Both the position numbers and the translations under genes were made by a program. Shown here in pieces: positions 1 to 64,000 of a stretch of 64,000 nucleotides of DNA. How positions within the stretch are numbered: position 1 is the first letter of the stretch; each line of letters opens with the position of its first letter. The DNA lies in assembly GCA_964016885.1 (NCBI GenBank), contig OZ024742.1, forward strand, positions 125,178,001 to 125,242,000. The letters are read 5' to 3'. The stretch is from Eledone cirrhosa (taxonomy: Eukaryota). The notes under the pieces are model-generated. The model did no database searches and was not told the origin of the DNA. It saw nothing but the letters and a program-made list of their open reading frames with translations.

Positions 1-866
1 TAATCATCGGTGTCAATTTGGCCTCATACACAATGGATGTGGTATAACATTTACCCTGTAATGGGCATTCTATCGGCTTCCTGCAACTGCATCCTGGATT
101 AACTCTCATACGATTAGAGTTGGTAATTTTAGTCTCCATTTGTGGACAGCAAGAGTAACTGATTTTGACTACATTTCTATTAAATATCTTATTATATCTA
201 TGATTAGGGAGAAAATGTTTGTCTAGGAGGTCGAGGAATTTCCTTCCTACATTAGTTTTGAGTTAGAGAGAAGGGGGGTGTAAACCAAATAATTTATTTT
301 TCTTTTCCTGTTATTGTGTTTAGTGTTAGAGGGAAGAATAGGAAAGTATTTAATATGTTCGGTGAAGCCGATGTTATTGAGGGCGTTATTATAATAAGTG
401 GCGGCTTTGTTAAAATTGTCTATAGACGAAGATAAGGTAGATATCCTACGGCTAATGTTAGGAATAAGATTTTTAAAGACTATAGGTGGATGGCAAGATT
501 CTTTGTGTATATATCTTACATGCTCGTTAGGTTTATGATAAGGTTTAACATACGCAGTAAGTAGATCAATATTATTATCAAGAGAGTTAGTATAAGTAAG
601 ATTCGTATCTATAGTAATTTTAAGGTTTAGGTTAGCAGAGGCATTGATTAAATCTTTACGGAATTTATCAAGGTTATGGCCGTTGGTAGTATGAGAAATT
701 ACCAAACCGTCGTCTCGGTATAAACCGATATTATGGCAAGGAAATTTATCTTTAAGTGTGTGGAGGAGGAATAATCCTACTACGTTGCATACATCAGCAC
801 TATCATATGAGCCCATCGCAACATCAAAAGAGTTTTCAGGGCTTGACTTTTTAACCCAATATAGTT
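1..866 (-). mobile_element. Naiad-type Penelope-like element fragment (RT C-terminal half into GIY-YIG linker), frameshifted, runs off window start
   Basis: Minus-strand translation gives WVKK..FDVAMGSYDS..GLYRDDGL..YIHKESCHPP (ORF 247-816), then CSCRKPIECPLQGKCYTTSIVYEA near 1-100, a CxCx5Cx5C motif typical of Naiad PLEs. Confidence 0.85.
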
Positions 867-1173
867 GTGCGTATGCGGTTGTATATATGCTTTTGTTTTT
901 GTCTGTATAGTCTTACGTATGGTTTTGTATGCGTGTGTTGATTTCTTATTACGTGCATGTGCGCCAACGCATCTGTTTTTGTTTGTACGTAGGTTACGTA
1001 CCAATGGTCTTTTTTGTAGGGTTTATGTGTGTGCTAGTATATTTGGTTGTATGCATGTTTTTATATACGTGTGTATGAGTGTGAATGTGTATGTGTATAT
1101 GTATTTTTGCACGCTTGTGTATGTGTATGTGGATATGTACGTATGTTTATTTTATAATTTATATTTTTGTTTT

Positions 1174-1214
<41 letters not shown>

Positions 1215-1930
1215 TGTAAGGCTTAATTCGGGATGTTTGTTTACAAACACACGGAGCATTATAATTAATATTCGATGAATCCATACGTACATGTATATAT
1301 GTGTGCATGTATGTATATATATATACATACTACTGTACGTCTGTATGCATGCATGTACGTATAGATACTTATATTTAAGTAACAGCCGTACTAAGAGTGA
1401 GAAATGAAATTTCGTTTCATTTTTTCCGTTTATATATATATATATATATATATATACGTATATGTGTGTGTGTGTATATATATATGTATATACACATACA
1501 TGTTTGTATGTGTTTTTATATGTGTGTATGAGTATTTGTGTATGTTTTTGTGTGTGTCTGTGTGTATGTATGTGTGTATACATGTATATATATGTATATA
1601 TATTTTATATATATGTATATTTATGTATATGCACACCTCGTGTATTTTTTTATTTTTAATTGTTTTTATTTTTCTCCCCCTCCTCTCACTTATCGTTGTC
1701 AACACGTATCTTTTATTTTTGAATTTGTATTTTTTGTTCTTATTCATTTATTCATTTTTTTCTTATTACTACATGTATATGTATGTGTATGTATTTTTCC
1801 ATGCCTGCAGATACATATACGCTTATGTGACAAAGTTTACGTCTACGTACTTTTTAAGTATATGCGCGTGGTTGAGTGTGTGTATGTTTATATATTTATT
1901 GTTTTTATCTATACATGTGTATTTTTCTTT

Positions 1931-1961
<31 letters not shown>

Positions 1962-2258
1962 TCTTTTTTTTCTTTTTTTTCTTTTTTTTCTTTTTTTTTC
2001 TTTTTTTCATCTTCTTCGTCCATTGTTTTTCTCAGCCTCACTTTTATATTTCTTATATTTTGTTTTCAAATCCTTATTTAATAAAAATACCATGTTTTAT
2101 TCATTCTGACGACTGAAAACAGATATATCTGCTTTCAAGAAACCACTGGTAATAAATTAAATAATTATCTTATGTTGTTTATTACATAACTAATAAGCTC
2201 TGTAGCCTACATACCTACATAGAGCAATTTTTTTCCTGTACCTTTCCGACGGAATTAC
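867..2258 (+). repeat. Low-complexity (TA/TG/T-rich) region, probably a PLE 3' UTR/pLTR in inverted orientation to the RT fragment
   Basis: Degenerate microsatellites ending in an HHR-like motif (2095-2161) and AATAAA. Overlapping ORFs are YI/VC repeats. Confidence 0.5.
2095..2161 (+). ncRNA. Degenerate type I hammerhead ribozyme
   Basis: CTGACGA (2106-2112); stem II TGAAA.CAGAT/ATCTG.TTTCA; GAAA-CC-ACT-GG-T; stem I imperfect and cleavage-site nucleotide apparently deleted. Confidence 0.6.
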
Positions 2259-2260
2259 TT

Positions 2261-2335
<75 letters not shown>

Positions 2336-2620
2336 ATATAGACGACGTATCAAATTTTCATGAATTTTATATAAGTATATATATACATACACATATGTAG
2401 AAGATAAATAGAAATAACAAAACAAATGACATATTACATGGAACAAATACATTAGTTTAACGCTTCAAATAGCAGGTAGCATGTCTTAAAGTTTCCGACA
2501 CCGGTCCTTCATCAGTAGATAGAGTAAGAAATAGAAGATAAGTATAATGTAAACAGTGATAAAAAAAGGAGTGGGGAAAATATTGAAAAAAATGGAGTAA
2601 AAAACACGCGGGTATTTAGT

Positions 2621-2674
<54 letters not shown>

Positions 2675-2677
2675 GTG

Positions 2678-2745
<68 letters not shown>

Positions 2746-2760
2746 TGCACGCGTGTGTGT
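2261..2760. repeat. (CA)n(TA)n and (GT)n microsatellites flanking a short AT-rich insert
   Basis: Directly visible at 2261-2325 and 2624-2760. Confidence 0.95.
2483..2522 (-). ncRNA. Degenerate minimal hammerhead ribozyme core
   Basis: Minus strand CTGATGA-AGGACCGGTGTCG-GAAA-CTTTAAG-AC; cleavage triplet GAC instead of GTC and no stem I 3' strand. Confidence 0.45.
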
Positions 2761-3534
2761 ATAACGGTCCGCTGTCAGTTATTCCATCTAGATTATAGTC
2801 TGATTGTGAACGTAACGAACATGTGGCAGAGCATTTCAAAGAAACGTACACACAGAGCGTAATTGTCCAGTTGATTCAGTTTATAAAATTGTTTGAGAAG
2901 GATAAAGCTCTGAATTTCAAGCACAGCCCATCCGGTAGGCTTCCAATTAGGTTTCGTCTACCCAATTTCACTCGTAAATCATGAGTCAAGCCTAGGCTCT
3001 GTTAAATAACATTTGACGAATATATCACTCTGACAAAGTGAACTACTTAAGTAACCGGCCAAAATTTGTTAATTATCTAATCTAGATTAAAGACCATATC
3101 CTGGAAGGTGTTTGGGATTCGGAGACTCAATGTTATTCAATGTGTTTCCTAAATACTATAGAGATTTATACACATCAAGCCATACGTGCCTATAAGAAAT
3201 CTGAACCAAATTACTATGGCAATATGCGTTATCTTTCTATATTTCCATGTGGAAATATTGTCGAAATATTCTCAGAATCCACCCAGCGAGTTACCTGTAA
3301 TTTGCTGATATGTTGGAGATATACATGAAACGTTGCGTCACTGTCCATTTCATTCTTCTGGACACGGTGCCATGATTTTGGTTGTGTGATTGCAATCTAT
3401 TCTCCAACACTGTTCCTCCATTGCCCTGTTTTTATCTGTGGTTTGTTATATTTGGCCTACTCTTACTTTTTCTTTGAATATCGTTGTATCAGACACCATT
3501 ATGCTCCTTAGTTGATAAGAATGAGCGCTTGCAA

Positions 3535-3586
<52 letters not shown>

Positions 3587-6500
3587 TGCATTTATCTTGC
3601 TTTATGTTTATACGAGTTATCACCAAGTCACAACCAGTGACCTCAAGAGACAACTAGGTCCGCCATGTTCAAGAAAGAACACACATATTCACACATGCAT
3701 CCTTAGTGTTTAGACTTGTGATGTACTTATATTGACAGGATCTTCCTTAGTATATGGGCAGTTCCCATTAGTACTATCTTTTGTATTTCTCCTATACGCG
3801 GGTTTCCTGGGATTTGCGATAAGTAGTCGTTAGACCCCTTAGGTATCATTCCCAGAGCGCCTACAACCACTGGTATTGTTTTAGTTCTCAATTTCCACAT
3901 TTTTCCAATTTCTATCTCCAGGTCCTTATACTTGCTCAATTTTTCAAATGTTTTTATAGATACATTCTTGTCTATTGGAACAGACATATCAATTAGCAGG
4001 CATACCCTCCTTTGAAAGTCCTTCAATATTATATCAGGTCTATTTGCATCTATTTTTCGGTCTGTTTGGATGCTAAAGTTCCACAAGATTGAGATGTGAT
4101 CTTTTTCAAGTATGGGAGGTGGTTGATGCTCCCACCAATTCTTTTGATGGGGCAGGTCAAAATGCTTGCACATTATCCAATGTATGTATTGTGCAGCTCT
4201 GTCATGCCTGTTTAGGTATTCGGTTGGAGCTATAGGACTGCACATAGACACTGATCTTGTGCGGATATAATCAGTCCTTCAGTCTCCGATTTCAGTCCAG
4301 AGGATGCCAACCACTGATGGGTTAAAGTTTTGTCAACATCAGGATTGTTAGCTCGCTCTGGGTATTTTCCATACAGAGGCTTTTCTTGCCATTTCTTAGC
4401 CAGTTTCTGTAGCAGTTCTTTCTTTGCAGTTACTTTTACCTGCTTTGCTTTTTCTGTGTTTTCCATTTCAGCAGTAAATGGGACTTCTGAAATTTGTAGT
4501 CCATTACTGTATCTTTGTGCATCTTTTGTAATGGAATATGATCTTTTGATGCTTTCGTGTTTCAAAACGAGTTTGATCATCCAATCATGTGATTCCCTTA
4601 GATATGTGGATAATCCAATTGTTGCAGTTTTCAACGCAATGTCTAACTGGATTAACCCACGTCCTCCTTCTTTCCTAGGGAGATATATTCTATCTATGTC
4701 TGCCTTAGGGTGATGCATTCTGTGCATGGTTAAGAATTTTCGAATTTTTGTATCGAGCCTACGGATCTCTGTGCTTGACCAGTTGATGACATTGTAACTG
4801 TAGGTTACTACTGGTATGGCAAGCGTGTTTATGGCATCGATCCTATTCCTTGCATTCAATTCCGTTCTTAAGATTGCTCTTAGTCTGCGGTAACATTCCT
4901 TCCTTATCCTTTCCCTCATTGTCGAGTGCTTGATTCCGTCTCCTTCACAAACACCTAGATATTTGTACGTTTGTTCTTGATCAAGCTCTCTTATCACGTT
5001 CCCCCGATCAAGATTAATGTCTGAACTCTTCAGCAGCTTTCCTCTGGTGAACGTTGCTTTGGCGCATTTATCCAGTCCAAACTCCATTTTAATGTCATCA
5101 CTGAACTGCTTCACAGTGGATAATAGCCCTTGCAATTGTTCATCATTTTTTGCAAATAGTTTCAGGTCATCCATGTAGAACAGGTGATTAATGGTTTTGT
5201 CATAGACTCTATATCCATGTTTTGTTTCATTGAGCATTTTACTTAATGGTATAAGTGCGATGCAGAATAAAAGCGGTGATAAAGAGTCACCCTGAAAAAT
5301 TCCACAATTAATGTTAACTTCTCCAGCTTCCAGTGATTTTGTTTCATTATTCAAAAGGAGTGTCGTTCTCCATGTCCTCATACTGAATGACAAAAACCTC
5401 CTGATAACGGGGGATATTTCGAAAATCTCTAAAAATTTTTCAATCCAACTGTGTGGCAAACTATCAAATGCTTTTTTATAATCTATCCAAGCAATCGATA
5501 GAATTTTGTGTCTATTATGACAATCTTCCAGTATCATTTTGTTAACCAGAAGCTGATCCTTACAGCCATACGAGCCTCGTTTACACCCTTTCTGCTCAAT
5601 GGGAAATAGGTCATTTGTTATCAGGTGGTCATATGTGTATTCAGTTAGGACTGATGTTAAAATTTTATACATTGTGGTCAAGCAGGTTATCGGTCTGTAA
5701 TTTTTGGGATTGTTTGTCTCATCATTCTTCGGTAGCAGGAATGTAATGCCGTTAACTAGCCATGATGGTATCTTTTCTGGCTCCTTAACTATTTCATTGT
5801 AAAGTTGGGCTAACAGCTCATGAGACTCTGTGAAGGCATTTATCCAAAAGTTTTGTATTTTGTCTTTTCCTGGGGATTTCCATTTGCTGGTTTTTCTTAG
5901 AGCCAAGCGCAGCTGTTCAACTGTTATATTTTCCCATGTTTGTTCTTCAAGGTGAGCTGTTTCTTTCATTTGTCTGTCTATCCATGGGGCATGTATGTTA
6001 TGAACTTTTTCTTCGGCCCAGATCTTTTCCCAGAATTCTTGCACTTCCTCCTTGGGTGGTATTGATTTAGCAGTTATTGTTGACTTACCAATTTTTCTGT
6101 AGAAGTTTCTTTGGTTGTTTTTGAACATATTATTGTCCTTATAGAATCTAGATCGTTTCTCAAAGCGCCTTATACGAGCAGCTTTGGCCGACACTTTTTG
6201 CTTGATTGTTTCTATCAGCATGTCTATGTCACATGTTGATCTTATACTGTACTTTTTTTTCAATTTTCTAAGTTTAGTTTGTTTAACATGTTCACCTACT
6301 TTATAGTTTGTTAAAATTTCTATGTCAGATCGGAGAAGGTTTATTTGGCGATTGATGTTATCTTGCCAAGTAGATTTCTTGTGGGAATTCCTTTGTTTTT
6401 TCATCTTCACTCCACATAAGTGAGTGATGACTTTAGCCGATGCATAATAGAGATGATTTAAGTCAGTAATGCTTAGTTTGTTTGTGATGATAATGTTTTT

Positions 6501-7360
6501 GAGAATTATGTTAGTCTTGTGTATTATCTTTTGGTTCTGTTTGGAGTTCTGGATCTTAGGGAGGGTGTCTCGTTCCCCCATGTCAGATTCTTTCATTTTC
6601 ATCCATTCGATCATAATTTCATCCTTCAAGTTGGCAAGTTCATTCTCATTCATTTCTTTATCATTTACGATCTCATTATTTTCATTTGGAGTTTCATCCT
6701 GAGCATGCACTCCCTCCACTTTTTCGCTCCTTTCTTTAATTTGTTCTGTTGCCAGTGATTCCGCCCCAACTCTGGGATTCGAAGTGTTACAGTTTACCTC
6801 GTTTTCACTGACACATGCTTCATTTTCCCTTCGCTGACTTTGTGCTACTAGCTTGATCTGATCAATTTCTATATCAGTTAGTAACTTTTTTCTTACAATA
6901 TTTCTTCGTATATTGGCTAGTTTGTTACTGTCAATATAGCCTCTGTTTTCGGGATGTTTCTTTTTCCAGTTGATATATGTTTGCTCTGTATTCGATGTAT
7001 TTGATGGGTAGTACATGGCAGTGTAGAAAGCCTCAAGGACTTCTTTATTATCTTCCCTTGACCATTTTTCTCTCTTTTTCTTTGGATTTCTTGGTGGTGA
7101 GCATGGAGGGCCAACAGTAGGAGTATTCCGGTTATGGGAGGTCTCCAGCTCCGAAGTGATGGGAAGGTTTGAACCATTAGCTGATTTTTCGACCCCAGTC
7201 TGGTTCCTCTCTGAGGGACGCGGCCCTTTTTTACCCGGGTGACGGCCGATCCGGTATGAGATTTCATCATTAGACATCTACTTTATTTTGTCGCGTTTTA
7301 TCCTTATCCGCCAAGGGGTAATCTTTTCGTGTTACCACTTCTAGAACGTGTTACCACTTC

Positions 7361-7361
<1 letters not shown>
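3587..7361 (-). mobile_element. R4/Dong-clade non-LTR retrotransposon, family A, near full length
   Basis: RT (GIFQGDSLSP, YMDD) followed by RLE nuclease (RHD, RPDI..D, EKLSKY); flanked by (TAA)n on both sides (3534-3586, 7361-7411). Confidence 0.93.
3727..7277 (-). pseudogene. RT-RLE polyprotein of Dong family A, broken by an internal deletion and frameshift near 4250
   Basis: ORFs 4230-7277 and 3727-4251; the CRVC zinc-knuckle segment present in the 59.5-kb copy is missing here. Confidence 0.88.
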
Positions 7362-7413
<52 letters not shown>

Positions 7414-7419
7414 TTACGA

Positions 7420-7815
7420 TGGTCGAGTGGACAGAGTCTTCAACCACTCCTTCCAGTGTGACCTGTCAGAAGCAACCTCCTCCAACTAATCCAACTGCAT
7501 CCCCAAGTGAGACCATCCAAGCTCACGGATGTTATCCAATCCAACCCTGTCTCTTCTATCCGTTGGTTTTGCCCGTAGTGTCACTCCAGCTATTCTTTCC
7601 TGAGACATTCTAACCACCAGTCCATATTATCGAAGCTGTGGTTTATCAATTCGGTGAAGTAGCAGCTCTACCTGGAGTGACTCTCTGATCTCCGAGATAC
7701 TCACTCTATCAAGTATCGTTACACCAAAGATCCTTCGGAGGAAACTTATTAAGGCCGCCTGTATTCCCTATCATATTGTTTCCGTCATTACCCAAAATTG
7801 TTGGCCTTATACCTA
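7420..7815 (-). mobile_element. Degenerate RTE-clade (Expander/Rex3-like) LINE 3' fragment
   Basis: Minus translation FWVMTE..IQAALISFLRRIFGVTILDRV..IRESLQVE..QLR*YG, resembling the RTE RT C-terminus. Confidence 0.7.
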
Positions 7816-8649
7816 AATCAGAACCCATTATCATACTCATCATCATTTTTTGAAAACCACATATTAATAACTAAATTCGCAACTTCAACTAGATATCTTA
7901 TTAATGACGTTGTCCAATAGATTTTTCTAAATCATCAAACCCGTGTGATTGATATAAGATTTCTAAATTGCACTCCATGGTGGAGCACTCTAATTCGTAT
8001 TCCAATATTTCAACCCATTTTTTATTAACATTGAAACAAAAGATATTATTAAAGCAAATATATGAAAACAATAGAGTTAAATAATAATATGAAAATATGA
8101 ATTTAATATATATAAATATTTATACATATATTGATATTAATAGATATATGTTTATGGAGCTATGAATATTCCAATTAATAGTAAACAAATAAAAATTACA
8201 CATGACTAAATTAAGATATAAGCATTAAAGTGTATGCTGCAAGACGTCGGTCTTTGCTGTTCATTTTATTAAATATGATTTAATTTCAAATATTGAAGTT
8301 GAATATTCCTGACAGTATACAAATTTATAATTTAAATTACGTAGCCAAATATAAGAACAGGATATCGAAAAATAAATATATAACGACGGACGTAAATAAA
8401 TGGATGTATAGATGTAGTGGTACGGGTGGAATGAATTATTAATTATTTGACTTGCAGTATGAAATTGGAAGATATATTCAATAAGAAATGTCATTACTTA
8501 TAGTCATATAAAACAAATATAAATACTCAATTATATAAATCCAAATAAATTTATAAACCAATATACACAACGTACACTTACACAAAACATATTCACAAAT
8601 AGGTTTCTATATTTCTCTCCTTGTATAAGAAAGCGCATTCTTCTTCATC

Positions 8650-9035
8650 TTATTATTATTGCATTTGATACCAGAGTCATTGATGTTATTTAACCGGAAT
8701 AATTACCCTGAAGAACATCAAGCCGCTACCCACAGTCTAAGATATTCAGGACATATCAAAGAGTCATTGCTATTTCCAGTACGTATGTCTTTTGGAAGGT
8801 TCAAATAATGGTGACTGAGCTGATGACCATTAGTCAGCCATGGAAACATTTCAAAGAAATTACTCCGAACAAGGAGTACCTTGTTAACATGACAGACCAA
8901 AATCTTTTTCGGGTCCCACTTTAGATCCTGATACAGGTTTTCTTTCTCACGTCTTCTTGCAATCATAAGACAAGAGAACAAAATACATCTATAATCAAAC
9001 CAGATCTTTTTTACTTGTCAAAAACCAAGTCAGTT
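8650..9035 (-). mobile_element. Degenerate 3' fragment related to Dong family B
   Basis: YQDLKW motif and 3' UTR (ATATCT..GGTAG.GGCTTGAT..CATCAATGACT) match 56740-56820; ends in (TAA)n. Confidence 0.75.
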
Positions 9036-9067
9036 CTATTGTCGTTATTGTTGCTATTATTATTTGT

Positions 9068-9282
9068 CAGGATGGGTAGAGCTTCAGACAACATGATTTC
9101 CAGCATAAAATTAGTCCTACACATTCTGAGTTCAAATCTTGCCGAGGTTATCTTTGCGTTTCATCCTTACGAGGTCGATAAAAATGAAGTACCAGTCACG
9201 CACTGGGATAGATATAATCGACTTTCCATTCCCCCAACATTGCTGTCATTATGCCTATAGTAGAAATCATTATTATTATTAT
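9068..9282 (+). mobile_element. tRNA-derived SINE (MetaSINE-like), diverged copy
   Basis: B box GAGTTCAAATCT, central TTTCATCCTTACGAGGTCGATAAAA, (ATT)n tail. Confidence 0.75.
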
Positions 9283-11490
9283 TAATGATTTGGTTCTGAT
9301 AGATGTTATACGGACATATACCAAAAGAGCGAGCCATAGCCAATGGCCAAAGGTCCTTTGGATCATTCCTTCTCCTTCAACTTTCCGAAACACTTTGTAG
9401 AATTCTTGCTGGTCCCAACAAGGTTGTTTCCTGCAACAATCCTGTCCTGATGGTAATTCCTAACTTCTCAAGCCACCTTCTACTGACTGGACCCAGTGCG
9501 CCAACCATATTCGTCACCATTTCTACGTGTCTGATTCTCCACTTTCCTGATTTCTCTCTTTAGCTCCTGGTATTTCTCAACTTTCTCACACTTTCTTATT
9601 CAACCTGTGGTCACACGTGAAGCAATATTCACAATACAAGCCTTGTTATTTTTCCTTTCTACGACAAAGATGTCAGGCTTTCTAGCCATGATAAAATGTT
9701 CGCAGTGGATGGTCATGTCTCATAAGATCTGTTCATTTTCACCCACCCTTTCCGGTTGGTGTTCTTACCATTTCTCACTTCTGCTCATATTATTCTTATG
9801 AGAGAGCTTCAAATGAACCAATCTGGCAATGTTGTCGTGCCTTCTCTTGTACTATTCTTGAGCAAGCATCTTACCTTCACTAATAATGTGGTTTATTGCC
9901 TCACCTTTCACACCACGCAACCTACAAAGTAAGGAATTCACCAACTTCTCAATACTTGTTGCCGGGCTGCAAAAATAAGAGCCTCGGATTCATCTTTTAA
10001 GTCACATTTCCTATTCCATTTCCAGTTCTAACTTTGTCAACTGTCTCGGGCATTTCACGTACAAATGGACCATGCATTTTGTTTTCTCCCATCTATTCAA
10101 TGTGTCATTCTGTCTATATTGCTTACATTCTCCCTTTTCCTTTGCTTTATCACGGTTTAGGACCTGTATCTTTCTTACTCTTGCCATCAACCTCTCATTG
10201 GAATTCATGCCAGATTATTTTCCTCCGTCTTCACACACATTTCACAGCTAATGAGAGATCTTCCTGTTCTCTGGCCTGATAAATACAACCTGTCCATATC
10301 ACTTTTGGGGTGTAGAGCCCCTTGTAGTATCCTGATTTTCCTAATTGTTCTATCAAGCTCCTTAAGTTCAATACATCTACCCTCTATCATACCAGTGCTA
10401 TACCATAGTACTGCAACAGCCCATGTGTTGATAGCAAGAATGTTATTCCTAGCACTTCGTCTTTAACACCAACTTCAGTCTCCATTCATATTCCTTTAAT
10501 AATAGTTCTTTCATTTAGTTTGTTTCCACGTTGCCTACGTGTCTATACCCGTTTTTATTAATTTCCATCGGGTAATTCAATTCCTCCGATCTTATTAATT
10601 CTACCTCGCTTCAGTAGTAGCACCCCATACATTTTATGCCAAATTCCATTCCTATGTCCGTACTGAATGTATGAACTGTCTGTACAAGGGACTAAATATG
10701 TTCATAGGAATTCTCGTAAAGTTTTAGATCGTCCATTAACAGAAGGTCGTTTATCTTAAACTTGCGTCCTCCCTGTTCATAACCAGACTTTGACCTTCTC
10801 ACGACAAATGAAAGTAGAAATATAAACAGTTCAAACAGCAAAGGTGAAAGACCGTCTCCCTGGAATATTCTTCTCTTGATCTTCACAACACTCAATGTTT
10901 ATCTACATGTTGTCAGCTCAGTCTTCCAACCATCCATACTGTTCAACAGAAACTGTCTAACGTTAGCTGCAATACAAAATATTTTCAAACAATAGACCTG
11001 TAATAAGTTTCTCCATACGAGGGCGGAAAGAGATAGGTTTAAAGTTTTCTACTGCATTTTTATTGCTAGGGTCCTTCAAACACACTGGGCCATTTTCCCA
11101 AAGGTTAGCCATTCTGGTAACCTTTCTTCTCCAGCAAAGATCTTATTCAGATGTTCAGAAATTCTGACATGTAGGGCCCTCAGCCTTTTCAACCATAATC
11201 CTTGCACATTATCTCGGCCGGAATCTCTCCAGTGGGATATCTTTCTACACTGGATAGTTACCATATCTCCAATTCCCTTTGCTGATTATCCCTAATTTCA
11301 TTTTTGATGCTAGTCATCCACTCCACATTTCTATGATGCTTTTTCCTACATTCCAGATATCACTCCAAAAGTTATTATTTTCATCCGTTGCAGGGATTAC
11401 ATCACCATTCCTAACCATCCATTTATCCCCTGATAGAATCTCTTCTGATTTTGTTGGAAACTTACTTACTGTTTCTACTGCGTGATACGT
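9283..11490 (-). mobile_element. Old degenerate R4/Dong element (third family)
   Basis: Fragments IFQGDGLSPLLF..LLLMDDLKLY, LHPKSDMDRLY and PEWLTFG, with many stops. Confidence 0.8.
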
Positions 11491-12149
11491 TGTACATACC
11501 TCTTAATCAAATGTGTACAGTTCCTTAATGGAGCACACATTTTGGTAGAGACAAAACGTAGGAATAGAAAGGTGTATTTATCGCATGCGAGGAGAGAGAA
11601 GAGGGTTTGTACTGCTGTTCGTACATGGTATTATTAAAATCTTAGAAACATAGAATAAAATGATTAGCTTCGTACAGTACCTTAGTGTAGCACACGTGTT
11701 TGTCGAGTCAAAAACAAAAGGAAAAAAAGAGAGCAGTTTAAATCAGGTTGTCTTTTTATAGGTATAACCTCACTTCAAATTACATAACATATCTATGATA
11801 TAAGGGAATCGTTTTAAAGCATCTAACGTATGAATAACCATGCCATGTTTTTATATGCGTTCTAGATGATAGTAAGCTTACATCTTGCTCGGGGTTGTAT
11901 CTCTCGAGAGCAACATTTCCTGTGAAAACCCATCTTTAGTCATGATGAAGAGGGACCATATGCCACAGTATATATATGCTATCGATCTGAATGATAGACC
12001 TCTGAGGTGCAACACCAAATCCACACACACACGCTTGGTTTCTTGTGGAAAACGTTTTACTTGAACTCGAAGTTTTCTTTCCAATTAAGATACATTTTCT
12101 TAAATTTTGCAGACTGTTTTTGTCAAAAACGGAATAATCTTATTTTATC

Positions 12150-12880
12150 TGTTCATATCACTGTTTATGCATTAGACCTTTCTGTAAACTTAAAGAAGAG
12201 AGCGGTTACATATCATCCAGTTCCTACGATGTCGTACACTTATCCAGTCATAGATGTAAAAGGCGAAACCTTGAATGTGGCTGAAAAATCTCTATATATT
12301 GGCATTACAGTCTGTCAAGCTGGCTGACTAGATAACGAAATACCTCAGGAGTTACAAAATATGTGTTTGGGAAATTAAAAGAACTTGTCTGGGATTGACA
12401 TGGAATTACAAATCATGGCACACTACCTCACCTCTTTACAGCTCACAAATAGAGACTACAAATCTACAAATGAACCTTTTATAATGTCTTTCGAAGGAAT
12501 TCATCGGTACTGCCTCAGAAACATCCTTAACATATCCTGGAAATATCTCACTCCAGATACAGTCGTTCTCAAGAGAGCAAACAGTTCAATATTGTCAATC
12601 ATTATGCTTAGTCTCATTATAAAATTAGGTCGCCTTGTTCATTTGGTCGTCATTCTGATAACCACATTCATAAACAATTTATGTACGGTGACTAAAACTA
12701 GCTAAAGAAAGACGCGTCAGAAACCTACAAAACGATACGTCGATTCTTTAAAAGGAGAAAGTAACAATGTATTGTTGCAACTGAGAAAAGAAAGCCGACA
12801 ATATAGTAGGATGAAGACTGAATAAAGCAAGATAATAATAACCTTGAAGAGGAACGTGTTCAATATGCTGAACTTAATTA
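12150..12880 (+). mobile_element. Degenerate RTE/BovB-like LINE fragment
   Basis: SVNLKK..GETLNVAEKSLYIG and HRYCLRNILNISW..DTVVLKRAN resemble the BovB-type RT C-terminus. Confidence 0.65.
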
Positions 12881-13520
12881 TTGTTTTATAGGCTTCACCA
12901 ATTTTTTTGTTACATTGTAGTGAAGCTCACATGACAAGAATTTCTATTAATGCATTTCTGAAAATATGCAATCCTTCTATACACCCTTTCTTTTTGTGAT
13001 TCATATTTCAAAATATGTTGTAATTTTTGTTTCTGATAATCTTGCAAACGTACATATTATTTTAAGAAATGGGTTTTTGTTACGATGCGTTATTATTAAT
13101 CTCTTTCCTAATATTTCATTTATAGCACACTTTTACCGTAATCTAAATATTTCCTTTCACATCAGAAAATGTCAATGGAAAAATAAATAAGTCCGGATTT
13201 TACAGTTTCCTTCATTTGAACATATGTGATGATAAATAGCTTTCTTATTTGATAAGGAGCAGCTACTTTGCTTGTTTTTTGTTTGCTTGTTTGTTTGTTT
13301 CTTTGTTTGTTTGTTTTTGTTGTTGTTTTTTCGTTTTGTCTTTTCTTTGCTTTTTAGGTTAGATTTAATTTAGTTTTGATTGCGCAGATCTATAGTCAAT
13401 GATATTGCAGAGTTCTCTATCTCATGTAAATTTTGGGGAAGTGATTTGAGGAAAATTTGCTAATATTTCCAACAGATTCACCATTATTTGTTTGCTATTT
13501 TCTACCTGTTATATATATAT

Positions 13521-13553
<33 letters not shown>

Positions 13554-13740
13554 GATAATTTAATATATCAACTAACATAAGCGCACAGATGCACGCCCAT
13601 GCCAGCAAATACACAGGTTATGTCATAGTACCTAGGTGGTTCAATGCAGGAGAATGCAGAACAATAATATAAAGGACGTAAAATAAGAAAATATTTTTTT
13701 TTTTAAATTTTAAAAAAATTTTTTTCTTACTTAAATTTTC

Positions 13741-13822
13741 ACTCCAACTAATTAGTTTCTGCAATGGGATAAAGACAGTTACGTAATCCAACTGTCGAGA
13801 ATTCATTGCGTCATCAGGGAGT
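13741..13822 (-). ncRNA. Type I hammerhead ribozyme, family 1
   Basis: ACTCC-CTGATGA-C-GCAATG...CATTGC-A-GAAA-CTAATTAG-TT^GGAGT: stem I ACTCC/GGAGT, stem II GCAATG/CATTGC with inner GACAGTT/AACTGTC hairpin, palindromic stem III, GUU site. Confidence 0.9.
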
Positions 13823-14297
13823 CTATTCTCAGTTAAGTCTCCAGGCAATGCGCGGACACTGGCGGCTCATATAAAAATAATAATAATTCGGTAGATCGAA
13901 CAGCTTGCGAGGACTGGATTCTATGTACCGAAATTCTCACTGCTTCAAGTCAAATGGCCGATTCTAAAGAATCAATCACGTGACACAGAGGCTAGTTAGA
14001 AGGAATGGGATGGTAAGATGACTGACGCCTACTAACACCCCCAAAAAAATTTTTTTAGAAGTGGTTTTGACAAGTTTGCTCGACAAATCAGTGATTTGGA
14101 GATAAATATAGATAATTTAATATATCAACTAACATAAGCGCACAGATGCACGCCCATGCCAGCAAATACACAGGTTATGTCATAGTACCTAGGTGGTTCA
14201 ATAGTGGAGAATGCAGAACAATAATATAAAGGACGTAAAATAAGAAAATATTTTTTTAAAAAAATTTTAAAAAAATTTTTTTCTTACTTAAATTTTC

Positions 14298-14379
14298 ACT
14301 CCAACTAATTAGTTTCTGCAATGGGATAAAGACAGTTACGTAATCCAACTGTCGAGAATTCATTGCGTCATCAGGGAGT
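14298..14379 (-). ncRNA. Type I hammerhead ribozyme, family 1
   Basis: Same motif as 13741-13822, 557 nt away. Confidence 0.9.
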
Positions 14380-14527
14380 CTATTCTCAGTTAAGTCTCCA
14401 GGCAATGCGCGGACACTGGCGGCTCATATAAAATTATTGCAGAAACTAATTAGTTGGAGTGAAAATTTAAGTAAGAAAAAAATTTTTTTTAAATTTTTTT
14501 TAAAAAAATATTTTCTTATTTTACGTC

Positions 14528-14665
<138 letters not shown>

Positions 14666-14758
14666 CAGGGGAACGGGTGATAAACCCAAAAGCACGCATT
14701 TCATCCGTTCCCGTGTCGATTCAATTTGCCTCGGAATCATAACCTTATTATGTAACAA

Positions 14759-14830
14759 GCTGTCTGATGATGTCACGACACTCGCACACAGAACAGTGTG
14801 GCCAGTGTTGCCATTGAAATGTATATCACA

Positions 14831-14832
<2 letters not shown>
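14759..14832 (+). ncRNA. Type I hammerhead ribozyme in a short pLTR-like fragment (14665-14832) between (TA)n tracts
   Basis: GCTGT-CTGATGA..CGACACT..CACAC/GTGTG..AGTGTTG..GAAA-TGTAT-ATC^ACAGC; perfect 5-bp stem I. Confidence 0.8.
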
Positions 14833-14875
<43 letters not shown>

Positions 14876-14985
14876 TCCTGAGGTTTTATTTAACTACCTG
14901 TCTCTCAGTTTTTCAGCTATTCCCAAGGTACCTAATGTTATAGGTATTGTTTTTGTTTCCTACATCTACATCTGGATTATTTCTT

Positions 14986-15165
14986 TGGCAGTATCGGTAG
15001 AAGGTCGGACGCCATGCTTTCCAGCATAGTTACGTCCTTTTACGATCTGAGTTCAAATCCCGCCAAGGTTGACTTTGCCTTTCATCCTTACGGGGTCGAT
15101 AAAATAAAGTACCAGTAATGCACTGGGTAATTGCTGGCCTTGTGCCTAAAGTAGAAACAATTATT
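14986..15165 (+). mobile_element. tRNA-derived SINE (MetaSINE-like)
   Basis: A box TGGCAGTATCGG, B box GAGTTCAAATCC, core GCCTTTCATCCTTACGGGGTCGATAAAATAAAGTACCAG, tail GTAGAAACAATTATT. Confidence 0.88.
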
Positions 15166-15688
15166 TCTATGTCCAGCTATTAATGAGTGGATGTAATCTC
15201 CTTTTCCTTGATAGATATAGTGTCGGCTCTTGGGATTAATATATTGTCACCAGCTAAGTAGTTCATTTCTTTTGTTTATTCTGAATGCAAGGCACCTACA
15301 GCTGGTAGACAGAAAAGAGTCCAAAATATCTATCATTGCAGTACTTATCGGAATTTAAATGGAAGGATGTTATTTCACTCCCATATAAATGCAAGAAAAC
15401 TTTCAAATAAAACTCACTGGAATAAAAAGGCTATTGTTAAGTGTGTAACCGTGTAGCAGATTATGAAGCGGTAATATTTGTATGAAACAGAGCTATGTGT
15501 AGGAAAATGATTTTAATCACTAAAGTGTGCAGTAAGAAGGAATAGGAAGCTTAAGTGATTGTGCTAGTATCTGAAACACACTTGATGATATTAAAACAAC
15601 AATATCTACTCTAAGGTTCTTATATATTTCATATATATTTATCCTTATCGAGCCCTCTTTGGATTTTAGTCTTCAAATTTATTATTAT

Positions 15689-15758
<70 letters not shown>

Positions 15759-15969
15759 TCAGCGAGAATCGCATATCGGCGGGTAGAAAAAGCGAAACGA
15801 AACGTAAAATTAGAGTTATGCTGGTAAGCGCTCTATAGTTAAAAAAACCGACCTAAACATATTTGTTAAAACGACATACAAACTGAAAAAGTGGTGAAGA
15901 AGGCATTAACCACCTAAGCCAAAAAAACAAGTCAAGCTAAACAGGTCAAACAAAATAAATGATAAAAAC

Positions 15970-16012
<43 letters not shown>

Positions 16013-16339
16013 CACATATATAACCGACCTGGACCCATTGGAATTGATGGTAAAATTCAAATGCAGGGTTTCTGTCACACCTAAATCAATAATACTGTCT
16101 GCTTAAAACTATAAGATTTTGGTATAATGATCGAACAAGTAATATCACGTTATCAATAGGTATTTTGTTCTGAGCCAACTTTGTGAAAGATGCAGAGCTT
16201 TGTAAAAGCACATGCGTAACTCACAAGGGGAAAATCCCCAGATTTTATCGAATAAATTCAGTATGTGTAAATGATGTAAAAAGTTGCATAAATAGCACAA
16301 CCAGGTAGTTTTAAAATATATATAAATATATAAATATTT

Positions 16340-16481
16340 ATAACGAAGGAAATGTGGTAAGGAACCATATGGACCATAACGCACCAGAATACTCAATACT
16401 TAGGGTAGTAGAGTGGGTAATAGGAAAAAGTATGACCCCGAAACGGCTTGACCTCTGCCGTCGGTGTCATACTTTTTCCTA
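16340..16481. mobile_element. Short head-to-head pLTR-like fragment with the 3' half of a hammerhead
   Basis: TAGGAAAAAGTATGAC/GTCATACTTTTTCCTA inverted pair around GAAACGGC..GCCGTC; TA-rich flanks; related to 27573-27690. Confidence 0.6.
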
Positions 16482-16494
16482 TATATATATATAA

Positions 16495-18117
<1,623 letters not shown>

Positions 18118-18737
18118 TTAGCAATAACCAAAGAGTGCTTAGAAATACATTGTTTTATTTGCTAAGTGTTTCATCCATAGCCTAGGGCAGGAATCATCGG
18201 AGCTTATAAACAAAAATATATCAAAGGTTGCAGGCTCCATCGAACTCAGTCACCAGAACAAGGATAAAGGATAAGTCGCTTGGTCCCAGGCCAGCGCTGT
18301 ATAGAACACACATAATACATGATACATATAATGTCATAGACAATTACATCACAAGGTTATCACATAAATGGTGCAATAGATCATAAGGAGGTTGAGAGGA
18401 CAGCAAGAAAGGAATGAGGCTGTTATTCAGCATGATCAAAAGACAAAACAAAGCATAGACACCTCAATTCAAAAGCAGTGCAAATACATGATTTACATGC
18501 AGAGTATGAAAGCTTGTCAGCAGGAGTCAGTAAAAATAATAGTTGGTTAGCTGTGGTGCAGCTTTGCAGGCAGGATTGTTTATAGGAAAGATGGTGCAGA
18601 CCAGTAGTATCACCTTGTAACAGGTCGATTTCTCCATATCACACCACCACCCTCTATCTGTGGGTTGCAGTTCCAAGCGTTAGGCGATATAATACTAGGT
18701 TTCCAACCTAGTATTATATCGCCTAACGCTTCCAACT

Positions 18738-19758
18738 GGGGAAAAGAGAATGAATATTATAGAGGAGAAATAGTCTAATGAGGTCTGTAACTTGAGGAGA
18801 GTCCATGGATCCCATCGTTATATCGAATAAGTTGTTATATGTGTTTCTTGTCCAGTGTTCTTCATGGAAGTTTAGTAAGGTTTTTCTAGCGTGAGTTATG
18901 ATGTTGATTTCCTCAGTAGATAAATCCTATCTATTTCTGGCGAAGATCAGTGCTTTGTTTAAGAGAATTGTAGATATCGAAGAATAGCAAGAATCGATGT
19001 CGAATTGTATGAATGAAGCTGAGTTTTTATTCACTATTCTTAGTGAACCACTCAATAACCTGGGAAGTGTTATCCCATAATGGAAGTGTTACACATTTTC
19101 CAATTTGCGGAATGATTCGATCAATAATTTTCTTGCTCATAGTACCGATATCAGATTTTGATGGGCATATCAGTCTAATAGATGGTTTCGAATTAAAGTC
19201 AGATTTATGGTTCTTCAGGTTGAAGTGCGGGTTTTTAGGTGTGAAAGTCTCTGTCCTATCTTCAATGTGGAGTTATTTTACTATAGCACATGATATGTTG
19301 TTCAAGGGTGTCAGTGCGGTGGTGCTGGTTTTCTTATAGTTTTTTCTAAGTTCTTTATAAACGAACTGGTTATACTTATCGATGTCCATATGGTATAGAT
19401 TACCAGTTTTGTCAGAATGGACATGGACCTTGTTTGAACTTTTCAGTTGCAGAAGGGTAGATAGAGTCTAATTCCTTTTGGAATTCAGATTTGTGTTTAC
19501 TGAACCTTACGTTTTTAATTATGTTCAGTAGGGCGCTCTCAAAATGTTCAAGTTGAATATTATGAGGAGGATTTTTGTATGTGTTGAATCCATAGCGGTA
19601 CTTCTTTTCATTTGTATTGGTTTGTTGTCAAAATGATAGTCTCTCCATCGCATTCTGCTAATAAACTGGTTAGGTTTTTGTATGAGCACGAGTAGATATT
19701 CGTCTTTAGGTGGAATCGGAATATTCTTCAACGAAGTACCCAAATATTGTTTTTCCAT
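18738..19758 (-). mobile_element. Naiad PLE, inverted 5' portion (ATG to RT motif B')
   Basis: MEKQYLGTSLKNIPIPPKDEYLLVLIQK..FISRMRW N-terminal motif; ends in an inverted copy of about 19770-19893. Confidence 0.85.
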
Positions 19759-19764
19759 TGTGAC

Positions 19765-21700
19765 GCAAGAACAACACTGGACAAGAAACACATATAACAA
19801 CTTATTCGATATAACGATGGGATCCATGGACTCTCCTCTAGTTACAGACCTCTTTGGACTATTTCTCATCTATAATATTCATTCCTCTTTTCCCTACCTC
19901 AAAAGTCGTCTTTATCGGGATGATTGTCTATTGATATCTAACAATCTTAGCAATTCTAATATAGAGAAAAAAAAACAAATGAGAAAATTCCTCAAGGACT
20001 ATTGCAACCTTAACATCACCTTTGAAAACACCTCAAAAGTAGCTAACTTCCTTGACGTTACCTTAGACCTCTCTACGAATATTTATCAACCTGACCAACC
20101 AGAATCTACACTATGTACGTTCACGCTCTAACCACCCTGGCTCTATACTAAAAAACTTAGTATATAACATATCTCTTAGACTTTCTAAATTATCTTCCAA
20201 TGAGGATATATTTTATAAAAATGCACCCTTCTACAACGAAGCCCTAACTAGAAGTGGATATAAAGAAAACATTTCATATATCCCAAACACTACTATGGAC
20301 CATACTACTAAACCTAGCAAAAACTACAAACACCAAAAAATACCATCGAAACAAATGCCTAATGGGGTCATTCCTATCACACCAAACAACCGAAAAACCA
20401 CAACAACTATTACTACCCGATCTATGACCAACGTTAACAACTCACATATGAATACCAAACATTCAACCTCTCATAATCTACCCAATAATAACACCAAATA
20501 CAACCACTGCAATTTACCAACTTCCACAAATACAAAAGCTAATCATAAGAACTCATCTAGAACACAGCACATTAATATAAGTGGGAATAAGAACTTAACT
20601 AAAAACCGCAAAAGAAACAGAACATGGTACAACGCACCCTTCAACCTGCAAACTATTGGACAAATCCCCAAAAAATTCTTCGAAATTCTACATAAACATT
20701 TTCCACCAAACCACAGATACCACCAAATATTTAACAGGTATACTGTTAAATTCTCATACTCTACATCAAACAATCTCCAGCAAAAAATAAGCAACTACAA
20801 CATTTATAAATTTAAAAATAATATGACCACACCACCACAACATAATTTAAATAAGACTTCACCTTTTAAAAGGACAAATAATACAATCCTTCAACCTTGA
20901 AAACACAACACTCAAATCACCAACACAAAAACAACATAACACGAAATCACAACATAACCCTAGCACTAAATTACCCACAAAGCAATATTCATTCTCTCGC
21001 TAACATTAATTACAATAACAATAGCTCAATGATTAATGAGAATTATGTAGGTACCCCCAACAACCATCTTACGTATGGTTGTAATTGCAGAAATAGAAGC
21101 GTTTGCCCCTTAAATGGCAACTGTTTGATTAATCATATAATATATAAATGCACTGTGTCTACAACTGACTCCAACAAATCATATATAGGATCTACATCGA
21201 ACACATTTAAGAAAAGATATTACGCACATTCCAGTAGCTTTAACAATACTAAACTAGCTAACACCACATCTTTAGCTGAAGCAGTAAATAACTATAAAAA
21301 GAAAAGATATAGTGGGATACCATACTGCAAAGGGAACAGGAGAGAATGCAGATTATTTTCGGGGAATATCTTGGAAATTACTAAATCTAAGGACGATTTA
21401 TTGAATAAAATACAGGAATTGATTATAGCTTGTAATCACCGTATACGAAAAACATTTAAGTACTATAAACCTAATTAAACATTCTAAATAGCAACTCACT
21501 ATAATTCTATGTAACGTATCATTTGTTAGTATCCCCTTCCCCACATTATACGCCTTCCTGTTTATTTATTTTTTTTTAACCTTTTAATTGTTTAGCTTCC
21601 ATAGATTCATGCGTTACTGACTAAGGGAATCAAGGTACATAACCAGCTGTAATTGCATGGGTATACATGTATCTATTTATGTATGATAAAAGAATATATA
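19765..21700 (+). mobile_element. Naiad PLE, 3' portion (RT, linker, GIY-YIG endonuclease, partial 3' UTR), frameshifted
   Basis: FDITMGSMDS..LYRDDC..NFLDVTLDL; RKRNRTWYNAPF; CNCRNRSVCPLNGNC..IIY..SYIGST..FKKRY..LLNKIQE..CNH (ORFs 19682-20131, 20295-20900, 20897-21478). Confidence 0.88.
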
Positions 21701-21930
21701 TATATATGTGTATAGTAAATATTCTCAAGTGTTTCTATGTATAAGTAATCAAACTTAGATAAATGCATTTTGACATACAGTCAAAACGCATAATTTTTTT
21801 AGGTGACAAAAGTACATATATTCACATATATAAATAGAGGTATAATTACATTGATACTCCATTAAAAACATACATACGCATACGAAAATATAAACATATA
21901 CATACACATACATACACGCACACAAACACA

Positions 21931-22026
<96 letters not shown>

Positions 22027-22221
22027 GAGAGATAATTTAATATATCAACTAACATAAGCGCACAGATACACGCCCATGCTAGCAAATACACAGGTTATGT
22101 CATAGTACCTAGGTGGTTCAATGCAGGAGAATGCAGAACAATAATATAAAAGACGTAAAATAAGAAAATATTTTTTAAAAGAAATTTTTTAAAAATTGTT
22201 TACTTACTTACTTAAATTTTC

Positions 22222-22298
22222 ACTCCAGCTAATTAGTTTCTGCAATGGGATAAAGACAGTTACGTAATCCAACTGTCGAGAATTCATTGCGTCATCAG
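22222..22298 (-). ncRNA. Inactivated family 1 hammerhead
   Basis: GUU site mutated to GCU and a 15-nt deletion removes the 5' strand of stem I. Confidence 0.75.
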
Positions 22299-22767
22299 TT
22301 AAGTCTCCAGGCAATGCGCGGACACTGGCGGCTCATATAAAAATAATAATAATTCGGTAGATCGAACAGCTGGTGAGGACTGGATTCTATGTACCGAAAT
22401 TCTCACTGCTTCAAGTCAAATGGCCGATTCTAAAGAATCAATCACGTGACACAGAGGCTAGTTAGAAGGAATGGGATGGTAAGATGACTGACGCCTACTA
22501 AAACCCCCCCAAAAAATTTTTTTAGAAGTGATTTGGCAAGTTTGCTCGACAAATCAGTGATTTGGAGATAAATATAGATAATTTAATATATCAACTAACA
22601 TAACCGCACAGATGCACGCCCATGCTAGCAAATACACAGGTTATGTCATAGTACCTAGGTGGTTCAATGCAGGAGAATGCAGAACAATAATATAAAAGAC
22701 GTAAAATAAGAAAATATTTTTTAAAAATAATTTTTTTTTAATTTTTTACTTACTTACTTAAATTTTC

Positions 22768-22849
22768 ACTCCAACTAATTAGTTTCTGCAATGGGATAAA
22801 GACAGTTACGTAATCCAACTGTCGAGAATTCATTGCGTCATCAGGGAGT
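22768..22849 (-). ncRNA. Type I hammerhead ribozyme, family 1
   Basis: Intact core and stems I-III. Confidence 0.9.
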
Positions 22850-23188
22850 CTATTCTCAGTTAAGTCTCCAGGCAATGCGCGGACACTGGCGGCTCATATA
22901 AAAATAATAATAATTCGGTAGATCGAACAGCTGGCGAGGACTGGATTCAATGTACCGAAATTCTCACTGCTTCAAGTCAAATGGCCGATTCTAAAGAATC
23001 AATCACGTGACACAGAGGCTAGTTAGAAGGAATGGGATGGGATGGTAAGATGACTGACGCCTACTAAGCAGTGAGAATTTCGGTACAATAAATCAAGTCC
23101 TCGCCAGCTGTTCGATCTACCGAATTATTATTATTTTTATATGAGCCGCCAGTGTCCGCGCATTGCCTGGAGAATTAACTGAGAATAG

Positions 23189-23270
23189 ACTCCCTGATGA
23201 CGCAATGAATTCTCGACAGTTGGATTACGTAACTGTCTTTATCCCATTGCAGAAACTAATTAGTTGGAGT
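23189..23270 (+). ncRNA. Type I hammerhead ribozyme, family 1
   Basis: CTGATGA at 23194-23200, GAAACTAATTAGTT^GGAGT; predicted cleavage after 23265. Confidence 0.9.
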
Positions 23271-23749
23271 GAAAATTTAAGTAAGTAAGTAAACAATTTT
23301 TAAAAAATTAAAAAAAAAAAATATTTTCTTATTTTACGTCTTTTATATTATTGTTCTGCATTCTCCTGCATTGAACCACCTAGGTACTATGACATAACCT
23401 GTGTATTTGCTAGCATGGGCGTGCATCTGTGCGCTTATGTTAGTTGATATATTAAATTATCTATATTTATCTCCAAATCACTGATTTGTCGAGCAAACTT
23501 GCCAAAACCACTTCTAAAAAAATTTTTTTTGGGGTGTTAGTAGGCGTTAGTCATCTTACCATCCCATTCCTTCTAACTAGCCTCTGTGTCGCGTGATTGA
23601 TTCTTTAGAATTGGCCATTTGACTTGAAGCAGTGAGAATTTCGGTATATAGAATCCAGTCCTCGCCAGCTGTTCGATCTACCGAATTATTATTATTTTTA
23701 TATGAGCCACCAGTGTCCGCGCATTGCCTGGAGACTTAACTGAGAATAG

Positions 23750-23831
23750 ACTCCCTGATGACGCAATGAATTCTCGACAGTTGGATTACGTAACTGTCTT
23801 TATCCCATTGCAGAAACTAATTAGTTGGAGT
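23750..23831 (+). ncRNA. Type I hammerhead ribozyme, family 1
   Basis: Intact motif 561 nt after the previous copy. Confidence 0.9.
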
Positions 23832-24310
23832 GAAAATTTAAGTAAGTAAGTAAAACATTTTTTAAAAATTTCTTTTAAAAAATATTTTCTTATTTTACGT
23901 CTTTTATATTATTGTTCTGCATTCTCCTGCATTGAACCACCTAGGTACTATGACATAACCTGTGTATTTGCTAGCATGGGCGTGCATCTGTGCGCTTATG
24001 TTAGTTGATATATTAAATTATCTATATTTATCTCCAAATCACTGATTTGTCGAGCAAACTTGCCAAAACCACTTCTAAAAAAATGTTTTTTGGGGTGTTA
24101 GTAGGCGTCAGTCATCTTACCATCCCATTCCTTCTAACTAGCCTCTGTGTCACGTGATTGATTCTTTAGAATCGGCCATTTGACTTGAAGCAGTGAGAAT
24201 TTCGGTATATAGAATCCAGTCCTCGCCAGCTGTTCGATCTACCGAATTATTATTATTTTTATATGAGCCGCCAGTGTCCGCGCATTGCCCGGAGACTTAA
24301 CTGAGAATAG

Positions 24311-24392
24311 ACTCTCTGATGACGCAATGAATTCTCGACAGTTGGATTACGTAACTGTCTTTATCCCATTGCAGAAACTAATTAGTTGGAGT
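24311..24392 (+). ncRNA. Type I hammerhead ribozyme, family 1
   Basis: Intact core; stem I ACTCT/GGAGT (one G-U). Confidence 0.88.
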
Positions 24393-24456
24393 GAAAATTT
24401 AAGTAAGTAAAAAATTTTTGTAAAGTTTTTTTTTTAAAATGCTTTCTTATTTTACG

Positions 24457-24515
<59 letters not shown>

Positions 24516-25436
24516 GAGAAGAAGTTTATGAAACGGAAATGCGGGTATAAAGAATTTATTAGGTAACAATTGTTTCTATAGTGTATGGGTTACCTATACC
24601 TCGCTATTAGAATAATATAAACATATTATCATAAACCGAAGATACACTGTAAGCAAACATACCATGTCGTCAGACCTTTGCATTGGAATGATATGAAAAT
24701 ATTTTATACACTAGATAAAAGAGAAAGAAGGAGATAGGAAGAGAAGGGGAAGAGGGAAGTGAGTAAGGGGGAGGGAGTCCTAGGATTTAAGACTGTCAGA
24801 CTAGTAGAGATTGTAAGGAGAGAATGTTTTGGCAGCAGTTAGCTTAATGAGGCGTGTTAGGGTTGGTGGGGGAAGTAAATTCTTCTAGTGGTGTTGTTTG
24901 AACAAAATTTAGTTAAAGGGGTCAAAGTGGTACAGAGTTACAGACAAGTTATTGGGGCTATTATAGTAGCAGGTTATTTCTAAAGGGGTTCAGAAAACAG
25001 TGTTTAGTACTATTATTATAGAAAGCCATATCCTGTGTATAAACATATAAAACAGAAATTTGCAAACGGTGGTGTAAAAAGGTAACATTATATGCATTTA
25101 AAAAAAGAAAAAGTCGTTTTCAAACGATGGCTACAGTACAGTGAACGTTCAATTTTGCTGTTCAAAAGTTTGTTTACCGACGTTAAAATGCAGTATATCT
25201 CCATATTGCATAATTTACAGAATCGATGATTTTGCTTATATGCAGGCGCAGGTGCAATAATTTGCCAATCAAGGGAGAATGCTTGATTGTTCCTCCGGAG
25301 CTGCCAGGCTTTATCGGCAAGGGTTGTTACGGAGCGCATTTTCTCGTGCCTGATCGAAGATCGATGTTGGTATAGGCGAGCTTTGAAAGAATTTACGGTA
25401 CATCCGACGTAATACCATTTGTTGGTTCCGGAATTG
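24516..25436 (-). mobile_element. Naiad PLE 3' fragment (GIY-YIG C-terminus plus 3' UTR/pLTR)
   Basis: ORF 25088-25339: TTLADKAWQLR..WQII..CKLCNMEI..LLNSKIE..CSH, preceded by YVG..FKARL. Confidence 0.82.
24561..24677 (-). ncRNA. Type I hammerhead with long stem II insertion in Naiad 3' UTR
   Basis: AGGT-CTGACGA-C-ATGGTATG...CATACACTAT-A-GAAA-CAATTG-TT^ACCT-AATAAA. Confidence 0.78.
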
Positions 25437-25476
<40 letters not shown>

Positions 25477-25767
25477 TTGTATGCGTGTATGTATGTGTAT
25501 GTATATGTTTATATGTATGCGTATGTATGTTTTTAATGGAGTATCAATGTAATTATACCTTTATCTATATATGTGAATATATGTACTTTTGTCATCTAAA
25601 GAAAATATGCGTTTTGACTGTATGCATTTATCTGAGTTTGATTACTTATACAGAGAAACACTTGAGAATATTTACTATTTTATATTTTATGATGCATCAT
25701 ACGCTATATTATACTATATACAATGTACCATACTGTACTATATTATATTACATTATATTATATTATT

Positions 25768-25870
25768 CCGAGGTTAAATTTGCCTTTCATCCTTACGGGG
25801 TCGATAAAATAAAGTACCAGTAATACACTGGGAAATTGCTGGACTTGTGTCAAAAGTAGAAACAATTATA
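25768..25870 (+). mobile_element. 5'-truncated SINE (MetaSINE-like)
   Basis: Core TTTGCCTTTCATCCTTACGGGGTCGATAAAATAAAGTACCAG and tail. Confidence 0.8.
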
Positions 25871-26313
25871 TTATATTATTATATTATTATATTTTATTAT
25901 CTTATTATAATTTTCATCTTTTAATATACTATCCGTCCTAGTTATGACCATTACTTTACCTATCTATATTTATCCTAGTTAACTCTGTATATTTTATATT
26001 TACTTATTTATATTCACCTAAAAATTCCATACAACACAACTCAACATTTAATTTTTACATTCCTTTTTAAACTTCACTCCACCATCTACATTCCACTATC
26101 AATATAACAATCCCTTTTTCTTCATAGGTTTTTTATAGTAATTCTATTTTTAACACAATTCAACCATTCCTTTCAAAGGGTCATGACCTCAACTAAAGTG
26201 AGTTATATTTCATCTTAACATCATATGGCAAAATACCATTTGATTGGTTTGTTCTTCAGCTACCTCCAAATAAGGTCATAGAACTCAATTTACTAATGAT
26301 TTTAAATAAAATT

Positions 26314-26459
26314 TTCATTGCTTTTGACAACGGCTGATGAAATACATGTAGGTAAATATATTCGTTATCTGATATTTTGTAACGAACCCTACATAGATCG
26401 ATAACGAAATATGCGTACGATGTATTATTATCACCTAGAAACGATCGTAAAGCAGTGAA
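26314..26459 (+). ncRNA. Decayed type I hammerhead with large stem II domain
   Basis: 10-bp stem I TTCATTGCTT/AAGCAGTGAA, palindromic GAAA-CGATCG-TA, stem II AATACAT/ATGTATT; core reads TTGACAA instead of CTGACGA. Confidence 0.65.
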
Positions 26460-26520
26460 GTATATTTCTAATGACTTGAATTTGTATTTCATTGTTTTAA
26501 CTTATATATATATATATATA

Positions 26521-27520
26521 GCGAGTGATTATTAAGACAGCGGCCAGCTTACTACCATAGTAGCAGTCATGGGCAAATATTGCTCGACAAATGAATTGGA
26601 GATAATTATAAGGAAGTTATATCTAGTAACATTTATATACACACAGATGCATATCAATGCTAGCAAATATATAGGTTTTGTCTTATTAACAATGTGGTTC
26701 AATGCATGGGGTTGCAGAACAATAATATGAGAGACGTAAAATAAGAAAATTATAAAATTAACTTACTTACTACAATGGCTTGGAATCCAGTCCACGCTTT
26801 ACTCCATTCCAGAAACTAATTAGTTGGAAGTGATTTTTTAGTAAGTTAATTTTATAATTTTCTTATTTTACGTCTCTCATATTATTGTTCTGCAACCCCA
26901 TGCATTGAACCACATTGTTAATAAGACAAAACCTATATATTTGCTAGCATTGATATGCAACTGTGTGTATATAAATGTTACTAGATATAAATTCCTTATA
27001 ATTATCTCCAATTCATTTGTCGAGCAATATTTGGCCATGACTCCTACTATGGTAGTAAGCTGGCCGCTGTCTTAATAACCACTCGCTTTCCACTGATTGA
27101 CCTCGATGTCACGTGATTGATTCTTTTTGAATTTGCCACAGACGAGGAGGCAGTGATTTTCTCAATGGCTTGGAATCCAGTCCACGCTTTGCTATTTCCA
27201 TTCCACTGAATTATTTTTTTAATAAGTTTCCAGTGTCCTCGCTATGCCTGGAGACCTATACGGAAAAAGACTTTCCTGATGACGGAATGATTTTCTGTGT
27301 TTCTTCGGAAAATATATTTACTCCATTCCAGAAACTAATTAGTTGGAAGTGATTTTTTAGTAAGTAAGTTAATTTTATAATTTTCTTATTTTACGTCTCT
27401 CATATTATTGTTCTGCAACCCCATGCATTGAACCACATTGTTAATAAGACAACACCTATATATTTGCTAGCATTGATATGCATCTGTGTGTATATAAATG
27501 TTACTAGATATAAATTCCTT
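26521..27520. mobile_element. HHR tandem-repeat (retrozyme-like) family 2, head-to-head array
   Basis: Diverged homolog of family 1; minus arm 26521-26772, plus arm 26773-27520, 519-nt period; (TA)n on both sides. Confidence 0.85.
27270..27350 (+). ncRNA. Type I hammerhead ribozyme, family 2
   Basis: ACTTTC-CTGATGA-C-GGAATG-ATTTTCTG..CGGAAAAT..CATTCC-A-GAAA-CTAATTAG-TT^GGAAGT. Confidence 0.9.
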
Positions 27521-27532
27521 ATATATATATAT

Positions 27533-27572
<40 letters not shown>

Positions 27573-27573
<1 letters not shown>

Positions 27574-27690
27574 ACGAAGGAAATGTGGTAAGGAACTAGG
27601 TGGACCATAACGCACCAAAGTACTCAATACTGAGTCCAGAATTAGCCGTCGAAACGGCTTGAGCTCAGCCGTCAGGGTCCTACTCGTTCA
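27573..27690. mobile_element. Short inverted pLTR-like fragment with the 3' half of a hammerhead
   Basis: Homologous to 16340-16481; GAAACGGCT..AGCCGTC at 27651-27673; (TA)n flanks. Confidence 0.6.
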
Positions 27691-27846
27691 TATATATATA
27701 TATATATATATTCTGTAGATAAGGATGTAATTCACTTCAAGCATTCGACGTCATATTACTTCTTCCAAATAAGGAAGACGGACTATATTTAGAAAGAGCA
27801 AAATGCGAAATGTAGATGTTAAAATAAAGAGTCTTTTATTAATTGA

Positions 27847-27897
27847 GCCGTTATACACATTTCAATGACGATCGATATCATGATTTCATCAGACAGC
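27847..27897 (-). ncRNA. Type I hammerhead ribozyme (same type as 14759-14832)
   Basis: GCTGT-CTGATGA-AATCATGATATCGATCGTCATT-GAAA-TGTGT-ATA^ACGGC, followed by AATAAA and a tail ending in (TA)n near 27710. Confidence 0.78.
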
Positions 27898-28499
27898 ATA
27901 ATTGAGTAAAAGGTAATGTTTCCGAGGCAATAATGGGTGAAAGAGAGCCGACTAAAAAAGATGATGCTTTTGCTTTGGTTAAGGCCGGACTGAAAACTTC
28001 ACATTACAATTTTAATTCCGCTAAATCACTATACATATTTCGATGAGCCAGACCTAACATCCGATTATAATGCAAGTCTAGAGGATGTCATCAGGTGCTA
28101 TTTGCAGAATTATATAACAGGATTACATCAATCCCAAACAGAGAATGGAAGATAGAAGATAGAAAAATTGAAATAGAAAATAGAGGACCGATTCCATTCG
28201 AGCACAGCCCGAAGGTCGCTTTATCAGGTAATACCAGCTTTGCCGGCTGATAGGCGTGGTCGAGGAGGAATACTGCCGTCTTTAGAAAATGCAATTCATT
28301 AATTACAACCAAGGATGTTCAACTACAGAGATCAAAGTGTGTCAATCTGTTGTACGTTGGCCTAAAAAAAAACAGTTATATTTCTCGGGAAAGCTGTTCT
28401 GCTAGAGAACGGGTCGCAGCTGATGGATTGCGATACGGCCTCAAGTTATGATGGTTAGTTGAGATATAAGTGGGCAACAGCCGGACAAATAAGCAACAC

Positions 28500-29590
28500 C
28501 AAACCAACAGCGGTAAATTAACAGGAGAGATGGAGATATAGAGGACACCTATAGCTTCCAATATAATTTAAGATCTAGTAAAGGAGGCTAGATACTACCG
28601 GTTAGGTATAGTCAGGGTTTCCTCAACAAAGTTCCATTGCTCTGATACTGTAGATCTGGATAGAGGATGGAAACCCTACTCTTCAGGTGTGGCGCCAGAA
28701 ATGACAGTACAGGCGCGAGTTGGGCTACTCACAAGCCCCCGGCTGTGAGAATGTGTGATGGACTGGATCCCATTCATTAGAAGGAAGGATTTGCATCTTG
28801 AATCTTCAGCTAAATGTTGGGTTTCAGTGGGTGGTGCAAGTTTATGCACCGAACAAGGAGTGATAATACAGGTTCTTCTTTGATGAAGTCACTGCAGCGC
28901 TAGCTGTAGTTAAGACTGCGTAATATATCCTGATGGGAAATGTCAATCCACATGGCACTGACCACCTGGCATGGACACAAGTACCTGGGAGGAATGGAGA
29001 GGACTTATAAGACTTCTGTACCAGCAATGGACTCTCTATTCTGAACACCTTCTTCCAGCAGAGACATCCATAAATATACATGGTATAAGGGGAATCAGAC
29101 ATTGTCTCTGATCTCTTTGATTTTGTGTTGGATGTACGTGTAAAGAGAAAGGTTGAGCTGTCAACTGATCACCATCTAGAAATCTGCAACTTGAGACTAC
29201 CTAAAGTCCCAAAGCCCACAAGACTTGCAAGTACAGGCGACTTACAGGATAACGTTGGAAAAATTGGTGAATGAGAATGTCAGGACCAGGTATGCAGATA
29301 TTATAGCATCCACATTCAGAGATCTCTCTGAACAAATTGAGAACATTGAGACAGAGTGGGATTGTTAAGCTAAGCCGTTTCTGCTTTAGCTGTTAAATGC
29401 TACGGGCAAAAGAGGCTTGGTGTGGTGCCGGGTGGCAGGAGGACTCCTTTTGTTCAATCAAGACATCAAACAATCTATTCGAGCAAAGAAGGAGGCTTAC
29501 AAAGTTTGGCTTGGAATTAGGTCCTCCTTCTTATACTTGCCAAATAAACAGACACGTTAAATTGCAGCAGAAACAGTATGGAGTTATCTC
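28500..29590 (+). mobile_element. Degenerate RTE (Expander/Rex3-like) AP-endonuclease region
   Basis: LVKEARYYRLGIV..DRGW..SGV..VGLL, QVYAPN, NGLSILNTFF, STDHHL with stops. Confidence 0.75.
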
Positions 29591-29627
29591 TTGTATGTAA
29601 TACACTTCAAACCTCAAACGATATCTA

Positions 29628-29716
29628 AATTCATGAAGATATGTAGAGCGAGGAACAGATACTTCGTATATATCGTGGCATGGCTCCCCGCTCCACATTG
29701 AAACATATGTAGAATT
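29628..29716 (+). ncRNA. Type I hammerhead with one core mutation
   Basis: AATTC-ATGAAGA(C3 to A)-T-ATGTAGAGCG...CGCTCCACAT-T-GAAA-CATATG-TA^GAATT. Confidence 0.7.
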
Positions 29717-30023
29717 AACATTATGTTTTAAGTATAGCTTGATTATTCTCTCTCTATTAATACATTTTGAGCTCTTTTACATGTAGCCTAACAGTGTACA
29801 ATAGAATCTCCAAAGGGTGCGTAAATTCTCATTCGATTTTGAATTACTGCTGCATCAAACAAATATTTACCGGGATCTATATTAGAAAAGCCCAATGTCA
29901 AAATAAATAACTGTATGTATGTATGTATTTTATATCAGATCACTCTTCGGCGCTACTTGTAACATGTAACACATTACAACTTGAGCATTGGTCGGGTCGT
30001 CGGCGACTACACCGACAACCCCA

Positions 30024-30092
<69 letters not shown>

Positions 30093-30539
30093 CTGTGTGT
30101 GTGTGTAATGCACACGAGAGAGTGAGAGGAAAATAGATAAATAGAACTTAAAGACAGTGAATAACTTAATTTAATAAAATACAAATTTTGGATCAGATTC
30201 CCATTATTAGAATATTTCACTTTTTCTGTGTCGTTTAATAGCAATTACCTTATTTCAAATGGCCCTACCCATTTATCTCTTTATCTATGTGTCTCGGGAA
30301 TCGAAACAGATGGACGTAAAGAAAGATTTGTTTCTAAACACTCAAGCGTTTTATTACATGAATATGATGAATATTTGTGGTATTTAATGCGTTAAATTAT
30401 AAGAATAACAGTGTCTAAATAATACAAGAGCTGCAATTATGTATTCCTCGCTATTGCTTCATGTAATTTGCAACTTTGAATAGATATTCGGTAATCAGGA
30501 AAAGGGAGGTAAGTGTAAGATCCTAATTCGTTAATTTCA

Positions 30540-30990
30540 ATTCAGTGTTCGTGATAACCGTTACCTATAGTCACGAATTTTGTGCAATAACCGAAAGTAT
30601 ATGATTGTGAATACAGGCAGCCGAAAAAGGGATCCTCCAAAGTGTCTTTGACGTAACGTTACTCGATAGAATTTGTAGCTCAGATATCAGACAGTCGCTA
30701 TAGGGAGAGCAATCATTTTTCCAAATTAAGAGATCACAGCTCTGATATTATGGACATGTGGTTAGTGTCTCGGAGAAGAATCGCTGAACAGATTTTCCTG
30801 GCAAAACCAACCGGCAGGAGACCGTGTTAGACCCCGATTAAATGACTGGCTAACATCCATGGGCTCTGCTGTTCACGTTTAGAGATCCTGTTGGATCAGT
30901 TGTATGTTGCTTCTGACAGGTCATTCTAGAGGGAGTGTTTGAGGACTTTACGCCCACGAACCTCCCAGGAATAAGTAAGTGAAAAAGAAG
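30540..30990 (+). mobile_element. Degenerate RTE (Expander/Rex3-like) 3' fragment
   Basis: IQAAEKGIL..LLDRI..SQL*YYGHV..AKPTGRRP. Confidence 0.7.
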
Positions 30991-31699
30991 AAAAGAAAGG
31001 ATATCAAGCTAATCCAGCATAGAGATTTGTATGACTGGTGAACGCCTTAAATGCAATGCATATAATACAAGTAATTCACAATTACTACCTGGTAAGAATG
31101 TAGTTGATATTCTTCTAGAACGGTATAACCCCGATCCAATTTATTTTAAGGATTGTCTTTAAACAATTGTACGAATTAGAAGGTACATTAATGATATTTT
31201 TCCTTTAGTCAGGAAAGGAAATGACTCGCCCAGACCTTCATATAAGTTGCTAAACAATTTGAATGAACATTGGTGTTATCTTTAAAAATTGCGTGCAATA
31301 ATTTGGACTAAGGGTTGTTTCATTCAGTTTTCGTTTCGATCGTAATCTTCAGGTTTCCTGTGTGTTTAGGCTGTTCCGGAATGGTTTTGAGCTAGAGAAA
31401 TTAATCCTAAACAACGCATAATAACACTTTTATCTATTAAATTATTGGCGTTTGCCTCAGTGCCGTAATTTATAAGACACACACACACACGAATATATAT
31501 ATAAATTCCATTTCCAATTATGAGGTTAATAGGACGAATAGGTATAACAGTAATTAGTTTTCGATAATTAAACAATAATTATGCAATTAATTTGCAGATT
31601 ATGTGGTTGTTGTTTTCTTCTTCTTCTCAAAGGGAAATAGCGAGACGAGAGCAATGATCGAAAATAATTGCAAAATAGCTTCTTGGAGAATATTAGAAA

Positions 31700-32735
31700 T
31701 ATATTTATTCTTTTCTTACTCCATAGCCACCAAGCTTTAATAGTTCTGACGACAATCGTGTAGTGAAATAACTTTTTCTAACGTTATCACTGGGGCCATA
31801 CTATATTTTGTAGTAGAGAGCGGATTTCGGTAAGAAATAAACAAGTTGAGAATGAACTCAGATCTGGAACACCATACAGCGCACGAAAGGAGGAAAGCAT
31901 TGAGGAAGTCCAAAGTTTAATAATACAAGCCCGTCGAGGTAATGTCAGGATGATATCTGAAGCTGTCGGTATTAGTATTGGCACACTGGAGACAATTCTG
32001 TCTAAGGAGCTCTACAATATTGATGCCAAGTTCGTGCAAAATAACCTCTCGGATGACCTGTAGTAGTTTCAGTTGGATTGTTGCACTGACATTGTTCATA
32101 TAATAAAGGCTGATCCTGGTTACCTGAATAAAGTAGTAATTTGCGATGAGAGCTGGATGACCCCGAGAACAAATGTCCTCCCCATGCCCATGAAGTAACA
32201 CATTAGCAGATCGCAGTTGAAGGTCATAATCATTTCTTTCTTTGAATCCAAGGTTCTAATTCACCTTGAATGTGTTCTTGGAGGCCAACTCTTCAATACA
32301 GAGTATTACATTGAAGCTCTGAATATGTTTAGAGAGAGGACGAGGAAGAAGGCACCACAACAGCAGAGCTGTGAAGATCAGTGGTTCCACCAGAGCAATG
32401 CTTCATGCCACAAATCAATGCTGGAGACTAACAGTAGAATGAAAGTGGTACAACACCAAGCCTACAATCCCGACCTTGCTTCTCGTGACATATCTTTCCC
32501 CGCATGAAAGAGGGCCTCAGAGGAATTCGATTCTAGTCAAATAAGGAGCTGAAGGCGGCATCGGCGATTTTCCTGATGTGTCTGAGAAGAATGATTGATA
32601 TGCGGATTTCCAGGATTGGGGAAGATGCCTGCGCAAGTGTATAGATGCGAGAGGGCCTTATTTTCAAGGGGACTATGTTTTATAAGCATATGAAAGTAAT
32701 GTCTCCTCCGAATACTTATTGCTCATAACTCGAAT
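31700..32735 (+). mobile_element. Degenerate mariner (Tc1/mariner) transposon
   Basis: VRMISEAVGISIG (HTH), VICDESW, FHQSNASCH, AYNPDLASRD (YSPDLAPxD-like); many stops. Confidence 0.8.
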
Positions 32736-32934
32736 ATTAAACTCCTATCTAATATTTCATAAGTTTGACCATCGTATAAATAAGTCGTATACATTATCCC
32801 TAGTGAGTTACAGATTGGAACGTGAATGCCCCCAGTAATTGAATCATGTATACTTCTTGCGTGTGAATACAAGAGTTACATGTCTCTTGCAGGCAACTCT
32901 GTCCATTTTATAGTTATCAACTATTATTGGTAAT

Positions 32935-33120
32935 TGGATTGGCAGTATCGGTAGAGGGTCGGACGCCATGCTTTCCAGCATAGTTACGTCCCTTTATGAT
33001 CTGAGTTCAAATCCCGCCGAGGTTGACTTTGCCTTTCATCCTTACGGGGTCGATAAAATAAAGTACCAGTAATGCACTGGGTAATTGCTGGCCTTGTGCC
33101 TAAAGTAGAAACAATTATTG
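32935..33120 (+). mobile_element. tRNA-derived SINE (MetaSINE-like)
   Basis: Nearly identical to 14986-15165. Confidence 0.88.
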
Positions 33121-33517
33121 GTAATTATCAGCACTGTAAGTAACACATTTTCATATTTCAAATTTACTCAATACATTGGAAATTAATTGGAAGCACTTTG
33201 AAATTTTAGCCTGGTGCTTCAGAAGATAGAATTTAACGGTTACATGTGCTTTAATGCTTTAATGTAATAATTTAATGCACTCGAACGGGATATTAGATAT
33301 GCGTGTTCCAGTTTTCCGCTTAATTGTCTTTGAATGTTTCTTGAAGTTTCAGGAGTATTACCGGTATTATTCAGTGAATGTTTATACTCAAGCATTGCTG
33401 ATAGTTTTCTGTATTGTTACTAACACGTTTTAAAGTTTCAAACGCCTCTTAAATTAACCAAATGTTTACTACTACTACTTCTACTACTACGAAAACTACC
33501 ATTGTTACAATTAATAA

Positions 33518-33632
33518 TTGAGTTCAAATCCAGCCTAAGTTACGTTTGCCTTTCCTACTTACGGGGTCGATTTAATTGACTTCCCCTCCGACAAAAGTTT
33601 GTTTGGCCTTAACCATAAATCAGAAACCATTA
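33518..33632 (+). mobile_element. Diverged, truncated SINE copy
   Basis: GAGTTCAAATCC, TTTGCCTTTC..TACGGGGTCGAT, tail AGAAACCATTAT. Confidence 0.65.
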
Positions 33633-33633
33633 T

Positions 33634-33812
33634 GCGGTGGATTGGCAGTATCAGTAGAAGGTCGGACGCCATGCTTTGCAGCAAAGAGTTACGGCCCTTT
33701 ATGGTCTGAGTTCAAATCCCGCCGAGGTTAACTTTGCCTTTCATCCTTACGGGGTCGATAAAATAAAGTACCAGTAATACACTAGGATAATTGCTGGCCT
33801 AAACAATTATTA
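33634..33812 (+). mobile_element. tRNA-derived SINE (MetaSINE-like)
   Basis: A/B boxes and core as above. Confidence 0.88.
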
Positions 33813-33835
33813 CAACTAATAATAATAATAATAAT

Positions 33836-34025
33836 AATTGTTTCTACTTTTGGCACAAGGCCAGCAATTATCCCTATGTAATACTGGTACTTTATTTTAT
33901 CGACCCCGTAAGGATGAAAGGCAAAGTTAACCTCGGCGGGAATTGAACTCAGACCATAAAGAGCCGTACCTCTTTGCTGCAAAGCATGGTGTCCGACCCT
34001 CTACCGATACTGCCAATCCACCTCC
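33836..34025 (-). mobile_element. tRNA-derived SINE (MetaSINE-like)
   Basis: Reverse-complement copy with (ATT)n tail at 33817-33838. Confidence 0.88.
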
Positions 34026-34026
34026 C

Positions 34027-34063
<37 letters not shown>

Positions 34064-34323
34064 TTTCTTTATTAACCACAAGGGTTTACATAAAGTAGAC
34101 ATTAAGGACAGTGCAGGACAATGCAGGACGGTACAAATGGGCATTTCTGCGTGTAAAAAAACAAAAACAGAGGATGTAACAAAAATAACAATGAAAATAA
34201 CAATGAAAAATTCCCCAATAGGGGGGAGACTTCGGAGGGACATTTGTGGAGAAAGCCCAGTAAAAAGCCACAATGACCCTGACCACCAAGGCAAGTGCCC
34301 TCTCCCAGTTTTCCACCTTTAGT

Positions 34324-37300
34324 TTACAGATATATACTCAGAGTCGGCCCATTCACTCGGGCCATTCTTGCTTCTCTCACCCACCTTTCAACAAAATGCT
34401 GGGAAGAGAGCACTTCCCTCTCTACTCTGATTTTCCTTTTCAAATGAAATTTGAAAAAGTCAATCAGAGCATCACCGAAGAGGTAAGTGCTCGTCTTCAG
34501 CCCTTTCAAACGTGTCCACCATACTATCTCTTTCGCCATGGCCACCAGACAGATAAAAACTGCCTGCCCTTCCCGGCTAAAGGAGGAGGGCGGGGCAATC
34601 CTCACGATGGACTCAGATGATAGCTGGATCCGTCCTAAACGCGACAGCAGGTGTTCGACATAAACCCTCAAGTCAGCAATTTTCGGACACTGGACGAGTG
34701 CGTGCAGGACGGTTTCGTCGCCCTGCGCGCATCTCGGACATGCCCGGCTGACGGCACCTCCATGCCTGTAGAGTTTATCCCGAACTGGCAAGGCTCCTCG
34801 GTAGCACTGCCAGGCCAGAGATTTCTGGAAGTTGTCCATAGGCCCTGGCCCGAAAGTTCTTCCGAAGAGATTGGCTAGTTGATTTTCGTCGACGCCTAGA
34901 GTTTCCCCAAGTACGTCGTCGCTCTTCCCCTCCACTAATCCTCTATAGAACGCCGAGGTGGAGTTTCCACCGATCACATTGCTCGATTGGTCGAGGGCTG
35001 TGAGCGCCTGAAGACATTCCAGTCTCCAGGCGCTCCCTCTCGGTCTTCGCTTGACCCAGGACTGCAGCTCCGTCAAGGAAACGAGCTGGGGAAAAACGCG
35101 TCTAGCAAACGGCGACCACACCTGATCACCGTCGAGGAAGAGGTGGAGATGTCGTAGCCTGAGCGCGTGCCTGCGCATCATCAGCCACGGCATGCCCAGC
35201 CCTCCACGTAGCGGGTGTTGACAACAGATGGACCGCCTGACCATCGGAGCACGTCCCTTCCACAAAAAGCGAAAGAGCAAACGCTCCAGCGCAGTCAGGC
35301 GAGGCTTAGGACAAGGTACGACGGTTAGGCGGTAGCAGATGACAGACGCGATGTACGCGTTAGCCACCTCCGCTCGACCTTTCAGGGATAGCTTCCTCTC
35401 CGCCCATTTCTGGGTGAGAGAAGCCACCCTGCTCGTCACCTCGTCCCAGTTTTTGTCCGTCTGGAGGTCCGGACCGAACCAGACCCCTAGCAATTTAACC
35501 GGTCCGTCCGTCCAGCGCCCGACGACGCTGTTGGACGGCATGGACCTGCCTCTCCAGGTGCCGAGCTGCAGGCCCACTGACTTTTCCTGGTTGATCATTG
35601 CTCCTGTCACCGCTTCGTATTCTCTTAGTGTAGTGCCGATCGCCTCGATGTGTTTGGCGTTCGACACCACTACGGTGACATCGTCCGCATATGCTGACAC
35701 GGATCTTCCGCATCCTAGTTCGCGCGGGACTCCCCTCAACGTCTCCAGTTTGTGCAGTAATGGCTCGAGAGTCAATACGTACAAGAGGGACGAGAGGGGA
35801 CATCCTTGGCGGACCGAGCGCATGATGTTGAACGGTTCCGACAGGTGACCGTTCACTCTCACCACAGAGCAGATGTTGCTGTGCATGGCAGCGATCCAGC
35901 CTCTGAAGACGGGCCCAAAGCCAGCCGCCCTCAGGACTGCCGCTAGGTAACGATGGTCGACCCTATCGAAAGCTTTCGACTGATCTAAATTGATCAAGGA
36001 CCCACCCGTGCCAGGTTCCCTAGCTACCCTCTCTACGATGTATCGCATGAGGTGGAGGTTGTCGTGGATGGATCTGTCGGGAATGGCGCATGTCTGCGCC
36101 TCTCCCACCAGACCACCAACGACAAGCGCCAACCTCTTTGCTAGCACCTTGGCCAAAATCTTAAACTCTGTGTTTAGCAGAGTTATGGGCCGGAAATTGT
36201 CTATGTTATCCCCCTTGTTCGGATCCTTTCTCAGCAGTGCCACCGCTCCTCGGCTCACAGAACTGGGAATTCTCCCGTTCTGTTGCCAGTTGCAGTAGAC
36301 GTCCGCCAAGAGGCCTCCGAACAAGTCTGGCATCTGTACGTAAAGTTCATAGGGCAGACCATCCAAACCAGGCGATTTACCCCTTGTGCAGCCAGTCATT
36401 GCCTCCCGTACTTCAGCGGCTGTTATCGGCTTTTCGCAACACCTCGCCTCAGTGGCCGAGAGCCGCGGCAGTCCGTCGAGGTAGACACTAAAGTCCATCC
36501 CTCTACCCGGCTCCCCGCTGCCCCCGAACAGCTGAGCGAAGTGTCGCTGAAAAGCTTCACACATTTGCCCGGGATCGAGTAGCATGCGCCCGTCGTGGTC
36601 CACCAAAGACCGGATCGTGGCTTTGTTGCCACGACGCGCCTCCGCCACTCGGGCCCATTGAACGGCTTTCGTCCCCTCGTGTCTGAGAGCACGCACCCTA
36701 GCTCTGACAACGCAGCCTTCGTGCTTTGCATTGAAGAATTGGTCAAGGGCCAATTTCGCCGCAAGCACGTCGGTCGCAATGCCTTTGCTAAGCGCCTCGT
36801 CTAATTTTCTAACTAGTTCTCCCTCTGCTCTATTTTTCTCTATTGCTAAAGCCTTACTAAACCTAATCGATTCTATTCTAATCGCTCTTTTCAGAGCAAA
36901 CCACCACTTGTTGTTGACGATGGCCCCCGTCAACGCCCGCTTAACTAGTTCGCTAATCCGGTCTCTGTAGGCCTTGCGCGCTGGTAAGGACGCGTTTAGC
37001 TTCCAGTAGCCGGGTCCTCGTCTATGAAGCCTATCTAAGTCAAGCACACAGGTCACGAATTTGTGGTCCGTGTAGCTGACTATCTTGAATTGTGGACAGC
37101 CTATGCTAGACCTATCTATTTCCCTACAAAATACTCTATCTAGATATGATCTGGATGACCCTATGCGGTTTGTCCAAGTCCACATTGGCACATTCGGAAA
37201 ATCCAATCGGTACCTGTCAGACAGTTCAAAACGCCTGAGCAGGTTGGTGAGGCTCTTGCACCCTCCACCCCTATCCGCTAATCCCACACAGTCCCAGCGT

Positions 37301-37743
37301 GCATCTAAGATCCCGTTCCAGTCGCCCACTAACACTAAAGAGCGGGACGTTCCAAGAAAGGTCTCCAGACGCCGGAAGAAATCAGGCCGCCCTGCTCCTG
37401 TCGGGGCATAGACGGCCACTAGCCTGAAAGCTTGCCCGTCTCCGCTGGTCACGTCCAGCACCACCAGCTTACCCTCTGGGTCCAGGAAGATGGCCCGTAT
37501 GGCGAGATCCAAACCTCTCCGAAAAATCACAGCAACTCCTCCACCCGATCCAGGACGGCTGGGAGATGCGTACACATCGTAGCCGCCGAAGATCGGTGCG
37601 AAGGCCCGTGCTTCGGAGATTCTGGTCTCGCTGATGGCCACTACATCTATGTTTAGTGACCTGAGGTCGTTGAGCAGGTGACCCTGCTTCCATGACGACC
37701 CCAAGCCACGCGCATTTATGCTGCCTATTCTGAGTGAGGTCAT
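34324..37743 (-). CDS. L1/Tx1 ORF2: AP endonuclease, reverse transcriptase, C-terminal zinc finger (1139 aa)
   Basis: SINARGL, ISETR, VYAP, GDWN, YLDR, TDHK; KSPGLDGLP, FRPITLLN, QGCPLS, YADD; CPRC..ETVLHALVQC. Confidence 0.95.
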   Translation of the reverse strand: MTSLRIGSINARGLGSSWKQGHLLNDLRSLNIDVVAISETRISEARAFAPIFGGYDVYASPSRPGSGGGVAVIFRRGLDLAIRAIFLDPEGKLVVLDVTSGDGQAFRLVAVYAPTGAGRPDFFRRLETFLGTSRSLVLVGDWNGILDARWDCVGLADRGGGCKSLTNLLRRFELSDRYRLDFPNVPMWTWTNRIGSSRSYLDRVFCREIDRSSIGCPQFKIVSYTDHKFVTCVLDLDRLHRRGPGYWKLNASLPARKAYRDRISELVKRALTGAIVNNKWWFALKRAIRIESIRFSKALAIEKNRAEGELVRKLDEALSKGIATDVLAAKLALDQFFNAKHEGCVVRARVRALRHEGTKAVQWARVAEARRGNKATIRSLVDHDGRMLLDPGQMCEAFQRHFAQLFGGSGEPGRGMDFSVYLDGLPRLSATEARCCEKPITAAEVREAMTGCTRGKSPGLDGLPYELYVQMPDLFGGLLADVYCNWQQNGRIPSSVSRGAVALLRKDPNKGDNIDNFRPITLLNTEFKILAKVLAKRLALVVGGLVGEAQTCAIPDRSIHDNLHLMRYIVERVAREPGTGGSLINLDQSKAFDRVDHRYLAAVLRAAGFGPVFRGWIAAMHSNICSVVRVNGHLSEPFNIMRSVRQGCPLSSLLYVLTLEPLLHKLETLRGVPRELGCGRSVSAYADDVTVVVSNAKHIEAIGTTLREYEAVTGAMINQEKSVGLQLGTWRGRSMPSNSVVGRWTDGPVKLLGVWFGPDLQTDKNWDEVTSRVASLTQKWAERKLSLKGRAEVANAYIASVICYRLTVVPCPKPRLTALERLLFRFLWKGRAPMVRRSICCQHPLRGGLGMPWLMMRRHALRLRHLHLFLDGDQVWSPFARRVFPQLVSLTELQSWVKRRPRGSAWRLECLQALTALDQSSNVIGGNSTSAFYRGLVEGKSDDVLGETLGVDENQLANLFGRTFGPGPMDNFQKSLAWQCYRGALPVRDKLYRHGGAVSRACPRCAQGDETVLHALVQCPKIADLRVYVEHLLSRLGRIQLSSESIVRIAPPSSFSREGQAVFICLVAMAKEIVWWTRLKGLKTSTYLFGDALIDFFKFHLKRKIRVEREVLSSQHFVERWVREARMARVNGPTLSIYL

Positions 37744-37778
37744 GTTTAAAATAGAGTGGAAAAGATGGGAAAGACCAC

Positions 37779-39875
37779 TTACCGTACTTTTGGTAGAGGA
37801 GGGATGGTTTTTACATCCCTTTTCACTTGATCGTCTGGTGAAGGGACCGTTGAATCGTCCCTTCGGCTGGTCGTCGGCTCTTCTAAGAGAATGTCTGAAT
37901 ATACTCTTCGATTGATGGTTCCTCCTAGGTCCCTGAAATCACCAACTGCGTTGGGGAATTTCGTTTTAATGTTTGTGTATTGTTTCTGTGCTATTTTTAG
38001 CAGTCTTATGTTAGTTGGCGTTTTGATTGGTGCTGGTATTATGTAGTCCTGTTGTGAAATGTCTGTGTGTTCAATTATGTAAGTCATTAGTTTCTTGTTG
38101 TGTGTGTTTATTGCCGTGCATTTGTTTTTCTGGGGGTGGGGTGTGGTTCTGCTATTTTCTTGTCGTTGTTGCTGGGTGTGTGTGTTTTGTTGTTGTGTTT
38201 GCGATGTTGGTGCTTGTGGTGGTGGTGTTGAAGGTGTTGTTGGCGGTGGGGTTGTCGCCGGTGGTGATGGTGGTGCTGGTGTGGGTGGTGATGGTGTTGG
38301 TGGTGTTGCTGCTGTGGGTCTCTTTGCAGTAGACTTTACCCTTTTCTCATTTCTTTCCTCCCTTTTCAAAGGCGACGATGCGCTGCTTCTGCGTTTGTGC
38401 CTTCTTGCGACCTTTTGCCATCCCTCTCCCACCTCACACTCCATGTCTGATTCTGTAAGGTCGGGGAGGGGTACCAGCTCCACTCTTTCACTTGTTGTTG
38501 TTGGTGATGTTTGCACTGGAGTCTCTGTTGCAGCTGCATTTGGTATTGCTGTTGTTGTTGTTAATATTTCCACTGCTGCTGCTGTCTTTGATTTCCGTGG
38601 AGTGGGTATGGGTGCCACGGACCTATCGTTCCTGGTTGCCGCTTGTCCTGTTGCTGGTAGCCGTGGAGCCGGATTCGGAAGGAGGGGGGTTTTCTCCTTT
38701 CTCAGGGTCTTCTCGTTGCAGAAGGCCCTGAGGTGAGTCTTCGATCCACAGCGAAAGCATTTCGGGCGTTTGCCCTCAACACTTATGGGCAGTTGAGTGC
38801 CGTTATCGAAGTCTATCACATTCGGGATAGCTTCGATGCACTCCTGGTTGGTTTGGATTAGCATCTCAATGGAGGAGCCGACCCAATCTTCTCTTACTTT
38901 TTTCTGTACTTGCAGTACAGTTGTTTTGTCCTCGATTCCGACGAGGACAGACGCGGCCAGCCAAGAAGGGGTCATTCCGGGGGGGACGTGGGTCAGTTTG
39001 ACCCTCACAATTTTTTGCCCGCAGTAGGAGGGCACCAACACCATTTCCTCGCTCCTTAGGGTCACTACTGATTGGGCCTTTGCCTCCTGGGGTGTGGCAA
39101 AAAGTACGTCTACGGTGGCGTATTTTTTGCCTCGGGTGATGTGCGTTTTCCTCTGCCACACAGACCCCAAGGCTTTTTGTATTTGGGCCTCTGTGGCTCT
39201 TTCCACCCTACGTGATTTTGTACTTACTGTACGGTACGTGACCGTACAGTGCTCTTGGGTTTCGAAAAAATTTTTCGCTGCCTTGCAGATTGCTCGGTGT
39301 CCGTTCTTTGTCACCATCTTCTTCGCTTCCTCTAATTCCTCATTTGTTATGAGGATTGTTTCCAAGTTTTTCGCAATACCTGCAAATGACATTGGTTTTT
39401 CTCTGCTGTTGTTGTTGTCGTCAGAGCTGCTGGTACTTTTGTTGTTGCTGCAGGTACTACGACTACTGCCTCCGCCGCTGTTGCTGTGGTTGTTGTTGGT
39501 GTTGCTGCTGCTAATGCTGTTGTTGTTTATGCTGCTGGTGATGCTGTTGCGGCTGCTACTGTTGTTTTCATTGTCACTGTTGCTGTTGTTATTACGGCTG
39601 CTACTGCTATTATTCCTGACGTCAGACGAATGAACTGGGTTTTCGTATTTCCCGCACACCTGTTTCGTCGCTGTCGTCGTCGTCGTGGAGAAACCTTGCA
39701 CGCTTTGCACGAGACTTTTCTTTTCTTTCGTCGCTTGCGAAAGAGAAGGGAGGGAGAGAGACACATTTAAATAAGGGAGGGAGAGAGACAATCTTCTCTC
39801 TGCTGTAGTGATGATTGAGGAAGAAGAAGACGGAATGAGTGGGAGTGACGTATGAAATTTCTTTTTCGTAGCCAT
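37779..39875 (-). CDS. L1/Tx1 ORF1: nucleic-acid-binding protein with CCHC zinc knuckle (698 aa from first ATG)
   Basis: CFRCGSKTHLRAFC; Ser/Asn- and Pro/Thr-rich tracts; lies directly upstream of ORF2. Confidence 0.9.
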   Translation of the reverse strand: MATKKKFHTSLPLIPSSSSSIITTAERRLSLSLPYLNVSLSLPSLSQATKEKKSLVQSVQGFSTTTTTATKQVCGKYENPVHSSDVRNNSSSSRNNNSNSDNENNSSSRNSITSSINNNSISSSNTNNNHSNSGGGSSRSTCSNNKSTSSSDDNNNSREKPMSFAGIAKNLETILITNEELEEAKKMVTKNGHRAICKAAKNFFETQEHCTVTYRTVSTKSRRVERATEAQIQKALGSVWQRKTHITRGKKYATVDVLFATPQEAKAQSVVTLRSEEMVLVPSYCGQKIVRVKLTHVPPGMTPSWLAASVLVGIEDKTTVLQVQKKVREDWVGSSIEMLIQTNQECIEAIPNVIDFDNGTQLPISVEGKRPKCFRCGSKTHLRAFCNEKTLRKEKTPLLPNPAPRLPATGQAATRNDRSVAPIPTPRKSKTAAAVEILTTTTAIPNAAATETPVQTSPTTTSERVELVPLPDLTESDMECEVGEGWQKVARRHKRRSSASSPLKREERNEKRVKSTAKRPTAATPPTPSPPTPAPPSPPATTPPPTTPSTPPPQAPTSQTQQQNTHTQQQRQENSRTTPHPQKNKCTAINTHNKKLMTYIIEHTDISQQDYIIPAPIKTPTNIRLLKIAQKQYTNIKTKFPNAVGDFRDLGGTINRRVYSDILLEEPTTSRRDDSTVPSPDDQVKRDVKTIPPLPKVR

Positions 39876-40088
39876 GTTTTTTTGTTTAAAATGAAATTTT
39901 TGGTACAAAACCCCAATAACTGGTTATTTAACCCCGAAGGGCCAAATAACGGACAGAAAGACCCCTCTCACGAGGAGGAGGGTGTCTTTATCAACAATTT
40001 GGTTCAAGTTTTAAACAATTTACAATTGTTTTAACGGTTAAAAATTACTATACCTTACAGAGCCGAGCCTCCGTCAACCATGGCATTC

Positions 40089-40121
<33 letters not shown>

Positions 40122-40210
40122 CTAAACTATAATAAAGTAAGTGCTGCGGGACTGCGTACGGTTTATTTCTTTTAATCAAGTTAGTAAAATAAGTTGGATT
40201 ACTTTGAATC

Positions 40211-40392
40211 AATAATTGTTTCTACTTTAGGCACAAGGCCAGCAATTACCCAGTACATTACTGGTACTTTATTTTATCGACCCCGTAAGGATGAAAGGCA
40301 AAGTTAACCTCGGCGGGATTTGAACTCAGACTGTAAAGGGACGTAACTATGCTAGAAAGCATGGCGTCCAACCCTCTACCGATACTGCCAAA
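40211..40392 (-). mobile_element. tRNA-derived SINE (MetaSINE-like)
   Basis: Reverse-complement of the SINE consensus. Confidence 0.88.
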
Positions 40393-41220
40393 ATGAATGA
40401 ATATTACAAATGTATGCACTGAATTTCGTAAACAAATAATTTCGTAAAAATAAATAATTTAAAATTGACTTCTTTTCAAAGTTGCACTTCCCGTATATCG
40501 TCGCCACCACCACCACTTCAACTACCATATATATAGAAAGAGGGAGTGTGTGATGAGAGAGATAGAGAGATTATGATTTTCTACAAGCTGGAGCATATGA
40601 GTGTGCATATACATACATCTATATGTATGAGTATATAACTATTATGAGTATATAACTATAATCGCGCAAACACAAATTTATAAAAATACACACTCACGGA
40701 CATAATTCACGCAAATACACATACATTCACACATACTTTCACACAAACATACATACATTCACACATATACATTTACACAAACACACGCATACAGTCAAGT
40801 TTTATTTATTTATTAACTCTTTATTTATTTATTATCACTTTTTTTTAAACTCATTTAATATAATGGTTACAGAACAAAAACACTAACAAATATAATATAT
40901 GCAAAGGAAAGGGAAGGAAAAAAAGAAAGAGAAAAAAGACGCAAGCAGGTAATACACACCTCTAAGACGATATGCTGGCGAAAGAGTAGAACGGGCCACT
41001 ACCAGAGCAAAATATGGCAATATAGACAGGGGCACTGAGAAACCTCACTAATAATTTTTGAGGCAAGCCAGCACGCTCGCAGCGTTACCTGGGGTGATGG
41101 CGAGGCTGAAGTGTTCCATTATGCACACTACATATGCTAGCAGAAAACCGCCCGAAGGGTGATTTTTCTGCTAGTAGTAGTAATAATAATAAAAGTAATA
41201 ATAATAATAATAATAATAAT

Positions 41221-44200
41221 GATTTCTTTATTAACCACAAGGGTTTACATAAAGAAGACATTAAGGACAGTGCAGGACAATGCAGGACGGTACAAATGGG
41301 CATTTCTGCGTGTAAAAAACAAAAACAGAGGATGTAACAAAAATAACAATGAAAATAACAATGAAATATTCCCCAATAGGGGCGAGACTTCGGAGGGACA
41401 TTTGTGGAGAAAGCCCAGTAAAAAGCCACAATGACCCTGACCACCAAGGCAAGTGCCCTCTCCCAGTTTTCCACCTTTAATTTACAGATATATACTCAGA
41501 GTAGGCCCATTCACTCGGGCCATTCTTGCTTCTCTCACCCATCTTTCAACAAAATGCTGGGAAGAGAGCACTTCCCTCTCTACTCTGATTTTCCTTTTCA
41601 AATGAAATTTGAAAAAGTCAATCAGAGCATCACCGAAGAGGTAAGTGCTCATCTTCAGCCCTTTCAAACGTGTCCACCATACTATCTCTTTCACCATGGC
41701 CACCAGGCAGATAAAAACTGCCTGCCCTTCCCGGCTACAAAGGAGGGCGGGGCAATCCTCACGATGGACTCAGATGATAGCCGGATCCGTCCTAAACGCG
41801 ACAGCAGGTGTTCGACATAAACCCACAAGTCAGCAATTTTCGGACACTGGACGAGTGCGTGCAGGACGGTTTCGTCGCCCTGCGCGCATCTCGGACATGC
41901 CCGGCTGACGGCACCTCCATGCCTGTAGAGTTTATCCCGAACTGGCAAGGCTCCTCGGTAGTACTGCCAGGCCAGAGATTTCTGGAAGTTGTCCATAGGC
42001 CCCGGCCCGAAAGTTCTTCCGAAGAGATTGGCTAGTTGATTTTCGTCGACGCCTAGAGTTTCCCCAAGTACGTCGTCGCTCTTCCCCTCCACTAATCCTC
42101 TATAGAACGCCGATGTGGAGTTTCCACCGATCACATTGCCCGATTGGTCGAGGGCTGTGAGCGCCTGAAGACATTCCAGTCTCCAGGCGCTCCCTCTCGG
42201 TCTTCGCTTGACCCAGGACTGCAGCTCCGTCAAGGAAACGAGCTGGGGAAACACGCATCTAGCAAACGGCGACCACACCTGATCACCGTCGAGGAAGAGG
42301 TGGAGATGTCGTAGCCTGAGCGCGTGCCTGCGCATCATCAGCCACGGCATGCCCAGCCCTCCACGTAGCGGGTGTTGACAACAGATGGACCGCCTGACCA
42401 TCGGAGCGCGTCCCTTCCACAAAAAGCGAAAGAGCAAACGCTCCAGCGCAGTCAGGCGAGGCTTAGGACAAGGTACGACGGTCAGGCGGTAGCAGATGAC
42501 GGACGCGATGTACGCGTTAGCCACCTCCGCTCGACCTTTCAGGGATAGCTTCCTCTCGGCCCATTTCTGGGTGAGAGAAGCCACCCTGCTCGTCACCTCG
42601 TCCCAGTTTTTGTCCGTCTGGAGGTCCGGACCGAACGAGACCCCTAGCAATTTAACCGGTCCGTCCGTCCAGCGTCCGACGACGCTGTTGGACGGCATGG
42701 ACCTGCCTCTCCAGGTGCCGAGCTGCAGGCCCACTGACTTTTCCTGGTTGATCATTGCTCCTGTCACCGCTTCGTATTCTCTTAGTGTAGTGCCGATCGC
42801 CTCGATGTGTTTGGCGTTCGACACCACTACGGTGACATCGTCCGCATATGCTGACACGGATCTTCCGCATCCTAGTTCGCGCGGGACTCCCCTCAACGTC
42901 TCCAGTTTGTGCAGTAATGGCTCGAGAGTCTATACGTACAAGAGGGACGAGAGGGGACATCCTTGGCGGACCGAGCGCATGATGTTGAACGGTTCCGACA
43001 GGTGACCGTTCACTCTCACCACAGAGCAGATGTCGCTGTGCATGGCAGCGATCCAGCCTCTGAAGACGGGCCCAAAGCCAGCCGCCCTCAGGACTGCCGC
43101 TAGGTAACGATGGTCGACCCTATCGAAAGCTTTCGACTGATCTAAATTGATCAAGGACCCAGCCGTGCCAGGTTCCCTAGCTACCCTCTCTACGATGTAT
43201 CGCATGAGGTGGAGGTTGTCGTCGATGGATCTGTCGGGAATGGCGCATGTCTGCGCCTCTCCCACCAGACCACCAACGAAGAGCGCCAACCTCTTTTCTA
43301 GCACCTTGGCCAAAATCTTAAACTCTGTGTTTAGCAGAGTTATGGGCCGGAAATTGTCTATGTTATCCCCCTTGTTCGGATCCTTTCTCAGCAGTGCCAC
43401 CGCTCCTCGGCTCACAGAACTGGGAATTCTCCCGTTCTGTTGCCAGTTGCAGTAGACGACCGCCAAGAGGCCTCCGAACAAGTCTGGCATCTGTACGTAA
43501 AGTTCATAGGGCAGACCATCCAAACCAGGCGATTTACCCCTTGTGCAGCCAGTCATTGCCTCCCTTACTTCAGCGGCTGTTATCGGCTTTTCGCAACACT
43601 TCGCCTCAGTGGCCGAGAGCCGCGGCAGTCCGTCGAGGTAGACACTAAAGTCCATCCCTCTACCCGGCCCCCCGCTGCCCCCGAACAGCTGAGCGAAGTG
43701 TCGCTGAAAAGCTTCACACATTTGCCCGGGATCGAGTAGCATGCGCTCGTCGTGGTCCACCAAAGACCGGATCGTGGCTTTGTTGCCACGACGCGCCTCC
43801 GCCACTCGGGCCCATTGAACGGCTTTCGTCCCCTCGTGTCTGAAAGCACGCACCCTAGCTCTGACAACGCAGCCTTCGTGCTTTGCATTGAAGAATTGGT
43901 CAAGGGCCAATTTCGCCGCAAGCACGTCAGTCGCAATGCCTCGTCTAATTTTCTAACTAGTTCTCCCTCTGCTCTATTTTTCTCTATTGCTAAAGCCTTA
44001 CTAAACCTGATCGATTCTATTCTAATCGCTCTTTTCAGAGCAAACCACCACTTGTTGTTGACGATGGCCCCCGTCAACGCCCGCTTAACTAGTTCGCTAA
44101 TCCGGTCTCTGTAGGCCTTGCGCGCTGGTAAGGACGCGTTTAGCTTCCAGTAGCCGGGTCCTCGTCTATGAAGCCTATCTAAGTCAAGCACACAGGTCAC

Positions 44201-47035
44201 GAATTTGTGGTCCGTCTAGCTGACTATCTTGAATTGTGGACAGCCTATGCTAGACCTATCTATTTCACTACAAAATACTCTATCTAGATATGATCTGGAT
44301 GACCCTATGCGGTTTGTCCAAGTCCACATTGGCACATTCGGGAAATCCAATCGGTACCTGTCAGACAGTTCAAAACGCCTGAGCAGGTTGGTGAGGCTCT
44401 TGCACCCTCCACCCCTATCCGCTAATCCCACACAGTCCCAGCGTGCATCTAAGATCCCGTTCCAGTCGCCCACTAACACTAAAGAGCGGGACATTCCAAG
44501 AAAGGTCTCCAGACGCGGGAAGAAATCAGGCCGCCCTGCTCCTGTCGGGGCATAGACGGCCACTAGCCTGAAAGCTTGCCCGTCTCCGCTGGTCACGTCC
44601 AGCACCACCAGCTTACCCTCTGGGTCCAGGAAGATGGCCCGTATGGCGAGATCCAAACCTCTCCGAAAAAGCACAGCAAATCCTCCACCCGATCCAGGAC
44701 GGCTGGGAGATGCGTACACATCGTAGCCGCCGAAGATCGGTGCGAAGGCCCGTGCTTCGGAGATTCTGGTCTCGCTGATGGCCACTACATCTATGTTTAG
44801 TGACCTGAGGTCGTTGAGCAGGTGACCCTGCTTCCATGACGACCCCAAGCCACGCGCATTTATGCTGCCTATTCTGAGTGAGGTCATGTTTAAAATAGAG
44901 TGGAAAAGATGGGAAAGACCACTTACCGTACTTTTGGTAGAGGAGGGATGGTTTTTACATCCCTTTTCACTTGATCGTCTGGTGAAGGGACCGTTGAATC
45001 GTCCCTACGGCTGGTCGTCGGCTCTTCTAAGAGAATGTCTGAATATACTCTTCGATTGATGGTTCCTCCTAGGTCCCTGAAATCACCAACTGCGTTGGGG
45101 AATTTCGTTTTAATGTTTGTGTATTGTTTCTGTGCTATTTTTAGCAGTCTTATGTTAGTTGGCGTTTTGATTGGTGCTGGTATTATGTAGTCCTGTTGTG
45201 AAATGTCTGTGTGTTCAATTATGTAAGTCATTAGTTTCTTGTTGTGTGTGTTTATTGCCGTGCATTTGTTTTTCTGGGGGTGGGGTGTGGTTCTGCTATT
45301 TTCTTGTCGTTGTTGCTGGGTGTGTGTGTTTTGTTGTTGTGTTTGCGATGTTGGTGCTTGTGGTGGTGGTGTTGAAGGTGTTGTTGGCGGTGGGGTTGTC
45401 GCCGGTGGTGATGGTGGTGCTGGTGTGGGTGGTGATGGCGTTGGTGGTGTTGCTGCTGTGGGTCTCTTTGCAGTAGACTTTACCCTTTTCTCATTTCTTT
45501 CCTCCCTTTTCAAAGGCGACGATGCGCTGCTTCTGCGTTTGTGCCTTCTTGCGACCTTTTGCCATCCCTCTCCCACCTCACACTCCATGTCTGATTCTGT
45601 GAGGTCGGGGAGGGGTACCAGCTCCACTCTTTCACTTGTTGTTGTTGGTGATGTTTGCACTGGAGTCTCTGTTGCAGCTGCATTTGGTATTGCTGTTGTT
45701 GTTGTTAATATTTCCACTGCTGCTGCTGTTTTTTATTTCCGTGGAGTGGGTATGGGTGCCACGGACCTATCGTTCCTGGTTGCCGCTTGTCCTGTTGCTG
45801 GTAGCCGTGGAGCCGGATTCGGAAGGAGGGGGGTTTTCTCCTTTCTCAGGGTCTTCTCGTTGCAGAAGGCCCTGAGGTGAGTCTTCGATCCACAGCGAAA
45901 GCATTTCGGGCGTTTGCCCTCAACACTTATGGGCAGTTGAGTGCCGTTATCGAAGTCTATCACATCCGGGATAGCTTCGATGCACTCCTGGTTGGTTTGG
46001 ATTAGCATCTCAATGGAGGAGCCGACCCAATCTTCTCTTACTTTTTTCTGTACTTGCAGTACAGTTGTTTTGTCCTCGATTCCGACGAGGACAGACGCGG
46101 CCAGCCAAGAAGGGGTCATTCCGGTGGGGACGTGGGTCAGTTTGACCCTCACAATTTTTTGCCCGCAGTAGGAGGGCACCAACACCATTTCCTCGCTCCT
46201 TAGGGTCACTACTGATTGGGCCTTTGCCTCCTGGGGTGTGGCAAAAAGTACGTCTACGGTGGCATATTTTTTGCCTCGGGTGATGTGCGTTTTCCGCTGC
46301 CACACAGACCCCAAGGCTTTTTGTATTTGGGCCTCTGTGGCTCTTTCCACCCTACGGTTTTTTGTACTTACTGTACGGTACGTGACCGTACAGTGCTCTT
46401 GGGTTTTGAAAAATTTTTCCGCTGCCTTGCAGATTGCTCGGTGTCCGTTCTTTGTCACCATCTTCTTCGCTTCCTCTAATTCCTCATTTGTTATGAGGAT
46501 TGTTTCCAAGTTTTTCGCAATACCTGCAAATGAGATTGGTTTTTTCTCTGCTGTTGTTGTTGTCGTCAGAGCTGCTGGTACTTTTGTTGTTGCTGCAGGT
46601 ACTACGACTACTGCCTCCGCCGCTGTTGCTGTGGTTGTTGTTGGCGTTGCTGCTGCTAATGCTGTTGTTGTTTATGCTGCTGGTGATGCTGTTGCGGTGC
46701 TACTGTTGTTTTCATTGTCACTGTTGCTGTTGTTATTACGGCTGCTACTGCTATTAGTCCTGACGTCAGACGAATGAACTGGGTTTTCGTATTTCCCGCA
46801 CACCTGTTTAGTCGCTGTTGTCGTCGTCGTGGAGAAACCTTGCACGCTTTGCACGAGACTTTTCTTTTCTTTCGTCACTTGCGAAAGAGAAGGGAGGGAG
46901 AGAGAGACATTTAAAGAAGGGAGGGAGAGAGACAATCTTCTCTCTGCTGTAGTGATGATTGAGGAAGAAGAAGACGGAATGAGTGGGAGTGACGTATGAA
47001 ATTTCTTTTTCGTAGCCATGTTGTTTTTTGTTTAA
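41221..47035 (-). mobile_element. L1/Tx1 family A copy 2, lacking 5' UTR, inactivated
   Basis: Near-identical to copy 1 but with stops (45733, 44216, 42930) and frameshifts (near 46540, 43938, 41735); (TAA)n at its 3' end. Confidence 0.93.
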
Positions 47036-50000
47036 AATGAGGGTTACACGTAGCGGAAACAACACAAAAGACCACGGCCACCGTGACCACCAGGGCAAGC
47101 GCCCTCTCTCAATTTTTCCATTTCTCAAACTACAGACGTATATTCAGAGCGGACCGTACACTCGGACCATTCTCGCTACATTCACCCACATTTCAACAAA
47201 CTTGCTAGAAGGCAGCACTTGCCTCTCCACCCTGATTTTCCTCTTCAAGTGAAACTTGATGAGGAAAATCAGAGGAGAGACGCAAGTGCTGCCTTCTAGC
47301 AAGTTAATTAGGGATTCGCCGAAGAGGAAAGTGTTGTCTTTAACCCTTTCAACCTTGTCCACCACACAATCTCTTTCGCCATGGCCACCAGGCAGATGAA
47401 AACGTCCTGCCCTTCCTCCTCGAAGGAAGACGGCGAGACCATCTGAACAATGGACTCAGTCGATAACCGGATCAGTCCTACACGCGACAACAACTGTTTG
47501 ACATAGCTCCACAAGTCAGCAATGCTCGGGCACTAAACGAGTGCGTGCACAACGGTTTTGTCGCTCTGCGCGCATATCGGACAGGATCGGCTGACGGCAA
47601 TTCCGTGCCTGTAGAGCTCATCTCTAACCGGTATCACTGCCAGGTCAGGGATGTTTGGAAGTTATCCATAGGCCATGAGCTGAAAGTTCTCCGGAAGAGA
47701 GCAAACAGCTGATCTTCTTCGACGCCCAGGATCTCTCCAAGAACGTTGTCGGTCTTCCCCTCCACTAGTCCTCTATAGAACGCCGAGGTGGATGTTCCCC
47801 CGATACTGGTTCCCAGCTGGCAGTGGGCAGTGAGCACCTGGAGACATTCCAGTTTCCAAGCTCTATCCCTCGATCGTTTGCGCATCATCAGCCATGGCAT
47901 GCCCAGTCCTCCGCGCAACGGGTGTTGACAGCAGATGGATCGTCTGACAATGGGAGCGCGTCCCTTCCACAAAAAGCGGAACGGGAGGCACTCTATTTTG
48001 GTGAGATTTGGGCCGGCGCAAGGCACGACGGTGAGGCGGTAGCAGATGACGGATGCGATGTACGCATTCGCCATCTCCTCCCGGCCTTTCAGGGACAGCT
48101 TCCTTTCAGCCCATTTCTGGGTGAGGAAGGCCACCTTTCTCGTCACCTCGTTCCAGTTTTTCTCCATCTGGAGGTCCGGTCCGAACCAGACCCCGAGCAA
48201 TTTAAACGGTCCGTCCGTCCAACGCCCCAAACGCTGTCGGACGGCATGGACTTGCCTATCCAGGTGCCGAGCTGCAAGCCCACCGACTTTTCCTGGTTTA
48301 TCTTTGCTCCTTTCACTGCTTCGTATTCCTTGAGAGCGGTGCCGATCATATGGACGTGTCTGGTGCTCAACACTACCTAGTTGACGTCGTCGGCGTAAGC
48401 CGACTTGGACTTCCCGCATCCTAGTTTTCGTAAGACGCCCCTCATCGCCTCCAGTTTGTGCAGTAACAGCTCGAGAGCCAATACGTACTAGAGGGACGAG
48501 AAGGGACAACCCTGGCGGACTGAGCGCATGATGCTGAACGGCTGCGACAGGTGACCGTTCACCCTCACAACTGAGCAGATGTCGCTGTACATCGCAGCAA
48601 TTCAGCCCATGACAACGGGCCCGAAACCCGCTGCCTCGAGGACCGCCGCCAGGTATCGATGGTCGACCCTATCGAATGCTTTGGATTGATCAAATTCCTT
48701 AACCACCCTCTCTATGATGTATCGCATGGGGTGGAGGTTGTCGTGAATGAATCTGTCCGGAATGGCGCATGTCTCCGCCCCTCCCACCAGACCATTGGCG
48801 ACAAGCGCCAACCTCGTTGCTAACACCTTGGCCAAAATCTTGAACTCTGTGTTTAGCAGGGTTATGGGCCTGAAGTTATCGATAACATCGCCCTTGTTCG
48901 GGTTTTTTATCAGCAGCGCCACCGCTCCCCCGCTCACAAAATTGGGAATGCTCCCGTTCTGCTGCAAGTTGTAGTAGACGTTTGACAAGTGGTCACCGAA
49001 CAAGTCTGGCAGAAATGCATAAAGCTCGTAGGGTAGACCATCCAAACCTGGCGATTTACCCCTCGTGCAGTTAGCCATCGCTTCCCGTATTTCACCGGCT
49101 GTTATTGGCTTTTCGCAACACTGTGCTGTGGTCGTCGAGAACTGAGGCAGTCCGTCGAGGTATACACTGAAGTCCATACCCCGATCCGGGCCGCCGCTGC
49201 TCCTGAACAGTTCAGCAAAGTGCTGCTGAAAAGCTTCACACATCTGCTTGGGTTCGAGCAACACGCACACGTTTTGGTCAGACAAAGACCGAACTGTGGC
49301 TTTGTTGCCACGTCGCGCCTCTGTCACTCAGGCGCATTGGACGGAGTTTGTCCCCTCGTGTTTCAGAGCACGCGCTCTAGCTCTGACAACGCATCCTTCG
49401 TGTTTTGCGTTGAAGAATTGGTCGAGTGCCAATCTCGCCGCAAGCACGTCGGTTGCGATGCCTGTCCTAAACCCCTCTTCTAGCTTTCTGACTAGCTTTC
49501 CCTCTACTCTATTTTCCTGTATCACTAGTCCTTTGCTAAACCTAATCGACTCTACTTTAATTGCCCTTTTCAGGGCGAACCACCACCTGTTGTTGACGAC
49601 CGCTCCCGTCAACGCCCGCTTAACTAATACGCTAATTTGGTCTCTGTAGGCTTTGCGCGCCGGGAAAGACGCGTTCAGCCTCCAGTAACCGGGCCCTTGT
49701 CTATGAAGTCTGTCTATGTCGATCTCACAGATCACAAATTTGTGGTCTCTGTAGTCGACTATTTTAAATTGTGGACATCTTATACTAGCCTTATCTAGTT
49801 CTCTGCAGAATACCCTATCGAGATACGATCTGGATGGCCCAATGCGGTTTGTCAATGTCCACATTGGCACATTAGGGTGATCCAGTCGATACTTGTCAGA
49901 CAGTTCAAAACGTCTGAGCAGGTTGTTGAGGCTCTTTCCCTCTCATCCCCTATCCACTAGCCTCACACAATCCCAGCGTGGGGCCATAGACGGCTACTAG

Positions 50001-51698
50001 CTTGAAAGCATTGCCTTCGCTGCCGGTCACGTCCAGCACCACCGACTTACTTTCTGGGTCTAGGAAGATGGCCTGTATGGCGAGATCCAAGCCTCTCCGA
50101 AAAAAGGACGGCAACCCCTCCCCCGATCCTGGACGGCTGGGAGATGCGTATACATGGTAGCAGCCGAAGATCGGTGCGAAGGCTTGTGCTTCAGAGATTC
50201 TGGTCTCACTGATGGCCACCACATCTATGTTTAGTGACCTGAGGTCGTTGAGCAGGTAACCCTGCTTCCAAGATGACCCCAGGCCACGTGCATTTATACT
50301 GCCTATTCTGAGTACGGCCATGTTGGATGAGAAACGAGAAACGAGGCAAGTGAGAAAGGGTCACTTACCTTGATCGTGTGGTGAAGGCACAGTAGAACCG
50401 TCCCTTTCGCTGGTCATGGGTGTTTCCAAGAGGATGTCAGTGTATATTCTCTTGGTAACCGACCCTCTGAAGTCTCCAACTGCGTTGGGGAATTTTTGTT
50501 CTAAAGGTTTGTACTGTTCTATTGAGATTTCAATGAGGCTTATGTTTGTCGGGAGAGTTCTTCATGTTGGTGGGGTGTAGTAGTTTTTTTCTGTGATGTC
50601 TGCGTGCTGCTTTATATATTGTATGAGTTCTTTAGTTGCCATGTTTATGGCTGTGTACATTTTGGGAGGAGGGTTGATTTTGGTGCTGTTTTTTTCTTGT
50701 TGCTGTTTGGTGTGTGTGTTTTGTTTTGTTTGCGTTGTTGGTGTGTTTGGTGATGCTGGTGGTGGTGTGGTTGTTGTTGGCGGTGGTGCTTGTGGTGGTG
50801 ATGGTGATGGTGGTGGTGTTGCTGCAAGTTTCCTTGCTGCCTTTACCCCTCTTTGTGTGCCTTCGCTTTTGGCGGGTGAATCTAAGGGGTATTTTCTTTT
50901 TTGTTTTTTTGTGGCAGACCCTTTTCCACTTCACTCCCGCCTCAAACTCGATGTCGAATTCCGTAGGGTCTGGGAGGGGTATGTGCTCCACGGCTGTTGG
51001 TGGTGGTAGTGGAGCCCTCTACGGCAATTTTGTTGCTGGTGTAGCTACTTCAAATGTATTGGTGTTGCCGCCACTGATGCTGCTGCTTTAGTTGTCCGTG
51101 GCCTTGGTACGGGTGCCACGGACGTTGCCCTACTACTCACCGTGGAAGGGGCTTCTGCGTTTGTTGCCTGCTCTGTTCTTGGTAGCAGCGGACCATGTAT
51201 TGGAAGGAGAGGGGCCTTCTTCTTCGCTGTCTTCTGCGGGCAAAGATCCCTGAGGTGACCCTTCGACCTACAGAGATAACATTTTGGCCGTCTCCCTTCT
51301 ACGATTATAGGGAGTTGGAGCCCTTCCTCGATGTCTATGATATCGGGGATAGCGTCGATACACTCCTGGTCAGTTTGTATAAGCATTTGCATGCCCATAC
51401 CTGACCAGTTCTCTCTCCCTATTTTCTATACTTGCAGCATGGTCGTCCTGTCCTCGATTCCAGCAAGGACAGACGCGGCCAGCCAAGGTATGGGGACGCC
51501 GTGTAGGAGCTGGGTCACTTTGACCCTCACAATTTTCTGTCCGCAGTAGGAGGGCACCAAGACTATCTCATCACTCTTTAGGGTTTCCAAAGAGTGAGAC
51601 TTTGCTTCCTGGGGGTGGCGAAAAGTACGTCTACTGTGGCGTACTTTCTGCCTCGGGTTATGTGGGGGTTTTTTTGCGTGCCCAGACGCACCCCAAGG
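47036..51698 (-). mobile_element. L1/Tx1 family B, degenerate and 5'-truncated within ORF1
   Basis: MAVLRIGSINARGLG.., KSPGLDGLPYE, CYLCRSKGHLRDLC; multiple indels. Confidence 0.9.
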
Positions 51699-51906
51699 TA
51701 CGAATACAAAAGATAGTACTAATGGGAACTGCCCATATACTAAGAAAGACTCTTTCAATATAAGTACATCATAAGTATAAACACCTAAAGATGCATGTGT
51801 GTGTATGTATGTTCTTTCTTGAACATGGCGAACCTTATTGTCTCTTGAGGTCACTGGTTGTGACTTGGTGATAACACGTATGAACATAAAGTAAGATAAA
51901 TGCAAC
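51699..51906 (+). mobile_element. Dong family A 3' fragment
   Basis: IQKIVLMGTAHILRK plus 3' UTR matching 3587-3785 in reverse; followed by (TAA)n to 51979. Confidence 0.88.
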
Positions 51907-51914
51907 TGTAATAA

Positions 51915-51980
<66 letters not shown>

Positions 51981-52146
51981 GAAGAAGAAGACGCACGAGG
52001 TGACGGAGGTCATGAAATCGCTCCCGTAAGTTTTGAATTTTTAACATATTTAAATCATTTGTGAAATAACAACTCTTAGTACAAATGCTACGTAAAGCAC
52101 CCGGCTTGAGCCCCAAAAAATTCGGACCCAAAATATATTGTTATAA

Positions 52147-52791
52147 GGCTCAAATATTCAAATATTCAACTTTGTATTGTACACTGTATATCCAAAAAAA
52201 AATGGCTATAAATGGAAGAAGAAGAACCCCCCCCCCCTCCTCTCCTCTGGCTACACTATATAGGACAGCTAAACTCACCAACACCAGAAACTAGATACAC
52301 CGCCCACCCCATCATCTGTGTACACTAAACACAACAGCATTTTCACCTTCACCGCCACCGCTCACTACGGCCATCATTACCACCACTATCCCATCACCGC
52401 CGCCACCACCCCTTGACTCCTTCACTGCTGCTGCCACCGCTACAGCACCATCACTACAGTAATACGGCTCAAATATTCAAATATTCAACTTTGTATTGTA
52501 CACTGTATATCCAAAAAAAAAAAATAAAATGGCTATAAATGGAAGAAGAAGAACCCCCCCCCCTCCTCTCCTCTGGCTACACTATATAGGACAGCGAAAC
52601 TCACCAACACCAGAAACTAGATACACCACCCACCCCATCATCTGTGTACACTAAACACAACAGCATTTTCACCTTCACCGCCACCGCTCACTACGGCCAT
52701 CATTACCACCACTATCCCATCACCGCCGCCACCACCCCCTGACTCCTTCACTGCTGCTGCCACCGCTACAGCACCATCACTACAGTAATAC
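52147..52791. repeat. Direct tandem duplication of a roughly 320-bp unit
   Basis: Units 52147-52465 and 52466-52791 are nearly identical. Confidence 0.92.
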
Positions 52792-53239
52792 GGTCGCATC
52801 ACCGCCACCACTGCCTCGGTATCGACATCACCGCCACCACTGTCTCAGTATCGCCAACGCCGCTAGTCTCTGCTGGCTACCACTTCCACATTATAGAATT
52901 CCTACTACTAACAAAGAGGAAGGCATCAAAATATATAGATAGACTCAAAAGAAAAAAGAAAAAACAAACAACAAAAGCAGCACAGCAACAACAGTAAAAA
53001 ACGAGAAAAACAGAGAAAAACAAAAACAAAAAAAGAAACCCCAAAAACGTAAAGAAAATAAGAATGAAGAGAGAAGCAGGCGGACGGACAGAGAAGAGGG
53101 GGGGAAAAGTAAAACTTAAAAAACAAAAACTAAGTCAGACATTCGAATACTACATTACAATGAAACTTATGCTTACTCATTTTTGGGGCCCTTTCTGCCC
53201 GTGTGTTTGTTTGTTTATGTGTGTCCGTATACAGCGTGG

Positions 53240-56200
53240 TGATAATGCCACACAAGGGCCAAGTGGGATGGCGGATCCACAGATGGCTATGTAAACATAC
53301 ATTCGCCAATCCTCGATAAGAGTGTTTAAATATCGAACATAAACAGTTCGAATAACGGTGAAATGGAGACTAGAACGTCATGTGACAGACTCTCACCCAA
53401 CAGGTGCCCCCTGGCTCAGCAGCAGGAACCTGACTGTCAACGAAATACTGCTGATGTTGGAGGAAGAAGAAGAAGGAAAGGGGCCAGAACCAACTGGACG
53501 AAAAAATTGAATAGAACTGTTATGCAATGCTACCTGAAAAGTAACCCCAAGGAGAGGGGCTACAGGAGACGGATGCATAACATCTGGAACGAGATTGGTT
53601 TATTTAAATTAGATGAACAAAAATTGGCCGGGCAGGCTCGGGTAATAAGAACTAATGGGTGGATAAGCGAGCTGGAACTGGAGGAACTGAGCAGAGAGAA
53701 TGGCTTGGAGATGGCGGGTGTAGTATGCCAGACAAGCGAGCCGGCGGGAAATGAAGGTGAGGAGGTCCTGAGAGCGGAGGAACCACCCGAAGCAGACAAT
53801 GATCTGAATACTGAGATAAATAATACCTGGAACAGAGATACGGCCACTGAGGAGATGAATGCTGACGGGCTAGGACAAGTGTCGGTTGACATCCTAAATT
53901 TAGTGGTAGATGAGTTGAACAATGATAGTGGGAGACCTATGAACCTAAGATTTGTAGACAGGAAAAAGTTAAAAGAAACAACAGCTAGGGTAAACAAAGT
54001 CATCCCATACCTTGAGGCGAGGAGTCTTCACCAGTGCAACAATATCCTCAAAGCAACAGCAAATACGGTGAGGAAACTACTTGGTATAAAAGCGAGAGGA
54101 AACAACAGACAAGAAAGAGCAGAGCCGTGGTGGAAGAAGCGACTGAGTGGGCAAATCGGGGAAATGAGAAATGACATAGGAAAGCTTGAGTCACTACTGA
54201 ATGGGACACTAAAAAACATAGGCACTAAAAATAGACTGGAAATAAAATACAAAACTAGGAGTAAAAAGCTAAATATTATCATAGAGGAATTGAAGCAACG
54301 CATTGTAGCAAAGAGTGCCAAAATCAGGCGATACGAGAACAGAGTCAGTCAGTATAAACAGAACCGCATGTTCGACAACAACCAGAAGATGCTGTTTGGA
54401 CAGCTTGAGGGGAAAGAAAGAGGCACCGACTTGATCCCTGGGGCGGAACAAGCTAAAACATTCTGGAGAGGAATATGGGAGCAGGATGTTAGACACAATG
54501 CCCAGGCAGGGTGGATTGAGACAGTACAGAGGGAGATCGGTGAGCAGGCACAGCAACAGACTGATTTGAGTATCACAGTTGAAACTCTTAAGGGGCAAGC
54601 CAAAAAACTAACCAACTGGAAATCACCAGGCCCAGATGGTGTGCAGGGGTATTGGATTAAACATTTAACATCCCTCCACCCGAAGCTGACGGCCATGTTC
54701 AATGACTGCTTGGTGTCGGGTGAGGTGCCAGAGTGGTTGACAAAAGGTACCACAGTTCTGATAATGAAAGACCGAATCAAGGGTAATGATGTTACCAACT
54801 ATAGACCTATCACATGTCTGCCCGTAATGTGGAAACTGTTGACGAGCATTGTGTCTGAGGAAATCTACCATCACCTCCACACAAACAACTTGTTGCCGGA
54901 CGAACAGAAAGGATGCCGAAAGAAGTCACGTGGTACAAAGGACCAGTTGCTTATTGATAAGATGGTAATGGGGAATTGCAGGAGGAGACACACTGATCTT
55001 GCCATGGGATGGATAGACTACAGAAAGGCATTTGACATGGTGCCTCATTCCTGGATCACCAAAAGCCTGGAGATCTTCAGGGTGGCAGATAACATCAGAC
55101 AGTTGCTGGGCAGGAGTATGGGGTCCTGGGAGACAGAGTTGACATCAACTGGAGTATCCTTGGGAAGCGTGAAGATCAAGAGAGGTATCTTCCAGGGAGA
55201 TAGCCTGTCCCCTCTGTTGTTTGTCCTTGCCCTGATGCCCTTGACCATTATGCTGCGAAAAGTGAGAGCAGGATACAAGTTGGGAAGGGGAGAGCTTACC
55301 ATCAATCACCTCCTCTTCATGGACGATCTTAAGCTCTTCGGGAAAAGTGAGAAGGAGTTGGGTGTGCTTGTTGACACTGTCCGTATTTTCAGCAGTGATA
55401 TATGTATGCAGTTTGGTATTGGTAAATGTGGAGTCATTGTGATGAGGAGGGGTAGGTTGAGCAGAAGTAACGGGATCCAGATACCAACAGGTGAGATGAT
55501 AAAGGAAATTGACTCTGAGGAAGGATACAAGTATTTGGGCGTTCTGGAGGCTGATGGCATAAAGAACAAAAAAATGAAGGAATTGTTAAGAACTGAATAC
55601 ATTCGGAGAGTAAGGAGCGTATTGAAGTCACATCTGAACAGCAGAAATGCCATAAGCGCAGTAAATTCCCGAGCTGTGTCTATTATTAGGTACAGTGCGG
55701 GAATTCTGAGATGGAATGTTGCTGAACAAAAAGAAATGGATAGGAAGACTAGGAAGCTATTGACTATCTACAACATGTTCCACAAGAGGAGTGATGTCGA
55801 TAGACTCTACCTAAGGAGATCTGAGGGTGGAAGAGGTCTTATCAGCATAGAGGACTGTGTTCAGATGGAGAAAAACAACCTATACAAATACGTGACCTAT
55901 AGTAAGGAGCCAATGCTCAGAGCTGTACTGAAGGAGGGGACAGTAGGCCAGGGGATACCCAAGGAGGAAATAACATCAAGGAGGAAGAGCAGCCTTAAGG
56001 GAAAATCCCTTCATAGTACCTTCTTTGAGAAAACTGAATTTAGAGATCCACAGACATGGAACTGGTTGAGAAGAGGAGACCTCAAAAAGGCTACAGAAGG
56101 AATGCTAATGGCTGCGCAGGAGCAGGCCCTCAAAACGAAGTGGTTGAAGCACCATATCTACAAGGAGGAGGCTAGCCCACTGTGCAGGATCTGTGGAGAG

Positions 56201-56830
56201 AGAGAGGAGACTGTGGCTCACATTGTGTCCGAGTGTAAACACCTAGCCCAGACCCACTATAAGGGCTGGAGACACGATGTGATGGGCAGGGTGATCCACT
56301 GGCACCTGTGCAAAGTAAACAATCTACCACATTCTGAGAAATGGTATGAGCATAGGCCAGAGGCGGTGATGGAGAACAGTCAGGTGAAGGTGCTGTGGGA
56401 TTTTAGGATACAGACGGACAAAAAACTGGAACACAATAGACCTGACCTGGTGGTTGTGGACAAAGAAAAAAGATCGTGCCTGATTGTGGATGTGGCCTGC
56501 CCGTTCGACACGAGAGTGCAAGAGAAGGAGAGGGAGAAAATTAACCGATACCAGGACCTAAAGTGGGAGGTGAAAAGGATTTGGAACTGCCATGAAGTCA
56601 AAGTGATCCCGATTGTCATAGGCGCACTGGGGACTATCTCCAAAGGTTTCCAGGGATGGTTAAAGAAAATCGGCCCCTTCACGCTTTTTGGAACGCTTCA
56701 AAAGGCATGCTTGCTTGGAACGGCAAGAACCCTCCGATACGTCCTGAATATCTGAGGCTGCAGGTAGTGGCTTGATATTCAATCCAACGGACTTTCCAGT
56801 TAACCAACATCAATGACTGAGATTCAAGGA
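53240..56830 (+). mobile_element. R4/Dong-clade retrotransposon family B, full-length ORF
   Basis: Single long ORF, short 3' UTR, (TAA/CAA)n tail 56831-56858; 5' boundary approximate. Confidence 0.93.
53363..56755 (+). CDS. RT plus CCHC plus restriction-like endonuclease polyprotein (1130 aa), intact
   Basis: WKSPGPDG, YRPITCL, GIFQGDSLSP, FMDD, CRICGEREETVAHIVSEC, RHD, RPDLVV..D, EKINRY. Confidence 0.95.
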   Translation: METRTSCDRLSPNRCPLAQQQEPDCQRNTADVGGRRRRKGARTNWTKKLNRTVMQCYLKSNPKERGYRRRMHNIWNEIGLFKLDEQKLAGQARVIRTNGWISELELEELSRENGLEMAGVVCQTSEPAGNEGEEVLRAEEPPEADNDLNTEINNTWNRDTATEEMNADGLGQVSVDILNLVVDELNNDSGRPMNLRFVDRKKLKETTARVNKVIPYLEARSLHQCNNILKATANTVRKLLGIKARGNNRQERAEPWWKKRLSGQIGEMRNDIGKLESLLNGTLKNIGTKNRLEIKYKTRSKKLNIIIEELKQRIVAKSAKIRRYENRVSQYKQNRMFDNNQKMLFGQLEGKERGTDLIPGAEQAKTFWRGIWEQDVRHNAQAGWIETVQREIGEQAQQQTDLSITVETLKGQAKKLTNWKSPGPDGVQGYWIKHLTSLHPKLTAMFNDCLVSGEVPEWLTKGTTVLIMKDRIKGNDVTNYRPITCLPVMWKLLTSIVSEEIYHHLHTNNLLPDEQKGCRKKSRGTKDQLLIDKMVMGNCRRRHTDLAMGWIDYRKAFDMVPHSWITKSLEIFRVADNIRQLLGRSMGSWETELTSTGVSLGSVKIKRGIFQGDSLSPLLFVLALMPLTIMLRKVRAGYKLGRGELTINHLLFMDDLKLFGKSEKELGVLVDTVRIFSSDICMQFGIGKCGVIVMRRGRLSRSNGIQIPTGEMIKEIDSEEGYKYLGVLEADGIKNKKMKELLRTEYIRRVRSVLKSHLNSRNAISAVNSRAVSIIRYSAGILRWNVAEQKEMDRKTRKLLTIYNMFHKRSDVDRLYLRRSEGGRGLISIEDCVQMEKNNLYKYVTYSKEPMLRAVLKEGTVGQGIPKEEITSRRKSSLKGKSLHSTFFEKTEFRDPQTWNWLRRGDLKKATEGMLMAAQEQALKTKWLKHHIYKEEASPLCRICGEREETVAHIVSECKHLAQTHYKGWRHDVMGRVIHWHLCKVNNLPHSEKWYEHRPEAVMENSQVKVLWDFRIQTDKKLEHNRPDLVVVDKEKRSCLIVDVACPFDTRVQEKEREKINRYQDLKWEVKRIWNCHEVKVIPIVIGALGTISKGFQGWLKKIGPFTLFGTLQKACLLGTARTLRYVLNI

Positions 56831-56858
56831 ATAACAATAACAATAATAATAATAATAA

Positions 56859-57455
56859 AGAGGAGACCTCAAAAAGGCTACAGAAGGAATGCTAATGGCT
56901 GCGCAGGAGCAGGCCCTCAAAACGAAGTGGTTGAAGCACCATATCTACAAGGAGGAGGCTAGCCCACTGTGCAGGATCTGTGGAGAGAGAGAGGAGACTG
57001 TGGCTCACATTGTGTCCGAGTGTAAACACCTAGCCCAGACCCACTATAAGGGCTGGAGACACGATGTGATGGGCAGGGTGATCCACTGGCACCTGTGCAA
57101 AGTAAACAATTTACCATATTCTGAGAAATGGTATGAGCATAGGCCAGAGGCGGTGATGGAGAACAATCAGGTGAAGGTGCTGTGGGATTTTAGGATACAG
57201 ACGGACAAAAAACTGGAACACAATAGACCTGACCTGGTGGTTGTGGACAAAGAAAAAAGATCGTGCCTGATTGTGGATGTGGCCTGCCCGTTCGACACGA
57301 GAGTGCAAGAGAAGGAGAGGGAGAAAATTAACCGATACCAGGACCTAAAGTGGGAGGTGAAAAGGATTTGGAACTGCCATGAAGTCAAAGTGATCCCGAT
57401 TGTCATAGGCGCACTGGGGACTATCTCCAAAAGTTTCCAGGGATGGTTAAAGAAA
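56859..57455 (+). mobile_element. Dong family B 3' fragment in tandem after copy 1
   Basis: Near-identical to about 56071-56666; begins directly after the (TAA)n tail. Confidence 0.92.
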
Positions 57456-57460
57456 TGGTT

Positions 57461-60023
57461 AAATAAAGAAATGAATGAGAATGAACTTGCCAACTTGAAG
57501 GATGAAATTATGATCGAATGGATGAAAATGAAAGAATCTGACATGGGGGAACGAGACACTCTCCCTAAGATCGAGAATTCCAAACAGAAATAAAAGATAA
57601 TACACAAGACTAACATAATTCTCAAAAACATTATCATCACAAACAAACTAAACATTACTGATCTAAATCATCTCTATTATGCATCGGCTAAATTCACCAC
57701 TCACTTTTGTGGAGTGAAAATGAAAAAACGAAGGAATTCCCACAATTTTAACAAACTACAAAGTAGGTGAACATGTTAAACAAACTAAACTTAGAAAATT
57801 GAAAAGAAAATACAGTATAAAATCAACAAGTGACATAGACATGCTCATAGAAATAATCAAGCAAAATGTGTCGGCCAAAGTTGCTCGTATAAGGCACTTT
57901 GAAAAACGATCTAGATTCTATAAGGACAATAATATGTTCAAAAACAACCAAAGAAACTTCTACAGAAAAATTAGCAAGTCAACAATAACTGCTAAATCAA
58001 TACCACCCAAGGAGGAAGTGCAAGAATTCTGGGAAAAGATATGGGCCGAAGAAAAAGTTCATAATATACATGCCCCATGGATAGACAGACAAATGAAAGA
58101 TACAGCTCACCTTGAGGAACAAACATTGGAAAATATAACAGTTGAACAGTTGCGTTTGGCTCTTAGAAAAACCAGCAAATGGAAATCCCCAGGAAAAGAC
58201 AAAATACCAATGTTTTGGATAAATGCCTTCACAGAGTCTCATGAGCTGTTAGCCCAACTTTACAATGAAATGGTTAAGGAGCCAGAAAAGATACAATCAT
58301 GGCTAGTTAACGGCATTACATTCCTACTTCCGAAGTATGATGAGACAAACAATCCCAAAAATTACCGACCGATAACTTGCTTGACCACAATGTATAAAAT
58401 TTTAACAACAGTCCTAACTGAATATACATATGACCACCTGATAACAAATGATCTATTTCCCAATGAGCAGAAAGGGTGTAAACGAGGCTCATATGGCTGT
58501 AAAGATCAGCTTTTAGTTAACAAAATGATACTGGAAGATTGTCATAATAGACACAAAAATCTAACCAAGCATTTGATTCCACAAAAGCATTCGATAGTTT
58601 GCCACACAGTTGGATTGAAAAGTGTTTAGAGATTTTCGAAATATCTCCCGGAGGAACGTGATAAGAGAAACCTACAAATATCAGGTGTTTATGAAGGAGA
58701 CGGAATCAAGCACTCGACAATGAGGGAAAGGATAAGGAAGGAATGTTACCGAAAAGTAAGAGCAATCTTAAGAACGGAATTGAATGCAAGGAATAGGGTC
58801 GATGCCATAAACACGCTTGCCATACCAGTAGTAACCTACAGTTACAATGTCATCAACTGGTCAAGCACAGAGATCTGTAGGCTCGATACAAAAATTAGAA
58901 ATTCTTAACCATACACAAGGCAGATACAGATAGAATATATCTCCCTAGAAAAGAAAGAGGACGTAGATTAATCCAGTTAGATATTGCTTTGAAAACTGCA
59001 ACAATTGGATTATCTCCATATCTAAGGGCGGTGGATTGGCAGTATCGGTAGAATGTCGGACGCCATGCTTTCCAGCATAGTTACGTCCCTTTACAATCTG
59101 AGTTCAAATCCCGCCGAGGTTGACCTTGCCTTTCATCCTTACGGGGTCGATAAAATAAAGTACCAGTAATGCACTGGATAATTGCTGGCCTTGTGCCTAA
59201 TGTAGAAACAATTAACTACATATCTAAGGGAATCACATGATTGGATGATCAAACTCGTTTTGAAACACGAAAGCATCAAAAGATCATACTCTAATACAAA
59301 AGATGCTCAAAGATACAGTAATGAACTACAAATTTCAGAAGTTCCATTTACTGCTGAAATGAAAAACTCAGAAAAAGCAAAGCAGGTAAAAGTAACTGCA
59401 AAGAAAGAACTGCTACAGAAACTGTCTAAGAAATGGCATGAAAAGCCTCTGTATGAAAAATACCCAGAAAGAGCTAGCAATCCTGATGTTGACAAAACTT
59501 TAACCCATCTGGACTGAAATCGGAGACTGAAGCACTGATTATTCAGCACAAGATCAAAAAATTATCAAGCCAACATAATAACAGATGGATGCAACACATT
59601 ATGCCGTGTATGTAAAAAACCAACCAACGACCATTGATTATTTCAATGTGCCGTCCTATAGCTCCAACCAAATACCTAAACAGGCATGACAGAGCTGCAC
59701 AATACATACATTGGATAATGGGTAAGCATTTTGACCTGCTCCATCAAAAGAATTGGTGGGAGCATCAACCACCTCCCTTACTTGAACAAGATCACATCTC
59801 AATCTTGTGGAACTTTAGCATCCAAACAGAACGAAAAATAGATGCAAATAGACCTGATATAATACTGAAGGACTTTAAAAATAGGGTATGCCTTCTAATT
59901 GATATGTCCGTTCCAATAGACAAGAATGTATCTATGAAAACATTTGAAAAATTGAGCAAGTATAAAGACCCGGAGATAGAAATTGAAAAAATATGGAAGT
60001 TGAGAACTAAAACAATACCAGTC
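57461..60023 (+). mobile_element. Dong family A copy 2, internally deleted and interrupted by a SINE
   Basis: Matches 3870-6660 in reverse; RT core deleted near 58650. Confidence 0.92.
59027..59215 (+). mobile_element. tRNA-derived SINE with 12-bp target-site duplication
   Basis: CATATCTAAGGG at 59017-59028 and 59219-59230. Confidence 0.92.
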
Positions 60024-62594
60024 CCAGCGTGCGTCTAAGATGCCGTTCCAGTCCCCCGCCAACAGTAAAGGGCGAGACGTACCCAGAAAGGCTTCCAGTC
60101 CGACCGTCCTTCCCCAGTAGGAGCATAGACGGCCACCAGTCTAAAGGCACCACCTTCGTTATTGTTCACGTCCAGGACCACCAACTTCCCGTCCGGGTCC
60201 CGGAAGATCGACCTTCCCTCGAGATCCCGGCCTTTCCTAAACAGCACTGCCACCTCGCCTCCCATTCCCGGCCGGCTAACAGATGCAAAGATCTGATAGT
60301 CGTCGAATATGGTGGCTAGTGCGCGCGTGTCGGAAATCCTGGTCTCGCTGACTGCAATTACATCCATTTATATAGACCTGAGGTCGTTGAGCAGGTGACA
60401 CTGCTTCCAGGACGATCCCAGGCCTCCAACATTTAAACATCCTACTCTTAATACGGCCATGTTGGCAGGTTAAAAAGAGAGAGAGAGGAAGGTTTACTTA
60501 CCTTCCGGGTTCTAGTGAAGGTCGGGTTGTTCGACCTCCATAGTTGGTGGGGTTTCTTATGGGAACCCATTTAAAAGTCTTGAAGTGGGTTTTCCGTTCG
60601 GGGTTCCCACGTCCCGAGGAAAGCTGTCTCGTATTTCTTTGAATAAATCGATCGACATTCGCACCAGAACTAAACCTTTTTTGTATATTTTCACTTCGTG
60701 CTACGAAGGCCATCAGTTTCTTGTTGGCCCTCCTGACGAGCACGAAGTTTTGTATGTTTTGTTGGTGTGATTTTATTTGTTTGCGTGGTTGTGGTGATGA
60801 TGGTTTTGGTGGTGTTGTTTCGGTTGTGTCTGTGTTTGTTGTGAGTGCGGTGTCTGTGGTTTCAGATGTTTGAATATATTTGTTCTTGCGTCTGTTTAGG
60901 TTGTTTGCGTTTGGGGATTCTGGTGATGGTGATGGTGGTGTTGATGTTGGTGTTATTGGAGAGATGTTTGCGTGGGTGGTGTCTGCGTTTTTTATTGTGG
61001 GTAATTTTGTGCTTTGTTGAGTTTTTTTTTTCTTTTTGTGTTTCCTTTTTTGTATTTTGGGGGATTTTGGTTTTCCCTCATCTTCACTACTGGTAGATGA
61101 AAGGGTCTGTGTCTGTAAGTGTGTCTATATGTATGTTTATGGTTTTATTGGTGTGTGTATTTTGGGGGGAGGGGGAATTTGACAGCTTTCCTCGTTTACC
61201 CCCCTGGGTGGTCAATGTGGAGGTGGTTTATTGTATTGGTGTTGTTGTTGGTGGTTTTGCTGGTGCTGGTGTTGGTTGTGGTCCTCGCCCCGGCGTCGGC
61301 AGCAGTGGAGCCTTTCGACCCCTTGCCACTTTCAGCAGTTGAGGGCAGAAGGCTCGCAAATGGGTTTTTTCCCCATAAACAAAACACTGCGACCTTTTGC
61401 CTTCGGTCATAATGTGAATGTCCGTCCCATTCTGAAGGTGGATGGGGTCCGGGATTGTCTTCACAATCTCGGGCCTGATCTGGAGAAGGATCTCCAGGTC
61501 TACTCCGGACCAGTCCTCTCTGGCCGTTCTGGTCATTTCTATAGGGACGGTATCCGTCGCCTCCACAATCACACATCCCAGAAGCCACCACATGTCAAGT
61601 CCTGGTGGGATTGTGGGAATGCGGAGACGGGCCGTACTTTTTCCCATGTGGGAGGGGTACATTATGACCTTGCTGGTTTTGCAAGGAATCATAGCGTGTT
61701 TCATAGCGAGGGCTTCTGACTTGAACAACACCGAAATAGTGCCGTACTGTCTGCACCTCTCTATGTATTCGGTGTCTTCTCTGATTCACCTCAGCGCTAC
61801 TTCGACATCTGCTTGTGGGATTAAAGCTGACCTTTTGATTTGTGCTGAGATGCATCTATAATGCACCGTTCTGCGCTCCACTGTCTCAATAGCTTCTACC
61901 GGGAGAGTTAAGTTGGCCCAGGTTTGCTCTTGCTTTATGAAGTTCCATGCCTGGGCCAACTTTTCATCTTTGTTTGAGAGGTCCATGTTGAAGGATGGAC
62001 TCTTTTTTGCTGCTGCCGCAGCGAAAGTGTTCTTCTTGTTTTCGTTGGAGGTGTTGTCGTTGTTCTTGTTGGTGTTGTTGTTATCACTGTCGCTGTTATC
62101 ATTGTTGTCTTTGTTGCCACCGTTGTTCTCGGTGCAGTTGGTATTGTTGGTGTTGGTGTTGTCGCTATTTGTTTTCATGTTAGTGTTGATATTGTTGCAT
62201 TTGACATTTTTCTTTTGTTATCTGTATTTTCGTTGTCGCTGTTACTGTCATTTTTTTTCAAAATTAGAGTTCTCATTGGTATCATAGGTGTCTTTGTTTA
62301 AATTGTTTGTGGTGGTGTTTGTGTTATCAATGTGTGTTAATTTCGCTGTAGCGCTCCTCTCAACTTTTATGTCGTTGTCGCACGACAGGCGACATATCGC
62401 TGGGGGGCGTGACTCAGCCATGTTTTTTTTCTCCGTAAATGTTTTAACATGTAAAAAAAGTTCAAATATTTGGGCCAAAAAGCCCAAATGTTATACTTTC
62501 CCCTACACAACAAGAAATATTTAACAAGAAATTGTTTTAACAGGCAAATCAAGCGACTTACTGGGAGCGAGCTAAATGGGCGTCCGAACAGATC
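60021..62594 (-). mobile_element. L1/Tx1 family C: 5' UTR, disrupted ORF1 and start of ORF2
   Basis: DVIAVSETRISD..VAVYAPTG; ORF1 knuckle remnant CFVYGEKTHLRAFC; 5' end abuts (AAT)n. Confidence 0.88.
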
Positions 62595-62609
62595 AATAAT
62601 AATAATAAT

Positions 62610-62737
62610 AGTTTCTACTTTAGGCACAAGGCCAGCAATTACCCAGTACATTACTGGTACTTTATTTTATCGACCCCGTAAGGATGAAAGGCAAAGTTAA
62701 CCTCGACGGGATTTGAACTCACATCATAAAGGGCCGT
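62610..62737 (-). mobile_element. 5'-truncated SINE
   Basis: B box, core and tail in reverse. Confidence 0.85.
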
Positions 62738-62774
62738 AATAATAATTATAATAATAATAATAATAATAATAATA

Positions 62775-63668
62775 GAATTGTACTGAAGGAGAGGACAATA
62801 GACCAGGGGATGTCCAAGGAGGAAATAACAAGGAGAAAGAGCAGCCTTCATGAAAAATCCCTTCATAGTACCTTCTTTGAGAAAACTGAATTCAGAGATC
62901 CACAAACATGGAACTGGTTGAAAGGAGGAGACCTTAAAAAGGCTACAGAAGGAATGCTAATGGCTGCGCAAGAGCAGGCCCTCAAAACGAAGTGGCTGAA
63001 ACACCATATTTACAAGGAGGAGGCTATCCCACTGTGCAGGATCTGTGGAGAGAGAGAGGAGACTGTGGCTCACATTGTATCAGAGTGTAAACACCTAGCC
63101 CAGACTCACTATAAAGGCTGGAGACATGATGTGATGGGCAGGGTGATCCACTGGCAAGGTAAACAATTTACCACATTCTGAGAAGTGGTATGAGCATAAG
63201 CCAGAGTCGGTGATAGAGAACGATCAGCTGAAGGTGCTGTGGGATTTTTGGATACAGACGGACAAGAAACTGGAACACAATAGACCTGACCTGGTGGTTT
63301 GGGACAAGGAAAAAAGATCGTGCCTGATTGTGGATGTGGCCTGCCCATTCGACACGAGAGTGCAAGAGAAGGAGAGGGAGATAATTAACCGATACCAGGA
63401 CTTAAAGTGGGAGGTAAAAAGGATTTGGAACTGCCATGAAGTCAAAGTAGTCCCGATTGTCATAGGCGCACTAGGTACTATCTCAAAAAGTTTCCAGGGA
63501 TGGTTAAAGAAAATTGGCCCCGCTCCGCTTTTTGGAACACTTCAAAAGGCATGCTTGCTGGGAACAGCAAGAACCCTCCGATACGTCCTGAATATCTGAG
63601 GCTGCAGGTACTGGCTTGATATTCATTTCTACAAACTTTCCAGTTAACTAACATCAATGACTGAGACT
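62775..63668 (+). mobile_element. Dong family B 5'-truncated copy
   Basis: ORFs 62810-63181 and 63210-63599 match the C-terminus of 53363-56755; preceded by (TAA)n. Confidence 0.92.
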
Positions 63669-63669
63669 C

Positions 63670-64000
63670 AGCCATGGGCTGAAAGTTCTCCGGAAGAGAG
63701 CAAACAGCTGATCTTCTTCGACGCCCAGGATCTCTCCGAGAACGTCGTCGCTCTTCCCCTCCACTAGTCCTCTATAGAACGCCGAGGTGGATGTTCCATC
63801 GATACTGGTGCCCAGCTGGCAGAGGGCAGTGAGTGCCTGGAGACATTCCAGTTTCCTAGCGCTATCCCTCGGTCTTTTTCTGACCCAGGACTGCAACTCC
63901 GTCAAGGAGACGAGCTGTAGGAAAACGTGCTTGGCGAACGGCGACCACACATGTTCACCGTCAAGTAAGCGCCAGAGATGTCGCAGCCTCAGCGCATGTT
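63670..64000 (-). mobile_element. L1/Tx1 family B ORF2 fragment, runs off window end
   Basis: Matches about 47670-47880 (STSAFYRGLVEGK). Confidence 0.88.

Follow-up and report, generated by a model that had tools for sequence, protein, structure and literature searches.

A dispersed non-coding hammerhead family in Eledone cirrhosa with the insertion footprint of Penelope-like elements

Main

The window analysed here, a 64,000-nt stretch of the Eledone cirrhosa genome (contig OZ024742.1, positions 125,178,001–125,242,000), contains at 22030–24462 a non-coding array whose units each carry a hammerhead ribozyme motif. What kind of element is this, from what RNA was it copied, and by which enzyme? 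By its genomic definition the element is a non-LTR retrozyme, a known class and not a new one. Our main reading, to which we assign a probability of about 0.75, is that this dispersed non-coding hammerhead family is a non-autonomous retrozyme copied from one RNA by a Penelope-type (probably Hydra-clade) enzyme. That Penelope-like elements (PLEs) copy retrozymes is proposed, but not demonstrated, in the available text of PMC7229834, PMC4209133 and 10.64898/2026.07.22.740005. Our search of the literature on octopus and cephalopod retrozymes, and on Penelope together with hammerheads, returned no description of this family or of its footprints; the supplements of PMC7229834 and of the preprint, and part of PMC4209133, may list relatives, and the squid genome paper lists 235 Rfam hammerheads.

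Two arms pointing apart

A BLAST search of the window with the unit at 23266–23826, together with (TA)n on both sides, delimits an insertion (22030–24462, −/+) of two arms that point apart. The left arm (22022–23067, minus strand) consists of a long 3′ end, which extends about 200 nt beyond the cut site and meets (TA)n around 22030, a single 544-nt unit and a 5′-truncated unit beginning at unit position 272. The right arm (23066–24466, plus strand) consists of a 5′-truncated unit beginning at position 362, two full 561-nt units (23266–23826 and 23827–24387) and a short 3′ end, which extends about 78 nt beyond the cut site and meets (TA)n at about 24462. The arms overlap by 2 nt at 23066–23067 and are flanked by target tracts at 21934–22026 and 24462–24500, the latter in common with a truncated Hydra-type PLE, which lies on the minus strand and meets the tract with its 3′ end. 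The preliminary description had reported tandem repeats of about 560 nt; the unit length holds (557–561 nt in the window), but the arrangement is not a plain tandem, as the arms lie head to head and one unit measures 544 nt because of a 17-nt deletion near 22295. The unit has a GC content of 36% and no match to a PLE protein better than E 0.78. Consistent with the earlier view of the units as ORF-less, the longest ATG-initiated ORF in the 561-nt unit is 27 amino acids, even over three rounds of the unit; with stops in every frame, translation by rolling round a 561-nt circle was rejected.

A second insertion at 13550–14531 is built in the same way, with head-to-head arms and (TA)n. Its main arm (13545–14436, minus strand) contains a long 3′ end at (TA)n, a 557-nt unit and a 5′-truncated unit, with hammerhead cores at 13817 and 14374, and its inverted arm (14436–14535, plus strand) is only 100 nt long and comprises the 3′ half of a hammerhead and a short 3′ end at (TA)n. 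A sister family (family B, as distinct from family A above), overlooked in the preliminary description and with a unit of about 525 nt that is about 70% identical to family A, is represented at 26520–27528 (plus strand) by an inverted piece (26520–26767), a hammerhead core at 27276 and a long 3′ end at (TA)n. Retrozymes are recognized by at least two consecutive complete hammerheads, and the window holds runs of three (23194, 23755 and 24316) and two (13817 and 14374), in units that are non-coding and free of LTR structure, as judged apart from PBS and PPT.

Elsewhere in the window, long, near-intact ORFs of non-LTR retrotransposons (RVT_1) lie at 4230–7277 (−), 34324–39923 (−), 41691–46671 (−) and 53330–56755 (+); one of them carries an endonuclease of AP type together with an ORF upstream and is repeated about 7.15 kb apart. 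A tandem duplication with a period of 326 nt and 96% matches occupies 52143–52793.

A covarying hammerhead of PLE type

A descriptor scan of both strands of the window located six family-A hammerheads with a full core, one sister-family hammerhead (27276) and two looser matches. The six cores (CUGAUGA) lie at 13817, 14374 and 22844 on the minus strand and at 23194, 23755 and 24316 on the plus strand, and all six hammerheads have a 5-bp stem I, a 6-bp stem II with an inner hairpin and a GUU triplet, in agreement with the earlier account of their number, positions and parts, including GAAA. The predicted cuts fall after 23265, 23826 and 24387 on the plus strand, so placed that the 561-nt unit proposed earlier (23266–23826) is confirmed, and after 22773, 14303 and 13746 on the minus strand. 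The type I hammerhead at 23172–23287 (+; core 23194, predicted cut after 23265) comprises, from its 5′ end, an outer stem I, the loop-I strand GAGAAU, stem I, the core and an extra C, followed by stem II with the strand AUUCUC and the inner hairpin, an extra A, GAAA and a palindromic stem III. Further copies lie at 23733–23848 (+; core 23755, predicted cut after 23826), at 24294–24409 (+; core 24316, predicted cut after 24387), where U·G replaces C–G at the first stem I pair, beside the core, and at 22751–22866 (−; core 22844, predicted cut after 22773). A seventh family-A hammerhead (22207–22305, −) is broken, the 17-nt deletion having taken away stem I's 5′ strand as well as the loop-I strand.

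Neither of the two extra bases, the C that follows CUGAUGA and the A that precedes GAAA, had been noted in the preliminary description; both are present in 87 of 87 copies counted (55 distinct sequences, some copies being drawn from overlapping loci). Apart from the invariant A before GAAA, the motif is the PLE consensus CUGANGAH-G...C-GAAAN-palindrome-NUH with an open stem I; this A, outside the published consensus, may impair catalysis. Rfam returned no hammerhead family at E ≤ 1 within the window.

The stems of the hammerhead covary. Across 27 diverse hammerheads the predicted pairing is kept in 93.1% of cells, compared with 85.5% in shuffles and 36–49% with slid partners, and double changes number 60 versus 21 in shuffles, which are controls that ignore the relatedness of the sequences; all four Watson–Crick pairs occur at one position of stem II. 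This covariation argues for selection on the hammerhead at the RNA level. A candidate 6-bp pseudoknot between loop I and the internal loop of stem II is 84% paired, with five double-change cells and a double change in three of six pairs, one pair being mostly unpaired; we regard it as plausible. Compared with 100 shuffles, the complete unit folds better (z = −3.3), and a consensus fold of 15 units over their whole length has double changes in 19 of 109 pairs. Some of these helices enclose the long 3′ end, with upstream sequence pairing with sequence up to about 90 nt downstream, an arrangement that would fit a protein-binding domain reaching past the start site, by analogy with the anole PLE. 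Circular folding, under a model without pseudoknots, gave stem I a probability below 0.1 in 14 of 16 units, which hints that closed circles may be inactive.

The conserved sequence of the short 3′ end is itself predicted to pair with the hammerhead core (alignment A2, columns 75–82 with 508–514), and such an alternative pairing could silence the ribozyme in monomers or circles. Separately, at least ten other hammerhead types with a palindromic stem III were seen (at loci L014, L032, L060, L086, L087, L091, L096, L120, L134 and L147), in several of which two unpaired bases face each other at the foot of stem II; further PLE or retrozyme families may account for some of these types.

Copy number and unit diversity

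The preliminary description had proposed a count of genomic copies. In the 3.0-Gb genome, a 17-nt piece that covers stem III together with the cut site has 12,359 exact matches and its reversed control none, so the recurrence is not due to chance. A pattern for the 5′ core of the superfamily matches 10,268 times (control, 85) and the exact family-A core 1,821 times, giving a genome-wide motif count of about 10^4. These units form short arrays scattered over many chromosomes, and the many scattered copies exist alongside PLEs in the same genome, as is expected of retrozymes.

A position-ordered sample, taken from the first 100 of the 17-nt matches, yielded 60 loci, two of which are a duplicated pair. 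Hammerhead spacing in this sample was 522–571 nt in 21 of 22 cases. Across the genome, arrays of five units occur, as does one of seven or more at C7:66.87 Mb. Together with the loci of the top hits, the sample provided 69 distinct cut-to-cut units, which fall into 12 clusters at 92% identity; the clusters are 70–100% identical to the window unit and colinear with it round the whole unit, including the head-to-tail joint. Unit length thus ranges over about 520–570 nt in a non-coding, colinear family. Searches of sequencing runs found the unit in four runs of unspecified kind and, in four presumed-RNA runs, matches only to the low-complexity A/T tract.

The insertion footprint

Within the 60-locus ordered sample, (TA)4 lies within 320 nt of 77 of 79 terminal hammerheads. 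The distances fall largely into two bands (64 of 77), with 36 at 35–90 nt and 28 at 160–215 nt; some of the 13 terminal hammerheads outside both bands probably reflect internal TA runs. Family-A copies at the top-hit loci have fixed 3′ ends at unit positions of about 83 or 205 and variable 5′ ends, and family-B copies have fixed 3′ ends at 63 or 181 (with a reference offset of 6 nt) and again variable 5′ ends. The two fixed 3′ ends lie about 120 nt apart, and exact junctions between the long end and TA number 541. Among 30 loci picked solely for having a long end, the far end of the inverted arm was visible in 13, and all 13 used the short end; of the remainder, two are two-armed with a far end that falls outside the slice, 12 have one arm and three run off the slice.

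According to PMC8557442, PLEs insert as partial tandems, with a 5′ copy in inverted orientation and a tail on one side; PMC11167929 shows that this tail is the interval separating two internal start sites of reverse transcription. The Eledone insertions have the same components: a microsatellite target, two fixed 3′ ends, 5′ truncation, an inverted partner and a tail at one end. This genome-wide anatomy (TA target, two 3′ ends and inverted arms) supports the earlier suggestion of a retrozyme-like element mobilised by PLEs.

At one locus, L260, about 430 nt of unrelated sequence separates two retrozyme arms; by eye it resembles the ORF1 region of the non-LTR elements in the window.

A probable single template per insertion

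Sequence variants within loci bear on the nature of the template. In 32 of 33 cases among 34 family-A loci (105 segments), a variant that recurs in more than three loci was carried by every overlapping copy in both arms, and among 19 family-B loci this held for 12 of 12 recurrent variants. Lineage variants are thus fixed in all copies of a locus in 44 of 45 cases over both families, indicating one template per insertion. A further 54 variants in family A are private to single copies and behave as later mutations; only four of them are A>G, and scars of A-to-I editing are not claimed. The private variants that are shared between copies (11 in family A; 5 in family B, one of them A>G) are too few to reveal an A>G bias.

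From the fixed variants we infer a single-unit bottleneck followed by re-multimerisation, which would most simply be reverse transcription round a circle, a route already put forward in the literature (PMC4209133, PMC7229834). A young, homogeneous linear source would also yield part of the single-haplotype pattern.

The DNA also appears to retain a trace of cleavage. At 13 loci the head-to-head arms meet within 8 nt of the predicted cut site, seven of them with 0–1 nt between, whereas a control site about 20 nt upstream, queried with an identical pattern design, gave two loci; for this single control site the one-sided binomial probability is about 0.004, and 49 of 101 sampled copies contain both 11-mers. 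On the simplest interpretation, the 5′ end of some templates lay at the cut, in which case these stops would be an indirect DNA trace of cleavage in vivo; they could instead reflect pausing of the reverse transcriptase at the folded ribozyme. Most arms read through the junction, making cut-site stops a minority route, and (TA)n is joined straight to the cut site at about five loci (a count without a control), from which cut ends also appear to be a minority. At two of the loci, L272 and L274, one arm ran past the long-end position before stopping at the cut site; such arms fit a linear multimer equally well.

The strongest competing explanation starts from these arms. It keeps the PLE as mobiliser but makes the template a linear multimer, uncut or partly cut, with circles absent or a by-product and the hammerhead trimming 5′ ends only. 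[quoted passage not shown] Copying with 5′ truncation, however, can only shorten arrays, yet arrays of five and of at least seven units exist, and the nested lineage variants fixed across a locus (44 of 45) require the single-unit bottleneck and renewed multimerisation described above. We therefore consider a purely linear template unlikely, while taking it more seriously than the alternatives below.

Candidate mobilisers

The genome contains young, intact PLE ORFs of a 714-aa family, a 778–784-aa family and a third family. Each of the first two has a hammerhead of its own, ends in (TA)n and shows two 3′ ends (at about +41/+109 in the 714-aa family and about +51/+160 in the 778–784-aa family), and both carry RWK, DKT and CxCX5C, the marks of the Hydra clade (PMC8557442). 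The 778–784-aa PLE is nearest to the retrozyme in geometry and also has the extra C and the extra A, which is a resemblance only. A search with the unit profile against the terminal regions of the three PLEs gave no significant match (best score 2.8 bits, a value that at least 10 of 300 shuffles also attained), and against the 3′ regions of 205 endonuclease ends in 40 clusters, many of which end early at internal TA runs, nothing scored below E 0.036. Similarly, blastn of both units against the PLE1, PLE2 and PLE3 loci returned co-inserted retrozyme copies or non-significant scraps only. A likeness by eye of the long-end region to PLE2 was set aside as not significant in the profile search.

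PLE remnants also lie within the window. The 5′-truncated end of a Hydra-type PLE at 24565–25435 (−) carries its own hammerhead (core at 24673) with the extra C, the extra A, GUU and a palindromic stem III; it has its TA tract in common with the retrozyme array, and intact 778–784-aa PLE copies exist elsewhere in the genome. Further fragments with RT and GIY-YIG pieces lie at 247–912 (−), a relative of the young intact 714-aa family, at 17218–17607 (−) and at 19640–21478 (+). The third PLE family (L212:2680–2750) has no canonical hammerhead by scan; by eye it has a hammerhead-like fold, with CAGAAGA for CUGANGA, just before the short 3′ end, and its two 3′ ends are 75 nt apart.

Could the units instead be truncated terminal repeats (pLTRs) of a coding PLE elsewhere in the genome, the case named at the outset as fatal to the retrozyme reading? 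The PLE-type hammerhead and insertion pattern would fit, a published tree sets Xenopus retrozymes beside pLTRs (10.64898/2026.07.22.740005), and the many PLE families were sampled only in part, from 39,040 and 52,729 first-look candidates. Against it, none of 117 loci, examined for an RT plus GIY-YIG ORF flanked by the repeat, has the unit in terminal-repeat position to an ORF; the terminal repeats of the sampled PLEs lack homology to the unit. A PLE ORF lies in the slice at 19 of the 117 loci, three of them flagged by script as having no microsatellite gap, and by inspection two of these three have a TA tract at the junction. L200 (C1, about 36.631–36.633 Mb; 640–2400) is the only direct join: there the 3′ end of a 5′-truncated third-family PLE is joined head to head to an inverted retrozyme arm, with a short inverted scrap and no TA between them. 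It is possibly a co-integration of two RNAs and, as a single case among 117, names no mobiliser. In addition, the colinearity of the 12 clusters (70–100% identity) across the head-to-tail joint implies that the closed unit evolved as such. The pLTR explanation is thus largely refuted and, in our estimate, highly improbable, with descent from an ancient pLTR possible.

A satellite or other repeat that spreads as DNA, through unequal crossing-over or rolling-circle copying, and carries a vestigial hammerhead would explain tandem units that are homogeneous within a locus, but short arrays scattered across many chromosomes, fixed 3′ and variable 5′ ends, the pairing of long and short ends in two-armed copies, covarying RNA helices and stops at the ribozyme cut site leave this explanation a very small chance.

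A proposed cycle

We return to the retrozyme copied from one RNA by a Penelope-type enzyme, for which the following cycle can be proposed. The array would be transcribed by read-through, and the hammerhead, as predicted from its fold and from the indirect trace in DNA, would cut after GUU. Part of the monomers would then be ligated into circles, as suggested by published retrozymes and by the single-haplotype arrays. The PLE protein would bind the conserved structured domain spanning the long 3′ end, nick both (TA)n strands and initiate reverse transcription within the RNA from two sites, one for each strand, as the fixed 3′ ends and the anole work (PMC11167929) suggest. Each cDNA would cover zero to several units before stopping, either randomly or on reaching a cut 5′ end, and both cDNAs would finally be joined head to head, a process proposed here from the observed arms.

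A fuller version of this cycle, which we advance tentatively and consider possible rather than probable, is that the roughly 10^4 copies stem from a viroid-sized structured RNA replicon that is cut in vivo and circularised, with one Hydra-type PLE dimer reverse-transcribing a single circle from two fixed sites. If so, a pseudoknotted hammerhead variant with two extra bases flanking its core would cut in vivo, and the insertion scars would record the whole cycle, rolling through several units. It would also explain PLE insertion as tandem and inverted arrays, and the intact partner ORFs of the genome would make it the first retrozyme with a mobilisation open to in vitro reconstruction. In either form, the family provides countable DNA footprints for three steps that had been assumed, namely PLE-type two-site priming, one RNA template per insertion and ribozyme cleavage, and it breaks down into small parts open to testing, which are a 561-nt RNA, a (TA)n target and, in the same genome, intact PLE ORFs of 714–784 aa.

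Comparison with known systems

Like the non-LTR retrozymes of metazoans (PMC7229834; 10.64898/2026.07.22.740005), the Eledone element consists of non-coding tandem units with one type I hammerhead each, has a GC content below 50% and no LTR, and is present in thousands of copies in a genome with co-occurring PLEs. By contrast, (TA)n targeting, two 3′ ends, head-to-head arms and cut-site stops, all seen here, set it apart from the retrozymes described in the available text of those two sources. In other animals, tandem type I hammerhead repeats self-cleave to monomers that circularise; the Eledone unit may give rise to linear or circular RNAs as well, as the preliminary description suggested. 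It is longer than the 150–450-bp retrozymes of Cervera & de la Pena 2020 (PMC7229834), but the earlier impression that it is long for a retrozyme unit does not hold, as about 561 nt falls within the published range of 51–972 bp (Li, Clavereau & Pollet 2026, 10.64898/2026.07.22.740005). The same preprint matched 24 of 57 Xenopus families to known elements, whereas no sister pLTR was found here, and it reports in vitro cleavage for one of nine predicted dimers, the other eight remaining uncleaved.

The motif shares with PLE-type hammerheads (PMC4209133) the extra base between A9 and G10.1, the G10.1–C11.1 pair, a 6-bp stem II, a palindromic stem III and a 5-bp stem I. It differs from those described in the available text of that source in a further invariant A between C11.1 and G12, in a long stem II with an inner hairpin, in a 3-bp stem III with a tetraloop and in the candidate Watson–Crick pseudoknot between loop I and the internal loop of stem II. 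PLE hammerheads themselves have been described as weak or protein-assisted (PMC11167929, PMC4209133).

Non-autonomous Chlamys elements such as MRC1 (PMC8557442) offer a parallel as non-coding PLE passengers with multicopy head-to-tail insertions; as described there, the 3′ end of the Chlamys elements is similar to that of the autonomous partners and most of them have no hammerhead, whereas no partner similarity was found among the PLEs sampled in Eledone. Unlike PLEs, the Eledone unit has no ORF and no detectable homology to the PLEs sampled, and its tail of about 120 nt compares with 30–40 nt in PLEs of the available published text (PMC8557442, PMC11167929) and with about 68 and 110 nt in the local Hydra-type PLEs. 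In the manner of its insertion, however, the Eledone family is like the PLEs of those two sources, in targeting (TA)n, in its 5′ truncation, partial tandems and inverted 5′ partner, and in having a tail at one end, two start sites and a hammerhead just upstream of the 3′ ends.

Follow-up and report, generated by a model that had tools for sequence, protein, structure and literature searches.

Penelope-like elements (PLEs) of the Hydra clade, as characterized by Craig et al. 2021 (PMC8557442), encode, at the C terminus, a GIY-YIG endonuclease without CCHH, with CxxC and CxH motifs around a conserved E and N, and further show a CxCX5C linker, DKT and RWK, type I hammerheads near the 3' end (reported in that 2021 paper), (TA)n targets and 5' truncation. 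The Naiads of the same paper carry an N-terminal endonuclease with CCHH, DKA, CxC and IFD and are described there as having no canonical hammerhead; with the locus presented here they share a GIY-YIG domain, a (TA)n bias and inverted arms truncated at the 5' end, and inverted 5'-truncated arms at microsatellite targets appear there as a PLE pattern. The dimeric PLE hammerheads described by Cervera and de la Pena 2014 (PMC4209133) combine a short stem I, a longer stem II with an unpaired foot base and a small palindromic stem III, the palindrome being given as a known feature of metazoan type I hammerheads. Animal non-LTR retrozymes (PMC7229834; bioRxiv 10.64898/2026.07.22.740005) are described as non-coding tandem units of low GC with a type I hammerhead each, proposed or shown to be non-autonomous PLE derivatives. 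PLEs were proposed as their helpers in 2020 (Cervera and de la Pena, PMC7229834), and a July 2026 preprint by Li, Clavereau and Pollet (bioRxiv 10.64898/2026.07.22.740005) reports that retrozymes and PLEs co-occur in 32 of 35 species, that 24 of 57 Xenopus retrozyme families have Repbase TE homology, located at PLE termini, and that 8 of 9 tested Xenopus retrozyme dimers failed to cleave. The retrozyme-PLE partnership is already published, on co-occurrence and Xenopus pLTR homology, with direct mobilisation shown nowhere in the literature that we found. The published retrozyme sequence links returned by our search are to Xenopus PLEs, with none to the Hydra clade, and the same search gave no Hydra-retrozyme link, cephalopod retrozyme study or long-domain variant, any of which supplements or subscription papers may hold.

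The window, that is, the whole 64,000-nt stretch of Eledone cirrhosa DNA analysed here, contains on its minus strand the end of a PLE that we call element B. Protein motifs and relatives identify 25088..25432 as the C-terminal 114 aa of a Hydra-clade GIY-YIG endonuclease with its stop codon; a 3' UTR of 410 nt (24678..25087), a hammerhead (24561..24677) and a tail of about 45 nt follow, the tail running into a (CA)n(TA)n tract common, tail to tail, to a neighboring tandem array (24462..24560 for tail and tract). The copy is 5'-truncated against (TA)n at about 25437-25453. Its protein ends in CKLC..E..LLN..E..CSH, and an HMMER scan gave 1986 relatives of the 114-aa piece at E<=0.001, whereas word-based protein searches returned no match; Pfam gave no family for four Hydra pieces. 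Among the best 150 of the 1986 relatives, CxLCxxE is found in 142 and N..E..CxH in 126, and 121 end within 30 aa of the B C-terminus; residues C72, N91, E95, C100 and H102 are invariant across 28 alignment rows. YxIxCxxC occurs in none of these 150 and is also absent from a second Hydra element (A) and from a third piece at 11-858. The CxCX5C linker, DKT and RWK fall outside the truncated B copy; we observe the linker in A and the 11-858 piece and DKT in A, while a full-length relative of B (P0136) has RWR, DKT, a CNCx5C linker and a C-terminal endonuclease. Because the endonuclease is C-terminal and its CxxC/CxH motifs match the Hydra definition, B is on its motifs assigned to the Hydra clade and not to the Naiads, and the 3'-end hammerhead and (TA)n insertion are likewise those of Hydra elements. 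As for the marks of a Naiad, B has neither an N-terminal endonuclease nor the lack of a canonical hammerhead; with respect to CCHH, the copy is cut just before that region, and it includes no reverse transcriptase, the part in which DKA, CxC and IFD would lie. A quick tree over 126 columns, restricted to B's own relatives without Naiad or Neptune rows, places A and B in an open group with a support of only 82 and carries no weight in this assignment.

Alignment of four sequencing runs to 24520-25432 for the B copy count yielded 331 contig pieces in X1 (122 at 99% identity or more, 119 at 95-99%, 77 at 90-95% and 13 lower), 22 in X4, 2 in X5 and 1265 reads in X15, and one X5 contig extends past the truncation point of the window copy; X1 may be the sample of origin. 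A joint query with units and B against sequencing runs listed no RNA run, and its shares do not bear on co-occurrence of the two. The window copy is a 5'-truncated member of a multicopy and fairly young Hydra family. By eye, 14 of the 78 loose ends of B contig pieces were compared and contained no unit sequence of the arrays described below. A SINE-like repeat of about 180 nt occurs in about ten copies (14985-15165, 32939-33119, 40211-40392, 59036-59214 and others); its end contains AGAAACAATT and may inflate the B read depth near 24551-24581.

The sequence-only reading had placed a hammerhead at 24561..24677, about 400 nt downstream of a GIY-YIG C-terminus, and both statements are borne out, the distance behind the stop codon being 410 nt. 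The type I hammerhead was examined by pattern scan, folding, shuffle controls and the alleles of other copies. Its stem I has 4 bp (AGGT/ACCT, 24677-24674 with 24564-24561, minus strand), followed by the core CUGACGA (24673-24667; CUGAyGA across copies), a 90-nt domain II that starts with C and ends with A (24666-24577), GAAA, and a palindromic stem III, ACAATTGT, with a GUU site and a predicted cut between 24565 and 24564. Type I core (CUGAnGA / GAAA / UH) and three stems are thus all present. A strict hammerhead pattern matches eight times in the window, while 60 locally shuffled windows average 0.08 matches, the other seven real matches all lying inside tandem repeats, and the pattern arises in 0 of 1000 shuffles of the B UTR; the hammerhead is real, and chance origin is ruled out by these shuffles. 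The 40 Rfam matches at E<=1 include no hammerhead family, likely because of the long domain II. The B hammerhead pattern also has 22 matches in prokaryotes, which were taken as chance.

Folding predictions differ between the window copy and its family. In the window copy the minimum-energy fold is not the hammerhead (z of 0.09 versus shuffles), which lies 5.6 kcal/mol above the free minimum. Domain II has four majority alleles (24660, 24642, 24622 and 24609) that would create a basal stem II of 9 bp above the C·A and take the z score of the domain from -1.7 to -4.1, with the monomeric hammerhead fold still costing 3.8 kcal/mol relative to the free minimum. Among 40 of the 89 difference rows between copies, the core is touched only at the variable N7. 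According to these models, the B ribozyme is better formed in the family majority than in the window copy. The Hydra hammerheads covered from PMC8557442 and from public loci have short domains II (11-39 nt in the latter) whose base is U·U, G-C, A-U or G·U; B has one of 90 nt on a C·A base, and its ribozyme follows a UTR of 410 nt, where the public loci have 67-335 nt between match end and core. It resembles the dimeric PLE hammerheads of PMC4209133 in its short stem I, longer stem II and palindromic stem III, and differs from those described there in that the stem II foot is unpaired on both sides (C·A) and stem II runs into a long rod.

The window also holds three insertions of non-coding tandem arrays, with unit periods of 561 and 519 nt in two families that are about 70% alike. 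Insertion I (561-nt family, 13545..14535) consists of a minus arm at 14436-13545 and a plus arm at 14436-14535, with hammerheads from the pattern scan at 14379 and 13822 (minus strand). Insertion II (561-nt family, 22022..24466) has a minus arm at 23067-22022 and a plus arm at 23066-24466, joined head to head and bounded on either side by (TA)n; its hammerheads lie at 23189, 23750 and 24311 on the plus strand, three in succession as in a non-coding tandem retrozyme, and at 22849 on the minus strand. Insertion III (519-nt family, 26520..27528) again has head-to-head arms and (TA)n at both ends, with the single complete ribozyme of its family at 27270-27350 (plus strand). A tblastn comparison of 160 Hydra proteins with the arrays gave no match, and the unit hammerhead pattern has 0 matches in viral contigs. 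Like animal retrozymes, the units are non-coding, arranged in tandem and low in GC. They are longer than the 170-400 nt given for invertebrate retrozymes in 2020 (PMC7229834) and within the overall range of 51-972 nt given in 2026 (bioRxiv 10.64898/2026.07.22.740005), and they differ from animal retrozymes in their long domain II and predicted pseudoknot. The predicted unit circles are 62-64% paired and fold below their shuffles, and the hammerhead fold costs 2.5 and 3.2 kcal/mol in the two units. One 561-nt unit (22290-22310, minus strand) has a short deletion in stem I or its 5' flank and fails the hammerhead scan, and the minus arm of insertion III is without a complete ribozyme. A piece of 250 nt, present in inverted orientation at 21712-21965 and 25678-25437 (89% alike), flanks the block formed by array II and B, each copy ending in a microsatellite.

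In all three insertions the arms join head to head, and each outer end carries (TA)n. The termini recur in both 561-nt insertions, at +205 from the cut site for the minus arm and at +83 for the plus arm, with differing lengths and junctions, and one arm of the 519-nt insertion ends at the equivalent of +205. The arrays are non-LTR retrozymes, most likely inserted, judging by these ends, by a (TA)n-targeting Penelope-type reverse transcriptase/endonuclease; a Penelope helper is likely because all three insertions show Penelope-type anatomy. The anatomy singles out no clade, since a decayed GIY-YIG piece of the CCHH type (YVIKCKGC..YIGQT, about 17200-17850, minus strand) also lies beside a long (TA)n. 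This piece may be of the Neptune/Nematis type; CUGAnGA is absent from the 760 nt downstream of it. Within one (TA)n(TG)n tract the tails of B and array II abut, the two lying on opposite strands, and their adjacency is best explained by a common microsatellite target rather than by a pLTR relation.

The sequence-only reading had further linked B to the units through four traits of their hammerheads: C and A flanking stem II, an enlarged domain II, a palindromic stem III and a GUU site. All four are confirmed, the units showing C/A flanks, domains II of 51 and 48 nt, ACTAATTAGT as stem III and GUU; the last two, however, turn out to be generic. Our survey took in 85 loci of Hydra type, 79 of them from among the best 80 of 284 metagenome matches and 6 from genome contigs, and we scored the 72 with at least 150 nt behind the match, dropping 13. 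A sense-strand hammerhead is found in 49 of the 72 and an antisense one in 0, so that UTR hammerheads are the rule among Hydra loci; the 49 form 40 clusters at 80%. Among them, a palindromic stem III occurs in nine, including ACTAATTAGT (L043, L045) and ACAATTGT (L069, L098), and a GUU site in 13; C·A at the stem II base occurs in none, and domain II measures 11-36 nt in all 49. Six further candidates among the 23 misses all have U·U and a domain II of 10-39 nt, and no C·A was seen by eye in 26 published Hydra rows. Palindrome and GUU are generic within Hydra hammerheads; the unusual traits are C·A and a large domain II. A search for Hydra loci in viral contigs found none. A further, decayed type I hammerhead (C3 changed) at 29628..29716 on the plus strand combines a 60-nt domain II with a U·U stem II base, ACATATGT as stem III and a GUA site; because of this combination, C·A is the one shared trait that may still mark descent. 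The C·A base together with a palindromic stem III is also found in an unrelated Chara PLE. The 29628-29716 hammerhead is possibly the 3' end of a further family; it stands solo, with (TA)n at 30027 and no Hydra protein match upstream, and may form a flank helix of 7 bp (76 of 1000 shuffles).

The 5' flank of stem I is predicted, in the same register for both unit families, to pair with the 5' side of domain II and form a pseudoknot helix between 23180-23186 and 23209-23215 in the 561-nt unit and between 27258-27267 and 27291-27300 in the 519-nt family (both plus strand). Of its seven common pairs, three are changed on both sides, two on one side and none is broken. The common 7-bp register, in a helix first spotted by eye, is reached in 6 of 20000 joint column shuffles of the two families, while each family alone gives 37-48 of 1000 shuffles as good; in the 519-nt family the helix competes with an inner hairpin. 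The B hammerhead shows no such flank helix (739-829 of 1000 shuffles as good). As modelled, the unit helix is of the kind described by Perreault et al. 2011 (PMC3088659), whose pseudoknots likewise join the stem I and stem II regions. Such pseudoknots were predicted in about 40% of the hammerheads treated there, where U·U at the stem II base is tolerated, whereas here the helix is predicted for the array units only, in two families.

With respect to sequence, comparison of the 3' UTR of the window copy of B with the units revealed no similarity above chance. Dinucleotide shuffles score as well as the B UTR in 56 of 300 cases against the 561-nt array and 36 of 300 against the 519-nt array, and composition-matched segments do so in 21 and 42 of 192; unit profiles show no match to B beyond 22 nt at E of 63, and the best blastn match between the units and the 85 Hydra loci has an E value of 0.10. 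The decayed element A (18739..21693) has its reverse transcriptase, CNCx5C linker and endonuclease on the plus strand (about 19778-21478) and an inverted 5' part with DKT on the minus strand (19743-18741), and its 3' UTR ends in (TA)n at 21694. The last 150 nt of this UTR are collinear with unit positions +56 to +205 and have the same (TA)n terminus. With a score of 58, which no composition-matched segment (0 of 258) and a single shuffle (1 of 300) reach, A ranks first of 59 stretches upstream of (TA)n; several comparisons were made, of which this alignment is one. The score is matched by 45-49 of 1000 local shuffles, the reverse strand scores nearly as high (3 of 300), the profile E-values are 2.6 and 3.7, and A against the 519-nt family is non-significant (57 of 258; 157-388 of 1000). 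The alignment gives a weak hint that points to A rather than B. We found no hammerhead in the window copy of A; a degenerate candidate in its UTR was dropped, having no GAAA in register and no stem II. A perfect AT-rich inverted repeat lies at 18677-18731, at the outer end of the inverted arm. The third Hydra-clade piece (11-858, minus strand), a reverse transcriptase end with a GCSCx5CP linker, runs off the window and by eye resembles the published Hydra-1_Obim. The B tail has weak local scores of 23 and 19, with no control run, to short pieces at 16314 and 27545. These pieces (16314-16493 and 27545-27704) are related to each other (76%), lie between (TA)n runs and contain a GAAAC-hairpin-GTC arrangement that is half-hammerhead-like, without CUGAnGA.

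The explanation that we consider probable is that the B hammerhead is the 3'-UTR ribozyme of a truncated Hydra copy, and that the arrays are retrozymes that spread via (TA)n-targeting Penelope enzymes. By analogy with other PLE hammerheads, the B ribozyme would, probably dimerised by way of its palindromic stem III, cut a tandem B transcript at GUU and so free unit-length B RNA for reverse transcription primed at a nicked (TA)n. Known PLE and retrozyme biology suggests that unit RNA would be released and circularised in a comparable manner; the two arms could then arise from two priming events per insertion, each at nicked (TA)n against a UAUA site inside the RNA. Whether the helper of the arrays came from the Hydra clade is, in our estimate, an evenly balanced question, and family B itself is an unlikely candidate for that role.

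The sequence-only reading had gone further, deriving the arrays from Naiad pLTRs, or making them parasites of these, with mobilisation by the Naiad reverse transcriptase and endonuclease. Its idea that the arrays depend on Penelope machinery finds support in the insertion anatomy; its Naiad label is wrong, and descent from B is not shown by a UTR at chance level and a hammerhead without the flank helix. That the element is a Naiad is wrong in our assessment and retains next to no probability: the (TA)n target and the GIY-YIG domain are common to Naiads, yet here the endonuclease runs straight into stop codon, UTR and hammerhead, its motifs are those of Hydra, and YxIxCxxC is missing from all of the best 150 of 1986 relatives. 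A reading with a rather small chance makes family B or its ancestor both parent and helper, the units being an old derivative of the B 3' end that kept the ribozyme geometry and is recognised by the B protein through structure. The C·A base and long domain II, met in none of the 49 other Hydra hammerheads (none above 36 nt) nor in the six candidates among the misses (U·U, 10-39 nt), could mark such common ancestry; B is moreover multicopy, with young copies and the same target as the arrays, and the missing similarity is not fatal, as TE homology is reported for just 24 of 57 Xenopus retrozyme families (bioRxiv 10.64898/2026.07.22.740005). Against this parentage stand the chance-level UTR comparison, the lack in B of the unit flank helix, the 60-nt domain II with U·U at 29628, and the C·A with palindromic stem III of the Chara PLE.

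Family A as the source, with the terminal 150 nt of the unit 3' end taken from the A 3' end, strikes us as improbable. It would account for the collinear alignment to +56 to +205 with its identical terminus, unmatched among 258 segments and first of 59 stretches, but the local shuffles, the non-significant 519-nt family, the profile E-values and the reverse-strand score speak against it, as does the absence of a hammerhead from the window copy of A. The helper may also have been another (TA)n-targeting PLE, of Neptune/Nematis type or a true Naiad, the likeness to B then reflecting convergence or a lineage-wide hammerhead style; we think this unlikely, too. The CCHH-type endonuclease piece that adjoins (TA)n at about 17200-17850 (minus strand) is in its favor. 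According to PMC8557442, Naiads and Neptune elements also have a microsatellite bias and inverted arms, and eight Naiads have 'half cores' 35-50 nt apart, which is near the unit domain II length. However, the form of unit stem III (AC..GU, 2-3 bp) matches Hydra hammerheads, ACTAATTAGT itself being present in L043 and L045; a search of the PMC8557442 supplement, where line breaks can hide matches, gave 0 occurrences of the GAAA-stem III motifs of the units and B, and two cephalopod Naiad 3' ends from it are by eye unlike the units. In these two Naiads (Naiad_Obim and Naiad_Ovul) the supplement shows a permuted core order, in which a GACACC/GGTGTC hairpin is followed by GAAAC and, about 20 nt further on, by CTGATGA.

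Under our preferred explanation, with retrozymes moved by (TA)n-targeting Penelope enzymes, the insertion ends at this locus (arms placed head to head, (TA)n on either side, fixed termini) add evidence from an animal whose units measure 561/519 nt, and Hydra-clade families are named as testable helpers. Nothing is overturned, as the part of the sequence-only reading that would have been surprising, the Naiad identity, is the part that was wrong. The long-domain-II hammerheads with C·A are a structural variant missed by standard screens, and PLE hammerhead counts may therefore be too low. A bolder idea, which we regard as doubtful, is that a C·A base and a domain II of 48-90 nt define a hammerhead clade common by descent to a Hydra PLE and two retrozyme families mobilised by structure recognition, the long domain forming in the retrozymes a covarying pseudoknot with the stem I flank; such hammerheads would escape Rfam and short-loop descriptors, so that some PLEs scored as hammerhead-less, such as the Naiads with half-cores at 35-50 nt, may carry them. 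Elsewhere in the window, a LINE of 5.9 kb (endonuclease, reverse transcriptase and zf-RVT by Pfam) is present as a tandem duplicate at 34028-39894 and 41187-47040 with 98.5% identity, and further related LINEs extend up to 64000.

Follow-up and report, generated by a model that had tools for sequence, protein, structure and literature searches.

The non-LTR retrozymes of metazoans are non-coding, low-GC repeats with one type I hammerhead per unit, which form short tandems and reach thousands of copies in genomes that also harbour Penelope-like elements (PMC7229834; bioRxiv 10.64898/2026.07.22.740005). Unit lengths are given as 150-450 bp in the former account and 51-972 bp in the latter. Hammerheads in Penelope terminal repeats have an extra base between A9 and G10.1, a conserved G10.1-C11.1 pair and a palindromic helix III (PMC4209133). 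Penelope copies are mostly 5'-truncated and carry tandem and inverted terminal repeats (PMC8557442), and the elements have microsatellite targets and a tail of 30-40 nt between two internal start sites (PMC8557442, PMC11167929). The anole Penelope hammerhead is protein-assisted and dispensable for insertion in vitro (PMC11167929), eight of nine Xenopus retrozyme dimers failed to cleave (bioRxiv 10.64898/2026.07.22.740005), and RNA-to-RNA steps have been raised as a possibility (PMC4209133, PMC7229834).

The window analysed here is a 64,000-nt stretch of the Eledone cirrhosa genome (GCA_964016885.1, contig OZ024742.1, positions 125,178,001 to 125,242,000). With a probability of roughly 85%, the region at 26521-27520 is one insertion of a protein-free type I hammerhead repeat whose stem II covaries across subfamilies, likely a non-autonomous Penelope-like element (an animal non-LTR retrozyme). 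Because elements of this kind are already known (PMC7229834; bioRxiv 10.64898/2026.07.22.740005), the finding mainly adds a well-resolved case. The repeat shares the retrozyme features listed above; its unit of 525-561 nt is longer than the first published range and lies within the second. It differs from the described retrozymes in its mostly dispersed copies, in its inverted arms in (TA)n and its long two-part stem II. With the Penelope terminal-repeat hammerheads it has in common the A9/G10.1 base, the G10.1-C11.1 pair and the palindromic helix III, and with Penelope-like elements the 5' truncation, inverted arm, microsatellite targets and tail between two start sites. Unlike those elements as published, it lacks a reading frame, its tail measures ~118 nt, an extra A precedes G12 and TA-like microhomology is present at both start sites. 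Literature searches turned up no description of this repeat family.

Layout of the insertion

The interval 26521-27520 contains an inverted arm and two type I hammerhead motifs, of which one is broken and the other complete (Table 1). On the left, 26521-26772 belongs to no tandem but is an inverted arm with an outer end atypical for the family. Only one hammerhead is complete, since CTGATGA is present once, at 27276; no CTGATGA precedes the GAAAC word at 26812, because a jump at the junction removed the 5' half of that ribozyme. The junction segment 26773-26800 is a 28-nt copy of 27163-27190, fused to the 3' half of the hammerhead via a TTT microhomology. The longest ATG frame in the full unit has 53 aa. 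Its 519-nt period, previously taken as the unit of the family, results from deletions of 4 nt and 2 nt relative to the family-2 unit, which is 525 nt in 15 of 24 spacings in family-2 loci and 519 nt in one.

Table 1. Positions, in the window, of the hammerhead repeat copy and of the elements compared with it
Feature	Position	Strand	Remarks
Family-1 element, second	13545-14535	.	inverted arms, with a long end at +192 and a short end at +75
Family-1 element	22022-24461	.	two inverted arms, (TA)n on either side; used for comparison
(TA)n target, left half	26503-26520	.	read from sequence
Inverted 5'-truncated arm	26521-26772	-	unit positions ~11-266 after predicted cut; self-comparison
Junction and broken ribozyme	26773-26825	+	lacks CTGATGA
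Full unit, predicted cut to predicted cut	26826-27344	+	519 nt
Candidate pseudoknot, 5' strand	27262-27267	+	GGAAAA; GAGAA in other subfamilies
Type I hammerhead motif	27270-27350	+	direct reading, folding, alignment
Stem I	27270-27275 / 27345-27350	+	ACTTTC / GGAAGT
Core	27276-27282	+	CTGATGA
Extra C between core and stem II	27283	+	
Stem II	27284-27289 / 27324-27329	+	GGAATG / CATTCC
Candidate pseudoknot, 3' strand	27291-27295	+	TTTTC in stem II internal loop; TTCTC in other subfamilies
Upper part of stem II	27296-27316	+	homologous to family-1 inner hairpin, with a 2-nt deletion here
Extra A after stem II	27330	+	
GAAACTAATTAGTT	27331-27344	+	with GAAA and palindromic stem III
Partial unit	27345-27523	+	ends at the family's fixed long 3' end (~+175 to +179)
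(TA)n target, right half	27520-27573	.	read from sequence

Family size and subfamilies

A genome pattern search returned 5,211 motif matches, and three further patterns returned 3,811, 839 and 453, partly overlapping the first set; the reversed control gave 0 in each case. Short-stem versions of the motif (34 matches) were rejected as a separate class, nearly all looking like deletion derivatives. The copies are mostly dispersed, with 1-3 units each, and the units are protein-free and low in GC (35%). Other copies hold two or more hammerheads, against the one complete motif of the window copy. The family-1 unit has 561 nt and is homologous to that of family 2 along its whole length (68-70% identity by BLAST), with 67% identity outside and 73% inside the ribozyme domain.

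From 180 loci, 229 hammerhead copies were extracted. Of 86 full-length copies, 66 remained for the tree after removal of 13 that aligned poorly and 7 near-duplicates. The tree was built from columns outside the ribozyme, an earlier flank tree having been discarded as distorted by TA tails, and it is rooted at the midpoint, so that the direction of subfamily change is not readable from it. Its lineages are ladder-like. In one, stem II reads GTAAGG/CCTTAC, then GTAATG/CATTAC, then GCAATG/CATTGC (family 1); in a second, GAAAGG/CCTTTC, then GAAATG/CATTTC, then GGAATG/CATTCC together with GGGATG/CATTCC (family 2). A further group has A in place of the extra C. The C-G and G-C pairs of the two families at stem II pair 2 are thus two tips of a path, because the intermediates run through U-A and A-U.

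Outside the ribozyme, the block GATGTCACGTGATTGA (27106-27122 in the window) is at least 95% conserved in the 66 copies and is possibly an internal promoter element. At some loci (L027, L268) a retrozyme copy has as its immediate neighbour either a retrozyme of a different subfamily or another hammerhead element.

The hammerhead motif

The motif has a CUGANGA core, GAAA, an NUH cleavage triplet and three helices with helix I open, from which self-cleavage is predicted; the cut would fall after GUU, at 27344. Stem II is flanked on either side by one extra base, which is C or A after A9 and A before G12. The former position is that described for Penelope hammerheads (PMC4209133), whereas no description of the extra A before G12 was found in the published accounts of Penelope hammerheads that were consulted. 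A U at the first extra position, which could pair with the extra A, occurs scattered over subfamilies only. Published hammerheads can accommodate a U-U mismatch where stem II begins at its base (PMC3088659). Rfam searches in gathering and E-value modes gave no hammerhead match, even at E 5, and similar families may be under-counted because Rfam misses this variant.

The stems quoted in the first-pass annotation are present, and its family-1 motifs are as quoted, but several details were wrong. It had also held that the core is invariant while the rest has diverged. Core and stem III are indeed identical in 21/21 columns over six groups against 229/428 columns outside, a contrast that is overstated because most copies were collected with patterns fixing parts of the core, and the remainder of the unit is diverged but homologous. 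Stem III is invariant among copies, so no covariation is readable there. As for stem I, proposed as a compensatory change, family 2 differs from family 1 by a paired 1-bp insertion and a C-G to U.G change, and copies with an unpaired extra base also exist. Its distal extension is paired in 73% of cells (108-copy alignment), which is poor support.

Covariation in stem II

The covariation alignment comprised 108 copies, at most 14 per class. At stem II pair 2 it contains AU 36, GC 34, UA 22 and CG 14 times, with 0/106 unpaired; pair 5 is UA in 52, GC in 48 and something else in 7. All five pairs of upper stem II show two-sided change, and 90% of cells are paired compared with 32-50% when the partners are slid. 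RNAalifold returned nine pairs, all in stem II, six of them with two-sided change. On the tree from outside the ribozyme, pair 2 requires at least 3/3/3 changes (5' base, 3' base, pair), of which 3/3 are joint, and pair 5 at least 3/2/3, made up of two joint changes and one single-copy mismatch. The branch carrying each change was read from living groups rather than from a mapped reconstruction. The product of the five branch lengths (0.025, 0.069, 0.025, 0.11, 0.064) gives ~3e-7 as the chance of partner changes on the same branches, a rough figure that ignores rate variation. Across the genome, pair 2 rarely shows mismatches of the strong/weak kind, with counts of 44 and 39 (C-C, G-G, A-A and T-T left out), and these are scattered and form no subfamily.

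The "double compensatory" C-G to G-C exchange between the two families is therefore a genuine two-sided change of one base pair, and the comparison from which selection on RNA structure had been claimed yields that one compensated pair. It is the genome-wide subfamily covariation through which selection on the predicted RNA structure in master lineages is supported. A subfamily tree with five two-sided changes in one ribozyme helix provides evidence of fold selection in a mobile RNA.

The check proposed with that claim gave a divided answer, with the targeted stem II tests positive and a blind all-pairs search (R-scape-like script, tree-based null, 555 columns, 66 copies) returning no pair at E <0.5. 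Pair 5 reached E 3.5 and pair 2 E 63; the few long lineages give such a test little power. The blind result speaks for neutral satellite DNA, with the paired changes as chance hitch-hikers on long branches, and a few long local arrays do have mismatched stems (9 copies at C1:301.3 Mb). This explanation is nevertheless scarcely conceivable, given five two-sided changes in a 6-bp helix that the hammerhead consensus sets beforehand, four pair types at one position and copies dispersed as 1-3 units; the earlier statement that the repeats are not neutral satellite DNA is supported.

In two long local arrays (G000:C1:301309677-301326937 and C12:24470339-24485203) the copies share a stem-breaking change, which suggests DNA-level amplification free of structural constraint.

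Predicted folding and a candidate pseudoknot

An inner hairpin unrelated to that of family 1 had been reported for family 2. This hairpin, ATTTTCTG/CGGAAAAT, is the best fold in the window copy only, where it results from the 2-nt deletion; in a typical copy (L005) the upper stem folds in alignment with the family-1 inner hairpin and leaves ATTTTC free.

In five groups, the GAGAA that precedes stem I is the complement of TTCTC in the stem II internal loop; family 2a has GAAAA and TTTTC instead. The candidate 5-bp loop-loop pseudoknot is paired in 95.5% of cells (central pair GC 82, AU 21), and its support consists of one compensatory event. A search for a second, independent change found none: one-sided variants, 81 in number and scattered, outnumber the 12 double variants, of which 3 form a small sister group of family 2. 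Pseudoknotted hammerheads commonly have a Watson-Crick contact that links the stem I region to that of stem II, present in ~40% of the hammerheads in one study (PMC3088659). The candidate contact differs from those in using an internal loop of a long stem II, and the type I motif to which it belongs is carried by a repeat.

The pairing could instead belong to a hairpin that competes with the hammerhead, because the family-2 domain alone is not predicted to form the latter. Its predicted stem II probability is 0.00 in the window copy and 0.06 in L005, and constraining it to the hammerhead fold costs 5-7 kcal/mol relative to the minimum. None of the three circular monomers folded forms stem I. 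Circular monomers fold better than shuffled sequences, their z-scores against 25 shuffles apiece lying between about -3.3 and -3.6.

Insertion pattern

(TA)n is present on at least one side in 34/35 family-2 elements and on both sides in 25/35. In this family, 53 of 57 arm ends fall at one of two sites, ~+61 or ~+179 after the predicted cut, and 19 of 20 inverted elements have one short (~+61) and one long (~+179) end, the exception being the window copy. Over all subfamilies, exactly one short end occurs in 52/59 arm pairings and two short ends in none, in a count whose long-end class is blurred by internal TA runs. The (TA)n targets and two fixed ends, as analysed here, fit a Penelope tail with two internal start sites (PMC8557442, PMC11167929), and the strict rule of one short and one long end turns into a testable model for that tail.

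Penelope copies are likewise mostly 5'-truncated with tandem and inverted terminal repeats (PMC8557442), so the repeat might have no non-coding masters of its own, all its copies being what truncation has left of the terminal repeats of a coding Penelope-like element. Judged from the units themselves, such an origin is very unlikely: units follow one another head to tail without a frame between them, none longer than the 53 aa given above. Moreover, 48 of the 57 family-2 arms run through the predicted cut site, 18 of them twice or more. The copies combine 5' truncation, partial tandem or inverted arms, a tail at one end and microsatellite targets, as do non-autonomous Penelope-like elements, with a non-coding low-GC unit, a type I hammerhead and tandem copies, as do metazoan non-LTR retrozymes.

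The first-pass annotation regarded the repeats as an RNA-level replicon. For a viroid-like, RNA-to-RNA replicon with DNA copies as by-products, one could cite the folding of circular monomers and the RNA-RNA steps raised in PMC4209133 and PMC7229834. We consider it extremely unlikely, because the insertion marks (microsatellite targets, fixed 3' ends, variable 5' ends, inverted arms) are those of target-primed reverse transcription, the subfamilies succeed one another like a ladder and the window copies have a single hammerhead polarity. The data tested bear no sign of RNA-to-RNA copying; viral and metagenome contigs gave 0 matches, a weak point as such RNAs may be absent from those sets.

No excess of 5' breaks was seen at the predicted cut (1/148 sites, in a sample biased to intact ribozymes), and the DNA copies therefore carry no sign of cleavage in vivo. 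This is consistent with circular or uncut templates. It also favours a fold that serves as a signal to a Penelope-type protein, or needs protein help to cleave, rather than a free-standing ribozyme. The poor predicted folding of family 2, the GUU site and extra bases in the core, and the protein-assisted anole hammerhead, dispensable in vitro (PMC11167929), point the same way. Set against this are the catalytic positions common to six groups (21/21 columns, with the core-pattern bias) and the fact that circular templates would erase the 5'-break signal too; on balance the signal reading is unlikely.

Under the preferred reading of a non-autonomous Penelope-like element, a few master copies would be transcribed into multimers for the hammerhead to cut at GUU, perhaps acting in pairs joined by the palindromic stem III, and the monomers may then become circles. 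The (TA)n target would be nicked by a Penelope-type RT/GIY-YIG protein, and its two ends would be primed at separate internal positions of the RNA (~+179 and ~+61), with a circle or uncut multimer as template. Selection would act on the master RNAs that become reverse-transcribed: fold-keeping masters alone would go on amplifying, and inserted copies would decay neutrally.

A further proposal, tentative and rather doubtful, is that the motif is a distinct hammerhead subtype, with an extra base on both sides of stem II and the internal loop of a long stem II kissing the stem I loop through five Watson-Crick pairs, on a retrozyme with obligatory twin priming. Copying from the two (TA)n ends would then begin every time at two different fixed sites on a single RNA, probably a circle. 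If true, the family would chart a new ribozyme variant through its natural mutations and would show directly how inverted insertions are produced by Penelope enzymes.

Other hammerhead and Penelope-like elements

A second, unrelated hammerhead at 24561-24677 on the minus strand of the window has the same extra bases and a very long stem II. The element that carries it at the 3' end is truncated; relatives of that element (L264) have a GIY-YIG-like frame with no Pfam match. A pseudoknot in this coding family was rejected, its loop variants not covarying. Other hammerheads with the same two extra bases gave 1,648 genome matches (control 0), although the pattern itself required one of the two. 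In 30 loci these elements end at +51-66 in 17 and +160-234 in 8, the remaining 5 being unclear; none of the 30 shares sequence with the retrozyme unit, apart from separate nested copies. One such family (L265) lies behind a GIY-YIG frame (Pfam, E 2.5e-5).

A decayed Penelope-like remnant (P0001) at ~18900-21478 on the plus strand includes a YIG-type endonuclease end; 150 genome matches scored have 66-89% identity. No hammerhead was seen in the near 3' region of the remnant. Its family was rejected as coding partner, having in 30 loci no homology to the unit and no such hammerhead.

The host genome (3.0 Gb) is AT-rich and abounds in microsatellites and LINE-type frames. In the window, a 5.9-kb direct repeat of 98.5% identity at 34028-47040 is a LINE with endonuclease and RT domains.
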